Origin: Methanobacteriota archaeon
GTDB lineage: Archaea; Thermoplasmatota; E2; DHVEG-1
Reading direction: 5' to 3'
DNA length: 64,000 nt
Assembly: GCA_963769885.1 (NCBI GenBank)
Contig: CAVYNH010000006.1
Coordinates: 384,001 to 448,000 of the forward strand
Shown here: in pieces, positions 1-64,000 of the stretch
How positions within the stretch are numbered: the first letter of the stretch is position 1
How the letters are laid out: each line of letters starts with the position of its first letter
Position numbers and translations under genes: made by a program
Notes under the pieces: model-generated
Seen by the model: only the letters and a program-made list of their open reading frames with translations
Told to the model about the DNA's origin: nothing
Databases searched by the model: none

Positions 1-1383
1 CAAAACGCCGCCGCCTGGATCCTCCAACAGTTCCAAGACATGGGCCTGGATGCCACCTACAAGCACTGGACCTACAGCTCCTACTCCTCGGACAACGTCG
101 AGGCCACCATCAACGGCACCGACACCAGCAGCAGCGACATCTATATCATCTGCGGCCACTACGACACCGTCTCCGCTGGGCCCGGCGCGGACGATGACGG
201 CTCCGGCACCTGCGCGGTCATCGTCGCCGCCAGCCTTCTGAAAGACTACAGCTTCAACTTCACCCTCAAGTTCGTCTGCTTCAGTGGCGAAGAGGAAGGC
301 CTCTACGGCAGCAGGGTCTACGCCCAGCAGGCCGCGGCCGCCGGCTGGCACATCATCGGCGTCCTCAACTGCGACATGGTCAGCTACGCCATCACCACCA
401 CCGACGGCTCGAACCTCATCATCTACGAAAACACCGCCTCCCATTGGCTCACCCAGTACACCTATAACATCGCCGCCAACTACAGCGCCTACGTCGGGTT
501 GACGCTCCATAATCAACCAGGGTCGGGAAACAGCGACCATTATTATTTCTGGCAGAATGGCTATAACGCCATCTTCTTCTTCGAATACACCGAGACCCCG
601 TACTACCACCAATCCGGCGACATCATCGCCCACTGCAACATGAGCTACGCGGCGAAGAACATCAAGCTCTTCATCGCCACCCTCGCGGAGCTCGCCGAGA
701 TCTCACTGAAGAGCGACCCGCCCGCGGTCCCAGACCTCACCGGGCCGAGCTGGGCGCTCATCAACGACTCGGTCACCTTCTCCGTCAACACCACGGATCC
801 CGACGGAGACAACGTGTACTACTACCTCGACTGGGGCGACGGGACGAACACCGGCTGGGTCGGACCCAGCCCGTCCGGCGTACAGCAGAACATCGCCCAC
901 GCCTGGCACAGCCTCGGCATCTACAATGTCACGGCCAAGGCGAAAGACTACCACGGCTCCTCCAGCACCTGGACCACGCCATTGACCCTGACCATCGTCG
1001 ACAACACCCCGCCCAACGACCCAAGCATCGAGGGCCCCACCATCATCCATCCCTTCATCAAGCACACCTACACCATCAACAGCACGGACCCGCAGAACCA
1101 GGACCTCCGCTATGACATCAACTGGGGTGACAGCACCGGCGCCAGCGGCTACGGCCCCTTCGCCTCCGGCCAAGCCGTCGAAATCACACACACCTATAAG
1201 ACGAAAGGCAACTTCACCATCCGCGTCCGCTCCGTCGACACCAAGGGCGCGCCCAGCAACTGGACGGAGCTGAAAGTCCACGTGCCACTCGCCTACCAGC
1301 CCCACACGCTCCTCGAACACCTCATCCACTGGCTCCAAGGCACCAGGCTCGGCGAACTCCTCGCCCGCCTCCTGCACCACTAG
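1..1383 (+). CDS. M28 family (aminopeptidase-like) secreted metallopeptidase with two C-terminal PKD domains; 5' end outside window
   Basis: Frame is open from base 1. M28 motifs ICGHYD, GADDDGSG, SGEEEGLYGS, NCDM, SDH, YYHQSGD. PKD repeats (DPDGDNVYYYLDWGDG, DINWGD). Confidence 0.9.
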   Translation, partial: QNAAAWILQQFQDMGLDATYKHWTYSSYSSDNVEATINGTDTSSSDIYIICGHYDTVSAGPGADDDGSGTCAVIVAASLLKDYSFNFTLKFVCFSGEEEGLYGSRVYAQQAAAAGWHIIGVLNCDMVSYAITTTDGSNLIIYENTASHWLTQYTYNIAANYSAYVGLTLHNQPGSGNSDHYYFWQNGYNAIFFFEYTETPYYHQSGDIIAHCNMSYAAKNIKLFIATLAELAEISLKSDPPAVPDLTGPSWALINDSVTFSVNTTDPDGDNVYYYLDWGDGTNTGWVGPSPSGVQQNIAHAWHSLGIYNVTAKAKDYHGSSSTWTTPLTLTIVDNTPPNDPSIEGPTIIHPFIKHTYTINSTDPQNQDLRYDINWGDSTGASGYGPFASGQAVEITHTYKTKGNFTIRVRSVDTKGAPSNWTELKVHVPLAYQPHTLLEHLIHWLQGTRLGELLARLLHH

Positions 1384-1430
1384 ACAACACCACACGTCCG
1401 TGACGGACGCCAACCAACCGGAGACGGGAA

Positions 1431-1475
1431 CCCCCCCTCTCCTCCCACCATTTTTGTCGATTCTTTTTTTCCCTC
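1431..1475 (+). terminator. C-rich then T-tract archaeal terminator
   Basis: ccccccctctcctcccaccatttttgtcgattcttttttt follows the stop codon. Similar C-run plus T-run tracts occur at about 12661-12682 and 36745-36790. Confidence 0.5.
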
Positions 1476-1527
1476 CTGGAGACAAAAGGTTCTTAATATA
1501 ACCCCACGATAATTAAAATCACCCACG

Positions 1528-3748
1528 ATGAAGAAAACAGCCACCCTCCTCCTCGCCCTCCTGCTCACCACCACCATCCCCCACGCCACCCCAACACACC
1601 CCACCACCCAGCCCTACGCCGCCGTCCTCATCCCCGACACCACCCCCCTCCTCGGCCTCCTCGCCGCCAGCCTCGCCTGCACCTACGACCCCGCCACCAA
1701 CACCACCACGCTCCTCCCCCTCCTCCTCACCCACCACAACACCCTCACCGCCACCCAAAACCAACTCCTCGCAACACTCCTCGACCCCACTGACACCATC
1801 CTTTCCCTCAACACCACACCAACCACAAGCTACCCCACCCACCAGATCCTCGGCACCCCAACCGCCATCTCCTACACCACCGCCACCACCCTCTACCAGA
1901 CCGCCCCCACCACCCTCCTCATCCCCACAGACAACTACTCCCTCGGCCTCACCGCCGCCCCCCTCGCCAGCTACCTCCACATCCCCCTCCTCCTCACCGA
2001 CACCAACACCACACTTCTCACCCACACCCTCACCCAGCTCCACACCACCACCGCCATCCTCATCGGACCAACCAACCTCACCCTCCCCAACATCACCATC
2101 GACCACCTCACCACCCCAGACCAAATCCACCACCGACTCCTCCAAGAAACCCACCACCTCTTCAACACAATAAATTACCTCACCCTCACCAACCCCACGG
2201 ACGCCACCCCACCCACCACCACCAACACCACCACCAACACCACAACCACCACCCTCCACGCCACCCAACTCACCCTCCTCGGACACACCACCACCCTCAC
2301 CGGCAACGCCACCACCACCCTCCCCCTCACCATCCCCGACGGCATCACCCAACTCACCATCACCGCCGCCACCCCCACCACAAACCGCCTCCTCCCCACC
2401 CTCCTCTTCCTCAGACTCACCGACCCCAACGGAACCCTCGCCGCCTACACCACCAGCCAAGCAACCACCACCGGCACCGCCCAACTCCAGACCCTCACCT
2501 GCCACGACCCCGGCACCTACCCCCTCACCATCAGAGCCTTCCACGGCCTCCAAGGCGGCTACTTCAGCCGACGCGGCGTCTCCCACATCAACACCACCAT
2601 CACCATCACCACCACAAAACAGACCCAGACCACACCACACCACCCCCTCATCCCCAACCTCTCCATGCTCGCCCCCTACCTCACCGCCGCCCACGGCGGC
2701 ATCATCATCCCCACCGACCACGAGCCTCACCGGCCCCGACTACGAGACCACAGCCACCAACACCCCCGCCGGACCCTGGTACACCCCCAGTCTCCTCGAC
2801 TACAACAACCAGCAGGCCAACCAGACCCTCGTCGACCTGACCCACACCCTCGCCCTCCTCGACGATGAAGGCATGCTCGACGGCTACCTCGCTGGGCCGG
2901 CATGGCTCGGCATCCTCGCCGACACCACCATGATCCCCATGTACTACGCCGGGCCCACCCAACCCGACCTCGACGAACAAGGCCTCCCCACCGACAACCT
3001 CTACAACCTCAACGGCAGCCTCTCCACCGGCCGCATCATCGGCTGGAATGTCACCGACGTCTCAACCCTCATCGCCAGGACCCTCTTCTACCAAGACATC
3101 TGCGGCGAGCCCACCGACCCCTGGTTCACCACCTTCAACTTCGTCTTCGGCGAAGGCTTCGGCGAGACCGGTGGGCTCTTCCACCAAATTCCCTACTCGC
3201 GTCAGATCCGCCAATACAATTTCACCACCCATGTTTATGGAGATCTGCGGAACAGCCGGCAGTATGCAGATCGCCATCAGGTCTACACCGGTGCGAACTT
3301 CATTGAGTATCTCGGTCATGGCGATTGGTACTGGTACGCCCCCTCCATTTATGGGTTTGATACCTATGGTCGAGCTGTGGACGTCGCTCACGCTCGGGAC
3401 TGGGTGTTCGAACGGCCCAGCGTCTTCCTCACCGCCGCCTGCCTCATGGGACGAGTCGACGGCATCCCCCCGGAGCAGAACATCGGCCTGGCGATGCTGC
3501 ATGCGGGCTGCAACGCCTTCGTCGGCGCCACCCGCGAGACTGGGGAGGAGGCAGGGCTTTCAGTAATCGAAAATCATCTGATTGTGAACGACTCCAGCAT
3601 TGGCGCGGCGCTTCGGATGGAGAAACAGGTTGACCATGAGCCGCCGACGTACCTCGTCCGGACGCTGTATGGTGACCCTGCCTTCAACCCGTTCGACCCC
3701 CTTCATGGGTTCAGCGAGCAAGGCAGGCCGCATCTCCTTCCACCGTAA
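1528..3748 (+). CDS. C25 (gingipain-like) secreted cysteine peptidase, one gene split by a +1 frameshift at about 2719
   Basis: Signal peptide and a CW_binding_2-like segment (YSLGLTAAPLASYLHIPLLL). After 2722 the second frame reads SLTGPDYETT...LLDDEG into the 2873..3748 ORF, which has catalytic YLGHG, TAACLMG and terminal LYGDP. Confidence 0.8.
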
Positions 3749-3773
3749 AACCAGAAGATGCTTTGGTTTATGC

Positions 3774-5594
3774 TTAGAAGAATTTCCAGACCTTGATTTC
3801 AGCGCTGGCCGTCACGTTGCCACCTTTTGCGACGGCTTTGACCAGGTGGGACCCAAAGGAGAACCGGTGCCAGTCCCACTTATATGGCTCCGCATTTGTG
3901 CTGAACATCGAGGATCCGTCGAGGTAGAACTGGACCTGGTCGATCTTGACTTTGGTCTGCCCGGTCATCACGATAATCTCACAGGTGAGATGCCCGATCG
4001 CTACTGGTTTGGAGAGGTTCATGATTTTTTTGTCGCCAAGGTACAGGCCGTTGACGGGTCGGGTGAACATGATGGTGAATGGCGGCTCGTAGGGAGTGGT
4101 CGTGATGATCAGGTGCAGGAGTTCTTTTGCGGTCAGCGTCGACAGCGTGATGTTCGTGGCGTTCTCGGCGATCAGTGTGCCATCCTGGTAGTACCAGTAA
4201 GCGGGGTAGGTGATACACAGTTTGGTGTTGTAGAGCGGGTGGTCGTACTGGTTGTTCACGGTGCAGTAGAGCATGCCGCCGCTGGGCGTGCAGGTGGCGG
4301 TGAGGCGCTGCCATTCGGTGAGGCCGACGGGGGAGTAGGCGGTGTTCCAGGAGTCGTAGCGGTGGCGGACCCAGTCTCCTGAGCCGGCGCCGAAGGCGAA
4401 GGCATACATGTTCCAGCCGTCAGAGCCGCAGTACATGGTGCCGCCGACGATGGAGGGCGGGCAGGTGACGCTGGCGCCGATGGGGTAGCGCCAGATGATG
4501 CCGCCGGTGGTTTCGTTGAGGGCGTAGTAGGCACCGTTGGCAGCGTCACGGGTGCCGATGAAGAGGAGGCCGCCGCTGAGGGTCGGGCTGCTGATGTCGC
4601 AGTCGCCGCCGATCTTGGTCTCCCAGATGGGGGCGCCGTCGGCGGCGTTGAAGCAGTAGACGGTGCCGCTGGTGTCGGCGATGAAGACGTGGCCGTTGTG
4701 GTAGGCGTTGAAGGAGAGGGGGCCGCCGTGGAGTGGTCTGCTCCAGATGAGGCCGCCGTCGCTGTCGCGGTAGGCGTTCATGGTGCTGGCGTAGTAGATG
4801 GCGAGGAAGAGGCGGCCGTCGCCGTCGGTGGTGATGCTGTTGTCCCAGGGGCCGGCGGCGAGGATGACGGTCCAGATGGGTTGTCCGGTGGTGGTGTCCA
4901 TTTTGTAGAGGCGGCCGGCGGCTGAGCCTCCCCAGAGGGCGACGTAGAGGGTGTGGTTGCTGAGCATGGGTTTGTTGGGGGCGACGGAGGCGTCGGTGGG
5001 GTAGGACCAGGTGGTGCCGCCGGTGTTTTTGTTGATGGCCATGATCTGGCAGTTGTTGAAGCCGGTGGCGAAGTAGAGGTTGGTGTCGTCGATGTGGATG
5101 GATTCGGCGATGCCGCCGTAGACGGGGATGGTCCAGAGGTTTTGGCCGGTGTAGCGGTTGTAGGCGTAGAGGTGTTCGTTGTTGGGGTATTGGCCGTGGG
5201 TGCAGGTGCCGAGGTAGACGGTGTCGGCGTCGATGGCGGGTCCGACGTAGCCGGGGCCGGTGGGTTGGCTCCAGAGGATGTCGCCGGTGGTGGTGTTGAC
5301 CGCGAAGAGCTTGTCGTGGCCGGCGCCGTGGGTGGCGCAGCTGCCGATGTAGGCGATGCCGTCTTTGACGGCGACCGCGGATTCTTCGTAGTTGGTGCCG
5401 GTGGTGTTGGCGGTCCAGAGGAGTTGTTGGGCGAAGACGGTACCGGTGGTGTTCAGGTGGAGGGTGATGGGGGGGCCGGGGGTGATGGTGAATGGTGGTT
5501 CTGGGGTTGTGGTGGTGGGTTGGAGTGTGGCATGTGCGGTGATGGTGAGGAAAAGCATGGTGGTGATGACGGTCATGATCTGAGTATAGTTCAT
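3774..5594 (-). CDS. Secreted PQQ-like (BamB-type) beta-propeller protein with a C-terminal Ig-like domain
   Basis: Signal peptide; repeated LYAxNxxTGxxxW blades; C-terminal VQFYLDG...EPYKWDW...VWKFF. Confidence 0.85.
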   Translation of the reverse strand: MNYTQIMTVITTMLFLTITAHATLQPTTTTPEPPFTITPGPPITLHLNTTGTVFAQQLLWTANTTGTNYEESAVAVKDGIAYIGSCATHGAGHDKLFAVNTTTGDILWSQPTGPGYVGPAIDADTVYLGTCTHGQYPNNEHLYAYNRYTGQNLWTIPVYGGIAESIHIDDTNLYFATGFNNCQIMAINKNTGGTTWSYPTDASVAPNKPMLSNHTLYVALWGGSAAGRLYKMDTTTGQPIWTVILAAGPWDNSITTDGDGRLFLAIYYASTMNAYRDSDGGLIWSRPLHGGPLSFNAYHNGHVFIADTSGTVYCFNAADGAPIWETKIGGDCDISSPTLSGGLLFIGTRDAANGAYYALNETTGGIIWRYPIGASVTCPPSIVGGTMYCGSDGWNMYAFAFGAGSGDWVRHRYDSWNTAYSPVGLTEWQRLTATCTPSGGMLYCTVNNQYDHPLYNTKLCITYPAYWYYQDGTLIAENATNITLSTLTAKELLHLIITTTPYEPPFTIMFTRPVNGLYLGDKKIMNLSKPVAIGHLTCEIIVMTGQTKVKIDQVQFYLDGSSMFSTNAEPYKWDWHRFSFGSHLVKAVAKGGNVTASAEIKVWKFF

Positions 5595-5778
5595 GGTGAC
5601 GAGTCCCCCGTGTTCTTAACCGGTGGTGGGTTATTTAGTTGTTTTCGTGGTTGTGGAGGCGTTTTTCTGGCGTGTATTAATAGGATTTTTGCTGGTCCCT
5701 TCGTGATTTCGGCAGGCGCGGGCGACCTTAGGCTTATATAGGAGCCCCGCATTAATATCATCGGAGGAAGATTTCCCT

Positions 5779-7548
5779 ATGCGCTCCAATAGTCGAGTCG
5801 TAACAGTCCTGATAAGCTTTGTCTGCGCCGTGCTCATGCTGCCGATCACTTCCCTGGCCGCCCCCACCCAGACGTACCCTACCCAGGCCTTCGTCTACCG
5901 CGAGCCCGGGCCGTCGCAGGACAGCATCCTGTACGCGGACGGCTCCCACGTCACCCTAGACACCGAGTCGGTCACTTGGCCGATGATTGGCAGTGACCTG
6001 TCCCAGACCACGCCCGCCGCCTTCCGAGAGGCGGTGACGAGGGCCAAGCAGCATGCGGACGCGTCCCACCACGTCCTCATCACCAGCACCAGCTCCCGCG
6101 GCCTCACCATCACGTTCTCCGCGACCTCCCCGCCGTCCGGGGCTACCGCCGCCCTGACGGCGATCGCGAACTACATCAGCGGGCTCTTCTCCGACCCGGT
6201 CTCCATCACAATCAACATCGTCTTCGGGTCCATGGGCCCCGGCATTCTCGGCGGCACCACCTCCTATTACGCCAGTTCCGTCACGTATACGAACACTCGC
6301 AGCGGGATGGTTAATGGAATGGACGCGGATGACACGATCCAGACGTACTTGCCCTCCGGCTCCACGATCCCGGTCCGCTACAACATCGCCAGCGGGTCGG
6401 CGACCTCCGAGACCCGCTGCTACTTCACCAAAGCGAACTACCGGGCGACGATCGGCACCGTGACCGGCGACGCCGCCGACATGAGCATCAACACCGATTA
6501 TACCTGGGACTACGACCCCAGCAACGGCGTGAGCGGGTACTGCTTCCGCAGCGTCGTCGCCCACGAGGTCGGCCACGTCCTGGGATTCACCTCCGGGGCG
6601 GATTTCCGCACCAACGACATCGAGGCGCTGGACCTCTACCGGTTCCAGAACAGCGACGGCAGCGGGGACTACAACCCGGACACGATCCCGGAGTTCCAGA
6701 CCACGGCCCGGCTCTGCTGGCTCGACCAGACCGGGTCCTCGGATGACGACTGCAACTCAGACCTGATCAGCGTGGAGTACCGGATGTCCGATGGGACGCC
6801 GTACCAGGCCAGCCATTTCAGCCAGGGGCTCGTCAACGCGATCATGCAGCCGGCGATCTCGGAGGGGACCACGTTCTATCCGAACTACTATCGCGTTCCG
6901 GATCGGACGATGCTGGATGCGATCGGCTGGGACTACATCGCCGGCACGGGGTATTCCCTCCAAATTCAGATTGATCCCGCGGGGGCCGGGTACGTGACGA
7001 AGGATCCGGATCAGGGTCTCTATTACCCAGGAGATGTGGTGACGCTCACCGCGTACGGCAACAGCGGGCATACGTTCAGTAACTGGAGCGGGGCCGTCAG
7101 TGGGACGCAGAACCCGATCACGCTGACGATGAATGGGAACAAGTCGGTCACCGCGCACTTCAGCGGGGCGCCGCCGAACACGCCGGACATGCCTGACGGG
7201 CAGGCGTTCGGCTTCACGGGCATCGAGTACACCTACACGAGTAAGACGTCGGATCCGAACGGCGACGATGTCTATTATATGTGGGACTGGGGTGACGGGT
7301 CGACCATGGTGTGGGTCGGGCCGCTGCACTCCGGGGTCACGGTCTCGACGCCGCATACCTTCGCGACGGGCGGATCGTACTCGATTCGCGTCAAGGCCAA
7401 GGACACCTCGAATGCTGAGAGCGACTGGTCGCCGTCGCTGCCGGTGACGATGCCGTTCATCGACCCCGTTCAAGAAGGGCATCAAGGGCCGTTCCTCACC
7501 CTGCTGCTGCGGCTGCTGCACCTGCTGTGGTCAGCTGCGTTCTTGTAG
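5779..7548 (+). CDS. Secreted zinc metalloprotease (NF038122-like) with InlB B-repeat and PKD domain
   Basis: Signal peptide; HEVGHVLGF zinc motif, ALDLYRF, ASHF; B-repeat GHTFSNWSG...NKSVTAHF; PKD WDWGDG. Confidence 0.8.
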   Translation: MRSNSRVVTVLISFVCAVLMLPITSLAAPTQTYPTQAFVYREPGPSQDSILYADGSHVTLDTESVTWPMIGSDLSQTTPAAFREAVTRAKQHADASHHVLITSTSSRGLTITFSATSPPSGATAALTAIANYISGLFSDPVSITINIVFGSMGPGILGGTTSYYASSVTYTNTRSGMVNGMDADDTIQTYLPSGSTIPVRYNIASGSATSETRCYFTKANYRATIGTVTGDAADMSINTDYTWDYDPSNGVSGYCFRSVVAHEVGHVLGFTSGADFRTNDIEALDLYRFQNSDGSGDYNPDTIPEFQTTARLCWLDQTGSSDDDCNSDLISVEYRMSDGTPYQASHFSQGLVNAIMQPAISEGTTFYPNYYRVPDRTMLDAIGWDYIAGTGYSLQIQIDPAGAGYVTKDPDQGLYYPGDVVTLTAYGNSGHTFSNWSGAVSGTQNPITLTMNGNKSVTAHFSGAPPNTPDMPDGQAFGFTGIEYTYTSKTSDPNGDDVYYMWDWGDGSTMVWVGPLHSGVTVSTPHTFATGGSYSIRVKAKDTSNAESDWSPSLPVTMPFIDPVQEGHQGPFLTLLLRLLHLLWSAAFL

Positions 7549-8613
7549 CCAGCGGGCGATGCGGGGGTAGACTTCGTCTCGGACATGGAGTCCGAGGTTG
7601 AGGTCGAGGTGGCCGTAGTCGGCGCTGAACCCGTTCTTCTGTGAGAGTTCAAGATAGGTAATGTCCGTGCTGCCGACGTGGTGGGTGACGTATTGGACGT
7701 CGGCGGGTGGGCCGAGGTGGTCCTGGGCGCCGGCGATGGCGAGGAGCGGGGCGGTGAACTGGTTGAGGTGGTCGGTGTAGCTGTAGGGGGCGGCGAGGGT
7801 TTTGATTCCGGGGAGCCGGCCGACGGTGTCGTAGATCCAGGGACGCCGCGGGTATTTGCAGAAGGTGGTATGACGGAAGAAGAGGCTGAAGTGGTTGATG
7901 ACTTTGGTGGAGATGACGGTCTGGTGGCCGATTTTGAGGTATTGTTCCCAGATTTTTTGGTCGACGTTGGTGGGGTTGATGCTAATTTTTTGGAGGTAGC
8001 GGACGAGGTCGGGTGATTTGATGACGAGGTCGGGGAGGCGGAGGGGGATGGCGAAGTTGCGGGGCGTGATGTGGGTGAGGAATTCGAGGAGGACGCCGGT
8101 TTTTTGGAAGGTGACGGGGCTGCCGAGGGTGATGACGCCTTTGAAGTCATTTTTTCCTTGTGGTGTTTCGCCGTAGGCGTAGGCGATCATGCCGCCCATG
8201 CTTTTGCCGACCCAGAAGACCTGGGGGCGGTTTCCTGTGTGGTTTTGGTGCCAGTCGCGGACGGTTTGTATGATGGCGGGGGCGTCTTTGTCGATGTAGT
8301 CGTCGACGGTCCAGTGGTATTTTTCCGGGTTCTTGTGGGGGTCGTAGGTTGGTGTGGTGCCGTTGCCTCTGAGTTCGGGGACCCAGACGTGGTAGCTGGG
8401 GGTTGTGGTGGTGAGGTGGGCGGCGAGGCTGTAGCGGTCCCATTCGGGGGTGCCGGGGGTGCCGAAGTCGCAGCTGTTTTTGTTGGCGACGAGGCCGTGG
8501 CAGAGGATGACTGGGGTGGGTGCGGTGGTGGTGGTGCGGGGGTGGTAGTGGGTGAGGGTGAGGTGCCAGCCGTCGGTGGTGGTGGCGGTGTGGGTCTCGT
8601 AGGGGATGGTCAT
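7531..8613 (-). CDS. Alpha/beta hydrolase (lipase/esterase-like)
   Basis: TTDGWHL, ILCHGL, nucleophile elbow GKSMGG, AQDHL, YGHLDL. Start MTIPYE at 8613 overlaps the upstream stop (ATGA). Confidence 0.85.
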   Translation of the reverse strand: MTIPYETHTATTTDGWHLTLTHYHPRTTTTAPTPVILCHGLVANKNSCDFGTPGTPEWDRYSLAAHLTTTTPSYHVWVPELRGNGTTPTYDPHKNPEKYHWTVDDYIDKDAPAIIQTVRDWHQNHTGNRPQVFWVGKSMGGMIAYAYGETPQGKNDFKGVITLGSPVTFQKTGVLLEFLTHITPRNFAIPLRLPDLVIKSPDLVRYLQKISINPTNVDQKIWEQYLKIGHQTVISTKVINHFSLFFRHTTFCKYPRRPWIYDTVGRLPGIKTLAAPYSYTDHLNQFTAPLLAIAGAQDHLGPPADVQYVTHHVGSTDITYLELSQKNGFSADYGHLDLNLGLHVRDEVYPRIARWLQERS

Positions 8614-9260
8614 GGGGCGGCACCGTGTGTGGTGAGGAAGGATTCGGCGAGTTTTTTTGTGGTGGGTCGGGTGCTTTTCGTGTAGCGAGCGGCGTACTTC
8701 AAGATTTGATCGTGGTTTTTGATTTGAGGGTAGATTGTGTCGAAGGTGATGAGGGTTTTTGCGGCGATGATGTGTTTGCATTCTTGCGTGAGGTGGGGGT
8801 TGGTGGGGAGTTGTTCGGCGGCGAGGAGGTGGGTGGTGATGCGGTCCGCGAGGGTTGGTTTGGCGGCGACGATGGTGGGGGTGTGGTCGATGATGGTGGT
8901 GGCGGTGACGAGGTAGCCGTCGGTGAGGTGGTGGTAGTAGCGGTCGAGGATGGGTTCGAATTTGTTTTTGGTGTCGACGGTGGTGAGGTTGGCGAGGATG
9001 GTGAGGGCGTTCCAGGTGAGGATGCGGTGGGGGTTGTCGAGGAGTTTAACAAAATCGTCGAAGTGTGGGTAGAGGAGGATAGGTTGTCTTTCGCTGAGGA
9101 GGATGAGGGTTTTGCTGCTACCATAGCGAATCACGGCGGTGGAGTCGTAAAGTCCGGCGAGGAGTTGGGGGAGGAGGCTGGGGTCGTGTTGGATTTTTTG
9201 TGCGAGTGCTTCTGGGGTCGTGGTTTTGTTTTTAAGACCTTGGGTGATGAGGATGGGCAT
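8610..9260 (-). CDS. HEAT/ARM-repeat-like hypothetical protein
   Basis: Helical repeats (IRYGSSKTL, LYPHFDDFVKLLD, WNALTILANL); translationally coupled to the hydrolase. Confidence 0.65.
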   Translation of the reverse strand: MPILITQGLKNKTTTPEALAQKIQHDPSLLPQLLAGLYDSTAVIRYGSSKTLILLSERQPILLYPHFDDFVKLLDNPHRILTWNALTILANLTTVDTKNKFEPILDRYYHHLTDGYLVTATTIIDHTPTIVAAKPTLADRITTHLLAAEQLPTNPHLTQECKHIIAAKTLITFDTIYPQIKNHDQILKYAARYTKSTRPTTKKLAESFLTTHGAAP

Positions 9261-9400
9261 CGGTGTTCTCCTTGGGCTTGGTCTGCTGAGGGAATGTTGG
9301 AGTGGTCTTATTAATTCGTTGGGAGGGAAAAAGAGGGAGATGGTGTCGGCGGTGTTGAGACCGGCACCTAGGTGTTTTTTTTGTAAGGTGGTTTTATGGT

Positions 9401-10468
9401 TTATTCGACGGGTGGGATGTCGTAGGGTTCTGCTGCTGGGCTGAAGTCGAACATGACGCGGGTGGCGTGGTGGCCGGCGATTTGGTTGTAGTATCCGCGC
9501 CAGCCGGGGATTGGGTAGGGTTTGGTGTAGGATTGTCCCCAGTAGTTTGACTGCCAGGTGGCGACGTTGAGAGGGTTTTGGTTGATGCTGAAGTAGTCGG
9601 TTCTTTTGAAGACAATGACGGTGATCCGGTAGAGGATGTTGAGGAAGGGGTTGCGGGTGAAGGTGGCGGGGTGGGTGTTGTTGATGAAGTTGTTCTTGAT
9701 AGTGGAGTCGTAGGCGTTTTGGAGGCTGACGCCGATAAGACAGTCGGTGAATTCGTTTTGGTAGATGGTGTTGTTGGCGTCCGCTTCTGAGAAAAGGCCG
9801 TTGTGGGCGCTGCGGACGTGGTTGAGGGTGACGAGGCTGTTGAAGGAGCTGCTGAGGTGGATGCCGGAGAGGTCGATGGGGCTTGTTGTGTTCATGGTGA
9901 TGTCGTTGTGTTCGATGCGGGTCTTGTCTGAGGTCCAGACGCCGATGCCGGTCTGGCAGTTGCTGATGATGTTGTTGCTGATGATGTTTCTGCTGACTGG
10001 TTCGTAAGTCCAGGGGACGACGGTGATGCCGCCGGCGCTGCAGTCGGTGATGCGGGTGTGGTTGACGAGGGTGTCGTTGGCTCGGATGAGGATGCCGTCG
10101 AACTGAGTGTTTCTGATGGTGAAGCCTTGGATCGTGACGCCGTCGGCGCGGACGAGGAGGATTGGGACGGCGCCGTGGCCGGCATCAATGATGGTGGTGT
10201 CCCTGTCTTCTCCCATGAGTATGATGCTGTGGGTGATGGTGAAGTTCCCGAGGTAGGGGGAACCGTCGTGGTAGACGTAAATGGTGTCACCGTCGGTGGC
10301 GTGGTCGAGGGCGTCTTGGATGCTGGTGTAGTTGCCGGGTCCGCTGCCGCCTACATAGAGGATGGTCCCGGTTGGTGCTGGGGTGTTGGTTTTGGTGGTG
10401 GCGAGGACGGGTGTTGCCAGGCAGAATGTGACTAGCATGCATAACATAAGCCGTAAGATTCCCTTCAT
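9401..10468 (-). CDS. Secreted right-handed beta-helix (NosD/pectin-lyase-like) protein
   Basis: Signal peptide; LYVGGSGPGNYTSIQDA, GDTIYV, parallel beta-helix repeats, NYW...FDFSPAAEPYDI tail. Confidence 0.85.
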   Translation of the reverse strand: MKGILRLMLCMLVTFCLATPVLATTKTNTPAPTGTILYVGGSGPGNYTSIQDALDHATDGDTIYVYHDGSPYLGNFTITHSIILMGEDRDTTIIDAGHGAVPILLVRADGVTIQGFTIRNTQFDGILIRANDTLVNHTRITDCSAGGITVVPWTYEPVSRNIISNNIISNCQTGIGVWTSDKTRIEHNDITMNTTSPIDLSGIHLSSSFNSLVTLNHVRSAHNGLFSEADANNTIYQNEFTDCLIGVSLQNAYDSTIKNNFINNTHPATFTRNPFLNILYRITVIVFKRTDYFSINQNPLNVATWQSNYWGQSYTKPYPIPGWRGYYNQIAGHHATRVMFDFSPAAEPYDIPPVE

Positions 10469-10618
10469 GCTTCTTGCCTCTAGGGAATTTAAAGGGCGGT
10501 CGGATTATTAATACTTTCGTCTTGATTCGATTCAATTGGCTGATTAATAAATGAAAAGAAGAAGAGATGTTGTTTTTTACGAATGTATAGAAGATGGAGC
10601 GGATCTCACTCTGATGCG

Positions 10619-10741
10619 TTACTCGAGGCGATCGAAGAGGACCCGATAGCGGTTGCACTCTACACAGCTGCGTAGGAACGGGTCGGGAATCGGGCAGGAG
10701 CCGCAGATGTCAGGCATATAGGGCAATGATCGGTCTCTCAT
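10619..10741 (-). CDS. Small 40-aa CxxC-x9-CxxC putative zinc-finger protein (not in ORF track)
   Basis: Own translation: MRDRSLPYMPDICGSCPIPDPFLRSCVECNRYRVLFDRLE*. Confidence 0.5.
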   Translation of the reverse strand: MRDRSLPYMPDICGSCPIPDPFLRSCVECNRYRVLFDRLE

Positions 10742-10865
10742 ATTTCAACCATTTTCAGCAATTGCCATTCAAATGACCAATAATATGTTAAAAATCCGTA
10801 TTTGTTTTGAATCTCAGCCAAAACACCGCGAAAAATACTTAACTTGACCAGGCGTTGTATGGCGT

Positions 10866-11309
10866 ATGGACTCCCTCGACGAACGAATCCTGACGCAGCT
10901 GACCGCCAACGCCCGCACCAGCTACCGCGACATCGCACGTGCCCTCCATGTCAGCCTCTCCACCGTCTCCGCCCACATCCGCAGACTCGAAACAACCGGC
11001 GTCATCACCGGCTACACCGCCCTCGTCGACCCCGAACGCCTCGGCTACAGCCTCACCGCCATCATCAACCTCAAGATCGGCCGCGGCAAACTCCTCGAAG
11101 TTCAACGCACCATCGCCAAAGACCCCCACGTCAGCGCCGTCTACGACATCACCGGCGACTGGGACAGCCTCGTCATCGCCCACTTCAAAGAACGCCGCGA
11201 CCTCAACACCTTCATCAAACGCGTCCTCACCCTCCCTGACGTCGAACGCACCAACACCCAGCTCGTCCTCAACATCGTCAAAGACGAACGACTCACACAC
11301 CCATCATGA
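10866..11309 (+). CDS. Lrp/AsnC family transcriptional regulator
   Basis: LDERIL...NARTSYRDIA HTH, GVITGY, YDITGDWD RAM domain. Confidence 0.95.
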   Translation: MDSLDERILTQLTANARTSYRDIARALHVSLSTVSAHIRRLETTGVITGYTALVDPERLGYSLTAIINLKIGRGKLLEVQRTIAKDPHVSAVYDITGDWDSLVIAHFKERRDLNTFIKRVLTLPDVERTNTQLVLNIVKDERLTHPS

Positions 11310-11392
11310 CTGTGCGACACGAACGGTTTGAGTACCCACGCTCCCGCAGGTTCCCCTGAAGTCTGTTCAGTGTTTGGATTCTAGGGAATGAC

Positions 11393-12106
11393 CTACATGG
11401 CGGTAATGGTCACAATGTCAAGATACATGTTTTCGCCGTAACCAGAGATCCCTCTGAAGCCAATTTTTACTAAATTAAAACGATAGTTACTGATATCGAT
11501 GGTGTGGTTCATCCATCCCGCATATGATGCATATCTGGGGAACGCTCCAACGAGATCCCATTGATGAGTTGGGTTTCCGAATAACCTCAAAATATAGACT
11601 TCTACAGTGTCAGCACTGCTCGGATAGCCGCTATCGTGATACATCGAAAACTGCAGTAATCGTACCGGGTAAAACAATTTGAATAGGCAAATCCATTTTT
11701 TTGTGTTCAATTGTGCGCTCATTCCCGCAGGCACGACATAGCTGTAATACTCCGCCATCCAGGTACCGCTCAAGGGGCTGACAGTCGGGGAACTCCCGCT
11801 CGTCACACCAGCCCATAAGTTGCTCGCATGTGATCCCGCGATGGGGACGGAAATCCATTTCGTGCTGAAGGTCTCAAAACCATCGGAGAACATCACAAAT
11901 GGCACTGGAAGGGGCTGCAATGGCATCGCACCAGGGCTCATAACCGAATTACCCACAGACGAGCCAATTCTTAACTGCGGAGTGCCTGCGACCGCAGTGG
12001 TTGGAATCGTACTAATCAACGTTACCATGACACAGAGCAAGAAACAGAATTTCATTCCTCTCACTAGCCTCCAATAAAAATCTCGTGTTTCATTTCCACT
12101 CTTCAT
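11393..12106 (-). CDS. Secreted hypothetical protein with a cleaved-adhesin/MAM-like beta-sandwich
   Basis: Hydrophobic signal segment; FSDGFE..., WMNHTIDISNY, NMYLD; AT-richer sequence; start uncertain. Confidence 0.6.
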   Translation of the reverse strand: MKSGNETRDFYWRLVRGMKFCFLLCVMVTLISTIPTTAVAGTPQLRIGSSVGNSVMSPGAMPLQPLPVPFVMFSDGFETFSTKWISVPIAGSHASNLWAGVTSGSSPTVSPLSGTWMAEYYSYVVPAGMSAQLNTKKWICLFKLFYPVRLLQFSMYHDSGYPSSADTVEVYILRLFGNPTHQWDLVGAFPRYASYAGWMNHTIDISNYRFNLVKIGFRGISGYGENMYLDIVTITAM

Positions 12107-12323
12107 TTTTTTCTGACCTCCTCAAACAAAACGGTCATAAATCTTATTCAACGAAAATATATAAAGATTTTCAAAATATAAATAATAGAACCAAGGTAAC
12201 AATAATATTACTGAGTATATCTAGTGACTTTTCCTTCACACATCCAAGACTCACTTTCAAAGGGAGACGTACGGGAAAGAACTGTCAAAGAACGCTTAAA
12301 TACCTGAAACGCAGACACACTCA

Positions 12324-12647
12324 GTGATGACCATGGACAAACGCATCATCGCCATCTCCATCGCAGCCATTTTCCTGGCACTCATCCCGGCCGCGGGAGC
12401 CGCCGGCCCACGCACCTACACCACCGTCTCCGGCATCTGCCTCTCCGTGCTGCCCCACACCCACATCCCGATGAAATCCATGAACGCCGTCCTGGTGTAC
12501 TACACCATCCACCAGCCGCTCCACATGCCCAAGCACGGCGTCTTCATCATGCAACACGTGACCTTCACCGGCGACTTCGTCGGCCACGTCCGCTACTGCA
12601 TGATCAACGGAGAATTCGCCGGGACCCCAGTCCTGGTCCACGAATAA
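12324..12647 (+). CDS. Small secreted hypothetical protein
   Basis: Signal peptide, host-like C-ending codons, followed by a C/T terminator. Confidence 0.65.
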   Translation: MMTMDKRIIAISIAAIFLALIPAAGAAGPRTYTTVSGICLSVLPHTHIPMKSMNAVLVYYTIHQPLHMPKHGVFIMQHVTFTGDFVGHVRYCMINGEFAGTPVLVHE

Positions 12648-12804
12648 ACACAGCGTTCATTCCCCCCCTCTTTTTTCTTTTTAATTCTTCCCCCCGCCAT
12701 CTTGCCCCAGATTTCCTAACGAGCCGGACCCCGCACCATCCCTTGAAGAAGCCATCCTAAAACAGTCACACTTTTCTAACACCACACCGATACCTCTCCC
12801 TGAC

Positions 12805-13287
12805 ATGAAACCAGCCGTCAAACTCACCATCATCATGCTCTGCGCCTTCCTCGCCACCCTCGTCGCCCTCTACGAACTCCTCTACCTCCCCCTCCAAGAC
12901 CAAACCACCACCATCTCCGCCGCCAGACCCCTCGCCGGCACCTGGACCGGCACCGTCACCTTCACCGACCGCCCCACCCAGACCTGCCTCTACCAAGGGC
13001 CACTCACCCTCCACCTCACCCAAAACGGAGACCAACTCGACGGATCCTTCACCGCCACCGTCACCTCCACCAACAACAACCCCGCCTGCGTCCGCGTCGG
13101 CTCAACCTTCACCTACGACCTCCAGGGCACCGTCAGCTCCTCCGCCGTCCACCTCACCGTCGCCGACACCGACGCCCTCACCGGCGCCTACACCACCAAC
13201 ATCCTCACCCTCCGCTGGCAACGATGCGAAAACTGCACCTCCGGGCCAGCCATCACCTTCGTCGGCATGGTCTCCCTCACCAAATAA
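12805..13287 (+). CDS. Membrane-anchored hypothetical beta-barrel-like protein
   Basis: N-terminal TM segment; LAGTWTG, LHLTQNGDQLDGSF; paired Cys. Confidence 0.7.
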   Translation: MKPAVKLTIIMLCAFLATLVALYELLYLPLQDQTTTISAARPLAGTWTGTVTFTDRPTQTCLYQGPLTLHLTQNGDQLDGSFTATVTSTNNNPACVRVGSTFTYDLQGTVSSSAVHLTVADTDALTGAYTTNILTLRWQRCENCTSGPAITFVGMVSLTK

Positions 13288-13302
13288 AAAAATATTCTTA
13301 TT

Positions 13303-13716
13303 TTAAGGCCGAACCGACCGCACCAACGCCTCCACCACCGCCACATCCCCAGCCACGAACTGAAACAACCGCAGCCCCTCCACCGGCACCCACCGGAAAT
13401 CCTGACAATCCAGACACCGTGGCTCCCCCAATACCCACCGCGCAAAAAACACATGCAGCACGATCGGCGACGAACGGCCATCCCTCAGATAAACAAACGG
13501 ATGGACCATGAACAGCCGCTCTACCGCAATCTCGATGCCCAGCTCCTCACGGATCTCCCGACGAATACACTCCTCCGGCTTCTCACCCGGCTCCAGCTTC
13601 CCGCCCGGGAACTCCCACTTATCGGGCTCAAGCCGACTCGAATGCTTCCGCTGCGCCACCAACACCAACCCATCCTTCCGGATGATCGCCGCCGTCACCT
13701 GAACCGGATCCAACAT
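13303..13716 (-). CDS. NUDIX hydrolase, MutT/NudG-like
   Basis: WEFPGGKLEPGEKPEECIRREIREELG Nudix box; start MLDPVQVTAAII. Confidence 0.9.
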   Translation of the reverse strand: MLDPVQVTAAIIRKDGLVLVAQRKHSSRLEPDKWEFPGGKLEPGEKPEECIRREIREELGIEIAVERLFMVHPFVYLRDGRSSPIVLHVFFARWVLGEPRCLDCQDFRWVPVEGLRLFQFVAGDVAVVEALVRSVRP

Positions 13717-13769
13717 ACCACAAGACGAAAACCAACCACTATTATATACACACCGATACAACCCGCGCT

Positions 13770-14597
13770 TCAGGACAACCCGACGGTCTTCGCCGACGCA
13801 TCCCACAACCGCTGCGCCACAGCCATATCATACGATTCGTCAGACAACCGCTTCACCTGGCACGCCGCGAAATACTCCCCCGTGACATCCTTCACCTCAG
13901 GAGAACTCGCCACATAGACCGACGTCCGCGCCCGCTCCACCGGAGACTTCCCGAACATCCAGAACCCCACTCGATACACCCACGGCGCGTCCCGCGCCAG
14001 ATTCGTCCGCGCCAATCCGGGCTGCACACAATTCACCGTCACCCCTGATCCCGACAGCTTCTTCGCCAGCAACCGCGTAAACAAGATCACCCCGAGCTTC
14101 GAATGCCGATACGCCTTCATCCCGGACCACCCCTTCCTCAACTCCAGATCATCGAAATGGATCGCCCCCGAATGCAGCCCCGACGTTATATTCACAATCC
14201 GCGATGGCGCACTCCGCTTCACCACATCAAGCAGGAGATTCGTCAACAGAAACGGCGCCAGATAATTCACCGCAAAGATCCGCTCGATCCCATCCGCCGA
14301 CTCCCGCCTATGAAAATCCCAGACCCCCGCATTATTAATCAGCACATCCAACCGCGGATACCGCTGCAGATACTCCGCCGCACACCGACGCACCGACGCC
14401 AACGACTCCAGATCACAAAACAAGACCTCGATATCACGATTCCCAGTCGACTCCTGCAGCTCACGCAACGCCTCAGCACCACGCCGCTCATCATGCGTCG
14501 TAAACACAATACTATACCCCATCCTGGCCAAGCCACGCGCTGTCTCCTTCCCAATCCCTGAGGTCGCACCCGTGATTAAAACTCTCTTCCCATTCAT
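13770..14597 (-). CDS. SDR oxidoreductase (retinol dehydrogenase-like)
   Basis: TGATSGIG, LINNAG, YRHSK catalytic motif. Confidence 0.92.
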   Translation of the reverse strand: MNGKRVLITGATSGIGKETARGLARMGYSIVFTTHDERRGAEALRELQESTGNRDIEVLFCDLESLASVRRCAAEYLQRYPRLDVLINNAGVWDFHRRESADGIERIFAVNYLAPFLLTNLLLDVVKRSAPSRIVNITSGLHSGAIHFDDLELRKGWSGMKAYRHSKLGVILFTRLLAKKLSGSGVTVNCVQPGLARTNLARDAPWVYRVGFWMFGKSPVERARTSVYVASSPEVKDVTGEYFAACQVKRLSDESYDMAVAQRLWDASAKTVGLS

Positions 14598-14653
14598 GGA
14601 AGCCTCACCACTACAAACACATCCCACCAAGAGTACAAATAAATTCCGACTAA

Positions 14654-15703
14654 CTATCTGACCGTCTTCCTGACTGCCGCGACGAACCCCTCGATCTCCT
14701 CCGGCCGCGTCTGAAACGAGCAGACCAGCCGGACCTCCGGACGCCGCTCATCGAACCGATGGAAGAAAAACTCCCGCTGCAGCCTCGGAATCGACGCCTC
14801 AGGGAGCAACGCGAACACCATGTTCGCCTCCACCGGCTGCGTGACCTTAACGCCCGGGATCCCCCGGAGGCCGTCCGCCAGCCGCCGGGCCATCGCATTC
14901 GCATGCCGCGCGTTCTCAAGCCACAGATCCCCCTCCAGCATCGCAAGGAACTGCGCCGTGATGTACCGCATCTTCGAATCCAGCTGCATCCCCTGCTTCC
15001 GGAAAAAAGGAAAACACGACGACAATTTCTTGTTGAGAAAGACGACGGCCTCACCGAACATCATCCCGTTCTTCGTCCCGCCAAACGAGAGCACATCCAC
15101 GCCGGCTTTCCCCACGAGATCATTCAAGCCGACGTTCAACGACGCGGCGGCATTGCACAACCGCGCCCCATCCATTTGAACAAAGAGATCATGCTCATGC
15201 GCGAACTTCGACATAGCTGTGATCTCCTCTGGCGTATAAACGGTCCCGCGCTCCGTCGCCTCAGTCAAAGAGATCACCTTCGGCTGGGCCATGTGAGGAT
15301 CCCCGATACCGACAAGACAGGACGCCACCGCCTCCACCGTCAGCTTCCCATCGGGCATCGGCACAGGGACGAGCTTGCAGCCGATGAACGACTCCGGGCC
15401 ACAGCACTCATGGACCGTCAGGTGGGCGACGTCGGTGCAGATGACGGAGTTGAAGGACTCCATGACGGTGCGCAATCCTAGGATGTTGGCCCCGGTGCCA
15501 TTGTAGAGGAAGTAAGGGTCAGACGCCGGACCGAAGATCTTCTTGAACAATGCGACGGCCTGCGCCGTGGTCTCGTCGTCCCCGTAGGCGACGGCATAAC
15601 CCGTGTTGACGTGTTCCAGGGCTTTGAGGACGGCGGGGTGGACGCCAGCGTGGTTGTCACTGCCGAACCCAGCGAAGACGGACATAGCCGTCGTATCACC
15701 CAT
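14654..15703 (-). CDS. ltaE: Low-specificity L-threonine aldolase
   Basis: FGSDNHAG, YGDD, NGTGAN, MDGARL, SFGGTKNG PLP lysine. Confidence 0.9.
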   Translation of the reverse strand: MGDTTAMSVFAGFGSDNHAGVHPAVLKALEHVNTGYAVAYGDDETTAQAVALFKKIFGPASDPYFLYNGTGANILGLRTVMESFNSVICTDVAHLTVHECCGPESFIGCKLVPVPMPDGKLTVEAVASCLVGIGDPHMAQPKVISLTEATERGTVYTPEEITAMSKFAHEHDLFVQMDGARLCNAAASLNVGLNDLVGKAGVDVLSFGGTKNGMMFGEAVVFLNKKLSSCFPFFRKQGMQLDSKMRYITAQFLAMLEGDLWLENARHANAMARRLADGLRGIPGVKVTQPVEANMVFALLPEASIPRLQREFFFHRFDERRPEVRLVCSFQTRPEEIEGFVAAVRKTVR

Positions 15704-15795
15704 GGTCGTTATAAAAATAATCTATGACCTTAAAAGGAGGATCTCCGGCCTTCCCGCGAAGTGTTAATAAACGGGGGAGGTGTTGGCCGTGCCCA

Positions 15796-16140
15796 ATGGA
15801 ACAGCAGGGGGACCTGAGCCGGTTTTTCGGTCGATGGCATGCGACGATCGGCGGCGAGCAGGTGTTCCTCGAGTTCTATCCGGATGGCAGGCTTTTTTAC
15901 ACGGGGTTGTGGGGCGAGGATACAAAGGAGTTCATGCATGACATGCGGCATCCCTTGGAGTTCGGCAGACCCCGGCCCGGTCCCGCCTGGGAAGTACGGG
16001 GCGGCCTCCTCGTCATCTTCCTGTTACCACGACAAGAATTCAAATTCGAATACGCGTTTTCCGACCTCGACACGAACCTGGTCCTACGCAGCCTTCAGTC
16101 CAAGGAATCGCTGACGTTCACCAAAAAAACACGGAAGTGA
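15796..16140 (+). CDS. Hypothetical protein
   Basis: ORF from MEQQGDLSRFFGRW with an upstream GGAGG; beta-rich. Confidence 0.55.
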   Translation: MEQQGDLSRFFGRWHATIGGEQVFLEFYPDGRLFYTGLWGEDTKEFMHDMRHPLEFGRPRPGPAWEVRGGLLVIFLLPRQEFKFEYAFSDLDTNLVLRSLQSKESLTFTKKTRK

Positions 16141-16180
16141 AAACACGGTCTTGTCGGTGACCATGAGGATGACTAGGAGA

Positions 16181-16354
16181 TCATAGTGAGTCGAGTGCCA
16201 CGGCTTGTGTGATGTAGTACGTGAGGGCGTCTGCGTCGAGGTCTTGGAGGGTCTTGATTTTCATGTGTTTGGAGAAGGTTCCTTTGCCTTGGAGGAGGCC
16301 GTATTTGTCTTCGAACTTGGCTCCTTGGGCGAAGGCGAAGGTGAAAGAAGCCAC
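16181..16354 (-). pseudogene. C-terminal remnant of a DUF1801/YdhG-like gene
   Basis: Own translation VASFTFAFAQGAKFEDKYGLLQGKGTFSKHMKIKTLQDLDADALTYYITQAVALDSL* resembles the DUF1801 C-terminal half; the N-terminal half is missing. Confidence 0.55.
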
Positions 16355-16390
16355 GGGGTCGCAAGGATCGAGGCCGTTTCGTGGGGACTG

Positions 16391-17461
16391 CTAGCTGACG
16401 TTTTTCACGGTATACGTCCATCCTGCGGTGTAGCTGGCGACGAACTCGCGCATCTCTTGTTCGATGTCATTGATCTGAGCGCGGGTGTACCCGTCGACGT
16501 AGTCGAAGTCGGAGTGCAGGTTCGCCAGGGTCATGCCGTGCTTGTCAGAGCCGATGATGGACCTGGCGTTGTCATAGGTGCCGATGTACCCGCGTTCGTC
16601 TGGGACCGGCAGGTTCCCGAGGTATCTCGTCGTGGTTTCAGTCCAGCCGTACGGATAGAGCGTGCACCAGGCTTTCCCCCACTCTTGATAATCGCATGAG
16701 CTGAAGATGCTCTGGGCAGGTTTCGGGTTCCCGTTGAAATGGATATGGAGCTCGTAGTACCGCACGTACGGGCTGGGGTCCCAGGCGATGTATGCCCCGC
16801 AATAAAAACTGTAGTCGATCTGGTCCGGGTAATTTTCCCATGGCGTAAAATTCGTCTCGTATTCGTAAAGTTGTACCGGGACGTCGAAGGTGATGCTCGC
16901 CGAGGTGTTCTTCTGGCTCTCGTTATGCTCCCTGGTGTGCTCGAGTTTCTCTGAGGGTATATAGCCGATGCCGATGGTGCTGAAATGGGTGATTGGCCCG
17001 GTGACGGTCTGGTGTGCGGTATCGGCAACGCATCCCTGGATTTTCATCCACTCGGTGCCGGAGAGGACGAACAAGTGGAGGATGTCCGCCGGGGTGTCAG
17101 CAGGGATCTTCGAAGGGTTGTACTGCATAGTGAGGCTGACGTTGTCAGCAAACACGGTTCCCTCCGGGCCAAAGGTATAACAGTTTGCTAAGACGATATC
17201 AGAATCATACGGGGGATCTGGGACCGAGTCGAGTGTCACGGCGACGTCCTGCAAGGTAGCGTTCTCGGGAACGGAAAAATGGACTCTTTCGTCTGCGAGA
17301 TCGTATTCTCCCCCTGTTGCAGTGATCGTGCATTCATCATGGATAGGTAGCGCTGAAGGAGTATTGTTCGCGTTGTTCGAGGTCTGGTTCGCACAGCCGC
17401 TGAGTAGCAATACGGCCAGAAGAACGATGCTGAGTAAGGCACCAACGGTTCTTTTCTTCAT
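16391..17461 (-). CDS. Lipoprotein with a ZU5-like domain
   Basis: Lipobox LLSGC; ZU5-like ATGG...FSVPENA...FGPEGTVF...ITHFS; upstream GGAGG. Confidence 0.75.
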   Translation of the reverse strand: MKKRTVGALLSIVLLAVLLLSGCANQTSNNANNTPSALPIHDECTITATGGEYDLADERVHFSVPENATLQDVAVTLDSVPDPPYDSDIVLANCYTFGPEGTVFADNVSLTMQYNPSKIPADTPADILHLFVLSGTEWMKIQGCVADTAHQTVTGPITHFSTIGIGYIPSEKLEHTREHNESQKNTSASITFDVPVQLYEYETNFTPWENYPDQIDYSFYCGAYIAWDPSPYVRYYELHIHFNGNPKPAQSIFSSCDYQEWGKAWCTLYPYGWTETTTRYLGNLPVPDERGYIGTYDNARSIIGSDKHGMTLANLHSDFDYVDGYTRAQINDIEQEMREFVASYTAGWTYTVKNVS

Positions 17462-17616
17462 AAGCTTCGCCTCCTTTCTCTAGGAAGATGAAACGAAATC
17501 ATATTTTTAATCGTATCTAAATAAATGGGATAAAAAAAAGAGCCGATATCGAGCCATCGCAGGATTCATAACAGGATTGATTTAAGTATCGCAAGAGACC
17601 CTCCAGGAGAGGTAAG

Positions 17617-17689
17617 TGGGCCAGGCCGGAATTGAACCGGCGGCCTCCGCGTTGTAAGCGCGACGTCATAACCACTAGACCACTGGCCC
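17617..17689 (-). tRNA. tRNA-Val(TAC), copy 1, fully paired stems
   Basis: GGGCCAGTGGTCTAGTGGTTATGACGTCGCGCTTACAACGCGGAGGCCGCCGGTTCAATTCCGGCCTGGCCCA; no CCA. Confidence 0.92.
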
Positions 17690-17709
17690 ATCTTTTTTTT
17701 TTATGTTGT

Positions 17710-17997
17710 TCATTTTTTTTTTAATAGCGTGTAAATATTTATGGAAAGAAGTGGGACTAAGATGAAAAATAGGTATTCTTCAATCGGCAGTCCGAAAAGT
17801 GTACCAACGATTTCTTTTGAAGAGAAGGTCCATATTCCCATCTGGACTGAGAGGTGATCCCAGATGAACCCGATGAGAAAGAGAATCAGGAGCGATAGTA
17901 GTAAGTTTTTCCATTGTAATTTGGCTCTGTTGAGATATAGAAGAATACTATTTGGAATAAGAACGAATGCGATAAGCAAGATGAGGTATAAGTACAT
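17710..17997 (-). CDS. Lycopene cyclase domain-containing membrane protein
   Basis: WD...GIWTF...G...LPIEEYLFF signature; AT-rich. Confidence 0.8.
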   Translation of the reverse strand: MYLYLILLIAFVLIPNSILLYLNRAKLQWKNLLLSLLILFLIGFIWDHLSVQMGIWTFSSKEIVGTLFGLPIEEYLFFILVPLLSINIYTLLKKK

Positions 17998-18101
17998 ATG
18001 AACGTGATAAAAGTGGCCTATTATTTATGTGTGTGCATTGATTCTTTTCTCTACTGGTGAACGAGTCGACCCTTAACGGCTCTCATGGAATGCTGTGTAC
18101 T

Positions 18102-19196
18102 CTAGGTTCTTTTCACTTTATTGATCTGATGTTCGATGGCCCGATACGCGTTTTGTATAGCTTGCATGGGGCCGTACCCCTCAGAGGTGGTATAGAAGAT
18201 GCCGGGTCTTCCAGAGAGTTTCATTTCGCAGACGACGCGATGGAGTCCTTGTTTTGTTTCCTTGTGTTGTTCAAGGGTGACATGGAGGTAGCCGACTTCG
18301 AGATATTTTTCGTAGTTTTTGAGGAATTCCTCTCTGAGGACGTCTGCAGTTTCTTGTTTGTCGAACCCTTCGACTTTGTCGTTGTTATGGTGGAACTGGA
18401 TCTCGATGGTCTCTTCTCGGTCGAATCCTCCGTAGGGTGCGAGCAGTTCGTGGTGAGTGACGATGCCGTAGAGGTGGTTGTCTTTTCCGATGAGAATCCC
18501 TGGTTGTTCGAACTTGTGCATCTTGGCGTGGGCATCTTTTATAGAGGTTTCCGGCGGTATAAGTAAGGGCTGTTCTTGCATGATGGTTTTCGCCGGGAGG
18601 TTCAGTTTCTGCCGGCGTTCTGATTCAACGTCGGAGCGTCCCTCGACGTTGCTGTGCGCATGTATGACTTTGTTAATGATAGTGTTGATGGTGATCGAGC
18701 CGACAACAACAGAATGATCAACCACGGCAAGATACAAGACGTTATCATGTTGGAACAGGTGAAGGACTTTCCCTATGGTTTCCTCTGGGCTAATGGAGAG
18801 TGGTTCACTGCACATGATCGTGTTTATTGGTTGTGATCCAAGATTTTGTTCTGTGAGTGTTTTCACGATGCTGTCTGCGGTGACCACACCAATGATAGTT
18901 TCGTTTTCGAGGACGGGGAGGGTATAGACGTGGCTTTCGATCATGGCCCGAGCGATTTCTTCTACGGGTGTATCTAAGGAAAGTTTTTGGGTGTGGGAAA
19001 GCAAGGTGTGTAGTTTTGTTTTTAATGTTGTTTTGGGGTCCAACAATGTTCGTTGGAGCAGCATACCCTGGTATTTCTCGTGGTCAGTGATGACAATAGC
19101 GTCGGTGTCGTTGAACAAGTTAATGACTTGGGAGAAGATGTCGTTTGCGTCTCTTTTAATCACGTCTTTATCAAGGATGTCTTGTGCAGTTACCAT
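18102..19196 (-). CDS. Four-CBS-domain protein with a C-terminal HPF/RaiA-like domain (candidate ribosome hibernation factor)
   Basis: CBS repeats (LPVLEN...GVVTADSI; GIVTHHELL). The C-terminal ~100 aa show a beta-alpha-beta-beta-beta-alpha pattern ending GYGPMQAIQNAYRAIEHQINKVK. Confidence 0.75.
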   Translation of the reverse strand: MVTAQDILDKDVIKRDANDIFSQVINLFNDTDAIVITDHEKYQGMLLQRTLLDPKTTLKTKLHTLLSHTQKLSLDTPVEEIARAMIESHVYTLPVLENETIIGVVTADSIVKTLTEQNLGSQPINTIMCSEPLSISPEETIGKVLHLFQHDNVLYLAVVDHSVVVGSITINTIINKVIHAHSNVEGRSDVESERRQKLNLPAKTIMQEQPLLIPPETSIKDAHAKMHKFEQPGILIGKDNHLYGIVTHHELLAPYGGFDREETIEIQFHHNNDKVEGFDKQETADVLREEFLKNYEKYLEVGYLHVTLEQHKETKQGLHRVVCEMKLSGRPGIFYTTSEGYGPMQAIQNAYRAIEHQINKVKRT

Positions 19197-19347
19197 ACGG
19201 ATTTCAACTCCCTCCCTGATGGAGAATGAAATTTATAATGTTTTTCAGAGAAAAAACCCCCGGTTCTACCCAGATACAGGAAGCAAAGCTGACCGCTGAA
19301 TTTCACCGTATGCACACGATACTAAAGGAAGTGGTACAAGGGAACCG

Positions 19348-19746
19348 TCATTTGGAAGGTTCAAAGTAGGCCTTGAGTCGATCCCAGTACCATTCCTGCC
19401 ATCCCTGCTGGATCTCCGGATAGGCCTCGGCCGGGATATCGGTCTGGGTGAACTCAAGGGTCGTCTTGCCGCCTTTCTCTGAAAACAGGAAGGTCACGGT
19501 GGTGTAATGGTCCTTCGGCCAATCCGCTGCCCGCCATGTCTGCACGATTTTCTTATCCGGGATTAATTCGAGATTCTTCCCTGTCGCGTACCCGTCGTAG
19601 GTTTTGAAGCTGCCTCCTACCCTTCGGCTGATTGCCGCCTGCGAGTCCGTGAACGCCGCATGCTTCTTCGAATCCATCAGCGCTTCGTAGAGGTCATGCG
19701 CAGTCGCCTTGAAGACGATGGTCTGATGCAGAGTCTTTGTTTTCAT
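19348..19746 (-). CDS. SRPBCC/AHSA1-like domain protein
   Basis: LYEALMDSKKH, VGGSF, KIVQTWRAADWP, GWQEWYW. Confidence 0.9.
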   Translation of the reverse strand: MKTKTLHQTIVFKATAHDLYEALMDSKKHAAFTDSQAAISRRVGGSFKTYDGYATGKNLELIPDKKIVQTWRAADWPKDHYTTVTFLFSEKGGKTTLEFTQTDIPAEAYPEIQQGWQEWYWDRLKAYFEPSK

Positions 19747-19915
19747 CTGGAAACACCTTACGCAGATGGACAAAACCATCCCCGGATAAGAATGTTACGA
19801 GGCCTTTTTTCCAGGAGAGGATTCAGGGGGTGTGAAGCGACACGGAAGAACAATCGTGGAGGGCGACCCTGTGATTCCTTGAGACGAAGTGTTGTCGCGT
19901 ATTGCGAAAAGAAGA

Positions 19916-19988
19916 TGGGCCGGACCGGAATTGAACCGGCGGCCTCCGCGTTGTAAGCGCGACGTCATAACCACTAGGCCACTGGCCC
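19916..19988 (-). tRNA. tRNA-Val(TAC), copy 2, three substitutions versus copy 1 (possibly chimeric or degenerate)
   Basis: GGGCCAGTGGCCTAG...CCGGTCCGGCCCA; A6-C67 acceptor mismatch, D-stem mismatch, G-U in T-stem. Confidence 0.75.
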
Positions 19989-20055
19989 AGGTTTCAGAGA
20001 ATGATAAACCTGATAGAAACTATGAAATATCCATCGGGATTTAATCTTACTTACG

Positions 20056-20883
20056 TTGCTAAGGCATATTAAAGTCTTCCTCAACTTTATTCGAATTCGA
20101 AGTTTTGCGCCAATACTCGTTCTGGTTTTCACAGGAGCGTTCGCTGGTGCAGGGCTGTCAAGTTTTTCACTCCCCGTGCTGTTCGCCTTAATTTCAATCA
20201 CCTTTGCGTGTGCCGGGGCCATCTCTCTCAATAATTACTATGATCTTGAAGTCGACAGAATAGTGCATTCAGAGCGGCCGTTGCCATCCGGAGAACTCAC
20301 CCCCAACCAAGGATTATTAATCGCATTCTCTTGTTGTGCTATGGCGCTGGTGATTGCCGCCTTCGTTAACCTCCCCTTTTTCATCATGGTGCTTTTTGGG
20401 TATGGAATCTGTATCCTCTATGAAAAAGTCACAAAAGACCAAGGATTCATTGGCAACGTCCTTGTCGCGTTCCTCGCAGGGGCTACGGTATGCGGCGGAT
20501 TTGCCGTCAATAACCCGATCCCCGCCTTGATTATATCGGTCCTTGTCTTTCCCCAAACACTCGGGGGAGAAGTTCTTCGTGATGTCCGAGACGTTGAAGG
20601 AGATCGCGTAAAGCGACGCACCCTCCCCATGCAAATAGGAGAAAAAAATGCCGTGTATATCGGCTGCTATTTCTTGGGCACGACCCTGCTTTTCATCCCC
20701 CTCCCAATCCTATTAGACACGTTCAATTCATGGTATTTACCTGGCATGGTTCTCACGAGCATTCTCTTGATTCTCGGAATTGGATATTCTGTCTCTAATC
20801 CCAAGAATGTGAAAAGAACACTTCAAATCACGAGAGTGGCATTATTACTTACTCTCGCGACATGCATAGTTGCGAGTATATAA
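20056..20883 (+). CDS. UbiA prenyltransferase, digeranylgeranylglyceryl-phosphate synthase-like
   Basis: NNYYDLEVDR...RPLPSG and EVLRDVRDVEGD motifs; multiple TM segments. Confidence 0.85.
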   Translation: MLRHIKVFLNFIRIRSFAPILVLVFTGAFAGAGLSSFSLPVLFALISITFACAGAISLNNYYDLEVDRIVHSERPLPSGELTPNQGLLIAFSCCAMALVIAAFVNLPFFIMVLFGYGICILYEKVTKDQGFIGNVLVAFLAGATVCGGFAVNNPIPALIISVLVFPQTLGGEVLRDVRDVEGDRVKRRTLPMQIGEKNAVYIGCYFLGTTLLFIPLPILLDTFNSWYLPGMVLTSILLILGIGYSVSNPKNVKRTLQITRVALLLTLATCIVASI

Positions 20884-20934
20884 ACATTGATTACAAAATT
20901 CTTAAATTGCACAATGATTTCTTCAAGGGTTCTT

Positions 20935-23406
20935 ATGCCGCAAAAAAAAATTCTAATTCTTCCTCTCCATCAAGTGCGGCGTACAGATGAAGCACTCGTC
21001 GGAAGAAAGGCAGCCCATCTTGGGGAACTGTCATCATTTCTGCCGGTCCCAAACGGCTTCTGCGTGACGATTTCAAGTTTCCAACTCTTCCTCGAATACA
21101 ACAAAATTGACGCGATATCAACACCAGATCGCTTGACAGAGCAGAGGTGCTCTCAAATACAGGCGGGGATAACGAATGGCCAATGGCCTCGAAGCCTAAA
21201 AAAAGAAATCATTGACTCATACCAAAAGCTTCAGGCGTCCATCGTCGCGGTCCGCAGCTCCGGCCTTTCCGAGGATCAGCCCGAGGCGAGCTACGCTGGG
21301 CAACTTGCCACCACACTTGGGATAACAACCGAGGCAGCGCTCCTCGATGCCATTAAAACCTGCTGGGCTTCCCTCTTCGCCCCTCGTGTTCTCACCTATC
21401 GGAACACCATCAATGACCGAGGTTCATTGTTGGGCGCGGTCATTGTACAAGAGATGATCAACGCTGACTTCTCCGGCGTCACCTTCACTCAAGATCCCCT
21501 CGTCAGTCAATACCTTGTGATTGAGACCATTGCCGGATTGGGACAAGGCCTCGTCTCAGGGACAATCACCCCGAGCAGATATATCTTCAAAAGGAAGAAC
21601 CTCCAGCTCCAACAGATCAAACAAAACAACCAGCCACAACAAATCACCATGGGGCCGCACGGTATCAGAACAGTCCCCTTTAATCAATTCCCCACTCTTC
21701 CGAAACCTACGGCAAAGGAAATCGTTCGGAAAAGTATGCAGATTGAACGACACTTCGGAAGCCCCCAGGACATCGAATGGGTGATAGGACAAAATCGTCT
21801 TTTCTTTGTTCAGACACGGCCGATTTCAATTCGGCCACCTGAACAACTCTGGACACGCACATTCGGCGACGAGTACATCTCCGGCGTCATGTCTCCCTTA
21901 TTTTTCTCCTGGTGTGCAGAATTAATGGGCACTAATGTCGTGAAACAGCAACAGGGATATCTTTTCGTCACCACCTCCTTTCTTCAGAATTTCTTCAACA
22001 TCCAGCATTTACCCCGGTTCTGCCGACGCAGCCTCATCCGGAATAATTTTCCCCTGTGCATGCAGGAGGAATTGTCAAATCTCCCGTATGCACCACAGCA
22101 AAAACTCATCCTTGAATTTATGAAACTTCTTACATCTCCCGATGTCCTTTTTTTCACCACACCACAAGCCTATCAGCAATTCGAAAAAGGATATCGTCGA
22201 TACATAGCGGAATTTGACAAGCAGCTTGCTTCTGCGTCAACCCCGCATGACCTTCTAACGCTGTATTCTCAACTCAACACCATGTTTGCGCCGCATCTCA
22301 AGCTGAGTTTTGCAGGAGTTGGACACTGTCTCACTCTTACCTCCTTGTTAGAAGGGCTTCTCAAACGTTGGCTTCACGACTCCTCTTTCCTTTACACGTT
22401 ACTTACAGAAACGTCCAATAGAACCACAGAGACAAACACCACGCTCGCCTCACTAGCGCGACAGGTACAACAGGGCAAGAGCCTTACTGAGCTATTCACC
22501 CATGAAACTGGATACATTCTTCAGCATCTCCCACAGCATCCCTCATTTTCTCAAGACTTCGGCCAGTTCCTAACGGACTATGGACATCGATCATTCACCA
22601 GAGACCCTCTGTACCCTCGATGGAATGAACAACCATCGCTCGTGATTGACAATATCAAAAACATCACGAAGAAATCACGCACCGATCTTGAAGAAAATAC
22701 TCTCTCTTCTCCATCGCAGCAGGAAGCAATACAGCGTCTAAAAAAATTGACGATAGGCAAATATCTTCTGGTAAAAATCCTCCTATCCTACACAGTCAAG
22801 TATATCAATTTTAGAGAAAATGAACGATTCATCCTCGACCTCCATATTTCTCGAATGCGAGCATTATACCTGGCGATGGGACAGATGCTCGTTGAGAGAA
22901 AGAAGTTAAAGAAAAAAGAGGATGTCTTCTATCTCAGCATTGGTACCGTTCGCAGTCTTCTAACTGGAGAAAACCAGGACGTACTCAAACAAATCAGCCA
23001 AACAAAACAAGAGTATAAAAAGAATCTGGAAACGATTCCTCCAAAATTCTTACGCGGCGATTCAGCACTCGATGATTTCCAACCAGAACTAGTTGGCACA
23101 CCCGCTAGTAGCGGAATCATTAAAGGGAAGGCCCGTGTAATTGCAGCCATCGATGAATTCCCCACTCTCCAGGCGAATGAGATTCTGATTACTCGAATTA
23201 TCGATCCTGGAATGACCCCCTATTTTTCTACTATCGCCGGTGTTATAACTGAAATCGGCGGCGTTCTCTGTCACGGTGCAATTCTGGCTCGAGAATATCA
23301 CATTCCTGCAGTCACTGGAGTACACGGAGCCCTCGACAAAATATCCACAGGCGATGAGGTTACAATTGATGGCGATACCGGTAGAATTTACGTCAAGAAA
23401 AAATAA
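20935..23406 (+). CDS. PEP-synthase-like phosphotransferase with rifampicin phosphotransferase architecture (ATP-grasp, central domain, C-terminal His swivel)
   Basis: VGRKAAHL, AVRSS..ED...SYAG, PQDIEW, QTRPI; central YGHR; C-terminal GGVLCHGAILAREYHIPAV. Confidence 0.85.
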   Translation: MPQKKILILPLHQVRRTDEALVGRKAAHLGELSSFLPVPNGFCVTISSFQLFLEYNKIDAISTPDRLTEQRCSQIQAGITNGQWPRSLKKEIIDSYQKLQASIVAVRSSGLSEDQPEASYAGQLATTLGITTEAALLDAIKTCWASLFAPRVLTYRNTINDRGSLLGAVIVQEMINADFSGVTFTQDPLVSQYLVIETIAGLGQGLVSGTITPSRYIFKRKNLQLQQIKQNNQPQQITMGPHGIRTVPFNQFPTLPKPTAKEIVRKSMQIERHFGSPQDIEWVIGQNRLFFVQTRPISIRPPEQLWTRTFGDEYISGVMSPLFFSWCAELMGTNVVKQQQGYLFVTTSFLQNFFNIQHLPRFCRRSLIRNNFPLCMQEELSNLPYAPQQKLILEFMKLLTSPDVLFFTTPQAYQQFEKGYRRYIAEFDKQLASASTPHDLLTLYSQLNTMFAPHLKLSFAGVGHCLTLTSLLEGLLKRWLHDSSFLYTLLTETSNRTTETNTTLASLARQVQQGKSLTELFTHETGYILQHLPQHPSFSQDFGQFLTDYGHRSFTRDPLYPRWNEQPSLVIDNIKNITKKSRTDLEENTLSSPSQQEAIQRLKKLTIGKYLLVKILLSYTVKYINFRENERFILDLHISRMRALYLAMGQMLVERKKLKKKEDVFYLSIGTVRSLLTGENQDVLKQISQTKQEYKKNLETIPPKFLRGDSALDDFQPELVGTPASSGIIKGKARVIAAIDEFPTLQANEILITRIIDPGMTPYFSTIAGVITEIGGVLCHGAILAREYHIPAVTGVHGALDKISTGDEVTIDGDTGRIYVKKK

Positions 23407-23458
23407 CTACACATTTTTTCTTTAAAAAAGGGTATTTCGGGTATTGAAGGATTATTTG

Positions 23459-26400
23459 CTATTGTTCTAGAACCGTATCTTTGGGAGCTTCTGCCTTCCT
23501 TGTGAGTCGTCCCTGGATTCTTCGTGCGAATATTGTCAGCAGGGCGAGGACGGCGGCGGCGATGATGAGGCAGAAGCCAAGGCCGGGTCCCCATGAACAG
23601 GGGACCTTCACCTGCTCGGTGCCGCCGGGGAGGGTGACGTCAAGCGTGCCGCTACCCATGAAGCTGCCGACGCCGATCTGGGTCACTTGGGAAAAGGCGT
23701 AGTAGAAGACGCCGAGGATCATTAAAATCACGATCACCGCCAGAATTGAAAAGATGAGTGTGGTCTTCCTCAGCCGTAGGCTGGCCACCAGGCTAATGAT
23801 GAGGAGGACGCAGGCGATGCCGACGAGCAAAGACAAGAGCCCTAGCACCATGGTGACCTCCGCGGGGACCGCGCTGATTTCGCCGCCGATGGCGTTCGTC
23901 GCCTTCGTCATGGTCACGATCTGCGGGGGGATGACGAGCGTGTTGGTGGTAGTCGAGACCACGCCGGTCTGGCCGTTGAGGACCCACCAGGGGGATGCGA
24001 GGGCGATGATGAGGAGGCCGACGGTGGCGATCTTCAAGGTCGGGTTCGGTCGGCGTTTCCAGAGAAAGAAGACGAGGGCGCCGATGGCGACGGCAATGCC
24101 GAGGGCGGTTAACAGGGCATGCAGGGTCGACCCTTGGGTGGTGACGAGGTCAAGGGATTTCTCCCCTCGGACCTGGACTTGCTGTTGGGCGATGGTTTCC
24201 TGTCCTGATTGGACGAGGAGTTCGTAGTCGCCCGGAGGAATGCTGATGGTGGCGGTGCCGTCCAGGGTGATCTCAGTAGTGTTGGTCTTCTCTTGGCGTT
24301 GGACGCTGACGCTGCCGTGGGAGAGTCGGTTCGCGTAGGAGTCGTAGAGGGTCAGGTTGATGGGGAATTCGGCGGGGAAGACGATGGCAAGTGTGGTGTC
24401 TTTGTCGATGGTGAGATTGCGGTCGACTTTGAAGGTCTTGTAGGAAAGGCTGAGGCGGTAGGGGGCCGGGGGGATGTCGGCGAACTGGTAGGCGCCGGCC
24501 TGGGTCGTGGTCGCATGGATGGCAGTGGGTTGAGTCATGTCGCCGCTGGTGAGGGCAGGGTTGAGGTCGACGGCGGGGGGAAAGCCCCAGGTGTCGGTGG
24601 TGGTGAGGCTGAGGCGGTAGCGTTGGAGGGTGAAGGAGGTTTTCATGGCGATGAAGTGGCGGAGGGTGGTGAGACGGATGGTTTTGGTGCCGATTTGAAA
24701 CCCCCGATAGTTGAGTGCGAGTCGGTACGGTTTGAGAGGAGAGCAGGGGGCGGTGAGGCGGGCGGTGCCGTTTTGGTCGGTGGCGGCCTCGGCGATGGTT
24801 GCGTCGTCGAGCGTAAAGGTACAGTAGGCGTTGGGAACCGGGGTGTTGGTCTGGTCGTTGAGCGTGACGGTGATGGTGCCTTGAGAGCGGCAGCGGATGT
24901 GGATGGTGGTGTCTTGTGTGAGGTTGACGACGGCGACGCCGATGTATTGGTGTTCTTTGGCGTGGCGGGGGTTTTCGCGGTAGATTTTGATGACGTAGGT
25001 GCCGAGGTCGAGGTTGGGGAATCTGATCTTCTTGTGCAAGGAGGAGTTTTTCAAGTCGAAGATGCCGAGAATCATCTGGAGTTTTTGGCGGAGGTTCGTG
25101 CCGGAGAAGTTGAGGGAGATGGCGCCGAGGGAGAGGCGTCCGACGGTGCCTGAGGAACGGAAAGTGGTCTGTTGGTAGAGTTCGGCGTAGATGTAGGAGA
25201 GGTTCTTGCCGAGGGCGGCGGAGAGGAGGGAGCCGAGGGGAACGGAGGGGGCGTGGCGGACGTAGACGGTCAGGTTGTAGCGTGTGGTTTTCTTTTCGGT
25301 TGCGGTTGTGTTTTCCCGGAAGATGGGGACGGTTTGGATCAGGTGCTGATAGAGGGTGGATTCCTCCCCGATGGGTGTCGTGCTGGTTTTTTCCATGGTG
25401 AGGAACTCGGCCTTGTAGTGGTAGGTGTTTCCTTGGTCGATGGTGGTGAGGTGGTTGCCGTTGTGGTAGGCGGTTCTGGAGAGGGCGGTGGTTCCTGAGT
25501 CGGCTTCGAGTCCGGGGAGTTTGACGTTTTGTTTGGCCCAAGATCGGACTTGGAGGCCGTCTTCGGTGCCGTTGGTGATGCCGGTGGTGGCGCTGAAGAT
25601 GATGCTGTGGAGTTTGCCGGTGGCCGGGTCTTGGAGACTAATCCAGGCTTGTGGGCCGAGGTTGATGTCGTCCTGGGGGCTGAGGACGATCTCCGGGGTG
25701 GTGCTCTGGGGGCTGGTGGGGACGGTGTAGTTTTGGATGGTGCCATCGGTGGTGTAGACGGAAAGGCTGGGGAGGATGTCGCCGACGTTCATTTTTTGGA
25801 TAGAGGCGCTACGGGCTTTGATGGAGACGATGCCGGCGTAGAGGCCGTCTTGGATGGAAGGGTCCGGGATGGTGATGGGTTTGAGGATGGTGTGGTGGGC
25901 GTCGACCGTGATTCGTTTTGTGGTGGTGGGGCTGTAGTAGTAGGTGTAGATGTTGTCTGAGGCGATTTCTCCTTGCGGGCTGGTGCAGGTGAGGCGGACG
26001 CGCGCCATGAGGGTGCCGGTGACGAGGATGGTTTTTTTGATGTCGGTGGCGAAGGCGGTGCCGATGTAGTCCGGGGTTCCTGGGACGCCGTAGCGGAGGT
26101 CGAAGTCGGCGAGTTGGTCGAGGTTGTAGGTTTCGACGGCGGTGGAGTTGGGTTTGAATTTGATGGCGGCCAGCGCGATGGGGTTGCCGAGGAGCTGGCC
26201 TTTTTGGACAACGGTGTAGACGACGTAGCCGTCTTGGCGGATGCCGTAGTAGTCGAAGTCGATGGTCTGGCCTGGGATGGGTTCGTAGAAGTAGTGGGTG
26301 TCTTCGACGGTGATGTGGGTGGGGTAGTCGGCGGGGGGTGTTTCGGTGGGGTTGTAGAGGACGTAGAATTTGGTGTTGCTGGTGGTGGGTTCTGGGATGA

Positions 26401-26746
26401 GGAAGACGAGGCTGCAGGCGCTGACGTGGGTGTCGTCGGTGTGTTGGAGGTCGTAGGCCTGAGAGTCGATTTCTTGGGGTCCGGTGCCGTCGTCGGCGGC
26501 GACGCGGATGGAGGTGTGGGTGTCGTTGATGGCCCAGCAGGGGTTGGTGAAGGTGACGCGGATGTCGATGGGCTGGTCGGCGGCGGTGGCGTTGCCGGTG
26601 TCGATGGGGAGGGTGAGGAGCTGTTTGTACTGGAGGGTTTCAATGGCGGTGTGCGGTGAGGGTGGCTGTGCGGTAAGTGTACTTGTCGTAAGGAGAAGGA
26701 GCGTAAAGGCTATCCAGAGCCGTCCTCGCGGTGATGCTGACGCCAT
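23459..26746 (-). CDS. Large membrane protein with carboxypeptidase-regulatory-like beta domains and a C-terminal multi-TM bundle
   Basis: GAGGTG RBS before MASASP; signal peptide; ATDQNGTA repeat; about 5 C-terminal TM helices. Confidence 0.75.
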   Translation of the reverse strand: MASASPRGRLWIAFTLLLLTTSTLTAQPPSPHTAIETLQYKQLLTLPIDTGNATAADQPIDIRVTFTNPCWAINDTHTSIRVAADDGTGPQEIDSQAYDLQHTDDTHVSACSLVFLIPEPTTSNTKFYVLYNPTETPPADYPTHITVEDTHYFYEPIPGQTIDFDYYGIRQDGYVVYTVVQKGQLLGNPIALAAIKFKPNSTAVETYNLDQLADFDLRYGVPGTPDYIGTAFATDIKKTILVTGTLMARVRLTCTSPQGEIASDNIYTYYYSPTTTKRITVDAHHTILKPITIPDPSIQDGLYAGIVSIKARSASIQKMNVGDILPSLSVYTTDGTIQNYTVPTSPQSTTPEIVLSPQDDINLGPQAWISLQDPATGKLHSIIFSATTGITNGTEDGLQVRSWAKQNVKLPGLEADSGTTALSRTAYHNGNHLTTIDQGNTYHYKAEFLTMEKTSTTPIGEESTLYQHLIQTVPIFRENTTATEKKTTRYNLTVYVRHAPSVPLGSLLSAALGKNLSYIYAELYQQTTFRSSGTVGRLSLGAISLNFSGTNLRQKLQMILGIFDLKNSSLHKKIRFPNLDLGTYVIKIYRENPRHAKEHQYIGVAVVNLTQDTTIHIRCRSQGTITVTLNDQTNTPVPNAYCTFTLDDATIAEAATDQNGTARLTAPCSPLKPYRLALNYRGFQIGTKTIRLTTLRHFIAMKTSFTLQRYRLSLTTTDTWGFPPAVDLNPALTSGDMTQPTAIHATTTQAGAYQFADIPPAPYRLSLSYKTFKVDRNLTIDKDTTLAIVFPAEFPINLTLYDSYANRLSHGSVSVQRQEKTNTTEITLDGTATISIPPGDYELLVQSGQETIAQQQVQVRGEKSLDLVTTQGSTLHALLTALGIAVAIGALVFFLWKRRPNPTLKIATVGLLIIALASPWWVLNGQTGVVSTTTNTLVIPPQIVTMTKATNAIGGEISAVPAEVTMVLGLLSLLVGIACVLLIISLVASLRLRKTTLIFSILAVIVILMILGVFYYAFSQVTQIGVGSFMGSGTLDVTLPGGTEQVKVPCSWGPGLGFCLIIAAAVLALLTIFARRIQGRLTRKAEAPKDTVLEQ

Positions 26747-26973
26747 GTCCACCTCTAAAAGTATTATTGCTATATTTATATAATTATTCTCCTTTTTATC
26801 TAGTCCTCCCTTGGTTTTTTTTGCCCGCTCATCAAGAATGGGTGGAGCCAGGCATGCTTTCATTTTATGGACGCTCGAGCGGCTCCTGGTGCAAACGCCC
26901 CCGGCTCCACCAAGCCTGAGGATTAAAATACCTCGGACCCCTTCTTTCCCCAGACCGAGATAAAGGACCAGTC

Positions 26974-27936
26974 ATGCCCCAGAAAGACCCTGACCACCCC
27001 TACCTCAACGACCTCGACACCGTCGGCTTCACCCCGATTTTCATCCTCGGCCTGCACCGCAGCGGCACCAGCATCCTCTACAAGACCCTCACCGCCACCG
27101 ACCGCTTCAACCCCATCACCGCATACCACCTCATCCGCTACCACGAACTCCTCACCCATTTTCACACCCACACCACAGACCAGGCGAAGACCGACCTCAC
27201 CGCCCTCCTCCACGCCAAAGGACAGACCGACCGCGGCATCGACCGCCTCCAACTCACCGCCGACTTCCCCGAAGAATACGGTTTCCTCCTCGGCCACCAG
27301 ACCATCCGTATGAACCTCACCCCCCGCACCCTCCTCCTCTTCACCACCCTCTGCAAGAAAATCCAGTACACCGCCCAGAACACCCGCCCCCTCCTCCTCA
27401 AAAACCCGTACGACTTCCCCAACTTCCGCTACCTCAAAGCCGCCTTCCCCACCGCCCGCTTCGTCTTCATCCACCGCCACCCCCTCAAGACCCTCAGCTC
27501 CACCCTCAACGCCTGGCAGCACCTCGTCCGCACCAAAAACCCGTACACCGAACAACTCGCCCGACACTACCAACAATCCAGCGACAACCCACTCCTCCAC
27601 CTCCCGCTACGCACCGTCTTCCTTGACGCACCCGAGCTCGGCGCCGTCGCCCTCACCGCCACCGCCGCGAAGGCGACCCGCTACTACCTCACCAACATCG
27701 CCAAACTCCCCGCACGCGACTACGTCTCCATCACCTACGAACAGCTCTGCAGCCGCCCACAGCAGACCCTCGACAAGATCCTCACCGCCCTCGGCGAGCC
27801 GCCGACCGACCTCGACGCCTCAACGCTCATCAGCCCCCGCGACGTCCCCATCGACCCCACCATCCAGAAGCTTGCCCCGTACATCAAGCGGGTCATGCGG
27901 CCGTACTGCGACGCCTTCGGCTACACCATCCCCTAA
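26974..27936 (+). CDS. Sulfotransferase (Sulfotransfer_3 family)
   Basis: PIFILGLHRSGTS PAPS loop, LLKNP, FVFIHRHP, ITYEQL. Confidence 0.88.
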   Translation: MPQKDPDHPYLNDLDTVGFTPIFILGLHRSGTSILYKTLTATDRFNPITAYHLIRYHELLTHFHTHTTDQAKTDLTALLHAKGQTDRGIDRLQLTADFPEEYGFLLGHQTIRMNLTPRTLLLFTTLCKKIQYTAQNTRPLLLKNPYDFPNFRYLKAAFPTARFVFIHRHPLKTLSSTLNAWQHLVRTKNPYTEQLARHYQQSSDNPLLHLPLRTVFLDAPELGAVALTATAAKATRYYLTNIAKLPARDYVSITYEQLCSRPQQTLDKILTALGEPPTDLDASTLISPRDVPIDPTIQKLAPYIKRVMRPYCDAFGYTIP

Positions 27937-29087
27937 CTCGCCTTGAGGTCCGCCAGGTCTTTTTTCCGATACGTCTTCCCGCACCAGCGGATCTCCCGCT
28001 TGACGCTGGAGACCACCGCGTTGTAGGCATACAAGAGGAACGCGATCGGCGCCAGCAGCCCGTACCAGATCCTGTACCTGAATTTCTCCGCTGGGTATCG
28101 CATCAGCCGCTGGAACGTCAGCAGCCCGATCCAGCCGTAGATTATCTCTAGGCCGATGGTCGCAAGGAAAAAGATGCCGAACACCGTGTCCCCCAATACG
28201 AACAGGACGGCATCCATGGCCAGGACCGCGGTCACAAACAACACGCCTAGGTAATAGATGATCCAGGCGGGGAGGCTGTACCAGCGGATCCAGGTGAGCT
28301 GCTGGCTGCCCCACTGGATGAAATTCCGAATGCTCGGCTCCGCTGGGCTTTCCGCCACGCACTGGGGGACGAACCGGATTTTGTATTTTGCCTTCTTCAT
28401 CGCGTGCGTCAGGATGAGATCGTCGGAGAGGCCCTGCCGCCAGCGCGTGGCGATCCCCAGCTCCTGGAACAGAGATTTTCGCACGGCCGTGGATCCCCCC
28501 CAAGCGAAGGTCGTGATCTGATAGAACATGGCGCTGACCGTGGAGAGGCTCCAGGTGGAGATTAACGCGGATTTCAGGTTCGTCGCAAAGAACCAGCGGT
28601 AACCCGTGGAGGCACCGACCTTCGCATCGGTCAGCGGAGCGACGAGGTCGGTGAGCCAGTCTGGATGCGGCCGGATGTCAGAGTCGGCGAAGACGAGAAT
28701 TTCGGCATCCGCACTGCGATCGATGCCCGTGAGTAGCGCCGAGATTTTCCCGCTCGTCCCGGGGACCGGCACGGCGTACTCCAGGCGGGTATGCGCGAGG
28801 CCCTGGATGACCTCGCTGACAACCGGGAACGCGGGGTCCTGCGGGGAATCCAAGACGAACAGGAGGCGATAGGCAGGGTACTTCTGACGGCAGAGCGCCT
28901 GAAGATTCTCCCGAAGACCTTCGCCTTTCCCTTTGCAGGGGACAATGACGCAGACCGACGGCGTCGTAGTCGGTCTCTCCTCCCTGCGTGTCTGGAAGTA
29001 CCCGATGATGAAGAGGAACGGCAGCGCCCCGATGCCGATGATCACGAGGCTCGCCAGGGAGAGCAGGAAGACGGTGACCGGCTCCAT
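27933..29087 (-). CDS. GT2/GT21 ceramide-glucosyltransferase-like membrane glycosyltransferase
   Basis: VIVPCKG, SGKISAL, FADSD, STGYRW, WGGS, LSDDL, QQLTW. Confidence 0.85.
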   Translation of the reverse strand: MEPVTVFLLSLASLVIIGIGALPFLFIIGYFQTRREERPTTTPSVCVIVPCKGKGEGLRENLQALCRQKYPAYRLLFVLDSPQDPAFPVVSEVIQGLAHTRLEYAVPVPGTSGKISALLTGIDRSADAEILVFADSDIRPHPDWLTDLVAPLTDAKVGASTGYRWFFATNLKSALISTWSLSTVSAMFYQITTFAWGGSTAVRKSLFQELGIATRWRQGLSDDLILTHAMKKAKYKIRFVPQCVAESPAEPSIRNFIQWGSQQLTWIRWYSLPAWIIYYLGVLFVTAVLAMDAVLFVLGDTVFGIFFLATIGLEIIYGWIGLLTFQRLMRYPAEKFRYRIWYGLLAPIAFLLYAYNAVVSSVKREIRWCGKTYRKKDLADLKAS

Positions 29088-29229
29088 AGAGGTCTAGATG
29101 AAGGAAACGCCGACAACCCTTAAAAGATGTTCTCATCACAAAACCCAGGAAAAGAAATAATTCAGATTCCCTCACCGTCTCCCCCCAGTCCAATCCTTAT
29201 ATACCCAGATGCCGTACACGCCTCCCATC

Positions 29230-29826
29230 ATGAGCACCCTCCTGGCCGTCGAGCATTGCGAACGCGGCCTCTCCGACTGGCTCTTCCTAGAATACCGGCA
29301 CGCAGCCACGATCTGGGAACCCGACGTTCTCTTCACCAACGTCAGCAGCAAGACAGCCACAACGAAGCTCCTCACCATCGGCCACGTGACACGCGAGCCC
29401 GTCAACACCCACCTCAAAGGCCGCCGCTGCATCATCCTCGACCCCAAAGCCACCACACCCCTGTCAACCCGGGACTTCACCAGGCTGCATGCCATCGTCA
29501 TCGGCGGGATCCTCGGCTACAAGAACCCGCGCGGCCGCACCAAGACCCTGATCAGCGACCACTCATCCTTCGAGACCCGCCACATCGGCCCCATCCAACT
29601 CACCATCGACGGCGCCGCCCTCGTCGCCAAGGCCGTCGCCCTCGGCCTGCGCATCAAAGACATCGAGATCGCCTACGAAGTCGAAATCACCCACGACGCC
29701 GTCCACTCCACCATCCTGCCCTTCGGCTACCCGATCCTGGAGGGAAAACCCATCATCACCCCTGGCCTCATCGAGTACCTGATGAGGAAAGACGAACAAA
29801 AAAACAAAGAAAAGAAGTCGACTTAA
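29230..29826 (+). CDS. SPOUT methyltransferase, Sfm1-like
   Basis: VEHCE...WLFLEY, LDPKA, VIGGILG...PRGRT, QLTIDGA; TATA (cttatata) about 30 nt upstream. Confidence 0.8.
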   Translation: MSTLLAVEHCERGLSDWLFLEYRHAATIWEPDVLFTNVSSKTATTKLLTIGHVTREPVNTHLKGRRCIILDPKATTPLSTRDFTRLHAIVIGGILGYKNPRGRTKTLISDHSSFETRHIGPIQLTIDGAALVAKAVALGLRIKDIEIAYEVEITHDAVHSTILPFGYPILEGKPIITPGLIEYLMRKDEQKNKEKKST

Positions 29827-30077
29827 TTCTCCTTGACCGCAAGGTTCGTCGCGACCGGACCGCGCTTCGACTCCGAAACGCAGTACGTCACGCGATCCCC
29901 CTTCTCAAGAAAAATCGTCCAAAACGGCAGCACGGATTTATGGACGAACACCCGCTGACCATCCTCACCGCGGATGAACCCAAAACCCTTCCGCACATCA
30001 TAAAACGACACAATACCTTGAATACTCTCTTTCAAACACTCACTTTCTTCATTGAATTTTCTTTTCTGTGACATCAT
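29823..30077 (-). CDS. Cold-shock domain protein
   Basis: RNP1 KGFGFI and RNP2 VFVH; GPVATNL. Confidence 0.85.
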   Translation of the reverse strand: MMSQKRKFNEESECLKESIQGIVSFYDVRKGFGFIRGEDGQRVFVHKSVLPFWTIFLEKGDRVTYCVSESKRGPVATNLAVKEN

Positions 30078-30232
30078 AAGAAATCACTTTAAACTGGAAA
30101 ACGGAACATCAGGACTCGTTGTTCACCAAAAGGCTTGGCGACAAAACGCCGACTCTGTTTTCAACGGTTTGACCACCCCATACCATAAACGTCTTTAAAT
30201 ACTTTTCTCACCGTACCCACCGACCAACCACA

Positions 30233-30709
30233 ATGCCACCCGCCACCACCGGCACCATCAGAAGAGCCACCCCTGCGGACCTCCCCGCCATCATCGCACT
30301 CGAACAAGCCTGCTTCCCCGGCCCCCTCGCCTACTCACGTAGACAACTCCGTTACCTCCTCACCCACGCCCACAGCACCGTCCTCGTCGAAACCACAGAC
30401 ACCACGCTGCGCGGCTTCGTCATCATCCTCTACCGCCACGGATCAAAAACCGCCGGCATCGAAACCATCAACGTCGACCCCGCCCACCAACGCCGCGGCA
30501 TCGCCCGCCAGCTCCTCACCGCCGCCGAGACCGAGATGCACGCCCACGGCGTCCGTCGCATCCGCCTCGAAGTCTCCACACAAAACGCCCCCGCCCTCGC
30601 CCTCTACTACCAGGCAGGCTACCGAAAGACCGAGCTCCTCCCCAACTACTACATCTTCTCCCATCACGGTTCGCGCGACGCCTTCCGCATGGTCAAAGAC
30701 CTCACCTGA
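30233..30709 (+). CDS. GNAT N-acetyltransferase, RimI-like
   Basis: VDPAHQRRGIA, LEVSTQNAPALALY, YY...DAFRM. Confidence 0.9.
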   Translation: MPPATTGTIRRATPADLPAIIALEQACFPGPLAYSRRQLRYLLTHAHSTVLVETTDTTLRGFVIILYRHGSKTAGIETINVDPAHQRRGIARQLLTAAETEMHAHGVRRIRLEVSTQNAPALALYYQAGYRKTELLPNYYIFSHHGSRDAFRMVKDLT

Positions 30710-32121
30710 TTCGAAGACACCCACTCCTCGTTCTGCAGCACACAATACCCCCTCGTGTGTGCCTCCATAATCGACAGCAGCCCCTCACGGAACTGCTCCG
30801 GCACATACGACATGCTGCATGTCGGCCCTTCATGAATCCGCTCCACATGGTCCAAGCTGTGGACTTCCGTACCACCGCCACCCTGCATCAGGAAAAACGA
30901 CTGCTCCTTCTCATCCTGATCCAGCTTCAGGTTCGCTGACTTCACCCGCATAGGGAACAATTCAATGGCCTCATCCGTATAATTGATGAGCCGCGGGTCA
31001 GTCTTATTGGCTGAGAGGAACAACAGAACCCCCATGCACTTCGAACACGTACCACACGGCATGACCTTCTCCCCTTCGATGTGGCACGAGTGGCATGACC
31101 GCTGGTTCTTCGCCAGCTCCGGGTACCGCGAAAACAAGATCCGCTCGACAACCAACCCAGTCACGGACCGCAGCGCGGACCACTGGACCAGCCCCGACAT
31201 CCGCCGGTTATACCACAGGTTCATCCGCTGGTCGAACGCGACATCCTGATCATAGACGCCGTAATAGTCAACAAGCCCCTTGAATGACGGCGTTATCCGT
31301 AAATCGTCGAACTCGCTGCCGAGGAGGAGATTGCCGATCCGGCGCTCAGAGAATAGAGGCATCAAAGAGAAGACATAGTATGGAAAGATGCACATGCGAA
31401 TGGGATAGACATCCGCCCGGATCTGCCGATGATCCTTCCTGATGAACGGCAGATGGTCAAGCATGAAAAGGTAGAATCGGTCCACGTTCGTCCACACCCG
31501 ATTGGTGTTCGGCTCGGTCTGCTGATGGTACCGATAGGCAGTCATCGCGGTGCGCCAATGTCCGCCGCTCTCATTGACGTAGAGCGGGTGGACGTCCATG
31601 CCCATTTCCTTGAGCATCCCGTAGGTCGTGAGGCTCTCTTTACCGCCGCTGGATAAGATTCCGCAGCGCTTGTTATTAAAATTTTGTTGCAGAGGGGCAT
31701 CCATGCTGATGCTCGCAGGGATGAACTGGGACTTTGGTTGCGCCGCCGCAGCGGTGGCCTCCTCCTCAGGAACTTGGTAGCCAGGAAGCAGGTAGTCTGC
31801 CGTGGGTTTCACCAGCTCATGGATGTAGGTCTCGCTGCAGAAGACCGTGTTGAGGTCGTTGAGCAGACCGAGGTCTGCCGAGCTGACGGGGAATTGTAAC
31901 GTGAACCGCTCGGTGAACAGGCCGTAGTTGAGCAACGGCATGCAGAAGGCGAGACGGAGCAGGGGGAGATGCTCAGGGGCAATCGGGTCCTGGTACTGCA
32001 GGATCAGATCGAAGGAAAATTTCTGTTTGTTTCTGGTCAGCAGGGTCACGGTCGTGGTCGCGGTGTTCTTGACGAGGTCTGGCTCTGAAAGGGAGATGTC
32101 TTTGAAGCAGACAAAGTCCAT
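30664..32121 (-). CDS. PP-loop ATP-binding protein, MurL/QueC-like with a C-terminal Cys cluster
   Basis: SSGGKES PP-loop; GSEFD; WSALRSV; SCHSC...PCGTCSKC. Confidence 0.65.
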   Translation of the reverse strand: MDFVCFKDISLSEPDLVKNTATTTVTLLTRNKQKFSFDLILQYQDPIAPEHLPLLRLAFCMPLLNYGLFTERFTLQFPVSSADLGLLNDLNTVFCSETYIHELVKPTADYLLPGYQVPEEEATAAAAQPKSQFIPASISMDAPLQQNFNNKRCGILSSGGKESLTTYGMLKEMGMDVHPLYVNESGGHWRTAMTAYRYHQQTEPNTNRVWTNVDRFYLFMLDHLPFIRKDHRQIRADVYPIRMCIFPYYVFSLMPLFSERRIGNLLLGSEFDDLRITPSFKGLVDYYGVYDQDVAFDQRMNLWYNRRMSGLVQWSALRSVTGLVVERILFSRYPELAKNQRSCHSCHIEGEKVMPCGTCSKCMGVLLFLSANKTDPRLINYTDEAIELFPMRVKSANLKLDQDEKEQSFFLMQGGGGTEVHSLDHVERIHEGPTCSMSYVPEQFREGLLSIMEAHTRGYCVLQNEEWVSSNQVRSLTMRKASREP

Positions 32122-32123
32122 AG

Positions 32124-33197
32124 TTAGGTCACCTTCATGGTTAAGGTTTCGAGGGCGTCGACGATGCTATCTGCCTGGTCGCGGAGCGGGTCTATGACGG
32201 GGACGTGGAATCGTTCATGGTAATGGGTTTTGTGGGTGTTCATCTCAGCTGGGGTGAGGTGTTCGTGGCTGAGGCCGATGCCGAGGAGGGGTTTTTCGGT
32301 GATGAGCTCGGCGATGGAGACGACGCGTTGGGGGTCGGGCATAGGGTAGTCGGGGAAGCCGTCGAGGTGGGGGCGGCCCGGGGCGTCCATGAGAAAGAAG
32401 CCGTGGACGCGGCCGGCGGTGAGGATTTCGAAGCCGCCGGGGAAGAAGGGGTGGACGAGGCTGCCTTGTCCTTCGATGATGATGTATTGGGGGTGGTCGT
32501 CGTTCCAGGAGTCGAGAATGGCGCCTTCGATGCCGCCGCTGATGAAGTCGTTGATGAGGGCGTCGAGGACGACGCCGTGGGGCCAGCCTTGCATCCAGCC
32601 GGTCTGTCCGGTGAAGATCATGTCGGCGGTGTAGCCATGGTTGCGGAGTTCGTTGACGAGGATAACGGCCATGGTGCGTTTGCCGATGGCGGAGTCGGTG
32701 CCGAGGAGGGCGATGCGAGTGGCCGGGATTTTGGTGATTTCTCCGGTGTAGAAGCGTTTGTGGTCGCGGTAGATTTTGCGGATGTCTGTGATGGTGCAGT
32801 GGTGTCGTTTGGCGAGGCTGACGCAGTGGGGTTTGTCGGAGATGAATTCGTGGAGGCCGGAGACGATGTTGAGTCCGTGGGTGAGGGCGGTTTCGACGGC
32901 GTGTTCGTAGCCGGTGGGGAGGATGCCGCCTTCGGAGACGGCGCCGATGATGAAGGTGTCTGAGTTGGTCTGGTCGATGGCGGTTTGTAGTGAGGGGATG
33001 AGGGGGATACCGTTGGGTGTGCCGTCGAGGAGTTGCCCGGCGTCGCCGGGTGGGAGGGTGGTGTCGACGACGGCGGTGATGTCGTAGCGGCGGCAGTAGC
33101 GGATGAGGCCGTGGGCGGTTTTGCCGTCGGTGGTGGTGTAGAGCCGGTCTGCGTACACGATGGCGCGTGGTCGGTCCATGTGGTGGTTGCTCCCCAT
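32124..33197 (-). CDS. DUF1611 / DgcN-like (D-glutamate N-acetyltransferase family) protein
   Basis: GKTAHGLIRY, SGLHEF, GTDSAIGKRT, TGQTG, EGQGSL. Confidence 0.85.
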   Translation of the reverse strand: MGSNHHMDRPRAIVYADRLYTTTDGKTAHGLIRYCRRYDITAVVDTTLPPGDAGQLLDGTPNGIPLIPSLQTAIDQTNSDTFIIGAVSEGGILPTGYEHAVETALTHGLNIVSGLHEFISDKPHCVSLAKRHHCTITDIRKIYRDHKRFYTGEITKIPATRIALLGTDSAIGKRTMAVILVNELRNHGYTADMIFTGQTGWMQGWPHGVVLDALINDFISGGIEGAILDSWNDDHPQYIIIEGQGSLVHPFFPGGFEILTAGRVHGFFLMDAPGRPHLDGFPDYPMPDPQRVVSIAELITEKPLLGIGLSHEHLTPAEMNTHKTHYHERFHVPVIDPLRDQADSIVDALETLTMKVT

Positions 33198-33234
33198 TTT
33201 TTTTGTTGGAAAAGTCCTCAGGCTTTTGTTTTTT

Positions 33235-34269
33235 TTAGCGGAATCGTCTGCCGGTGAGGACGATGACGTAGTCGGAGTTGAGGACGCGGTGTTGTTTGAA
33301 TTTGATGAGGGCTTCGATGGGGCTGGTGGAGGCGGGGAGGACGCTGAGTCCTTCGATGTCGAGGAGGAGGCGGTGGAATTTGAGCATGGTGTTGTCGCTA
33401 GCGTAGTCTGCCCAGCCGTTGGTTTGGTAGATGGCGTTGAGGGCGTGGTCGCCGTCGTAGGAGTGGTAGCTGATGAGTGGTTCGTTGATGGTGGTTTCGT
33501 GGAGGTCGTCGGGGTTGAGGTCTTCGGTTTTCGAGGCTCCGGTTTTGAAGCCGCGGACGATGGGGTTGCCGCCAGGCGTGCTGGCGCCGACGAGGTAGGG
33601 GAGGTGGTCGATCTTGCCTTGGTCGAGGAGTTGTTTGAAGCCGTGGTAGATGCCGACGAGGGTGGTGCCGTTGCCGACGGGGGTGGCGACGGCGGTGGGG
33701 CAGCGGCCGAGTTGGTGGTAGATTTCGGTGGCGATGCTCATGTAGCCGCGCCAGCCTTCGTTGCCGTTGCCTGGGTTTGCGTCGTAGTAGTGTTCGGTTT
33801 TGGCGAGGTGTCGACTGGCTTCGACGGCGTCTTCGTATTTGTCGTAGTCGGTGAGGATTTCGGCGCCGAATGAGTTGAGGGTTTCGCGGCGGTGTGGTGC
33901 CATCGTGTATTTTTCGGGGATGAGGATTTTTGCTTTGAGTCCGACGAGGTTGGCGAAGTAGGCGAGGCTGACGCCGTAGTTGCCGCAGGTGCCGACGGTG
34001 ACGGTGTCGTAGCCTTCGCGCAGTGCCTTGGTGACGTGGTATTGAGAAATACGGTCTTTTTGGGTTCCGGTTGGGTTGCTGCCTTCGAATTTCAGGTAGA
34101 TGTTGCCAAAACCCAAGAGAGACTCAAGGTTGCGTGCTTGAGTAAACAGTGTTCCCCCGACACCCTTGGCGGGTGGTGGCTCCTCGTCTTTTTGGAGGTC
34201 CGAGACATCCATTTTTAGTGAACTCCCTATGTCCTTTGCGGTCTTTGCTGCGTACCCTATATTGCTCAC
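33235..34269 (-). CDS. Fold-type II PLP-dependent enzyme (threonine synthase-like)
   Basis: LKFEGSNPTGTQKDR, GTCGNYG, PVGNGT, VLTGR; alternative start at 34212. Confidence 0.85.
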   Translation of the reverse strand: MSNIGYAAKTAKDIGSSLKMDVSDLQKDEEPPPAKGVGGTLFTQARNLESLLGFGNIYLKFEGSNPTGTQKDRISQYHVTKALREGYDTVTVGTCGNYGVSLAYFANLVGLKAKILIPEKYTMAPHRRETLNSFGAEILTDYDKYEDAVEASRHLAKTEHYYDANPGNGNEGWRGYMSIATEIYHQLGRCPTAVATPVGNGTTLVGIYHGFKQLLDQGKIDHLPYLVGASTPGGNPIVRGFKTGASKTEDLNPDDLHETTINEPLISYHSYDGDHALNAIYQTNGWADYASDNTMLKFHRLLLDIEGLSVLPASTSPIEALIKFKQHRVLNSDYVIVLTGRRFR

Positions 34270-34489
34270 CAGTTAAAAAAAGTTTGCAACGATGAGGCGT
34301 GATTTTTTGTTTTTTTGTGTGCGGATGATCGCGTGGTGGGTGGTTACTTGTGCATGATTTTTTTTTGGTTGGAGTGGTCGCGGGCGGTGGTGTGTGGTGA
34401 TGGGTTTCCCCCGAGGTTTTATATAGAGCCATGGTATTGCCAGGCAGTAGGGTACTCTACAAACGTCTAACGTTGGAGCGGCAATACGT

Positions 34490-34624
34490 ATGACGCAGTA
34501 CTGTAGTGTGTGTGGCGACGAGTTGGAGCCCGAGGAAGAGCAAGAGGGGATTTGCGAGAGCTGTAAGCTGGCGCAGGTCGAGGAGCCGAGTTCGGATGAA
34601 GGCGAGGTTCAGCCGTCGCGGTAG
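34490..34624 (+). CDS. Small 44-aa acidic CxxC-x13-CxxC zinc-finger protein (not in ORF track)
   Basis: Own translation MTQYCSVCGDELEPEEEQEGICESCKLAQVEEPSSDEGEVQPSR*; upstream ttttatata and GGAG; downstream T-tract. Confidence 0.7.
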   Translation: MTQYCSVCGDELEPEEEQEGICESCKLAQVEEPSSDEGEVQPSR

Positions 34625-34748
34625 TCGTGGGTGTGTTCGGGTCTGGTAGCCTTCGGTTTTTTTGTTTTTTTTTGTCGCTGTGATGGATATAATTAAATAG
34701 TCTTGGGGCGTTGACGGGGCCGGAGTAACCTACTAGGAGAACCGGTCT

Positions 34749-34982
34749 ATGGCTATTGGGTTTGTTTTGATCCACGTCGCACCTGCGCATGAGCATGAGG
34801 TGTACAATAAGCTGACCAAGCTGCCGCAGATCATCGAGCTGCATCCGCTGTTCGGCGAGTACGATCTCATCGCGAAGATCGAGGCGAAGGATTTTGAGGA
34901 GCTGGGGACGATCATCGTCAACCGGATCCGGTCGATCACCGGCGTGCTTGATACGAAGACGTTGACGGGGCTGACGTTCTAG
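34749..34982 (+). CDS. Stand-alone Lrp/AsnC ligand-binding (RAM) domain protein
   Basis: GFVLI...LFGEYDLIAKIE...IRSITGVLDTKTL; no HTH. Confidence 0.9.
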   Translation: MAIGFVLIHVAPAHEHEVYNKLTKLPQIIELHPLFGEYDLIAKIEAKDFEELGTIIVNRIRSITGVLDTKTLTGLTF

Positions 34983-35512
34983 TCTCTGTTTTTTTCTTTG
35001 TTGTTTTTTTGGTACATGCGGTAGGCGGTCTGTCGGTCTGGGAGGACTAGGCCGTTGTGCAGGTCGCCGGTGTACGCGGAGATGGTCGGCTGCGGGTGTC
35101 GTGAGGGGGCGTCCATTTTGAGGATGAGGAGTTGGCCGATGCGCATGCCTTCTTTGAGGGTGAAGGCGGTGTCTGAGGCGTTGAAGATCTCGAGGGTGAG
35201 GTTGCCTTCGGCGCCGGGGCTGATGAGCATGCTGCCCATGTGTGAGGTGATGCCGAAGCGGGCGAGGGTGGTGGAGCCGTCGTAGAGGCCGGCGTGGTCG
35301 TCGGGCATGGTGATGCGTTCGAGGGTGGAGCTGAGGATGAGTTTTTTGGGTTCGAGGATGTAGCTTGGTTGGGTGAGGATGTGTCCGGCGGGTTTGGCGA
35401 ACTGGTCGGAGAGGTGGAGGCGGATGGAGGCGGATTTGAGGACCGGCTTGGGGGTGATGCGCAGTTTCTTCTCTTTGAGGAGGCGCGTGATGGATTGGTC
35501 GGAGAGGAGCAT
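34979..35512 (-). CDS. dCTP deaminase/dUTPase family protein (divergent)
   Basis: MLLSD, STLERI, LARFG, GNLTLEIFN, GMRIGQL; some motif residues are substituted. Confidence 0.75.
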   Translation of the reverse strand: MLLSDQSITRLLKEKKLRITPKPVLKSASIRLHLSDQFAKPAGHILTQPSYILEPKKLILSSTLERITMPDDHAGLYDGSTTLARFGITSHMGSMLISPGAEGNLTLEIFNASDTAFTLKEGMRIGQLLILKMDAPSRHPQPTISAYTGDLHNGLVLPDRQTAYRMYQKNNKEKNRD

Positions 35513-35650
35513 GGGTATCGATGCGGGGTAGGGGTGGGGGGCTTAAAATAGCCTTCGTGGTAGATTTTTGGGTTTGCTGATTTGTGCGTTGTGCCGTTTT
35601 TCCTCACAGTGTTTTTATTGCTGGGATGACAGAAGAGGGTACTGGGAGAG

Positions 35651-36733
35651 ATGTTTTGTATGAGGGAAGCCCGTGGAGTTGTCGTATGTACGATCATAGC
35701 GGCTCTGTTTCTTGTGGGCATCTATCCTGTGGGTGCCCAGAGTCCGCCGATCGCCGATGCTGGTGGCCCCTATGTGGGGTACGAGTGCAATGTCCTGTAT
35801 TTTGATGCCTCGCGGTCGTTCGATCCGGACCATGATGCGTTGCAGTACCGGTGGGATTTCAACGGCGACGGGGTCTTTGATACGTCCTGGTCGTCGGAGC
35901 CGGACGCGTTGTATCAGTGGTTGGATGATTTCACGGGGACGTGCCAGGTCCAGGTTTCGGATGGGCAGTCGATCTCGGATGCGACTGCCGCTGTCCGGAT
36001 CATGAACGTGTATCCTGTCATCGAGTCCATCACGGGGCCGGCGTATCCCGTCGAGGTCGGCTCTGAGGTCTATATCTTCGTCTCATTTTTTGATGGGGAT
36101 GACCGCAGCGGCGTCCTCTCGGCTGATTCGTTCCAGGCGGTGTTCACGTGGAGCGATGGCACGCAGACGACGTATCAGGTGCCCAGCGGGGTCCAGACGG
36201 TCACCGGGACTCATGTCTACAGCGACCCTGGAGTGTACCCGGTCTTCGTCGAGATCACGGATGATGATAACGGCTCGTGTTCCGGTTCGTACTACTACGT
36301 GGTCGTGTTTGAGCCGAATCCGCTGCCGGGCACCGGGTTTGTGACGGGCGGCGGCTGGATCCTCTCACCGCCCGGTGCGTACCGGTTGAACCTGACGTTG
36401 ACCGGCCAGGCGAACTTCGGGTTCAACGCCAAGTATCACAAAGGCAAGCAGATCCCCTCGGGTGAGACCGAGTTCAATTTGCATGTCGCGAGCTTGAACT
36501 TCCATTCCACGGACTACGAGTGGTTGATCGTGACGGGGAACCGGGCCCGGTACAAGGGGAACGGCACCATTAACGGCGACGGCGACTATGCGTTTATGCT
36601 CACCGGAGTCGATAACGGGAACAGGGGGGACCAGTTCCGCATCAAGATCTGGGACAAGGCGATCGGCACCCTAATCTATGACAATAACCAAGACCAGATC
36701 ATCGACGGCGGGCAGATCGTGGTCCACCAGTAA
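35651..36733 (+). CDS. Secreted PKD-domain protein with a C-terminal VTGGGWI-type domain
   Basis: PIADAGGPY, FDASRSFDPD, WDFNGDG; GFVTGGGWI...FRIKIWD. Confidence 0.8.
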   Translation: MFCMREARGVVVCTIIAALFLVGIYPVGAQSPPIADAGGPYVGYECNVLYFDASRSFDPDHDALQYRWDFNGDGVFDTSWSSEPDALYQWLDDFTGTCQVQVSDGQSISDATAAVRIMNVYPVIESITGPAYPVEVGSEVYIFVSFFDGDDRSGVLSADSFQAVFTWSDGTQTTYQVPSGVQTVTGTHVYSDPGVYPVFVEITDDDNGSCSGSYYYVVVFEPNPLPGTGFVTGGGWILSPPGAYRLNLTLTGQANFGFNAKYHKGKQIPSGETEFNLHVASLNFHSTDYEWLIVTGNRARYKGNGTINGDGDYAFMLTGVDNGNRGDQFRIKIWDKAIGTLIYDNNQDQIIDGGQIVVHQ

Positions 36734-36869
36734 GCCAGAGGACCTTCCCCCCTCCCCTCCTTTTCTTTTCGAGTCTCTTCTCTGTTCTTCCTAATTCCCC
36801 CTAGTCCCTAAGGAGTTCCCGGCTTGATCCGCGTCAACCCCCCCGCTTCATTGTACAATAATTATTAGA

Positions 36870-36940
36870 CAGCCCCGGGCGGATTTGAACCGCCGACGTT
36901 GGCTCCAAAGGCCAAAATGTTGCCACTACACCACGGGGCT
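36870..36940 (-). tRNA. tRNA-Gln(TTG)
   Basis: AGCCCCGTGGTGTAGTGGCAACATTTTGGCCTTTGGAGCCAACGTCGGCGGTTCAAATCCGCCCGGGGCT-G; A1-U72, G73, no CCA. Confidence 0.92.
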
Positions 36941-36971
36941 CCACGCAGCAAGGGAAAACAGCCACAGGATT

Positions 36972-38654
36972 TTAAGGTTTAGCACCCGCCGCGCCCTGGA
37001 TCTTCCCCCAGGTATCCCGCAGCTCCACCGACCGATTCAACACCAAACGCGTCGCAGTCGACCCCGGATCCACGCAGAAATACCCCAGCCGCTCGAACTG
37101 GAACCGGTCCAATGGCTTGCAGTGACGGACCGTCGGCTCGACCTTACAGCCATGCAGGACCTCAAGAGACCGCGGGTTCAGGAACTCCTTGAAATCCGCC
37201 CCCTTCTGATCCAGCGGGTCGCGTACCGTGAACAGCTTGTTGTAGAGCCGGACCTCCGCCTCCACCGCATGCCGGGCAGAGACCCAATGGATCGTGGACT
37301 TCACCTTGCGGCCGTCCGGGGCGTACCCACCCTTGGTCTGCGGGTCGTACGTACAGCGCAACTCCACGACCCGACCATCCTTCTTCACGACATCCTTGCA
37401 GGTGATGAAGTACGCGTACCGCAATCTGACCTCGCGGCCGGGCGCGAGCCGATAGAACTTCGGCGGCGGCTGCTCCATGAAATCCTCCTGCTCGATGAAC
37501 AGGGTCTTGGAGAACGGGATCCGTCGGGACCCCATGGACGGGTCCTCGGGGTTGTTGACCGCCTCGACCTCCTCGGTCGTCTCAGGATAGTTCTCGATCG
37601 TCACCTTCAACGGCCGCAGCACACCCATGTACCGCGGTGCCGCCCTGTTGAGGTCATCGCGGATGCAGTGCTCCAGGAACTCGTAGTCGACGATGCTGTT
37701 GAACTTCGCGACCCCGATGCGCTTGGAGAACAACCGAATCCCCGAGGGCGAGTACCCGCGCCGGCGCATCCCGGAGATCGTCGGCAGCCTCGGGTCGTCC
37801 CACCCGTTGACGTACTTCCCCTCGACGAGCTGCAGCAGCAGCCGCTTGCTCATCACCGTAAAGGTGAGGTTCAGCCGTGCGAACTCGATCTGCTGCGGAT
37901 GATACACCCCGAGCGCGTCCAGGAACCAATCGTACAGCGGCCGATGGTTCTCAAACTCCAGCGTACAGATGGAATGCGTGATCCGCTCAAGGGAATCCTC
38001 CAGCCCATGCGCCCAGTCGTACATCGGGTAGATACACCATTTATCCCCCGTGTTGTGGTGCGTCGCATGCAGGATGCGGTACATCACCGGGTCCCGCAAG
38101 TTCAGGTTCGGATGGTTCATGTCGATCTTCGCACGCAGGACCTTGGAGCCGTCCGGGAACTCCCCCGCCTTCATGCGGCGGAACAAGGAGAGGTTTTCCT
38201 CGATGGAGCGGTCGCGGAAGGGACCATTGATCCCGGGCTTGGTGAGCGTGCCGCGCAGGTCAGCGATCTGGTCTGCGGTCAAGTCGTCGACATAGGCCTT
38301 CCCTTTCTTGATGAGGTCCTCGGCGTACGCGTACATCTGGTCAAAGTAATTCGAGGCGTAGAACAGCCGGTCCTGCCAGTCGAACCCCAGCCATTTCACA
38401 TCGGTGATGATGGACTGGACGTACTCCTCCTCCTCTTTCGCGGGGTTCGTGTCATCGAACCGCAGGTTGCACTTCCCGTGGTACTCCTCGGCGATCCCGA
38501 AGTTCAGGCAGATGGACTTCGCATGGCCGATGTGCAGATAGCCGTTCGGTTCTGGGGGAAACCTGGTGTGTACGCGGCCCTGGTACTTCCCTGACTGAAG
38601 GTCCGCGTCGATGATTTCCCGGATAAAATCCCTGCTCGCTTGCTGTTCGCCCAT
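36972..38654 (-). CDS. glnS: Glutaminyl-tRNA synthetase (bacterial-type)
   Basis: [58 protein letters not shown], beta-barrel anticodon domains ([25 protein letters not shown]). Confidence 0.96.
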
Positions 38655-38695
38655 CTGACACCGACTCCCACATCAGACTCACTAGGAGTAGACAG

Positions 38696-38767
38696 CAGCC
38701 CCGAGCGGATTCGAACCGCTGACAAGAGATCCAGAGTCTCCTATGTTAACCGCTACACCACGGGGCT
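38696..38767 (-). tRNA. tRNA-Gln(CTG)
   Basis: AGCCCCGTGGTGTAGCGGTTAACATAGGAGACTCTGGATCTCTTGTCAGCGGTTCGAATCCGCTCGGGGCT-G; A1-U72, G73, no CCA. Confidence 0.93.
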
Positions 38768-38792
38768 TTCACGACCAATGAAACAAGGTGCA

Positions 38793-38820
38793 GATAAAAA
38801 AACTCACTATATAACCTTTC
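38793..38820 (-). promoter_or_regulatory. BRE/TATA promoter of the tRNA-Gln(CTG)-glnS unit
   Basis: Minus strand GAAAGGTTATATAG followed by TTTTTTATC upstream of the tRNA. Confidence 0.5.
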
Positions 38821-38920
38821 AGGCCACCTGATGTCTTTGGGCGTCCTGCGGGCATAATATATCGAGGTGTAAAACGACCCGTGAAAAACGGATGAAGAAG
38901 AGTAAGAGTGAGGGGCGTGG

Positions 38921-39541
38921 TTAGCTGAGGGCGAAAACGTCGTCAGGGATATCGTCGAAGGAGATGTTGGTCAGCAAAACAGTGGTGGTCATATTTGGGC
39001 CGAAGATGGCGGGGGTGGATTCGATTTTGAGGGGAAGGCCGTTGTCGTTCCAGAGCCAGGCGCGAACGGTGGTGTTGGTCACGTGTGTGCCGGTTTGGTA
39101 TTGAACGATGGTGGTTTGTTTGCCGTCGATGACGTCGGTGCCGACCTGGGTGAGGTGGGCGGTGAGCATCTGGTTGGTGCAGTTGCCGACAATGTTGGGG
39201 ATGGGTATGGGAGAGTTGTCCCAGGTGTGGGTCATGATGTTATACATGTAGGTGCCGTTTGGGGTACTGATATAAGTGGCCGTATAATTTTCGACGTATT
39301 CTTGTTGTTTCATGTAGTGAGGTTTTTGCCAGAAGTGAGAGGTGAGGGTCACGTTATTGGTGGTGCCTATGGTGTCGGTGGTGACGATGGTGGTCATGTC
39401 GTAGTTGATAGTGGTGATCTGGTTGGCCTTGCTTACGAGGGTGGTGAGGGGGTTGGCTTGGGTGTTGGTCTGGGTGCATCCAGAAAGGAGAAGGATAGCG
39501 AGGAGGAGGGCTACACCGAGGAGTGCGTGTGTGCGTGGCAT
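38921..39541 (-). CDS. Lipoprotein with a LolA-like/DUF4412-type fold
   Basis: Lipobox LLSGC; VGTDVIDGK, WLW...GLPLKIE, IPDDVF. Confidence 0.75.
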   Translation of the reverse strand: MPRTHALLGVALLLAILLLSGCTQTNTQANPLTTLVSKANQITTINYDMTTIVTTDTIGTTNNVTLTSHFWQKPHYMKQQEYVENYTATYISTPNGTYMYNIMTHTWDNSPIPIPNIVGNCTNQMLTAHLTQVGTDVIDGKQTTIVQYQTGTHVTNTTVRAWLWNDNGLPLKIESTPAIFGPNMTTTVLLTNISFDDIPDDVFALS

Positions 39542-39604
39542 GGTCGTGGGAATCTGGTAGCGGTTTGATTAAGGTTCCGTTCTCCTGGCAGCTCCCGTGC
39601 TTTC

Positions 39605-40552
39605 TTATGGTCTGGTGAACAGGATTCCACCGTCGGAGGTGGAAGCGGTGAGGGTGTCGGCGTTGGTGACGTAAATGGTTATCCCCCGGCGGTATGCGCT
39701 ACTGACCCAGATGATGTAGTCCGCGGGCTCCGCGGGGTGGGCGAGCACATTGGGGATCAGGATCCCGCTGATGTTTTCCCCTGATTCGAGGAGTATTTCC
39801 ACGTGGTCGCGGGTCTGGGTGATCGTCGCGTTCTCGACTTGGGTGGCGTTGCCGTCCACGTCGTAGAAGGTCGCGGTCCAGTTCCCTGCGATGACCGGGT
39901 AGGTCGCCGCAGGCTCGATCTTGAGGAGGGTGGCGGTCACGTCGTCGAGGTAGTAGGTGCGGTTGGTCTCCCAGGTGCCCCAGACGCCGATGGCGGGGTA
40001 GAGGAGACCGGTGTCGGTGGTGGTGACGAAGTCGTAGGATTTCGTGAGCCAGGTGAGGGTGCCGTTGTCTTGGCCGTTGTCGGTGGTGTCTTGGTAGGTG
40101 AGGTCGGCTTTTGTGGGGGGCTGGGTGGTGACGCCGGTGATAATGGTGAAGGCGTTTACGCCGTAGTCCATGGAGGCGAGCTGGTAGGTGACGGTGATGT
40201 AGTATTGGGTGTTGGGTTGTGCGTGGATGGCTCTCTGGATCCAGATCTTGCCGGCGTCGTTGAGGTTGTTGAGGTAGAGTTCGAGGCTGCGGTTGCCGTC
40301 GTAGGACTGGTTGCTTGTGGGGGTGATCCACCAGGTGATGGGGGGGTCGAGCAGGTCGGTGCCGTTGGCGGTCCAGTTGTCCATGGAGGTTTCGAAGGAG
40401 CTGTAGGTGGTGTTCGCGGCCGGGGGGTTCTGCACGAGGGGCTGGGTGGCTGGTCTGCTGGTGAGGATGAGGGTGACGGCGGCCGAGGTGATGGAGAAGA
40501 TGATGAGGCAGCTGGCGAGGATGGCTTTGGTGACGAGGCGCATGATGACCAA
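39605..40552 (-). CDS. Membrane-anchored hypothetical beta-sandwich protein
   Basis: N-terminal TM segment; SFE...W, DAGKIWI, GVWGTWETNRTYYLD. Confidence 0.7.
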   Translation of the reverse strand: MVIMRLVTKAILASCLIIFSITSAAVTLILTSRPATQPLVQNPPAANTTYSSFETSMDNWTANGTDLLDPPITWWITPTSNQSYDGNRSLELYLNNLNDAGKIWIQRAIHAQPNTQYYITVTYQLASMDYGVNAFTIITGVTTQPPTKADLTYQDTTDNGQDNGTLTWLTKSYDFVTTTDTGLLYPAIGVWGTWETNRTYYLDDVTATLLKIEPAATYPVIAGNWTATFYDVDGNATQVENATITQTRDHVEILLESGENISGILIPNVLAHPAEPADYIIWVSSAYRRGITIYVTNADTLTASTSDGGILFTRP

Positions 40553-40624
40553 GTATTGGGATAGGATCAGGTCTTTTTACCCTTGTGGAAAATGTTTGGG
40601 AATCGCCGAACTACTCGGGGTGGG

Positions 40625-40756
40625 TTAAGGTTGTGTGAAGACAATCGAAGTTTTGTCAGCGAGGAAGCAGCCGTAGAGGGGGCAGGTGGTCTGTTTGGTG
40701 ATGTCGTCGGTCTCGAACTCCCGCCGGCGGCAGAGATGGAGGACGATGGCCTTCAG
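40625..40756 (-). pseudogene. Possible decayed small zinc-ribbon ORF
   Basis: Own translation (CTG)KAIVLHLCRRREFETDDITKQTTCPLYGCFLADKTSIVFTQP*; host-like codons, broken CxxC pairs. Confidence 0.3.
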
Positions 40757-41044
40757 GGGTGAGGTTAATACCGGTTGTTATTTGGGGATAGTGGAAAAAT
40801 GCTCGTAGAATATCGCAGTCACGTTGTTTTCGGTCCTTGTCTTTTTGTACACTAGGGGTTCAGGGGGGTGAGGCGCGGGGAGCCAGTAAAGCCTTTTGAG
40901 ATTAAGATACCCGAATTAAAATTGTTAAAAACATGAATTAAAACCGTGTTAATACTTCTGTTTTGAATTTTTATCTATTACAAACATTTAAATAAATGTG
41001 CAATATATTTAATCATGTCCTGATGTAACAGGGGAGGCAAGAAT

Positions 41045-41500
41045 ATGAGAGAAAGAACTATTTTGAAGAAAGCTGGAGTTTTTTCCGTGATAGCAGTATT
41101 GCTATTGACTGCGACTGGTATGACAGTAAGTGCAAGAAACGATACGACACAATCGGTCACCACTTGTGCACCCATTGGTGACCCAACGAATGTCACCTTC
41201 AACTTCAAAGGCGGTTTCGGTTTCACTATTGTGATAACAAATACTGGTAACGCAACAATGGCCATCAAAAATTGGACCTACAACATAAACATGACTCTGG
41301 GTCTGATTCTCCTTGGCAAAACAAAGAGTGGTACTAACATAACGCTTGCGCCAGGAGCATCAACCAAAATAAAAACGATACCCATCGGCATAGGTGTAGG
41401 AACTGTTGAAATTAACATGTCCGTGCCTGATGAATATGTGTATGAATATTGGGAACGTGTTTATTTTATCGGTCCTTTTGTTCTACCACCCCAATCATAG
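41045..41500 (+). CDS. Secreted protein consisting of a single CARDB-like domain
   Basis: GGAGG RBS, signal peptide; KGGFGFTIVITNTG...W...GLIL...LAPG...IGIG...GPFVL. Confidence 0.75.
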   Translation: MRERTILKKAGVFSVIAVLLLTATGMTVSARNDTTQSVTTCAPIGDPTNVTFNFKGGFGFTIVITNTGNATMAIKNWTYNINMTLGLILLGKTKSGTNITLAPGASTKIKTIPIGIGVGTVEINMSVPDEYVYEYWERVYFIGPFVLPPQS

Positions 41501-41970
41501 ATAGCTAAAATCGACAACATACTTCCATAGAACATCCATTCGCTCTCTTTCTTATTTTTTTGCTTTCGCACAAAAAAACCATGATCAATTTTTGTCTCAA
41601 AACCATGTCAATACTTGCATCAAAAACAATGATAGATTTATATACTACAAGAAAAAACCTAAATTCAATCCCGTTTTCTATTGTTTACGTCAAGTCGACA
41701 TGCGTTTATACCGTGTTAATGCTTCTGATTTCTAAGGATATGTTTTTATTGAATTTTTTGAACTAATGATGCTATACCTAAGTGATAAGAACAAGAATGA
41801 CCTGCGGGTGATGATTACGCTGAAGAAATCAGGAATCATTCTCTCCGAGAAAATACGGCTTCTTTGGCATTTTTTTTCATTCGGAAGTACCGGAGCCTTC
41901 CCTCCTAAGAGAAAACCACCTCGGTGGAAGCGCTTAAAAACCCCCGCGAAGTATCCACCACCGACCCCCC

Positions 41971-42378
41971 ATGCATGAATGGGCCCTCGCCGAATCAATC
42001 CTCGCCGCCGCAGAAACCACCGCGGCCGACCAACACTTCAAGAAAATCAGCAGAATCACTATCAACCTCGGCGAACTCCAAAACATCGACCGCGGCATCC
42101 TACGCTTCGCGCTCAAAGAACTCGCCAAGGAACGCCCCCGTTTCACCGCAACGAGATTCAGCTTCAGAACCGAAGCAACAACCTTCTCCTGCACCGCCTG
42201 CCGCCAGCACTGGAGCCTCGCCGACATCAAACAAAAACTCACCAGCGACGAGGCAGAGGCGATCCACTTCATCCCCGAGGCCGCCCTCAGCTACGTCCGC
42301 TGCCCCCACTGCGGCAGCCCCGACTACCACATCCTCACCGGCCGCGGCGTCACCCTCGCCACCATCACCGGAGACTAA
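41971..42378 (+). CDS. hypA: Hydrogenase nickel incorporation protein HypA
   Basis: MHE start, GELQ, CTAC...HFIPE...CPHCGS, GRGV. Confidence 0.95.
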   Translation: MHEWALAESILAAAETTAADQHFKKISRITINLGELQNIDRGILRFALKELAKERPRFTATRFSFRTEATTFSCTACRQHWSLADIKQKLTSDEAEAIHFIPEAALSYVRCPHCGSPDYHILTGRGVTLATITGD

Positions 42379-42382
42379 AAAA

Positions 42383-43099
42383 ATGGACCCCCGACCCCAC
42401 ATCATCGACACCCGACTCCAAAAAATCAAGCGGGTCATCGCGGTCGCCAGCGGCAAAGGCGGCGTCGGCAAAAGCATGGTCGCCGCCACCCTCGCCCTCA
42501 CCCTCGCACAACACCACCGGGTCGGCCTCATGGACCTCGACGTCTACGGCCCCTCCACCCACCTCATCCTCGGCGCCAGCCACCTCACCCCCACCGAGGA
42601 CAAAGGCCTCATCCCACCAAAAATAAACGACCTCTCATACATGAGTCCCGTCCTCTTCACCCACGACAGACCCGCTCCCCTCCGCGGCGCGGCCGTCACC
42701 GACCTGATCCTCGAACTCCTCGCCGTCACCCGCTGGGGGCCACTGGACTACCTCATCCTCGACATGCCCCCCGGCATCGGCGACGAAACCCTCGATGTCC
42801 TCCGCCTCCTCCCCCACGCCCAGTTCCTCATCGTCACCATTCCCTCCAAAGTCGCGGCAGGCGCCGTCGACCGCCTCCTCGACCTCCTCCAAGAACTCCA
42901 CCGCCCCATCATCGGCATCATCCACAACATGACCACCGATCACACGCCCAAACCCACGACCACCAAGAAAGGAGTACGCTATCTCGGCAGCCTCCCCCTT
43001 GACCCCAGCCTCGAACCCGCCCTCGGCGACCCCGATCGACTCCTCGCCACACCCTTCGCACAAACACTAAAAAAAATAATCCCCGTAATCCAACGCTAA
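42383..43099 (+). CDS. Mrp/MinD-family ATPase, ATPase-type HypB
   Basis: MDPR...ASGKGGVGKS, DLDVYGPS, DMPPG; lacks the C-terminal CxxC; adjacent to hypA. Confidence 0.8.
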   Translation: MDPRPHIIDTRLQKIKRVIAVASGKGGVGKSMVAATLALTLAQHHRVGLMDLDVYGPSTHLILGASHLTPTEDKGLIPPKINDLSYMSPVLFTHDRPAPLRGAAVTDLILELLAVTRWGPLDYLILDMPPGIGDETLDVLRLLPHAQFLIVTIPSKVAAGAVDRLLDLLQELHRPIIGIIHNMTTDHTPKPTTTKKGVRYLGSLPLDPSLEPALGDPDRLLATPFAQTLKKIIPVIQR

Positions 43100-44403
43100 G
43101 GGACCGCGGCCTCCGCCAACAAATACGACCGTGCCTCACCCACCGTAAACAATGACCCAGTCACACAGATCAGATCCCTCTCCCCCGCCATCCCCATCGC
43201 CGTCCCCAACGCCTCCGGAACCGACTCGCATACCGTGATCTCCTTATCCCGCGAGAACTCCCGCGCCAGCTCCAACAGCTTCCCCGGCGCGCACGCCCGC
43301 GGGTTCAACGACCGCGTCAACACCACCCGCCACGCCACCGGCACGATGATCTCCAGCATCCGCCGCATATCCTTATCATGGCAGATCCCCACCACCAGCA
43401 CCACCCGACGCCCCGGGAAATCCGCCTCCAACGTCCGCCGCAGCATCCCCATCCCATGCGGATTATGCGCCCCATCCAACACGATCGCCGGCTCATCCGC
43501 CACCACCTCCATCCGCCCTGGATGAAACGCCCGATCGACTCCCGCCACGATCGCCTGATCCGACACGAACACCCCCAGCAGCTGCAGCTGCTCCACCGCC
43601 GCCAACGCCACCGCGATATTCTCCCCCTGATACAGCCCCAGCAGCCGCGTGCTCACCTCATACTCCCGCAGACTCCCCAGAATCCGGAACACCTGCGACG
43701 ACCGCGTCCGAGACAACCGAGACCACTGACCGTCACCGACAACAACAAGCGGCGCTAACCGCTTAGCCGCCACCTCCCTGATCACCTCCAGCGCCTCACC
43801 GGACGCCCCAGTCACCACCGGCACCCCCGACTTGATGATCCCCGCCTTCTCCACCGCGATCTTCTTCGCCGTATCCCCCAGAATCTCCGTATGATCAAGC
43901 GCGATGTTCGTAATCACCGACACCACCGGCACCACCACGTTCGTCGCATCAAACCGACCGCCCAGCCCCACCTCCACCACCGCATACTCCACCTGCTTCT
44001 CCTTGAAATACAGGAACGCGAGCGCCGTCGTGATCTCAAAGAACGTCGGCGGCTCCCCCTCCGCAATCATCCCCTCGACAACCGGCCGCACCCGATCGAC
44101 CAGCCGATCGATATCCTCACGAGAAATCGGGACGCCATTAATCACAATCCGCTCCGAGAACCACTGCAGATGCGGCGAGATATACACCCCCACCCGGTAC
44201 CCCCCCTGCCCCAACACACTCGCCACATACTGGCACACCGACCCCTTCCCGTTCGTCCCCGCCACATGCACAACCCGCAGCCCCTGCTGCGGATTCCCTA
44301 ACCGCTGCAGCAAAAGAGAGATACGCTCTAGGCCGAACTTCCAGCCGTACTTATCGAAGCTGTACAACCACCGGATTCCGGGACTCAGCTCAGTAGCCGT
44401 CAG
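43096..44403 (-). CDS. folC: Folylpolyglutamate synthase/dihydrofolate synthase (start codon unclear)
   Basis: HVAGTNGKGS, SPHL, EVGLGGRFDATN, EKAGIIK, DGAHN, TGSLFTVG. Confidence 0.9.
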   Translation of the reverse strand: MTATELSPGIRWLYSFDKYGWKFGLERISLLLQRLGNPQQGLRVVHVAGTNGKGSVCQYVASVLGQGGYRVGVYISPHLQWFSERIVINGVPISREDIDRLVDRVRPVVEGMIAEGEPPTFFEITTALAFLYFKEKQVEYAVVEVGLGGRFDATNVVVPVVSVITNIALDHTEILGDTAKKIAVEKAGIIKSGVPVVTGASGEALEVIREVAAKRLAPLVVVGDGQWSRLSRTRSSQVFRILGSLREYEVSTRLLGLYQGENIAVALAAVEQLQLLGVFVSDQAIVAGVDRAFHPGRMEVVADEPAIVLDGAHNPHGMGMLRRTLEADFPGRRVVLVVGICHDKDMRRMLEIIVPVAWRVVLTRSLNPRACAPGKLLELAREFSRDKEITVCESVPEALGTAMGMAGERDLICVTGSLFTVGEARSYLLAEAAVP

Positions 44404-45063
44404 AATACAACACCCCAGGATAACACTCGGTACTTCGTCAACCACGAGTCCCCCGGCAAAATCCGTACCTCCCTACCCTGGATTAGTAATCGCCCCTGCG
44501 CAAACAACTCGATCGTCCGCGGGAGGATCTGATGCTCCACCTCCAAGATCCGCTTCGCCAACGTATCCCTGGTATCACCCGGTAGCACCTTCACCGCCGC
44601 CTGCAGAATAATCGGCCCATGATCCATCTCCTCATCCATGAAATGCGTCGTACACCCCGAGATCTTCACTCCATACGCCAACGCATCCCCCTGTCCGTTC
44701 ACCCCCCTGAACGACGGCAGCAGCGCCGGATGGATGTTGATCAACCGGCCTTTCCACTTCCGCACGAACTCCGGGGTCATAATCCGCATGTAGCCCGCAC
44801 CGACCACCAAATCAACCTTATGTTTCTCGAGGGTCGTAGTAATCTGGGTCTCATGCAGCTCTCGGTTCTTCGCGACACATTCGATGCAATACCAGGGGAT
44901 TTTATGCTTCTCCGCACGCTTCAGCGCCTGCGCCTCCGCCCGGTCACTGATCACGAGTACCAACCGCGGCGTTGATTTTATGCTGCTCCGAGGCATCGAT
45001 GATGCTCTGCAGATCGGTCCCAGACCCTGAGGCGAGGACGCCGACGCGAAGAATCTTCCCCAT
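44400..45063 (-). CDS. purN: Phosphoribosylglycinamide formyltransferase; frameshift at about 44962
   Basis: N-terminus MGKILRVGVLASGSGTDLQSII is in one frame and continues as LVISD...AGYMRI, NIHPALLP, MDHGPII in the next. Confidence 0.88.
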
Positions 45064-45109
45064 ATGATTCCCTCAATCCTGCACTGCGACCGAACCACGT
45101 GCGATGTTT

Positions 45110-46225
45110 TCAATGTTCCGGTACCGAGAAGATATGCTTCTGAATAGTCTCCCAGGGGGCATCCGTCTTGAATCCCGTCGGCGTGAAATGAGTGCGCGAT
45201 GCAAAAAATCCAGCCTGACGGAGAGTCTCAAGAACATGGTCGAGAGGAGGCATCGGCGATTTCAATATCGACGCGATTCCCTCAACAGTGTAGAAAAACG
45301 GAGGTGCCTCCGCTTCTTCCTCAAGGGCGGTGATGAGTTTCCAGAGGCTTGGTCGGGAGCCGAGCGTCTTGGTAGGGAGGAGCATGCGGACTACCTGGAT
45401 CATCGTCTTATTCTGCAGCGACCCCATCCACAAGGGGCCGACATCATGGCCCAAAGGAGTCGCGAGAGGGATAGTCGTCATAGGGATTGTGACGTAGTTC
45501 GATATGGATTCCTTCGCGGCCCGTTTCCCACACGGGACTTGGACATAGGCGCGAAAGTAATGATCGGCAGCGTAGCAAAGCAGCGGCTTGATGCCTTTGT
45601 CGTACTTGGCCGCCTCGCGGGCAATGATGCCGAGGAGGATGCGCAGGCCGGTCTCGCGCATACACGCGCCATGGGAGGGCCAGGCGGCGTAGCGGCGGCG
45701 GCAGACCTCGGGGAAGACGCCGCAGAGCGGCGCGGTGTCCGTGGCGGTGACGGCGAGCAATCCATTGGGCGCGATGCTACGCATGGCCGAGTCGAGAAAG
45801 GAGATTGGTGAGCCGAATGGGTCGATGTCTATGGAGTGGTAGCGGCTCTGGGAGAGGAGGGCGTTGAGGTCGGCGTGACAGGCGGTGGCGTTGTGAAGGT
45901 TGGCGCGCTGGATGTTGTCTTGGATGAGCTGGTGAGCAGCGTCTTTGGCGTCGTTAATAGTGACGTGGATGTCTCCTTCGAGTTCGTTGGCGAGCCGCAG
46001 GCCGCGGACGCCGCTGGCGGCGAGGCCGTCGAGGATGCGGGTGGGCTTCTGTCGTGTGTTGAGGAACCATTGGTTGGCGAGGATGGAGAGGTCGCGGCTC
46101 TGCTCCATGGAGGGGTTGTAGAAGGGCTGGGTGGTGCGGGCTGCCGGGCCTTTTTTCACTGTTTTCGGAGCCGCGGTGAGGGCGGTGGTGGTTCCTTCGG
46201 TGATGGTGTAGCGGGCTTGGGTCAT
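45110..46225 (-). CDS. trm1: tRNA (guanine-26, N2)-dimethyltransferase
   Basis: FYNP, DGLAASGVRGLR, DIDPFGSP, TATDTAPL, RTHF...GFKTDA. Confidence 0.93.
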   Translation of the reverse strand: MTQARYTITEGTTTALTAAPKTVKKGPAARTTQPFYNPSMEQSRDLSILANQWFLNTRQKPTRILDGLAASGVRGLRLANELEGDIHVTINDAKDAAHQLIQDNIQRANLHNATACHADLNALLSQSRYHSIDIDPFGSPISFLDSAMRSIAPNGLLAVTATDTAPLCGVFPEVCRRRYAAWPSHGACMRETGLRILLGIIAREAAKYDKGIKPLLCYAADHYFRAYVQVPCGKRAAKESISNYVTIPMTTIPLATPLGHDVGPLWMGSLQNKTMIQVVRMLLPTKTLGSRPSLWKLITALEEEAEAPPFFYTVEGIASILKSPMPPLDHVLETLRQAGFFASRTHFTPTGFKTDAPWETIQKHIFSVPEH

Positions 46226-46248
46226 GAGAAAAGGGAGGTGGGAATGGG

Positions 46249-46809
46249 TCAGTAGAGTGGCGGGAGTTTTTCGGCCATGATTTTTTCGATTTTGTAGGGG
46301 AGGAGGTTGCGGTTGACGGGGGTGACTTCGAGGATGCGGATGTCGTCGCGGCGGCGGATGTCTTGGAGGAGCGGGGTGCGTGATTTCTTGTGGAGGGTCA
46401 CCATGATGGGTTTGTCGCTGTCGAGGGCTTCGATGACGACGTTGCAGAAGGGTTCGGAGAGCATCTCCATTTTGCCGATTTCGTCGATGATGATGATGTC
46501 GATGGCGTCTTCGTTGATGGCGCGTTCGATGGCTTTGACGCCGATGCGTTCGAGGTTGAAGAGGTCGACGCCGTATTTGCCGACCTTGTCTTTGCAGTCC
46601 ATGTCGAGTTTGGCGAAGACGGCTTTCTCCTTGGTCATCCAGTCTGCGACGTAGAAGCCGACCCGTTTCTTTTTCTCGACGATAGGCTCGGAGATCATCC
46701 CTTCGACGGTGTAGCCGCTCTTCTCGATCTTCTCAATGATCTTGATGAGGGTCTCAGTCTTGCCGACGCTGGGCATCCCGGTGATCCCTATCTTGGGGAT
46801 ATCGTCCAT
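46249..46809 (-). CDS. NTPase (THEP1/NTPase_1 family)
   Basis: ITGMPSVGKT, VGKYGV, IIDEIGKME. Confidence 0.92.
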   Translation of the reverse strand: MDDIPKIGITGMPSVGKTETLIKIIEKIEKSGYTVEGMISEPIVEKKKRVGFYVADWMTKEKAVFAKLDMDCKDKVGKYGVDLFNLERIGVKAIERAINEDAIDIIIIDEIGKMEMLSEPFCNVVIEALDSDKPIMVTLHKKSRTPLLQDIRRRDDIRILEVTPVNRNLLPYKIEKIMAEKLPPLY

Positions 46810-46871
46810 AGCTCGTAGAGGTAATGCGATTTGAGTTTAGAAGGCTTTGGTCTACGAGGAAAACAGGCGGT

Positions 46872-47540
46872 TTAGGCCGGTTTTTTCTTTATAAAGAAAG
46901 GGCCGGCGAGGACGTAGACGAGGATCATGCCTAAGAGCAGGAGCGGGCCGGCGATAAAACCCAGGAGGGTGAGGGGGAGGGAGGCGAGGATGACGAGGCT
47001 CGCGACCACGGTTGTGTATCTCCCCAGTTTTGGGTACGGCAACGAGGCGACCTGCATCAGCCCCAAGAGGATGAGGACGGCGAAGATAACGAATGCAGGG
47101 AACCAGGAGGGTCCGAGGATCGCCAGGCAAACGAGGATGATCGTGCTCGCGGAGGCCGGCAGGCCGAGGAACGCCTCTTTCTCCTTCAGCAGATGGAAGC
47201 TGGAGAGCCGGGTCACGGCGCAGAACAGGAAAAACAGCATCCCGGCCAGCAAGAGTCCGAGGATGAGCGGCTGCAGGCCTGTGGCATAGATGCCGTAGAC
47301 GAAGACCGCCGGCGCCACGGTCAGGGAGACGAAATCGGCCATCGCCTCGAGGTAGTCGCCGATCTGTCCGCCGCCGAGCCGACGGGCGACGACGCCGTCC
47401 AGGCCGTCCGCCAGCAGCGCCAGCAGGATCAATGAGAACGCCAAGGGGATCTGACCAGAGAAGACGGCGAGAATCGCCAGCAGCCCGAAGCCTGCGTTCA
47501 GGATCGAGAGTCCGTCGGCGACCGTCAGGAATCTAAGCAT
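46872..47540 (-). CDS. pssA: CDP-archaeol:serine (archaetidylserine) synthase
   Basis: DGLDGVVAR...G..LE..AD CDP-alcohol motif, TRLSSF, FLGLP, YPK. Confidence 0.85.
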   Translation of the reverse strand: MLRFLTVADGLSILNAGFGLLAILAVFSGQIPLAFSLILLALLADGLDGVVARRLGGGQIGDYLEAMADFVSLTVAPAVFVYGIYATGLQPLILGLLLAGMLFFLFCAVTRLSSFHLLKEKEAFLGLPASASTIILVCLAILGPSWFPAFVIFAVLILLGLMQVASLPYPKLGRYTTVVASLVILASLPLTLLGFIAGPLLLLGMILVYVLAGPFFIKKKPA

Positions 47541-48180
47541 GGTGCTGGGCAAGGGTATCCTCTCCTGCTTTCACCCGGTCATGGAGCCGCACTGCCAGGG
47601 ACGCGACCATAGCCTCTGGGAGGTACACATCCACGCGGGACCCCAGGCGGATCAGCCCGATGCGGCTGCCTCTCGCGACCACGTCGCCGGGCTTGATGTA
47701 GGGGACGATGCGGCGGGCGACCGTCCCCGCAATCTGGACGACCTTCACTGTCCCGCGGGGCGTTGTGAGATGGATGGTGACGCGCTCGTTGCGTTCCGAG
47801 TCCTTGGTGAACGCGGGCAGATGGCCGCCAGGGGCATGCTCCACCTTGGTGACAGTCCCATCGACCGGGCTTCGGTTCACATGAACGTTATGGATGTTCA
47901 TGAAGGTTTTCACCCAGTAGCAGGGGCCGACGTCCGGGTCGTCGATGGTGGCGATGCCGGTGATGACGCCGTCGGCGCAGGCAACGATGCCCACCCCTAT
48001 TTTTCGCTCCGGGTCGCGGAAGAAGATGACGAGCAGGATGATTCCGGCGAGGCCGAGGAGGGCGGCGATGAGGAAGACGATGTGGAGGAGGCCGTCGGAG
48101 GCCAGGGTGCCGACATCGAAGACGATGGTGGCCATTCCGACCCCGATGATCCAGAGGGGGCATCCTCGGGCGAGCCTCAC
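47533..48180 (-). CDS. psd: Archaetidyl/phosphatidylserine decarboxylase
   Basis: FFRDPER, FMNIHNVHVNRSP, NER, QIAG, LGSRVD autocleavage site. Confidence 0.92.
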   Translation of the reverse strand: MRLARGCPLWIIGVGMATIVFDVGTLASDGLLHIVFLIAALLGLAGIILLVIFFRDPERKIGVGIVACADGVITGIATIDDPDVGPCYWVKTFMNIHNVHVNRSPVDGTVTKVEHAPGGHLPAFTKDSERNERVTIHLTTPRGTVKVVQIAGTVARRIVPYIKPGDVVARGSRIGLIRLGSRVDVYLPEAMVASLAVRLHDRVKAGEDTLAQHHA

Positions 48181-49100
48181 CGTTTCCCTCCGAGGAATTG
48201 TTCGAGGGGACCTTTGCGTTTGGGGAGGTTGATGACGCCCATGATGTCGTCGTAGAGCTCCGGGACGATGTGGAAGGTGAGGAAGAGGATGGCAATGAGG
48301 GCGAGCAGGGAGCCGGCTTTGCCGATGACGTTGTGCGCCATTTCAAAGGAGATACCGCTGCCGGTCATGAGGACGACGCCGGTGTTGCGGACGAGGTTGA
48401 GGAGGTAGACGGGGACGACGGTGGCGAGCAGCGCGACGGTTTTCCGTTTCGGCTTGATCTTGGGCATGGCGCCGAGCATCCCGACGAAGAGGAGGAGGGA
48501 TTGGACGGCGGTGCAGGCGAAGATGATGTGGATGGCGGTGTCATTGTAGGTGATGGTGGCCCCGGTCTGGGTGACGGTGAAACCGAGGAGGCGGAGCATC
48601 CAGACGGTCTGGTCGGCGACAATGAGAATGAGACCGTCGGAGAGGAACGGCAGGAGCTGTTCTATGGAGAAGTAGATGAGGCCGGCAAGGCAGGTGGCGC
48701 CGGCGATCCAGTTGAGGGCGGCGGGGTACTCCCGGCGTTTGGTAGAGAGCCATTCGTGGTAGGCGAGGTAGATAAGGACGTAGATGCCGATGACGCAGAT
48801 GGCGGCGTTGATGATGTCGCCGCCTTCTGAGAAGTAGAGGAGGTTGGTGTAGGTGGTCCAGAAGAGGGCGAAGAGGATCCAGCCGGTCATCTTGAATCGG
48901 CTGCCGCGCTGCTGTTGCTTGTCGAGGGTGCCGATGCCGAGGAGGATGAGGCCGGCGAAGAGGGGGATGAGGTTGACCCAGTGGTACGGCGGCAGCGGAT
49001 ACGGGAAGAGGATGAAGTTGATGAGGATCATGGCTGTGGGGCCGCCGAAGAACCAGAGGAGGATCCGGGAATCCTTTGTGTCGGGTGTGGTGGATGCCAT
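48177..49100 (-). CDS. artA: Archaeosortase A
   Basis: Multi-TM; catalytic IIFACTAVQS, NLVRN, FEMAHNVIGKAGSL. Confidence 0.9.
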   Translation of the reverse strand: MASTTPDTKDSRILLWFFGGPTAMILINFILFPYPLPPYHWVNLIPLFAGLILLGIGTLDKQQQRGSRFKMTGWILFALFWTTYTNLLYFSEGGDIINAAICVIGIYVLIYLAYHEWLSTKRREYPAALNWIAGATCLAGLIYFSIEQLLPFLSDGLILIVADQTVWMLRLLGFTVTQTGATITYNDTAIHIIFACTAVQSLLLFVGMLGAMPKIKPKRKTVALLATVVPVYLLNLVRNTGVVLMTGSGISFEMAHNVIGKAGSLLALIAILFLTFHIVPELYDDIMGVINLPKRKGPLEQFLGGKR

Positions 49101-49184
49101 TGCTTGAAGATCAATTGGGCTGTATGGGGTGAGTCTACAAAAACCCATTGGTACCGACCGCGAGCGTGTGGTGCGGGTTCTGCG

Positions 49185-50201
49185 TTATTTGACGTTGAGG
49201 ACGAAGATGAGGAAGACGAAGCCGGTGGCGATCTTGCTGGCGGTGGCGCCTTCGGCGCAGGCCGCGGAGAAGCTGATGATGACCCTGCCGATGCCGATGA
49301 TCCGGTTGCAGGTCATGGTGTCCTGGGCGCCGGGGAGGAGGACGCCGGGGAATCCGGTGCTCATCGTCCCTGAGAGGATGAGACCGTTGGAGAGGATCAT
49401 GACCCAGGTGACGTTGGTGGCGGTGCCCTGGCCGACGTTGCGGATGACGGCCGTGAGGTACGGGCCGCCGGTGACGTTCTGGATCAGGAGGACGGGAGGA
49501 TGCTGGATTTCCGGGGTGGAGAGGCTGAGGTCGTCGTAGTAGGCAGCGGTGGCGTTGATGCTGCGGAGATCAACGGCTTGAAGGGTGAGGGGGCCGCCGC
49601 CGGTGTTGTTGCATTGGTTGCTATAGTGTTTTTGGACGAGGAGTTCGTTGTCGTAGTAGACCGTGAACCAGTCGCTGGTGAGGTTTGCCTCGGTGCGGAG
49701 TTCGACCCAGCGGCCTTTTTTGAGGGGGAGGGTCATAGCGTCGTTCTCGGATTCGACCATGTTGGTGGCGGCGTCCGCGCTGATCGTGACCGCGTAGTTC
49801 TTGCTTCCGTTGTCCTGGTAGTGGCTGAGGAGGATGAAGTAGGTCTTGCCGGAGAAGTTCTCGGGGACGTACTGCCAGGCGGTGAAGGTGAAGGGGCCGG
49901 AGGCGACCAAGAACTCGTGGACGACGTCGGTCTGGGTCTGGATGAGATTCGCATTGGGGGTGCTTCGTGCCTGGGTGGTGGTGACGGTGCTGCCGCTGGT
50001 GGAGATGTTGTCCCAGCCTTTCCAGCCGCCGTCGTCCGGGGTGCCGTCGAGCCGCTGGCCGTCCTGGTAGCTGTCGAAGTTATCGCTCCAGAGATAGGTC
50101 AGGGGGTGCGGCGCGGGGATGGCCATGTGGGCGCCGGCGAGCGGGAGGATGCCGGTGCACACAATCAGTATTATGCAACATGTTAACATTTGTATTCTCA
50201 T
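49185..50201 (-). CDS. Secreted LamG-like protein with a C-terminal CARDB-like domain
   Basis: Signal peptide; WSDNFDSY, GGWKGWD, YYDDLS; C-terminal domain paralogous to 41045..41500. Confidence 0.75.
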   Translation of the reverse strand: MRIQMLTCCIILIVCTGILPLAGAHMAIPAPHPLTYLWSDNFDSYQDGQRLDGTPDDGGWKGWDNISTSGSTVTTTQARSTPNANLIQTQTDVVHEFLVASGPFTFTAWQYVPENFSGKTYFILLSHYQDNGSKNYAVTISADAATNMVESENDAMTLPLKKGRWVELRTEANLTSDWFTVYYDNELLVQKHYSNQCNNTGGGPLTLQAVDLRSINATAAYYDDLSLSTPEIQHPPVLLIQNVTGGPYLTAVIRNVGQGTATNVTWVMILSNGLILSGTMSTGFPGVLLPGAQDTMTCNRIIGIGRVIISFSAACAEGATASKIATGFVFLIFVLNVK

Positions 50202-50376
50202 GGGTGTGGCTCCCCCTGTCAGGTGAATCATCTTCGAATGGTATTCCTTCCTTTTAATAATTATGCCGTTTCCCCCAAGGGCTATTTAAATGTGGGGGGG
50301 GGGGTCGGATTCGAACACCCATAACACAATGCTTAAAGTCCGAGCGGCCGATTCGGGGTGCGGGGTTGCGTTCATT

Positions 50377-51039
50377 ATGAAGGTCACGCTGATCGGGCAC
50401 AGCCCGGACCCGGAGAAGGTGCCAGGGATGGCCGCGATGCTCACCCATTCGAAGACCACGCCGGAGTCGCTCAAGGACAAGCCGGAGCGGGAGCTGCGTG
50501 CGGTCCTCGGGCAGGTTATGGATCTGGGTCATACGAGCGTGGTGGAGCACACATGCTTCACGTTCGCGGTCAGCGGCGTGAGCCGCTCCCTGACTCATCA
50601 GCTGGTGCGGCATCGGATCGCCAGTTACTCCCAGCAGAGCCAGCGGTACGTGAGCCTCACCGAGCCGCAGTACGTCGTGCCGCCCACCATCGCCGGGAAG
50701 CCGGAGACGGCCGCGGCCTACCAGGCAGTCATGCAGGAGATCTGGAACCAATACAACAATCTCCTAAAGCAGGGGGTCCCCGCGGAGGACGCGCGGTACG
50801 TGCTGCCGAACGGGACGATGACGAACATCTTGGTGACCATGAATGCCCGGGAACTCTTGCATTTCTTCGAGCTACGCTGCTGCCAGCATGCCCAGTGGGA
50901 GATCCGCCGGCTGGCGGAGCTGATGCTTGCGGAAGTCCGGAAGGTCGCGCCGACGATCTTCAAAGATGCGGGGCCCTCGTGCGTGACCACAAGGGTTTGC
51001 CCGGAGAAGAAGACCGATTGTCCCTTGTACCCCGGGTGA
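50377..51039 (+). CDS. thyX: FAD-dependent thymidylate synthase
   Basis: GHTSVVEH, RHRIASYSQQSQRY, EDARYVLP, MNAREL, AQWEIR. Confidence 0.96.
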   Translation: MKVTLIGHSPDPEKVPGMAAMLTHSKTTPESLKDKPERELRAVLGQVMDLGHTSVVEHTCFTFAVSGVSRSLTHQLVRHRIASYSQQSQRYVSLTEPQYVVPPTIAGKPETAAAYQAVMQEIWNQYNNLLKQGVPAEDARYVLPNGTMTNILVTMNARELLHFFELRCCQHAQWEIRRLAELMLAEVRKVAPTIFKDAGPSCVTTRVCPEKKTDCPLYPG

Positions 51040-51046
51040 GGCGTGG

Positions 51047-51712
51047 ATGCGGCGTCCTCGAGTGACCCTTAACTGTGCGATGACCGCGGATGGGAAGACG
51101 GCGCTGCCGAGCCGTCGGCAACTGCGGATCTCTTCCGAGGAGGACCGGCGACGGGTCTACGAACTGCGGCAGGCCAGCGATGCCGTCCTCGTCGGCGTCG
51201 AGACCGTGCTCGCCGATGACCCCAAGCTAACGGTCAGCGAGAAGTACGTGAAACATCCACGGCAGCCGCTACGCGTGGTCTTGGATAGCCAGTGCCGTAC
51301 ACCGCCGGATGCCCTCGTGGTCAACGACGCGGCGCCGACCCTAATCTTCGCAAAAGCGGGATGCCTGACGAAATACAGCAGAGGCGTCGAGGTCGTGCCC
51401 TGTCCGCTGGACACGGAAGGGCAGCTGGATATTAACTGGGTGCTCCAGGCGTTGTGCGACCGGGGCGTCCGCCAGCTGCTCGTGGAGGGCGGCGGCACCG
51501 TCTTCTGGAGCTTTCTGCGGCTCGGGGTGTTCGATGCGCTGTTCGTGTACGTCGGCCCCCTGGTAGTCGGGGGGGCGCGGACGCCGACCATGGCGGCCGG
51601 CGTCGGCATCGCCGCTGAGGCTGAGGCCGTGCGATTGTCCCTGCGGTCGGTGGAACGCCTCGGCGCCGGGGTGCTGCTGCGGTACGAGCCTCTGAACAAG
51701 GATGTTTCCTAG
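51047..51712 (+). CDS. 2,5-diamino-6-ribosylamino-4(3H)-pyrimidinone 5'-phosphate reductase (ArfC/RibD C-terminal type)
   Basis: AMTADGK, ISSEED, VGVETVLADDPKL, LLVEGGG. Confidence 0.88.
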   Translation: MRRPRVTLNCAMTADGKTALPSRRQLRISSEEDRRRVYELRQASDAVLVGVETVLADDPKLTVSEKYVKHPRQPLRVVLDSQCRTPPDALVVNDAAPTLIFAKAGCLTKYSRGVEVVPCPLDTEGQLDINWVLQALCDRGVRQLLVEGGGTVFWSFLRLGVFDALFVYVGPLVVGGARTPTMAAGVGIAAEAEAVRLSLRSVERLGAGVLLRYEPLNKDVS

Positions 51713-52131
51713 GTTTTTGGACGAAAGCGCCATACTGGCTTGTTTTTTCTGTCTTTGGCCAATAAGACGGGGAAAACCCTTATTATTCCTGAAACCCCTA
51801 CCGAGAAATCGTGGGGAATATATGAAGACCATAGCACCCCGGGGGGAATCGACGAGTGTGGTATGCGACTTTGGAGGCCTTTTGGGACCTCTTCCCATGC
51901 GGAATCTCCAACGTTCCATAGACTTTTCAGGGTCGATGGCATCCCATATCTCCTCTTTCTCCTCAGATGGACGATCGCCTCCCGATCTCCATGAAAGTAT
52001 GCATGTTGAAGCGTTCAAAGCCGCACAACGCTAACCCGCTGTCCCCCCTCGGTGCTATCCTCCTCCCGTTCTAGGCTGAAGAAAGATTTATTAAGAGGCT
52101 TGGTCCTTCGTTTTCTTGGAGGTTCAGGCGC

Positions 52132-54085
52132 ATGGGTCATCGCTGCTGCTTCTGGCTCTGCCTCGTCTGCATGGTAATGCCATGCACACCACTCGGATTC
52201 GCGCAGCCGACAGGGCAGCCGGCCCCCTTCGTCTTTCACCTCAGCTTCCCCGCCCCGATCATCCAGACTGTGGGCTCGGAATGCCGCATCACCTCCGCGG
52301 AGGCTCCAGGGCTCCTCGCGATCCCGGGGCAGCCGCTCCTGCCGAGGTACACGGTGACCGTCACCCTGCCGTTCGGCAGTAAAGTCGCCGACTTCCAGGT
52401 TCATGCATCTCCCGCCAGAGTCTCGATTCTTCCGTCTTTGCCCCTGCGTGCGCCATCCCCGGTTGGCATGTCGAACGGGGATACAGCCGGGGTGGACCCT
52501 GCCGCTGATTTCGTCCGGTTCCCGATGCTGCAGGCTGTCTACCAGGTCGGCACCGGCCTGGACCGCGCCGATACCCACGTGACGTTCCTGACCCTCGTGG
52601 TCTACCCCGGGCAGTACCAGGCTGAGACGAACACGCTCCACTGGATCAGCGACTGGACAATCGAGGTCTCGTACAGCATGCCGGAGCATCCGGCGAGCTT
52701 CTCCGGCGGCAGCGAGCTGGTCATCATTGCGCCATCGCAGTTCGCCCGGATCCTTTCCCCCTTGGTCGCCCATAAGCGGGCGTTGGGCATCTCCACGTCG
52801 CTGATCACCCTCACGGACCTCTACAATGAGTATTATGCGAAAGACCATGCCGAGCAGATCAAGCTGTGCATCAGAGACGCCGTTTATCAGGGGACGAAGT
52901 ATGTCTTGTTGGTCGGCGGCCTGAAATCCAAATGGTATGGGGTCCCGCGAGACTCCCTCAGCATCGGGGCCAACGACTGGTGGCTGCCTGTCCGGGTACT
53001 CGAACCTCTGGGACTTGAACAAGCCCCGCGACCCAGGGTTCATCTCCGACCTCTACTATGCGGATTTGTTCACGAGCCAGGGGCTGTTTTGCAGCTGGGA
53101 CGACAACGGGGACGGGGTGTACGGCGGGTGGAGCAACCCGAATGCGCTGGGGATACCACAGACGGACACCTTGGATTTCTACCCGGACGTCTACGTCGGT
53201 CGGCTGCCATGCCGGACCCTAGCGGAATGCCGGACGATGGTGCGCAAGATCATCGCCTATGAGACGACCCCGGCGGACCCCTCCTGGTTCTCGCGGGCGG
53301 TGGTGGCCGCGGGGGACCCGTACTACGACCCCGGGACAAATATCTATGAGGGGGAGGCAATCGGCGACGAGATCCTTTCCCATCTGACGGACCATTACCT
53401 TATCCATCTATATGCCTCGTCGAAGGATGAGTATGGTGACGGGACACCGCTGACGCGCAACATCCTGCGTGAGCTGGAGACCGGCTGCGGGTTCCTGGTT
53501 CTGGACGGGCATGGGGGGCCGTCGTGGTGGAACACCTGCTGGCCGGGCGACTGCAACCATACGATTCCCTTCGGCGGGTTGTCGGTCAAGGATTTGTGGC
53601 GGCTGACGAATGGAGAGCGGCAGCCGGTGGTGGTGATCGGTGGCTGTCACTGCTGCCTGATCAACGTCTCGGTATTGCGCAGCCTCGTGGACTGGGACAA
53701 TTCGCTGGCGACGTGGACGCATGGGCAGCCGACGGCGCGGTGCTTGGGTGAGGCGTTCCTGATGAAGCGGAACGGTGGTGGCATCGCGGTGCTGGGGTCG
53801 ACGGGTATGGGATATGAGCAGTCGGGGGAGAACGGGGATCTTGATGGGGACGGGCGGAACCTGCCGGATTGTGATGAGGGATTGGGCGGGTATCTGGAGA
53901 TCTTATTCTTCCGGGCGTATCAGAACGGGTCGCGGTCGGTGGGGCAGGCGTGGGGGCAGGCGATCTCGGCCTACTTGGATGTGTACCCGGGGATGCTGCA
54001 CCGGGCTGATGCCAAGACCGTTGAGCAGTGGATCCTCCTTGGTGATCCGAGCCTGCGGATTGGCGGGTACCTCTCGGAGAAATAA
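52132..54085 (+). CDS. C25 gingipain-like peptidase with propeptide; frameshift at about 52995
   Basis: Propeptide PGQPLLP, YVLLVGG; after removing one G it reads PVRYSNL...SDLYYAD, VGRLP, DGHG, GGCH, LLGDPSL. Confidence 0.85.
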
Positions 54086-54107
54086 AACAGGGTTTTTTTT
54101 GTGTTGG

Positions 54108-55076
54108 TTAGGCTTCGGGCATGTAGTTCATCTTGTGGAGGCGTGAGGCGTAAACGTACCGGTATTTTTTGATGGCGTCGGGGAACTGGTTGATGAGGTC
54201 TTTCATGATCTCGTGGAACTCTTCGAGGGATTTGACGTGGTATTCGAGTTCGAGGTCGCTGATGCCGACGCTTTTGTCGATGCGGATGAGGTGGGGGTTG
54301 GTTTTGGCGTAGTTGATGATCTTGCCGCGTTGTTTGTAGTCTTTGAGGTCGATGTCTGCTTTGAAGAACTGGTAGCCGAGTTTGGCGTAGTCGATGTCGG
54401 CTCTGAAGCCTTGGATGACGCCGGTTTTGATGAGTTTTTTGAGGCGGTAGTTGACGACGGCGACGGTGGTGTCGAGGTGGTCCGCGATGTCTTTGACGGA
54501 CATGCGGGCGTTGGGGGCGATGAGGCGAAGGAGGCGGGAGTCGAGGTCGTCGATGGTGACTTGGTCGCCGCCGCCGGTGATCTCGAATTTTGTTCGGTCG
54601 GAGTGGTTGGGGTCGTCGAGGAGGTAGGAGTGGCGGTAGGTGTAGATTTGGATGTAGGCGCTGAATTGCTGTTCGAGGAAGTTGTCGCGGAATTTTCGGA
54701 GGGTGTCTTCCCAGAAGCTGTAGAAGTCGTTGATGTTTTTGACCCACATGATGACGGCGAGGTCGAAGCGGCCTTCGGCGCTGATGGTCCACCAGTTGAG
54801 TTTTTGTTTGGTGAAGTGGTCGATGAGTTCTTGTTCGCGTTGTTTGGTCATGTATTGGTAGACGAGGTAGACGCGGAAGCTGATGTAGCCGAGTTTGAAG
54901 GCGTCGATGACGGTGTAGAAGGTCTTGATGTACTGGTTTTCGATGAGTTTGTTGATGCGGTAGGCGACGACGGTTTTGCTCAGGCCGATTTTCTTTCCTA
55001 TCTTGGCGAAGGATTGTCGGCTGTCGAGGTCGAGCTGGTAGAGGATTTCGCGGTCTTTAGAGTCGATTTTGACCAT
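54108..55076 (-). CDS. Tandem double Lrp/AsnC-type regulator
   Basis: Two HTH units (KDREIL...DSRQS; LDSRLL...NARMS), each followed by a RAM-like domain. Confidence 0.88.
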   Translation of the reverse strand: MVKIDSKDREILYQLDLDSRQSFAKIGKKIGLSKTVVAYRINKLIENQYIKTFYTVIDAFKLGYISFRVYLVYQYMTKQREQELIDHFTKQKLNWWTISAEGRFDLAVIMWVKNINDFYSFWEDTLRKFRDNFLEQQFSAYIQIYTYRHSYLLDDPNHSDRTKFEITGGGDQVTIDDLDSRLLRLIAPNARMSVKDIADHLDTTVAVVNYRLKKLIKTGVIQGFRADIDYAKLGYQFFKADIDLKDYKQRGKIINYAKTNPHLIRIDKSVGISDLELEYHVKSLEEFHEIMKDLINQFPDAIKKYRYVYASRLHKMNYMPEA

Positions 55077-55244
55077 GCTTGCGGTTTGTTATCACGCTTT
55101 TGAATTAAGTAATTTTCTCTTTTTGTTCAAAAAGCGCGTTATTTTTTTGGCCGATGAAAGATTCCGAGGATTAGTCAAAGAAGATGGGGGGTTGTTTTAC
55201 CATCATCCATCGGAGGAGGGGAAAGCGAAATCTCGGTGAACAAC

Positions 55245-55256
55245 CTATATATAACC
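55245..55256 (+). promoter_or_regulatory. TATA box of purF (probably leaderless transcript)
   Basis: ctatatataa about 28 nt upstream of the ATG. Confidence 0.55.
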
Positions 55257-55281
55257 TGTCTTCAATGACGGTGCAGGACAA

Positions 55282-56718
55282 ATGTGTGGCATCGTCGGGA
55301 TTATCGGGGGACAACCAGTTTCTCGACTCATCTACCATAGCCTCTTCGCGATACAGCACCGCGGCCAATCCTCAGCCGGCATGCTGACCTACGACGGTAA
55401 CATCCACGTCACCAAAGACAGCGGCCTCGTACGCGACGTCTTCAACGACGAAAAAAAGATCATCAGGCCCGGCACCGTCGGCATCGGCCACACCCGCTAC
55501 TCCACCGCCGGCATGGACGACATCGAATCACTCAAGAAGAACGCCCAGCCCGAGTACCTCGTCAACCCCTTCCTCGCCGCCGTCCACAACGGCAACATCT
55601 ACAACGGCAACGAAATCGCCAAAGAAACCACCCGAGTACCCCGGACCGACTGCGACATCCAATGGCTCCTCCTCCCCATGGCCGACGCCCTCTACAAAAA
55701 AGAGGTCACCCCTGACCTCATCATGGACGCCTGCGCCGGCCTCATGCCCAAACTCAAGGGCAGCTACTCCGCCCTCTACATCGCCGACTCCGGCGACCAC
55801 CCCTACCTCTTCGCCATCACCGACCCCCGCAAACTCCGCCCCCTCGTCCTCGGCAAATCCAACGGCATGTACTGCCTCACCTCCGAAACCCGCGTCTTCA
55901 AACGCATCAACTTCCAATACATCAAAGACATCCCCGGCGGCAGCGTCATCATCATCGACGAACACGGCACCATCTGGGAAAAACAGATCATCAAGAAACC
56001 CGAGATGCCCTGCATGTTCGAGTTCGTCTACTTCGCCAAACCCGACAGCCGCATCAAAGACCGCAGCATCCACAACGTCCGCCAAGAAATCGGCCAACGC
56101 CTCGCCCTCGAACAACCCTCCGTCGCCGACATCGTCATCCCCGTCCCCGAATCCGGACGACGCTACGCCATCGGCTACGCCCGACAATCCGGCATCCCAT
56201 TCGAAGAAGGCATCATGAAAGACAAAGACGAACGCAGCTTCATCCAACAAACCCAAGAAAACCGCGACAAAACCGTCGAAGAAGGGCTCTCGTTCCTCAG
56301 ATCCGCCCTCGAAGACAAACGCGTCGTCCTCGTCGACGACAGCATCGTCCGCGGCACCAACATCCGAAAAATCGTCAAAGGCCTCCGCACCGCCGGCGCC
56401 AAAGAAGTCCACGTCAGAATCGGCTGCCCACCCCTCATCGCCCCCTGCTACCTCGGCATCGACATGCGCAGCCGCACAGAATTCCTCGCCCGCACCCAAA
56501 ACGGCGACATCAAACCCATCCAGGAAATCAGCAAAGAAATCGGCGCCGACAGCCTCGGCTACATCAGCATCGAAGGACTCCGCAAAGCCATCGGCTTCGA
56601 CCACTGCCGCGGCTGCATCGACTTCCCCACAGGCTACCCCCCAGAGATGCACGACGACGTCCAACGCCTCTACAACCTCAACCACCACCAAGGCATCCGC
56701 GCCTACGAATGCCAATAA
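55282..56718 (+). CDS. purF: Amidophosphoribosyltransferase
   Basis: MCGIVG, QHRGQ, GHTRYST, HNGN, VDDSIVRG, Fe-S cysteines. Confidence 0.96.
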   Translation: MCGIVGIIGGQPVSRLIYHSLFAIQHRGQSSAGMLTYDGNIHVTKDSGLVRDVFNDEKKIIRPGTVGIGHTRYSTAGMDDIESLKKNAQPEYLVNPFLAAVHNGNIYNGNEIAKETTRVPRTDCDIQWLLLPMADALYKKEVTPDLIMDACAGLMPKLKGSYSALYIADSGDHPYLFAITDPRKLRPLVLGKSNGMYCLTSETRVFKRINFQYIKDIPGGSVIIIDEHGTIWEKQIIKKPEMPCMFEFVYFAKPDSRIKDRSIHNVRQEIGQRLALEQPSVADIVIPVPESGRRYAIGYARQSGIPFEEGIMKDKDERSFIQQTQENRDKTVEEGLSFLRSALEDKRVVLVDDSIVRGTNIRKIVKGLRTAGAKEVHVRIGCPPLIAPCYLGIDMRSRTEFLARTQNGDIKPIQEISKEIGADSLGYISIEGLRKAIGFDHCRGCIDFPTGYPPEMHDDVQRLYNLNHHQGIRAYECQ

Positions 56719-56740
56719 AAAAAACAACAAAAAGAGACCC

Positions 56741-57043
56741 ATGATCGAGATCATCGTCGGCAGCACCGAAGAACTCATCATCCGCTACCTCCAACGCCAC
56801 TATCCCGTCACCTTCGCCGAACTCCACAAACACCTCCACCTCAGCCACGCCACCATCAAACGCACCCTCCTCAAACTCCAACACCACGGCGTCCTCAGAG
56901 TCGACCCCCTCCCCGGCAACGCCTACATCCGCCTCGTCCGCAGTGACTTCTACTTCCTCGGCGACCGCAAACCCACCAAAACCACCCCACGCCGACCCAA
57001 ACCACCACCGCCCCCAGACTACGACGGCATCATGTACTCCTAA
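56741..57043 (+). CDS. Small winged-helix protein
   Basis: wHTH pattern (YPVTFAEL...L...G), C-terminal YDGIMYS. Confidence 0.7.
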   Translation: MIEIIVGSTEELIIRYLQRHYPVTFAELHKHLHLSHATIKRTLLKLQHHGVLRVDPLPGNAYIRLVRSDFYFLGDRKPTKTTPRRPKPPPPPDYDGIMYS

Positions 57044-57124
57044 AAACAGGGGAAAAGGAAAAAGGCTTTATTCCTCCTTCTCCATTATCCTGCCCCGAAG
57101 ACCTAGAAGGTGGATGGACCAACC

Positions 57125-58834
57125 ATGGAGACAGCCTCAATTCAAGTACAAACAAACAACACCATACACACCAGACCAGCGGGCAAACCCAAGATCGCCT
57201 ACTTCTCCATGGAAATCGGCATCGACGAACACATCCCCACCTACAGCGGCGGCCTCGGCATCCTCGCCGGCGACACCCTCAAATCCTGCGCCGACCTCAA
57301 CGTCCCCATCGTTGGCGTCACACTACTCTCAGAGAAAGGCTACTTCTACCAAGAAATCGACCCCGACGGCAACCAAATCGAACTCCCCTACAACTTCAAC
57401 ATCAACGACTTCCTCAAGCCACTCCCCTCTAAAACCGAGGTCACCATCGAAGGACGCCCCGTCAACATCCGCATCTGGTACTACCTCGTCCAAGGCATCA
57501 ACGGCTACATCGTCCCCATCTTCTTCCTCGACACCAACCTCGAAGAAAACAGCACCTATGACCGCGAAATCACCAAATACCTCTACGGCGGCGACGCCAG
57601 ATACCGCCTCGCCCAAGAAGCCGTACTCGGCATCGGCGGCATCAGAGCCATCCACGCCCTCGGCTACCAAACCATCGACAAATACCACATGAACGAAGGA
57701 CACGCCGCCCTCGGCACCCTCGAACTCTACCGCCGCTACCAAGACATCGAACGCGTCCGCGACCAATGCGTCTTCACCACCCACACCCCCGTCGCCGCAG
57801 GCCACGACCAATTCGACCTCGGCCTCGTCAAAAACATGATCGGCGACATGTTCCCCCAACCCCTCACCCCCGACATCACCTTCGAAAACCGACTCAACAT
57901 GACTCGACTCGCCCTCTTCTTCAGCCACTACGTCAACGGCGTCGCCAAACGACACGGCGAAGTCAGCCGCATGATGTTCCCCGGCTACGCCATCGACTCC
58001 ATCACCAACGGCGTCCATACCGCCACCTGGGTCTCCGAGCCCTTCGCCAAAGTCTACGACAAATACATGCCAGGCTGGCGCTCTGACCCCTACCTCTTAC
58101 GCGCCGCCTTCGGCATCGACAAAAACGACATCTGGACCGCCCACGTCGAAGCCAAGAAAAAACTCATCGACTTCGTCAACAACCGCTACAACATCGGCAT
58201 GAACTACGACAACTTCACCATCGGCTTCGCCCGCCGACAAACCGCCTACAAACGCCCAGAGCTCCTCATCAGCGACCCCGGCAAACTCATGAGCATCGCC
58301 GAAAAAGCAGGCCCCATCCAGATCATCTACGCCGGCAAAGCCCACCCCCGCGATGGCAGCGGCAAGGAATCAATCCACCGCATCTACCAGGTCATGAAGA
58401 ATATCAAAGGAAAAGTCAAGATGATCTACATCGACAACTACGACATGGCCATCTCCAAGCTCATGACCTCCGGCGTTGACCTATGGCTCAACACCCCCCG
58501 CCGCCCCCAGGAAGCCTCCGGGACCTCCGGGATGAAGGCCGCCCACAACGGCGTCCCCCAGTTCAGCACTCTCGACGGGTGGTGGATTGAGGGCCGCATC
58601 GAGAACATCACCGGCTGGGCGATCGGCACCAGGAAATCCAACGAACGCGAATCCGACGACGACGCCGACCGCGACAACCTCTACACCAAGCTCGAATCCT
58701 GGATTATGCCGAAGTTCTACAAAGACCGGGAAAACTGGATTAGAACGATGCGCAGCTGCATCGCGATCAACGCCTCGTTCTTCAACACCAACCGCATGAT
58801 CCAGCAGTACGTCCTAAACGCGTACTTCATGTAA
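57125..58834 (+). CDS. glgP: Alpha-glucan (glycogen/maltodextrin) phosphorylase
   Basis: YFSME, YSGGLG, MNEGH, FTTHTP, EASGTSGMK PLP site. Confidence 0.95.
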   Translation: METASIQVQTNNTIHTRPAGKPKIAYFSMEIGIDEHIPTYSGGLGILAGDTLKSCADLNVPIVGVTLLSEKGYFYQEIDPDGNQIELPYNFNINDFLKPLPSKTEVTIEGRPVNIRIWYYLVQGINGYIVPIFFLDTNLEENSTYDREITKYLYGGDARYRLAQEAVLGIGGIRAIHALGYQTIDKYHMNEGHAALGTLELYRRYQDIERVRDQCVFTTHTPVAAGHDQFDLGLVKNMIGDMFPQPLTPDITFENRLNMTRLALFFSHYVNGVAKRHGEVSRMMFPGYAIDSITNGVHTATWVSEPFAKVYDKYMPGWRSDPYLLRAAFGIDKNDIWTAHVEAKKKLIDFVNNRYNIGMNYDNFTIGFARRQTAYKRPELLISDPGKLMSIAEKAGPIQIIYAGKAHPRDGSGKESIHRIYQVMKNIKGKVKMIYIDNYDMAISKLMTSGVDLWLNTPRRPQEASGTSGMKAAHNGVPQFSTLDGWWIEGRIENITGWAIGTRKSNERESDDDADRDNLYTKLESWIMPKFYKDRENWIRTMRSCIAINASFFNTNRMIQQYVLNAYFM

Positions 58835-60676
58835 CAGCGTCTTTTCAAATTCGGGCCGTCTGCCCTCGATGTCTTCTACGAGCGCACGCAGGATTTCCGC
58901 GATGCTCCACGCCTGCGTGATGCACCCCTGCGGCGCGTACGGCGGCTCCGGGTCGAACAGCTCTGGAACCGTCCCATCCCACTGCCTCCCGAACACCTCA
59001 CGCATCGGCTCAAAGAACGTCGACTTTGCAAGCGCCCTTATAGAGGGATTGTAATCATGGGTTTTCACGAACGCGGTGATGAACGGTCCCAGAAGCCACG
59101 GCCAGACGATCCCGTTATGATAAGCGAGATCCTTATTGTACGGCCCGATCAACGACCCTTTATAGGCTGGGTCGTCAGCTGCCAATGTCCGAGGGCCGAA
59201 TAACGTGATAAGATGATCCTGGACCTCATCCACGATTTCCTCCTGGAGCGGTTCATCAGCGAGCGGGAAATCCAAGGAGACGAGGAAGATCTCGTTGGGC
59301 CGCCGGGACAGATCCTTCTTGTCAACCACGTCATACATCTGGTCGTATTGCCGATGGAAGCTATCATGGACTTTCTTGGCGAGGGGACTGTAGGTATCCT
59401 TCCGCTCAAGCAATGGGGCGCAGACGCCCATGATGCGTAGCGCGTTATACCAGAGTCCCTGGATCTCGACGGCCTTATACGCGCGAGGAGTCGGATAATA
59501 GTCGCCCATCTTGACATCCATCCAGGTCAACCCTGGTTCATGGCTGATCAGGAAATCCGTATCCATATGGATGCCATAGCGGGTCCCTTGGATGTAGTGT
59601 TGAATGATGCTCGTAAGGGTCGGCCAGATGATGAACAGAAAATCGAGGTCGTTCGTGTACTTCAGGTATTGGAAGGCTCGATCGATGAACCACAATGATG
59701 CATCCACCGTGTTGTAGGCGCTGGTGCCGTCGCGGTCCATGAAGACGTTGGGGATGAGGCCGCCCTGGCAGTACCCGGCGAGGCCAAGCAGCAGCTGGCG
59801 AGCCTTATAATAGCGATGAGTCACGAGCGTGGTCCCGGGGAGCGCGATGAGGGTGTCTCTGCCCCAGTCGCTGAACCAATGGTAGCCCGCGACCATGCTG
59901 ATGCCGTCTCCTTTCTGAACGAGGAACTGATCGCTGGCGAGCACGAGCGGCGAGTATTCCTCGGGGAGTCCTGCGTTGCGGAGGAGCTCATCTGTCCTGA
60001 GCAGTTCCTGATCAAGGATTCCTCCGGGGTTCTCCGGCAGCTCTGGCTCCACCGTCATGGTCAGGTAGTAGGAAGTCGCGCGTGGGACCGGTTTTGTGAA
60101 CACGCCGAGTCGAAGAACCGTGTCGATCCATGAGTCCTGCCGCTCGCGGTCGGCGGCATACCTGAGTTCCTCCCAGGATTCGTACGGCGTGTACGACGCG
60201 CCGTCAACACGGATCTTGAGTGTCTTCTCGATTCTACTCGTCGTAAACTCGATGTGGTCTGCGGCGTGGTGGTGCTGAAACGTGAATGCTCCAGGGGCGA
60301 GACAGTCGTAGAAATGCCGAGAGGTCACCAGCGGCTGATGGGAGAAGGTAACAGGATGGTGTGTTTGGACGTCGTATTTCACCAGGCTTGTGTTCATGCC
60401 ATAGTCCATGAAAAACGTCTTTTGGACCTCGACATCCCCGATGGTGTACGTGAGGGTCGGGAGGCGATTGAACGAGAAGCTTGGGATGGTTTCTTGCAGC
60501 AACAGCGTCTTATTGTGGTCAACGAGATAATCGAGGACGTTGGTGACGAACACCCAGCGGTTCGTCGGCGGGGTGAGGCTGGCGACGAGGAGGCCGTGGA
60601 ACTTCCGGGTCGCCGTCTGGCGGTGCGTCAGGGAGGCGTACCCGCCGAGTCCGTTGGTCACGATCCATTCGCGCAT
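58814..60676 (-). CDS. Glycogen debranching enzyme, archaeal type (amylo-alpha-1,6-glucosidase)
   Basis: EWIVTNGLGGYAS, AGYHWFSDWGRD, YNTVDA, TWMD, YHNG, QAWS. Confidence 0.93.
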   Translation of the reverse strand: MREWIVTNGLGGYASLTHRQTATRKFHGLLVASLTPPTNRWVFVTNVLDYLVDHNKTLLLQETIPSFSFNRLPTLTYTIGDVEVQKTFFMDYGMNTSLVKYDVQTHHPVTFSHQPLVTSRHFYDCLAPGAFTFQHHHAADHIEFTTSRIEKTLKIRVDGASYTPYESWEELRYAADRERQDSWIDTVLRLGVFTKPVPRATSYYLTMTVEPELPENPGGILDQELLRTDELLRNAGLPEEYSPLVLASDQFLVQKGDGISMVAGYHWFSDWGRDTLIALPGTTLVTHRYYKARQLLLGLAGYCQGGLIPNVFMDRDGTSAYNTVDASLWFIDRAFQYLKYTNDLDFLFIIWPTLTSIIQHYIQGTRYGIHMDTDFLISHEPGLTWMDVKMGDYYPTPRAYKAVEIQGLWYNALRIMGVCAPLLERKDTYSPLAKKVHDSFHRQYDQMYDVVDKKDLSRRPNEIFLVSLDFPLADEPLQEEIVDEVQDHLITLFGPRTLAADDPAYKGSLIGPYNKDLAYHNGIVWPWLLGPFITAFVKTHDYNPSIRALAKSTFFEPMREVFGRQWDGTVPELFDPEPPYAPQGCITQAWSIAEILRALVEDIEGRRPEFEKTLLHEVRV

Positions 60677-60686
60677 CCGAAGGCCG

Positions 60687-61937
60687 TCAGGGGTTGGTGA
60701 GGCATTCCTGGTAGATGTCCAGGGTTCGTTTGGTGACGGCGTCCCAGGTGAACTTGTCGATGACGCGCTGGCGTCCGCGTTCGCCCATCGCCTTGCCTTG
60801 GTCGGGGAGGCTGAGGACTTGTTTGACGCCCCAGGCGATGTCGTCGGGTGCGTAGGGGTTGACGTGGAAGCCGCATTGGTCGTCGCCGGTCGGGATGATC
60901 TGCTCGCGCATCCCGTTGGTCCCGCGGGCGCCGACGACGGTTGGCTTCGCCATGGCCATGGCCTCGGTGCAGACGATGCCGAAGGGCTCGTAGAGGGAGG
61001 GGAGGATGACGACGTCGGCGGCGGCGTAGTGCTGGATGCGTTCGGGTTCGCTGATGAACTCGGTGCGCATGATGACGTTGTTCTGGATGCCGAGCTCGGT
61101 GATCATGTCGTGGAGTTGGGCGTCCATGTCGCCGACGCCGAGGATGACGAGTTTGGTCTTGGGGAACTCGCGGAGGACGGTGGGCATGGCTTGGACGAGT
61201 TTGTCGACGCCTTTGACGGCGACGAGGCGTCCGATGAAGAAGAGCATGGTCTCGTCGGGGTGGATGTTGTAGCGGCGGCGGAGGGTCTCGCGTTGGTCGG
61301 CGGTGACTTTTTGTGGGTCGTATTTTTTTGGGTCGACGCCGTTCCAGCAGACGTAGATTTTGTCTGGGGGGAAACCGAGTTTATAGAGTTCGTCTTCCAT
61401 GGCGTGGCTGACGGTGATGATGCGGTCGGCGGCTTGGCCGCCTTCGTATTCGATGTCTTTGATGGTGTGGCTGCCGCGGCCGATGCTGCGGCCGACTTCG
61501 GTGGAGTGGACGTGGAAGATGAGGGGGATTTTGAGTTCTTTTTTGGCGACGATACCGCCGAGGATGCCGAGCCAGTCGTGGGCGTCGATGATGTCGAAGG
61601 TGCGGCCGTTTTTGCGGACGAGGCTGTTGGCGAGTTGTGAAGCGCTCATGATGTTATAGCTGAGGACGTCGGCGAAGAATTTGAAGTAGGGGCCCCAGCT
61701 TCTGAGTTCGTGGTCTACGCAGAGGTAGAAGGTGCTGGTGAGGTCGAGGGTTTTGGGTCGGTAGACTTCGACGCCGCTGGTGAGGTCCATGGTGGGGAAG
61801 GTGTTGTCGCGGTTGAGGCTGAAGACGGCGACGTCGTGTTTCCAGGCTGCCATTTTGGTGGTGACTTCGTGGACGAAGGTGCCGAGTCCGCCGTAGAGGA
61901 CTGGGGGGTACTCCCAGGAAAAGTGCACGATTTTCAT
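60687..61937 (-). CDS. GT4 glycosyltransferase (glycogen synthase-like)
   Basis: WEYPP..GGLG, HDW, HSTE, EPFGIVCTEA. Confidence 0.9.
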   Translation of the reverse strand: MKIVHFSWEYPPVLYGGLGTFVHEVTTKMAAWKHDVAVFSLNRDNTFPTMDLTSGVEVYRPKTLDLTSTFYLCVDHELRSWGPYFKFFADVLSYNIMSASQLANSLVRKNGRTFDIIDAHDWLGILGGIVAKKELKIPLIFHVHSTEVGRSIGRGSHTIKDIEYEGGQAADRIITVSHAMEDELYKLGFPPDKIYVCWNGVDPKKYDPQKVTADQRETLRRRYNIHPDETMLFFIGRLVAVKGVDKLVQAMPTVLREFPKTKLVILGVGDMDAQLHDMITELGIQNNVIMRTEFISEPERIQHYAAADVVILPSLYEPFGIVCTEAMAMAKPTVVGARGTNGMREQIIPTGDDQCGFHVNPYAPDDIAWGVKQVLSLPDQGKAMGERGRQRVIDKFTWDAVTKRTLDIYQECLTNP

Positions 61938-61953
61938 CTGGTGGTGTCTCTCC

Positions 61954-63153
61954 TCACGCGTTGTTGGTGACTTTTTCCTTGAGGTCTTGAAGAATGTTCA
62001 TGTAGTTTATGAATCCATCGTAGGGGACTTCGTAGGGGCTGAAGTAGGCGTGGACGGTGCCGTCTTCGAAGCCTTTGGTGGAGAGGTAGTAGAGGTGGTC
62101 GCTGGTTTGGAGGAGTCGCCAGACGTAGAGGAGGTCTTTGTCGACGGGTTTTTGTTTTTTGATCATGCGGCCGATGTCTTTGAGTTCGTTGAAGCAGGCG
62201 ATCTGCATGTTGTTGCCCAGCCAGGTGCTGACGTTGCGGTCTTCGTCTGCCCACGAGATGGCCCAGGGGACGTCGATGTCGCCGACGGCTTGGTATTTGT
62301 CGACGGCTTCGGTGACGGTGGTAAATTCGAGGTTGTCGTATTTGAGGACTTCGCCGGGGAGGTGTTTGAGGAATTCGAAGATGCCGGTGTCTTCCCATTG
62401 GTGTTCGCCGAAGGTCTCGTAGTCCATGAAGAGGTTGATGACGTCGCCGAAGCTGTTGGTCATCCAGCGGGCGTATTTCTCGGCGGTGAGGGGGTAGCCG
62501 CTCCAGTTCTTGGCGCTGAACCGGAAGCCGACGTCATCAGAGAGTTTGTAGTTGCGCATGAGGACCTTGATGGGGCTGTATTGGGATTTGTAGACGAAGT
62601 TCGGCGAGCGCCAGCCCAGGATCCGCTCCGAGCCCTCGGTGATGATGCCGTGGTAGCCCAGCTCCGCGGCTTTGCCGGCGATGCGGTTGTCGTAGATGGT
62701 CTCGGTGTTGCGGAAGGACTTCGGCTGGTAGTTGAAGATTTTCTTGATGGTTTGGCGGTGGAGTTTGACTTGGGCTTCGAACTCTTCGAGGTCGTCGAAG
62801 AGGCTGGAGAGGGAATGGAAATACGTCTCGTCCAGGAGGTCGACGCAGCCGGTCTTCACGAGGTCTTTGAAGCTGTCGAGGAGCTCTGGTATGAACATCC
62901 GGCAGTACTCGATGAAGGTGCCGGTGAGGCTGTAGGAGATGCGGAACTTGCCGTCGTACTTGCGGATGAGGTCCAGGAGCAGCCGGTTGGTCGGGAGATA
63001 GCATTTCTTGGCGACCTTTTCGAAGATCTTCTGGTTGAGCTCGTGGTTAAAATAGGTGGCGTATGGGTCCGCCGTGTGCCCGATGTTGAACACTGAGAAC
63101 CGGCTCAGTCTCATGGGCTGATGGACTTCGAAGTAGAACACGACAGACGGCAT
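61954..63153 (-). CDS. GH57 family alpha-amylase/glucanotransferase
   Basis: MPSVVFYFEVHQP, ETYFHSL, FRNTE, LSDDVGFRF, DYETFGEH, SDHLYY. Confidence 0.92.
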   Translation of the reverse strand: MPSVVFYFEVHQPMRLSRFSVFNIGHTADPYATYFNHELNQKIFEKVAKKCYLPTNRLLLDLIRKYDGKFRISYSLTGTFIEYCRMFIPELLDSFKDLVKTGCVDLLDETYFHSLSSLFDDLEEFEAQVKLHRQTIKKIFNYQPKSFRNTETIYDNRIAGKAAELGYHGIITEGSERILGWRSPNFVYKSQYSPIKVLMRNYKLSDDVGFRFSAKNWSGYPLTAEKYARWMTNSFGDVINLFMDYETFGEHQWEDTGIFEFLKHLPGEVLKYDNLEFTTVTEAVDKYQAVGDIDVPWAISWADEDRNVSTWLGNNMQIACFNELKDIGRMIKKQKPVDKDLLYVWRLLQTSDHLYYLSTKGFEDGTVHAYFSPYEVPYDGFINYMNILQDLKEKVTNNA

Positions 63154-63155
63154 AG

Positions 63156-64000
63156 TTACGCAAGACCCCTGTAGACCCGGAGCGTCTGGTCCGCTACCCG
63201 GTCCCAGGTGAATAATTGCACTTCTCTTTTTGAACTTTGCCTCATCGTGTTGCGCAACGGGTTGTACCGCAGGAGGGCAATGATCTTGTTCGCCATCTCG
63301 TCGGTATCCCAGAAATCGACCTTGAAACAGTTCTTCAGGACCTCGGAGACGCCTGCGCTGCGGGACACGATTGTTGGGGTGCCTGCGCTGATCGCTTCGA
63401 GGGCGGTGATGCCGAACGGCTCGCTGACGGAGGGCATGACGTAGATGCTGGAGATCTTGTAGATGTGCTGGACCTCGGCATCGGAGAGCTTGCCGGTGAA
63501 GACGACCTTGTTGGCGATGCCCATGTCGACGGCCTGGTTGATGAGCTTGGGCATCATGTCGCCGACGCCGGCGATGACGAACTTGGCGTCCTCGTATTCC
63601 AGGACCTTCTTCGCGGCTTTCAGGAAGAACTCGGGTCCCTTCTGGATCGTGAGTCGGCCGAGGAACAAGACGAGCGGTTTCTTCTCCCCTTCCTCTAGGG
63701 GGTAGACCGCGTTGTGGATGACGGTGATCTTCTCGGCGGGGATCCCGTATTTCTCGATGATGATCTTCTTGGTGTAGTTGCTGACGGCGATGATCCGGTC
63801 CGCCTTCTGCATCCCTTCCCGTTCCAGGTCGATGAACCATTGGTTCGGGTAGAGCATCCCGGCCCGGTCGTACTCCGTGGAGTGGACGGTCAGGATCAGG
63901 GGGATGTGGAGATTTTCTTTGATCTCGACGCCGGCCTTCATGGTCAGCCAATCGTGAACATGGACGACATCATAGTTGCCTTTCACGCGAGCCACAAGGA
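63156..64000 (-). CDS. GT4 glycosyltransferase (5' end outside window)
   Basis: HVHDW, HSTEYDR, GRLTIQKG, SEPFGITALEA. Confidence 0.9.
   Translation of the reverse strand, partial: LVARVKGNYDVVHVHDWLTMKAGVEIKENLHIPLILTVHSTEYDRAGMLYPNQWFIDLEREGMQKADRIIAVSNYTKKIIIEKYGIPAEKITVIHNAVYPLEEGEKKPLVLFLGRLTIQKGPEFFLKAAKKVLEYEDAKFVIAGVGDMMPKLINQAVDMGIANKVVFTGKLSDAEVQHIYKISSIYVMPSVSEPFGITALEAISAGTPTIVSRSAGVSEVLKNCFKVDFWDTDEMANKIIALLRYNPLRNTMRQSSKREVQLFTWDRVADQTLRVYRGLA

Follow-up and report, generated by a model that had tools for sequence, protein, structure and literature searches.

A bacterial-type glutaminyl-tRNA synthetase gene between both tRNA-Gln genes of an uncultured Thermoplasmatota archaeon: a probable direct-glutaminylation module

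Described routes to glutaminyl-tRNA

The textbook example of an amino acid whose path to its tRNA varies between the domains of life is glutamine. [quoted passage not shown] Reviews up to 2022 describe archaea as lacking the enzyme (PMC9499178, PMC8007984, PMC3439900), the absence being explained by a mismatch between archaeal tRNA-Gln, which carries A73, and the bacterial and eukaryotic enzymes (PMC9499178, PMC8762117); bacterial GlnRS uses G73 (PMC9499178, PMC13433404). In the archaeal indirect route, as in M. thermautotrophicus, Gln-tRNA-Gln is formed by a non-discriminating GluRS together with GatDE (PMC2943598, PMC2330236, PMC2978374), the latter recognising A1-U72 and D-loop positions 19-20 (PMC2330236). 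The identity set of E. coli-type tRNA-Gln comprises G73, U1-A72, G2-C71, G3-C70, G10, U35 and G36 (PMC13433404, PMC9976931). A literature search on archaeal GlnRS returned passing mentions only (PMC8879553; bioRxiv 10.1101/2024.07.04.601786). The preprint mentions the enzyme in Heimdallarchaeia, a further lineage of archaea in which GlnRS has been annotated, but one from a different phylum and with cox genes in the neighbourhood, which is likened to the present case by annotation only. The premise of the sequence-only reading of this locus, that archaea lack GlnRS, holds for the reviews, but automatic annotation already names glnS in public MAGs of Thermoplasmatota.

The locus is most readily compared with bacterial GlnRS (E. 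coli GlnS, PDB 1GTR/1QTQ; P. aeruginosa, 5BNZ), with which its synthetase shares family, domains, nearly full-length collinearity and the catalytic, glutamine-binding and anticodon-reading residues. Of the E. coli identity set, the flanking tRNAs contain G73, G2:C71, G10, U35 and G36, whereas the weak 1:72 pair is inverted (A1:U72) and G3:C70 is absent, with C3:G70 in its place. The host, however, is archaeal, as is the tRNA body (A1:U72, C3:G70, G37, no encoded CCA), Asp235 has become Asn, and the gene is located between its own two putative tRNA substrates behind an archaeal promoter element. With the indirect route the locus would share the Gln-tRNA-Gln product and the ancestral A1:U72 scaffold; that route persists with A73 tRNAs in sister lineages, whereas gatD and gatE are absent here and both the discriminator and the GatDE-contacted D-loop differ. 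In Helicobacter pylori, GluRS2 and GatCAB (PMC2777447, PMC3439900) likewise represent a re-partitioning of Gln-tRNA formation by duplication and re-tuned identity elements, but there it was the synthetase that was duplicated, and it still attaches Glu, while here the enzyme appears to have been imported and the tRNA genes duplicated. Deinococcus radiodurans GlnRS-YqeY (PDB 2HZ7; PMC1865053; NF011291) has a homologous GlnRS core (509 bits) and a YqeY domain, which the protein described here lacks.

The tRNA-glnS-tRNA locus and its synthetase

The window analysed, a stretch of 64,000 nucleotides, represents 384-448 kb of a 785-kb contig, and the locus is interior to that contig. All of its elements lie on the minus strand. 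A BRE/TATA-like element, GAAAGG TTATATA (GAAAGGTTATATA; 38808..38820), is located 47 nt 5' of position 1 of tRNA-Gln(CUG) (38696..38767; 72 nt to the discriminator), which is separated by a G+C-rich spacer of 41 nt (38655..38695) from the start codon of glnS (36972..38654; protein P0001, 560 aa); a second spacer of 31 nt (36941..36971) leads from the glnS stop codon to tRNA-Gln(UUG) (36870..36940; 71 nt to the discriminator). As ARAGORN placed the end of the first tRNA at 38695, the discriminator at 38696 was used for the 41-nt count. Both tRNA genes were also recovered with Rfam RF00005 (61.1 bits for CUG and 63.2 bits for UUG; gathering score 29), and the layout originally proposed from sequence inspection agreed with the ARAGORN, Rfam and open reading frame coordinates. 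Only these two tRNA-Gln genes were found among the 44 tRNAs detected by ARAGORN in the 2.09-Mb assembly, and the location of both beside one gene, within 41 nt, is therefore far beyond chance. The same sandwich is also present at 10 of the 12 related loci, representing 8 genera.

As the host is archaeal, a sigma-70 scanner was unsuited to the upstream region, and BRE/TATA elements were instead sought by aligning relatives. This alignment revealed a GAAAAGTTATATA-like element at a matching distance in most f1 relatives, in agreement with the promoter previously suggested upstream of tRNA-Gln(CUG), while no TATA-like element was found in the inner spacers. The conserved element is a putative promoter, from which tRNA(CUG), glnS and tRNA(UUG) would be co-transcribed. 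The proposal of an operon containing the host's tRNA-Gln set was upheld with regard to completeness (two genes only), the single conserved promoter element and the lack of an inner TATA, but not with regard to the tRNAs themselves, which appear to be diverged duplicates rather than an untouched host set. In tRNA-Gln(CUG), A1:U72, G2:C71, C3:G70, G10 and G73 are present, CCA is not encoded and the D-loop is one nucleotide shorter than in the native type; tRNA-Gln(UUG) has A1:U72 and G73, with a D-loop shorter by two nucleotides. The composition of glnS (GC 0.608, GC3 0.854) was host-like, as had been noted, falling within the range of the contig (0.574±0.058 and 0.685±0.145, respectively, for 284 long ORFs). 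No integrase or transposase was seen adjoining the module. Neighbouring genes were common to the genus-mate only, flanks of about 1.5 kb or less per side being compared in relatives, and this comparison shows neither a fixed ancestral chromosomal site nor mobility of the module.

Motif and profile searches were in accord with the protein features first described, namely intact HIGH and MSKR motifs, beta-barrel domains and the lack of a eukaryotic N-terminal extension or YqeY domain. The open reading frame starts with ATG and contains HIGH at residues 41-44 and VMSKR at 267-271, and its Pfam domains (PF00749, PF03950 and PF20974) are those of GlnRS, consisting of a Rossmann catalytic domain and two beta-barrel anticodon-binding domains. 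The protein scored 722.8 bits against the glnS equivalog TIGR00440 (cut-off 425.8) and only 355.3 against the archaeal GluRS model TIGR00463, below its cut-off of 401.75. The best solved structures were those of the P. aeruginosa (5bnz, 721 bits) and E. coli (697 bits) enzymes, whose alignment begins at their residue 3-8, whereas in eukaryotic GlnRS structures (406-469 bits) only the part after residue ~250 is aligned, the module GlnRS having no N-terminal extension. On these profile and structure matches, it is a bacterial-type rather than a eukaryotic-type enzyme. The GlnRS/YqeY model NF011291 was matched over positions 10-560 of 769 only, and the protein stops at residue 560; identity as a GlnRS-YqeY fusion was rejected, and as the YqeY domain is absent, the GlnRS/YqeY family name given to archaeal proteins by the NCBI pipeline is a misnomer.

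Equivalents of E. coli R30, D66, L136, Y211, C229, Q255, R341, R402 and R410, which we take to be glutamine-pocket and tRNA-reading residues, were conserved in an alignment to E. coli chains. The E. coli-type key residues that were counted were conserved across 55 archaeal GlnRS sequences, and the module enzyme is predicted to be active. At the position of E. coli Asp235, 53 of the 55 archaeal sequences have Asn. As an archaeal adaptation to C3:G70 this exchange is a lead only and not diagnostic, since 14 of 80 bacterial relatives have Asn there too.

Origin of the gene and the missing indirect pathway

The closest named homologues of the module GlnRS are all bacterial (61-71% identity). In a tree of 29 sequences, archaeal GlnRS formed one clade among bacterial GlnRS (SH-aLRT 100), and in a larger tree the 53 sampled Thermoplasmatota sequences, from 12 families, again formed one clade inside bacterial GlnRS (SH-aLRT 99). 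Both were quick searches under LG+G4 in which a single long GluRS branch served as the root, and they covered archaeal and bacterial GlnRS, the latter limited to the 80 nearest matches. The trees support a single, ancient entry of glnS into Thermoplasmatota from a bacterium. Horizontal acquisition, as initially proposed, is supported by the homologues, structures and tree, but it was not a private event of this organism, being ancient and common to at least 12 families. Co-transfer of the tRNAs from the bacterial donor was rejected, as their acceptor stem is that of native archaeal tRNA-Gln, unlike that of the bacterial tRNA-Gln genes adjoining bacterial glnS.

Bacterial nearest named homologues would also be expected if a bacterial fragment had been assembled or binned into an archaeal contig, or if the whole module, tRNAs included, were a recent bacterial import. 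Mislabelling does occur in public data, as a partial relative of a divergent (type-2) GatE lies on a 2.5-kb contig labelled bacterial. The 785-kb contig that encloses the locus, however, also carries the 16S rRNA gene (1510 bits, archaeal model), and the archaeal promoter element and the archaeal character of the tRNAs, in which the acceptor stem agrees with native tRNA-Gln of relatives without GlnRS and not with that of bacteria, bear out the archaeal, non-chimeric setting first assumed. Furthermore, the module occurs in dozens of independently assembled genomes, single-contig ones included, and archaeal GlnRS are 70-88% identical to one another within a clade of their own. An artefact or recent import was accordingly considered extremely improbable.

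The genome encodes AsnRS, an archaeal-type GluRS and glutamine synthetase (GlnA). GatD, GatE, GatA and GatB, however, were not found in profile searches of this 92% complete genome: the gatD model gave only a 37-bit asparaginase-like match and the gatE model zero matches, and tblastn with the GatD and GatE of relatives returned nothing at E<=0.01. No A73 tRNA-Gln was present among its 44 tRNAs. The suggestion that GatDE may have been replaced was strengthened in that all four genes were absent here, in the genus-mate and in 15 further GlnRS-positive relatives. However, it was also conceivable that the ~8% of the genome missing from the assembly contains GatDE and an A73 tRNA-Gln and that GlnRS supplements, rather than replaces, the indirect pathway. 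This would be in keeping with a completeness of 92.4% and with the retention of a GatE in 15 of the 32 GlnRS-positive genomes of the order. As canonical gatD and gatE are unlinked in relatives, the assembly would have to have missed several separate loci as well as at least one A73 tRNA, and the genus-mate (91% complete) is likewise without GatDE. None of the 17 GlnRS-positive genomes without GatE has an A73 tRNA-Gln, and the single-contig relatives G049 and G400 contain GlnRS but no GatE, G049 retaining only a 74-codon gatD remnant. Concealed GatDE was therefore judged unlikely. The remnant, together with tRNA-Gln-like genes of the A73 type in which the anticodon loop is disrupted, also found in the sample, suggests pathway loss in progress. 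The preferred reading, to which we assign a probability of about 85%, is that the locus works as a direct-glutaminylation module and that the organism probably has no other route to Gln-tRNA-Gln.

Two tRNA-Gln sets across the order

G73 was found in 59 of 59 tRNA-Gln of the glnS set and A73 in 35 of 35 of the native type, and the D-loop deletion in 58 of 59 of the former and 0 of 35 of the latter. Pathway genes and tRNA types were then compared over 61 genomes sampled from the order, in which related genomes are not independent samples. GlnRS occurred with type-1 (canonical) GatE in 8 genomes, all of which had both the G73 and A73 sets; with type-2 GatE only in 6, which had G73 only; and without GatE in 17, this one included, which also had G73 only. 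Of the 23 genomes without GlnRS, 13 had data, and in these A73 was the only type. As G73 and A73 copies coexist within 8 genomes, the contrast is not merely one of shared ancestry. These distributions support the view that the flanking tRNAs represent a diverged duplicate set, with G73 and a short D-loop, that probably displaced an original A73 set.

G73 was rejected as a universal need of this enzyme clade, because glnS-linked tRNA-Gln retain A73 in families f23, f39, f48 and f4. Two genomes, G040 and G059, are apparent exceptions of another kind, having a G73 tRNA but no glnS match, and none adjacent; in G059 there is a scaffold gap nearby and the GluRS match is missing too, and incompleteness is the likely cause. 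The nearest relatives of the divergent second GatDE class are also labelled Thermoplasmata, and a bacterial origin of this class is unsupported by those labels.

In the proposed mechanism, a single archaeal promoter would drive a tRNA(CUG)-glnS-tRNA(UUG) transcript from which RNase P and RNase Z would free the two tRNAs and the glnS mRNA, and the bacterial-derived GlnRS would charge both tRNAs with free glutamine supplied by glutamine synthetase. This assignment of enzyme to tRNA is a prediction from sequence, as is the expectation that the resident GluRS would no longer mischarge tRNA-Gln. A different possibility is that a non-discriminating resident GluRS continues to glutamylate the G73 tRNAs as well, with an amidotransferase or editing factor that has escaped recognition maintaining fidelity and the module forming only part of the system. 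The resident GluRS is of the ordinary archaeal type, and we know of no sequence signature that separates discriminating from non-discriminating archaeal GluRS; the second GatDE class in the six G73-only relatives also hints that G73 tRNAs can meet an amidotransferase. This genome, however, contains neither GatDE class nor GatCAB, and the tRNA-Glu genes adjoining the module in relatives carry A73, so that G73 would set tRNA-Gln apart at a position commonly read by synthetases. Dual charging was therefore regarded as improbable, and direct charging by GlnRS was retained.

With regard to its history, a second pair of tRNA-Gln genes, duplicated from the native archaeal ones, would have become linked to glnS in this order and been altered at the discriminator, where A73 gave way to the G73 that is a determinant for bacterial GlnRS, and in the D-loop, where a shortening by 1-2 nt would affect the region read by GatDE. 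Some lineages would later have lost the original A73 tRNAs along with canonical GatDE, this genome representing the end state. We further suggest, tentatively and at somewhat less than even odds, that the two sets form a natural orthogonal pair, G73/short-D-loop tRNAs being charged only by GlnRS and rejected by GluRS and canonical GatDE, and A73 tRNAs being served only by GluRS/GatDE. Relatives preserve every intermediate stage, and the hypothesis is therefore directly testable.

A large group of archaea has the enzyme and passes it on by descent. In this genome it stands without GatDE, and the two tRNAs that go with it depart from the native type at the position of the proposed barrier and in the GatDE-read D-loop. 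Why archaea "lack" GlnRS thus becomes a testable question, and pathway inference from the annotation of archaeal MAGs should not presume the indirect route. The two sets also offer natural material for engineering orthogonal synthetase-tRNA pairs. If the orthogonal pair is real, it would have been tRNA duplication and re-tuning, not enzyme adaptation, that let an archaeon cross the identity barrier, and the series from both sets, through G73 with the second GatDE class, to GlnRS only would represent the stepwise replacement of an ancient translation pathway.

Anatomy and identity of the glnS module

The protein encoded between the two tRNA-Gln genes is a genuine glutaminyl-tRNA synthetase (GlnRS) of bacterial ancestry. 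It scored 722.8 bits against the NCBIfam glnS equivalog (cut-off 425.8) and 355.3 bits against the archaeal GluRS model, below the cut-off of 401.75. The best match among solved structures was P. aeruginosa GlnRS (721 bits), with the E. coli enzyme at 697 bits, the human and yeast enzymes at 469 and 415 bits (in alignments beginning only at about their residue 250) and an archaeal GluRS structure at 194 bits. Pfam recognised the class Ic catalytic domain and both anticodon-binding barrels, and HIGH and VMSKR were located at residues 41-44 and 267-271, bearing out the sequence-only reading of a 560-aa protein with HIGH, MSKR and both anticodon domains. Its statement that a YqeY domain is lacking also held, since the match to the GlnRS/YqeY model was restricted to the GlnRS part (positions 10-560 of 769). 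NCBI's pipeline calls such 560-aa archaeal proteins (P0013, P0015, P0057 and others) 'glutamine--tRNA ligase/YqeY domain fusion protein'; this wrong name is given systematically, because NF011291 scores higher than TIGR00440. All functional residues checked were conserved except E. coli Asp235, which aligned with Asn. In E. coli GlnRS, recognition of the G3:C70 pair falls to Asp235, and replacing it by Asn (D235N) relaxes specificity; pair 3:70 of the tRNAs flanking glnS is C3:G70. As Asn occupies this position in 14/80 bacterial relatives as well as in 53/55 archaeal sequences, the substitution was treated as a lead only.

The arrangement proposed earlier (promoter, tRNA-Gln(CTG), 41 bp, glnS, 31 bp, tRNA-Gln(TTG)) proved exact by ARAGORN, Rfam, ORF and spacer counts. 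On the minus strand, tRNA-Gln(CUG) lies at 38695-38767 and tRNA-Gln(UUG) at 36870-36940 (61.1 and 63.2 bits with the Rfam tRNA model, gathering score 29), and glnS (36972-38654, 560 aa, ATG start) is the sole ORF between them, separated by 41 nt from the former and 31 nt from the latter. A BRE/TATA-like element, GAAAGGTTATATA, was found at 38808-38820 (minus strand), 47 nt upstream of tRNA-Gln(CUG), and a GAAAAGTTATATA-like element at about -47 from this tRNA is kept in most loci of the window's family. Both inner spacers at the window locus are G+C-rich, and no BRE/TATA-like element was found in either. This layout makes it likely that the module is co-transcribed and the transcript then processed to release the tRNAs.

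In a comparison of flanks of at most about 1.5 kb per side, the neighbours of the module were conserved only within the genus. Its downstream neighbour (35651-36733, plus strand) encodes a probable surface protein of 360 aa, with PKD domains and, at the C terminus, a post-COAP-1 domain. This protein has no relation to translation, and the adjacency of its gene to the module is not conserved in other genera. In four relatives (G037:C128, L183; G026:C80, L169; G052:C4, L173; G049:C1, L174), glnS lies apart from one of its tRNAs because of an extra 1.0-1.8 kb of DNA, insertions having opened the sandwich. A tRNA-Glu gene (UUC or CUC) often lies directly downstream of the module (L088, L096, and in family f23 L195, L197, L200, L201, L203, L206 and L207), which tends to bring tRNA genes for Glu and Gln together at glnS.

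Distribution and origin of the enzyme

The assembly (2.09 Mb, 7 contigs, completeness 92.4%, contamination 0.45%) carries the window as bases 384001-448000 of a 785-kb contig, on which a 16S rRNA gene scored 1510 bits against the archaeal SSU model. In NCBI records, the protein's close homologues are assigned to Candidatus Thermoplasmatota or Thermoplasmata archaea. The host-like composition ascribed to the unit was upheld, as the GC (0.608) and GC3 (0.854) of glnS fall within the range of the contig's long ORFs (0.574±0.058 and 0.685±0.145). Two low-G+C patches were also observed: window 16000-24000 (0.48-0.50 versus 0.57 for the window), which contains two tRNA-Val(UAC) copies 2.2 kb apart (17616-17689 and 19914-19989) and may represent an integrated element whose tRNA target was duplicated, and 40001-42000 (0.468), just upstream of the module's neighbours, beside which the ORFs had no family match.

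GlnRS exceeded the cut-off in 32 genomes of a 61-genome sample of the order, all of them from the window's family (31/50 besides the window genome, at least 15 genera), and in 0/10 genomes of two sister families. Across a 401-genome sample of the phylum it was found in 73 genomes from at least 12 families and was absent from the 48, 36, 58 and 19 genomes sampled in four large families. On these counts the gene is real and not rare. GatE was detected at E<=1e-90 in 287/401 genomes of the phylum sample, and GlnRS often coexists with GatDE.

The best 80 named matches to the protein among 185,579 species genomes were all bacterial, with 61-71% identity, and came from many phyla. Maximum likelihood trees were built by quick search under LG+G4, with the GluRS of the window genome as outgroup. 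In the first of them, all 29 full-length GlnRS from the window's family grouped as one clade within bacterial sequences (SH-aLRT 100). When 24 sequences from eleven other families were added, all 53 archaeal proteins formed one clade (SH-aLRT 99), with those of the window's family as a subclade. In the 29-sequence tree, support for the sister group was weak: a Chloroflexi MAG came first, at 89, followed by a cluster of Planctomycetota, Sumerlaeota and Hydrogenedentota. The GlnRS compared with the archaeal ones were all bacterial and drawn from the nearest hits. The phylogeny suggested in the sequence-only reading to place the donor thus nested the archaeal enzymes in bacteria and did not pin down a phylum; its simplest reading is a single ancient transfer from a bacterium to the Thermoplasmatota. 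Linkage of a loose kind also occurs in bacteria, where a tRNA-Gln(CUG) was found in the flanks (about 3 kb per side) of seven of the 80 nearest glnS loci. Several of these seven (L015, L019, L022, L051, L059, L068, L073) are Anaerolineae; in the first four, three of them Anaerolineae, the tRNA is on the strand opposite to glnS.

Two sets of tRNA-Gln

Positions in the 94 tRNA-Gln genes collected from the order sample were counted from the T-loop. All glnS-linked copies are 71-72 nt long with G73, and all copies in GlnRS-less genomes are 73 nt long with A73. Only two systematic differences were seen in the alignment, the discriminator (G in 59/59 glnS-type versus A in 35/35 native-type genes) and, with its adjoining column, the D-loop, where 1-2 nt are deleted just past G18-G19 (58/59 versus 0/35). 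Both sites are meaningful, because G73 is a determinant for E. coli GlnRS, archaeal tRNA-Gln having A73 (PMC9499178, PMC13433404), and D-loop positions 19-20, along with A1-U72, are recognised by GatDE (PMC2330236). The acceptor stem AGCCCCG/CGGGGCU (A1:U72) is common to both sets, unlike the UGGGGG.../U1:A72 stems of the tRNA-Gln near the seven bacterial glnS loci, indicating that the flanking tRNAs are archaeal in origin; their arrival with the bacterial gene was thereby ruled out.

Beyond the order, glnS is again often preceded directly by tRNA-Gln(CUG), but the discriminator of that tRNA varies: families f7, f12, f41 and f42 have G, and families f23, f39, f48 and f4 have A. G73 is therefore no absolute requirement of the enzyme clade. 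Some of these A73 tRNAs already have a short D-loop. The association of G73 with glnS is perfect only within the order examined.

Probable displacement of the GatDE pathway

A search for GatDE, proposed as a check in the sequence-only reading, recovered neither gene from the window genome (92.4% complete). The gatD model gave at best an asparaginase-like match (37 bits), the gatE, gatB and gatA models, all of which match in appropriate control genomes, gave none, and tblastn of the whole genome with relatives' GatD (both classes) and GatE gave no match at E<=0.01. AsnRS (424.9 bits versus 342.6), archaeal GluRS (487.3 versus 401.75) and glutamine synthetase (494 bits combined) are present. The genome thus looks amidotransferase-free, and both amide amino acids appear to be charged directly. 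No AsnB-type asparagine synthetase was found in it (best match 31 bits); with AsnRS and without GatCAB, possible sources of free asparagine are uptake or an AsnA- or AsnRS-like synthetase. Among 44 tRNAs (ARAGORN), the only two tRNA-Gln are the pair flanking glnS. The earlier description of an operon with the host's complete tRNA-Gln set was therefore right as to number, although the set is a retuned duplicate and not the original A73 one.

Relatives fell into four states. Type-1 GatE (about 630-713 bits) is unlinked to gatD. Type-2 GatE (about 533-566 bits) has a second gatD beside it in divergent orientation, and GatD identity between the classes is 45%. GlnRS with type-1 GatE was found in 8 genomes (and a ninth in which GlnRS is a fragment at the end of a contig), all with both G73 and A73 tRNAs; GlnRS with type-2 GatE only in 6, and GlnRS without GatE in 17, including the window genome and a genus-mate, all with G73 only; and no GlnRS in 23, with A73 only (13 with data). 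These counts come from related genomes and are not independent samples; the contrast between the two sets inside each of the eight genomes that have both is independent of phylogeny. Divergent GatDE (for example G020:C3:2692-6125, L216; G026:C55; G002:C13; G014:C1), which differs from the unlinked canonical genes, might be a back-up amidotransferase adapted to G73 tRNAs; in G026, the divergent gatE has a G73 tRNA-Gln(CUG) at a distance of about 50 nt.

In three genomes with GlnRS and GatE, an A73 tRNA(UUG)-type gene lies between glnS and the G73 tRNA(UUG), as expected of a tandem-duplication intermediate; in the third, G020, this copy has a disrupted anticodon loop. The single-contig relative G049, which has GlnRS and no GatE, retains a 74-codon C-terminal gatD remnant (L215, G049:C1:2113069-2113290; 54% identical to intact GatD) that looks like a relic of the lost pathway. 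Together with abnormal A73-type anticodon loops, the remnant is evidence of ongoing loss. Such loops, in genes with the acceptor stem of A73 tRNA-Gln and a long D-loop, were seen at G002:C43:4128 (L155), G029:C110:30845 (L158), G044:C75:1662 (L144), G044:C43:20404 (L142) and G020:C16:8720 (L190). Across the five, the defects comprise a CUU anticodon, a 9-nt loop, a 4-nt anticodon call and a disrupted stem; these genes may represent native tRNA-Gln in decay, or tRNAs that have taken on another role.

Reviews describe all known archaea as lacking GlnRS and attribute this to tRNA identity (PMC9499178, PMC8007984, PMC3439900); one paper has both 'almost all archaea' and 'always' for the indirect route (PMC8762117), another asserts GlnRS transfer to Archaea without detail (PMC8879553), and a 2024 preprint reports GlnRS beside cox genes in Heimdallarchaeia (bioRxiv 10.1101/2024.07.04.601786). 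Thermoplasmatota glnS genes are already annotated by public pipelines. A literature search, with the likeliest survey outside its reach, found nothing on tRNA-side changes, paired tRNA sets or GatDE loss. GlnRS and its dedicated, retuned archaeal tRNA pair are most likely the sole route to Gln-tRNA-Gln in the window genome. Enzyme family and chemistry are of the classical kind, unlike the domain in which the enzyme is found, the operon of the form tRNA-aaRS-tRNA, the duplication of the tRNA set and the displacement of GatDE in stages.

Follow-up and report, generated by a model that had tools for sequence, protein, structure and literature searches.

Two tRNA-Gln genes that flank a bacterial-type glutaminyl-tRNA synthetase gene (glnS) in a Thermoplasmatota genome combine an archaeal-type body with a G73 discriminator and shortened D-loops, and comparison with relatives that have or lack the synthetase points to a real, derived and GlnRS-linked remodelling of archaeal tRNA-Gln. 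It is fairly probable that both are working tRNAs, retuned within a CUG-glnS-UUG unit in which direct charging by GlnRS has taken the place of the older two-step route.

Anatomy of the tRNA-Gln and glnS unit

The window, which is the whole stretch of 64,000 nucleotides that was analysed, lies on a contig of 785 kb, and the genome to which this contig belongs has 2.09 Mb and a completeness of 92%. Among named genomes, those closest to it are Thermoplasmatota MAGs. ARAGORN located four tRNA genes in it, two of which are tRNA-Gln: a 71-nt tRNA-Gln(UUG) (36870..36940, minus strand) and a 72-nt tRNA-Gln(CUG) (38696..38767, minus strand). Both matched Rfam RF00005 over their full length and without mispairs, at 63.2 and 61.1 bits, respectively (gathering score, 29 bits), and they are the sole tRNA-Gln genes of the source genome. 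Read on the minus strand, each begins with AGCCCCG and ends with CGGGGCU and then G, such that A1-U72, G2-C71 and C3-G70 are common to the two tRNAs and G73 is found at 36870 (UUG) and 38696 (CUG). The D-loop is AGUGGCA (7 nt) in tRNA-Gln(UUG) and AGCGGUUA (8 nt) in tRNA-Gln(CUG); both share the D-stem GUGU/ACAU, which includes G10, and a 4-nt variable loop, and their anticodon loops, CUUUGGA (UUG) and CUCUGGA (CUG), place G and A at positions 37-38. Because the bases that follow G73 are UCU (UUG) and CUG (CUG), CCA is not encoded in either gene. The features listed in the first-pass annotation (A1-U72, G73, compact D-loops, G37-A38 and the lack of an encoded CCA) were thus all seen in both genes, though two of them are not distinctive: G37-A38 is present too in the A73 tRNA-Gln of relatives, and CCA is not systematically encoded by any tRNA of the source genome, so that these two are ancestral, ordinary features.

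On the same strand, between the tRNA genes, lies glnS (36972..38654, minus strand), which encodes a bacterial-type GlnRS of 560 aa (TIGR00440, PRK14703). The protein scored 722.8 bits on TIGR00440 (cut-off, 425.8 bits), 851 bits on PRK14703 and approximately 700 bits against the E. coli and P. aeruginosa GlnRS structures, contains PF00749, PF03950 and PF20974, i.e., the catalytic and both anticodon-binding domains, and displays HIGH and VMSKR motifs in the alignments. Residue L136 of E. coli GlnRS, the Leu that opens the 1-72 pair, is conserved as Leu in this enzyme. At the position of E. coli Asp235, presumably the residue that reads the 3-70 pair, Asn is found in 30/33 archaeal GlnRS, including that of the window, versus 12/71 bacterial relatives, and His stands beside Pro181 in 31/33 archaeal proteins, again including that of the window, versus 7/71 of the bacterial ones. 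Both positions are assumed here to contact the acceptor stem in the E. coli complex, and they provide a lead.

The order of the unit is tRNA-Gln(CUG), glnS, tRNA-Gln(UUG), with a spacer of 41 nt between tRNA-Gln(CUG) and the start of glnS and one of 31 nt between its stop codon and tRNA-Gln(UUG). A BRE/TATA-like motif, GAAAGGUUAUAUAG (38807..38820, minus strand), was recognized by reading the sequence approximately 40 nt upstream of tRNA-Gln(CUG) and is the probable promoter of the three-gene unit. A motif of the RAAAG-TTATATA type is found at an equal distance upstream of the CUG tRNA in nine cassettes of the window's family (f1), while no TATA-like element was found in the 31-nt spacer before tRNA-Gln(UUG) of the source genome; because the motif recurs upstream of the CUG gene and the UUG spacer is without such an element, a single tRNA-mRNA-tRNA transcript across the unit appears likely. 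Matches to sigma-70 promoters and terminators inside the tRNA genes were disregarded, as that model does not apply to an archaeon. Pfam assignments for ten neighbouring genes yielded no connection with the tRNAs; they comprise DUF1611, PKD, a PLP enzyme, a Mur-ligase-like protein and an ATPase of the Mrp/NUBPL type.

No match to GatE was obtained in the source genome, at its 92% completeness, and GatD was not found there, the only candidate being a 37-bit asparaginase-like match; GatD and GatE are likewise absent in 13 related glnS-bearing genomes. An archaeal-type GluRS is encoded 7 kb beyond the window, and the tRNA-Glu(CUC) of the source genome has A73 and a D-arm of native type, GUGU-AGUGGCCAA-UCAU.

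Distribution of GlnRS, the discriminator base and the D-loop

Reviews to 2022 describe all known archaea as being without GlnRS (PMC9499178, PMC5388404, PMC3439900). One of them, citing Tumbula et al. 2000, explains this absence by a mismatch of the A1-U72 and A73 of archaeal tRNA-Gln with GlnRS of the bacterial or eukaryotic kind, so that A73 counts there among the features that keep GlnRS out of archaea (PMC9499178). A literature search found no paper on archaeal GlnRS or its tRNAs, and one preprint mentions GlnRS genes of Asgard archaea in passing. GlnRS is far more widespread in Thermoplasmatota than this literature suggests, as it was detected above cut-off in 74 of 401 sampled genomes, representing 13 families. 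All 33 fetched archaeal GlnRS sequences form one clade (SH-aLRT 100) that is nested among bacterial sequences and within which the families are intermingled. A single clade among bacteria, together with this intermingling, points to one bacterial import that was followed by spread within the phylum.

A sample of 41 close relatives of the source genome, from which 64 tRNA-Gln genes were recovered, revealed that true glnS (above cut-off) is restricted to family f1 and that gatE is present in nearly all of the genomes without glnS, making the two genes nearly complementary. In f1, G73 and a D-loop of 7-8 nt were found in 28/28 glnS-linked tRNA-Gln genes from 17 genomes, among which GlnRS has diverged to 67-88% identity. 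The glnS-adjacent tRNA-Gln genes of this sample are 71-72 nt long and have A or G at position 22. The corresponding genes of close relatives that lack GlnRS (f1 to f8) are uniformly 73 nt long, with A73 and with AGYGGYCAA as the D-loop (29/29), and every native f1 tRNA-Gln gene has A73 and a 9-nt D-loop. The perfect association of G73 with glnS inside f1 may go back to no more than one or two events in evolution. The first pair is G1-U72 in seven related genomes. One genome (G003), with a G73 tRNA, no GluRS or GlnRS match and an assembly gap near the tRNA, was left out of the counts.

Similar patterns were observed across the phylum. A sample of 66 GlnRS-less genomes from about 30 families provided 113 tRNA-Gln genes, 108 of them with A73, and with a single exception the genes measure 73 nt. 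When the family and phylum samples were combined, A73 was present in 137/142 genes of GlnRS-less genomes and the remaining five had G73, in a search whose pattern matched only purines at position 73 and would have missed pyrimidines outside the fetched loci; no pyrimidine was seen at this position in the fetched loci. The five exceptions come from three GlnRS-less genomes (G113, G118 and G193) of families f39 and f41 in which GatE is present, and since G73 coexists with GatE in these genomes, G73 alone does not block the indirect route. Among the fetched genes, G73 was found in 36/51 glnS-linked tRNA-Gln versus 4/57 in GlnRS-less genomes, while the CAA tail of the D-loop was kept in 0/51 versus 51/57, the glnS-linked tRNAs having instead a heterogeneous set of tails (UUA, CUA, GUA, GCA and CCA). 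Counted by families, which are not fully independent and thus give a rough guide only, G73 occurs in 7/13 glnS-bearing versus 2/31 GlnRS-less families (Fisher p = 0.001). The tabulation that had been proposed in the first-pass annotation, of G73 and D-loop length in the presence and absence of glnS, thus found G73 to be rare where glnS is missing, which is contrary to the refuting condition named there, an equal frequency of G73 in relatives that lack glnS. Because GlnRS-less genomes almost always have A73 and a 9-nt D-loop that ends in CAA, comparison of the genes identifies G73 and the short D-loop as derived states tied to GlnRS.

The relationship of position 73 with GlnRS differs among families. 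G73 is present on both isoacceptors in f13 and f43. It is found mostly on the glnS-linked CUG tRNA in f9, where a native A73 UUG tRNA and GatE are retained, and on the UUG tRNA in f40, which has no GatE and has A73 on its glnS-linked CUG tRNA. Both tRNA-Gln have A73 in f24, in which glnS and GatE are present, and A73 also occurs beside GlnRS in f46, f49, f22 and one f4 genome. In the GlnRS tree, position 73 changes its state repeatedly. As GlnRS is paired with A73 tRNAs in some lineages, G73 is not strictly required, and across the phylum it is best described as frequent in the company of GlnRS and presumably helpful, yet not obligatory. The earlier suggestion of a natural identity-switch experiment therefore fits f1, in which G73 tracks glnS perfectly, but does not extend to the phylum in general, given the A73 tRNAs of f24 and f40.

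Origins of the two tRNAs and coexistence of the routes

The tRNA-Gln genes found beside bacterial glnS have U1-A72, G73, a 7-nt D-loop (AGCGGUA) and stems unrelated to those of the window's tRNAs, whereas the AGCCCCG acceptor stem of the latter is identical to that of native relatives. A1-U72 and this native stem bear out the archaeal-type body ascribed to both tRNAs in the first-pass annotation. Because bacterial tRNA-Gln has G73 and a 7-nt D-loop, the two derived changes both go toward the bacterial form.

Pairwise identities, calculated with the D-loop tail and positions 22, 34 and 73 excluded, were used to compare the bodies of these tRNAs, as a maximum likelihood tree of the CUG tRNAs (66 columns) was too poorly resolved for a single-origin test. 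Between families, identity averages 88% for the glnS-linked CUG tRNAs and is 78% for native CUG tRNAs, while the glnS-linked CUG tRNAs of f1 are 80% identical to the native CUG tRNAs of the same family. In view of the 88% versus 80% identity and the intermingling of families in the GlnRS tree, it is most likely that tRNA-Gln(CUG) moves together with glnS between archaeal lineages.

Several observations suggest a different history for tRNA-Gln(UUG). The G73-type UUG tRNAs of f1 are 83% identical to native f1 UUG tRNAs and 80% to the G73-type UUG tRNAs of other families, their genes often retain the ancestral tRNA-Glu(UUC) neighbour that is also seen in GlnRS-less genomes, and the anticodon stem of the glnS-linked f1 UUG tRNAs is that of native UUG genes. 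Furthermore, in genome G008 a UUG gene of the A73 type persists in decayed form, placed between glnS and the G73 gene. Outside f1, the UUG gene of f43 is a CUG body with a C34 to U change, and the f9 UUG tRNAs of G148, which has GatE, and of G196, where none was found, are the same but for A73 in the former and G73 in the latter. The UUG genes that have G73 in f1, f13, f40 and one f9 genome differ in their bodies. The retained neighbour, the fossil gene, the f43 gene, the G148/G196 comparison and the 83% versus 80% identities together show that the second isoacceptor was converted to the GlnRS type more than once and locally, and the tRNA-Gln(UUG) of the window looks like a native gene that was remodelled in place. 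The initial proposal that native tRNAs coevolved with the imported synthetase rather than arriving with it therefore survives for tRNA-Gln(UUG), on the strength of its neighbour, anticodon stem and the G008 fossil, but not for tRNA-Gln(CUG), given its 88% versus 80% identities.

A genus of f1 (g18) contains glnS, GatE and four tRNA-Gln genes: two with G73, which flank glnS, and two with A73 at other sites, of which the UUG gene occupies its ancestral place next to tRNA-Glu. At least G153 and G341 have this full complement with an intact glnS. In G018, four tRNA-Gln genes and GatE are accompanied by a glnS that is apparently frameshifted near its start, and G213, in which GatE was not found, has only the G73 pair. 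Judging from the gene content of this genus, G73 and A73 sets of tRNA-Gln can share one cell, and since remodelled tRNAs are present in genomes that still have GatE, their remodelling precedes the loss of GatDE. The maintenance of both tRNA sets by one genus also renders plausible the idea of an orthogonal pair. A further-reaching reading is that bacterial-origin GlnRS and retuned archaeal tRNA-Gln constitute a mobile module for direct glutaminylation and that the two tRNA sets of g18 are mutually insulated; we regard this as possible, though somewhat doubtful. If true, g18 would offer natural orthogonal routes to one amino acid, and it would be an extant intermediate of a transition that also took place in the past of eukaryotes and of many bacteria.

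A proposed shift from the two-step route to direct charging

The sequences show the anatomy, distribution, polarity and linkage of the changes; which enzyme would read which change we infer. Under the proposed reading, a GlnRS that came from bacteria charges tRNA-Gln directly, and the unit thereby replaces ND-GluRS and GatDE. The tRNAs carry three derived changes relative to the ancestral tRNA-Gln of the phylum: A73 to G73; loss of the CAA tail from the 9-nt D-loop AGYGGUCAA, leaving 8 or 7 nt; and U22 to A22, which would close a U13-U22 mismatch. The glutamine identity set of E. coli includes G73, U1-A72, G2-C71, G3-C70, G10, the anticodon with U35 and G36, A37 and U38 (PMC1865053, PMC9976931). 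With respect to this set, A1-U72, G2-C71, G10, U35 and G36 of the archaeal tRNA would already have been compatible (G2-C71 and G10 are also present in native A73 tRNA-Gln), and A73 to G73 would be the sole change to raise the match. G73 would restore the discriminator on which a bacterial GlnRS relies when it opens the weak 1-72 pair and bends the acceptor end towards the catalytic centre. GatDE, in turn, reads A1-U72 and the D-loop around positions 19-20 (PMC2330236), and the changes in the D-arm would remove a structure that is common to native tRNA-Gln and tRNA-Glu in the very region that GatDE reads. Since GatDE reads the D-loop and the tRNA-Glu(CUC) of the source genome shares the native D-arm, these changes plausibly take the tRNA out of the GluRS/GatDE route. 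As for the history, GlnRS would have come into Thermoplasmatota from bacteria a single time and, after gaining an archaeal tRNA-Gln(CUG), would have spread with it as a module. The native UUG gene that neighbours tRNA-Glu would have been adapted accordingly in the window's family, and GatDE and the A73 tRNAs would have been lost afterwards.

Other readings of the same changes can be weighed against this one. It is unlikely, although worth serious consideration, that constraint was simply relaxed, i.e., that A73 and the CAA-ending D-loop had been held in place by GluRS and GatDE only, and that G73 and the short loop represent neutral drift under GlnRS. Relaxed constraint would give the alternation of position 73 over the GlnRS tree, and it is in keeping with the heterogeneous D-loop tails, with the A73 of 15/51 glnS-linked tRNAs, including that of the GatE-less f40, and with the A73 carried by some bacterial GlnRS substrates (Bacteroidales). 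However, G73 remained invariant in f1 despite the divergence of GlnRS there, pyrimidines are missing from position 73 of the fetched loci, G73 arose repeatedly in UUG genes of different descent, and in the G148/G196 pair it is the only difference and coincides with gatE not being found. Moreover, the changes converge on the form of bacterial tRNA-Gln instead of scattering. Little probability is attached to the idea that the changes serve insulation only, mainly stopping GluRS from glutamylating tRNA-Gln after the loss of GatDE, rather than fitting the tRNA to GlnRS. The changed D-arm is precisely the part shared with tRNA-Glu, remodelled D-loops, at least, occur in every GatE-less glnS-bearing lineage, and it is established for the indirect pathway that Glu-tRNA-Gln is toxic once GatDE has been lost (PMC2330236), but remodelled tRNAs are already found in the GatE-bearing genomes of g18, f9, f13 and f43, and in f39 and f41 the indirect route is present alongside G73.

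That the tRNAs are bacterial tRNA-Gln genes which were originally transferred with glnS is very improbable. Although several bacteria have a tRNA-Gln(CUG) adjoining glnS, and G73 and a 7-nt D-loop are bacterial features, this origin was rejected because it is contradicted by the U1-A72 pair and the unrelated acceptor, anticodon and T stems of the tRNA-Gln beside bacterial glnS, whereas the window's tRNAs agree with native tRNA-Gln of the Thermoplasmatota in A1-U72, AGCCCCG/CGGGGCU, the 5' strand of the D-stem, G37 and a variable loop of 4 nt.

Compared with known systems, the proposed pair has a mixed character. It resembles that of E. coli in the GlnRS family and, on the side of the tRNA, in G73, a weak first pair, G2-C71, G10, U35, G36 and a small D-loop, but differs in having A1-U72 rather than U1-A72, C3-G70 rather than G3-C70, G37 and A38 rather than A37 and U38, an archaeal tRNA body and an enzyme with Asn in place of Asp235. 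With the archaeal tRNA-Gln of the ND-GluRS/GatDE route (Methanothermobacter model), it has in common A1-U72, the overall sequence, the 4-nt variable loop and G37, and its acceptor stems are nearly identical to those of GatE-bearing relatives; unlike tRNAs of that route, it has G73, no CAA tail and a position 22 that pairs with U13, in a genome without GatD or GatE. The combination of A1-U72 with G73 is not itself new, since it is found in Deinococcus radiodurans tRNA-Gln(UUG), a natural GlnRS substrate (PMC1865053). In that case, however, the tRNA is bacterial, the GlnRS has a YqeY tail and there was no recent switch from the GatDE route. What appears to be new is the origin of this combination by retuning of an archaeal tRNA. 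Parallels exist in the GluRS2/tRNA-Gln of Helicobacter pylori, in which synthetase and tRNA changed together, and in duplicated PylRS/tRNA-Pyl pairs, which are kept apart in part by G73 versus A73 (PMC9976931, PMC9499178). In contrast to these cases, here the synthetase was imported from another domain, the tRNA is of the resident type and the two tRNA sets are predicted to be kept apart.

Together with its relatives, this locus makes the 25-year-old barrier hypothesis into a testable series, which leads from genomes with the old route only, through those having both routes with two tRNA sets, to those with GlnRS only, and in which tRNA changes can be read at each stage. Of the parts of the barrier, the D-loop tail moved always and G73 often, while the first pair, the 3-70 pair and positions 37-38 did not move. 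The synthetases and tRNAs of this series are candidate pairs for genetic-code engineering, and they may serve as a natural model for the displacement of the amidotransferase route by GlnRS elsewhere in life.

Possible remnants and derivatives of tRNA-Gln genes

Two loci appear to retain traces of native tRNA-Gln genes alongside the GlnRS-type genes that carry G73. In genome G008, a decayed tRNA-Gln(UUG)-like sequence lies between glnS and the G73 tRNA-Gln(UUG) gene (locus L091, 3817-3890). By reading of the sequence, it retains A73 and the native 9-nt D-loop ending in CAA; its T-loop is mutated and its T and anticodon stems are broken. Its closest matches are native A73 UUG tRNAs, with which it agrees at 58 of 73 positions, and it is probably a relic of the native gene that was replaced. 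Immediately 3' of glnS in G043, a member of family f13, lies a 73-nt native-type tRNA-Gln(CUG) gene with A73 (locus L183, 4323-4395), the anticodon loop of which, UCCUGCA, is aberrant at both C33 and C37; this may be a native gene dying beside the G73 gene.

The UUG tRNA shares the body of the glnS-linked CUG tRNA in G127 (family f43; loci L193 and L211) and in G123 (family f9; locus L201), and in G127 the two differ solely at position 34. Judged from these sequences, new isoacceptors apparently arose by anticodon mutation of a GlnRS-adapted tRNA.

Further tRNA and synthetase-pathway genes

A divergent second GatE-like gene was found in G015 (contig C9, 35088-36959), G022 (contig C1, 36778-38652) and G153 (contig C1, 202949-204820). 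It scores ~540 bits, compared with ~650-700 bits for the main GatE copy, and occurs both with and without that copy. In G003, a relative assembled as one contig, locus L117 encodes a tRNA-Gln(CUG) with G73 and a short D-loop, and zero matches to GluRS, GlnRS or GatE were obtained across the whole genome. A gap of 100 N lies 1.1 kb away from this tRNA gene, and the assembly may be indel-rich.

The window also contains two minus-strand tRNA-Val(UAC) genes 2.2 kb apart (17616-17689 and 19914-19989; ARAGORN and Rfam RF00005). The second has a weaker score (55 bits) and several flagged non-canonical pairs in its acceptor and D stems, and may be a duplicate in divergence. Outside the window, in the same genome (contig C6, 618985-619075), ARAGORN reported a 91-nt tRNA with the four-base anticodon 'gtag' (Tyr or Leu), probably a mis-parsed intron-containing tRNA.

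The acceptor stem and GlnRS residues that may face it

In the GlnRS-type tRNA-Gln of seven members of the window's family, f1 (G002, G004, G007, G009, G016, G021 and G024), A1 has become G1, creating a G1-U72 wobble that is likewise present in G220 and G061. This fits loss of the GatDE demand for A1-U72 with retention of a weak first pair.

On the enzyme side, the window's GlnRS (36972-38654, minus strand) was aligned with archaeal and bacterial homologs. Asn (N236 in the window's enzyme) occupies the position of E. coli Asp235, the site of the classical D235N mutant with relaxed specificity, in 30/33 archaeal sequences versus 12/71 bacterial relatives, and His (H181 in the window's enzyme) replaces the Ser beside Pro181 in 31/33 versus 7/71. 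From this alignment, the Asn and His residues may represent changes by which the enzyme adapted to an archaeal acceptor stem with C3-G70.
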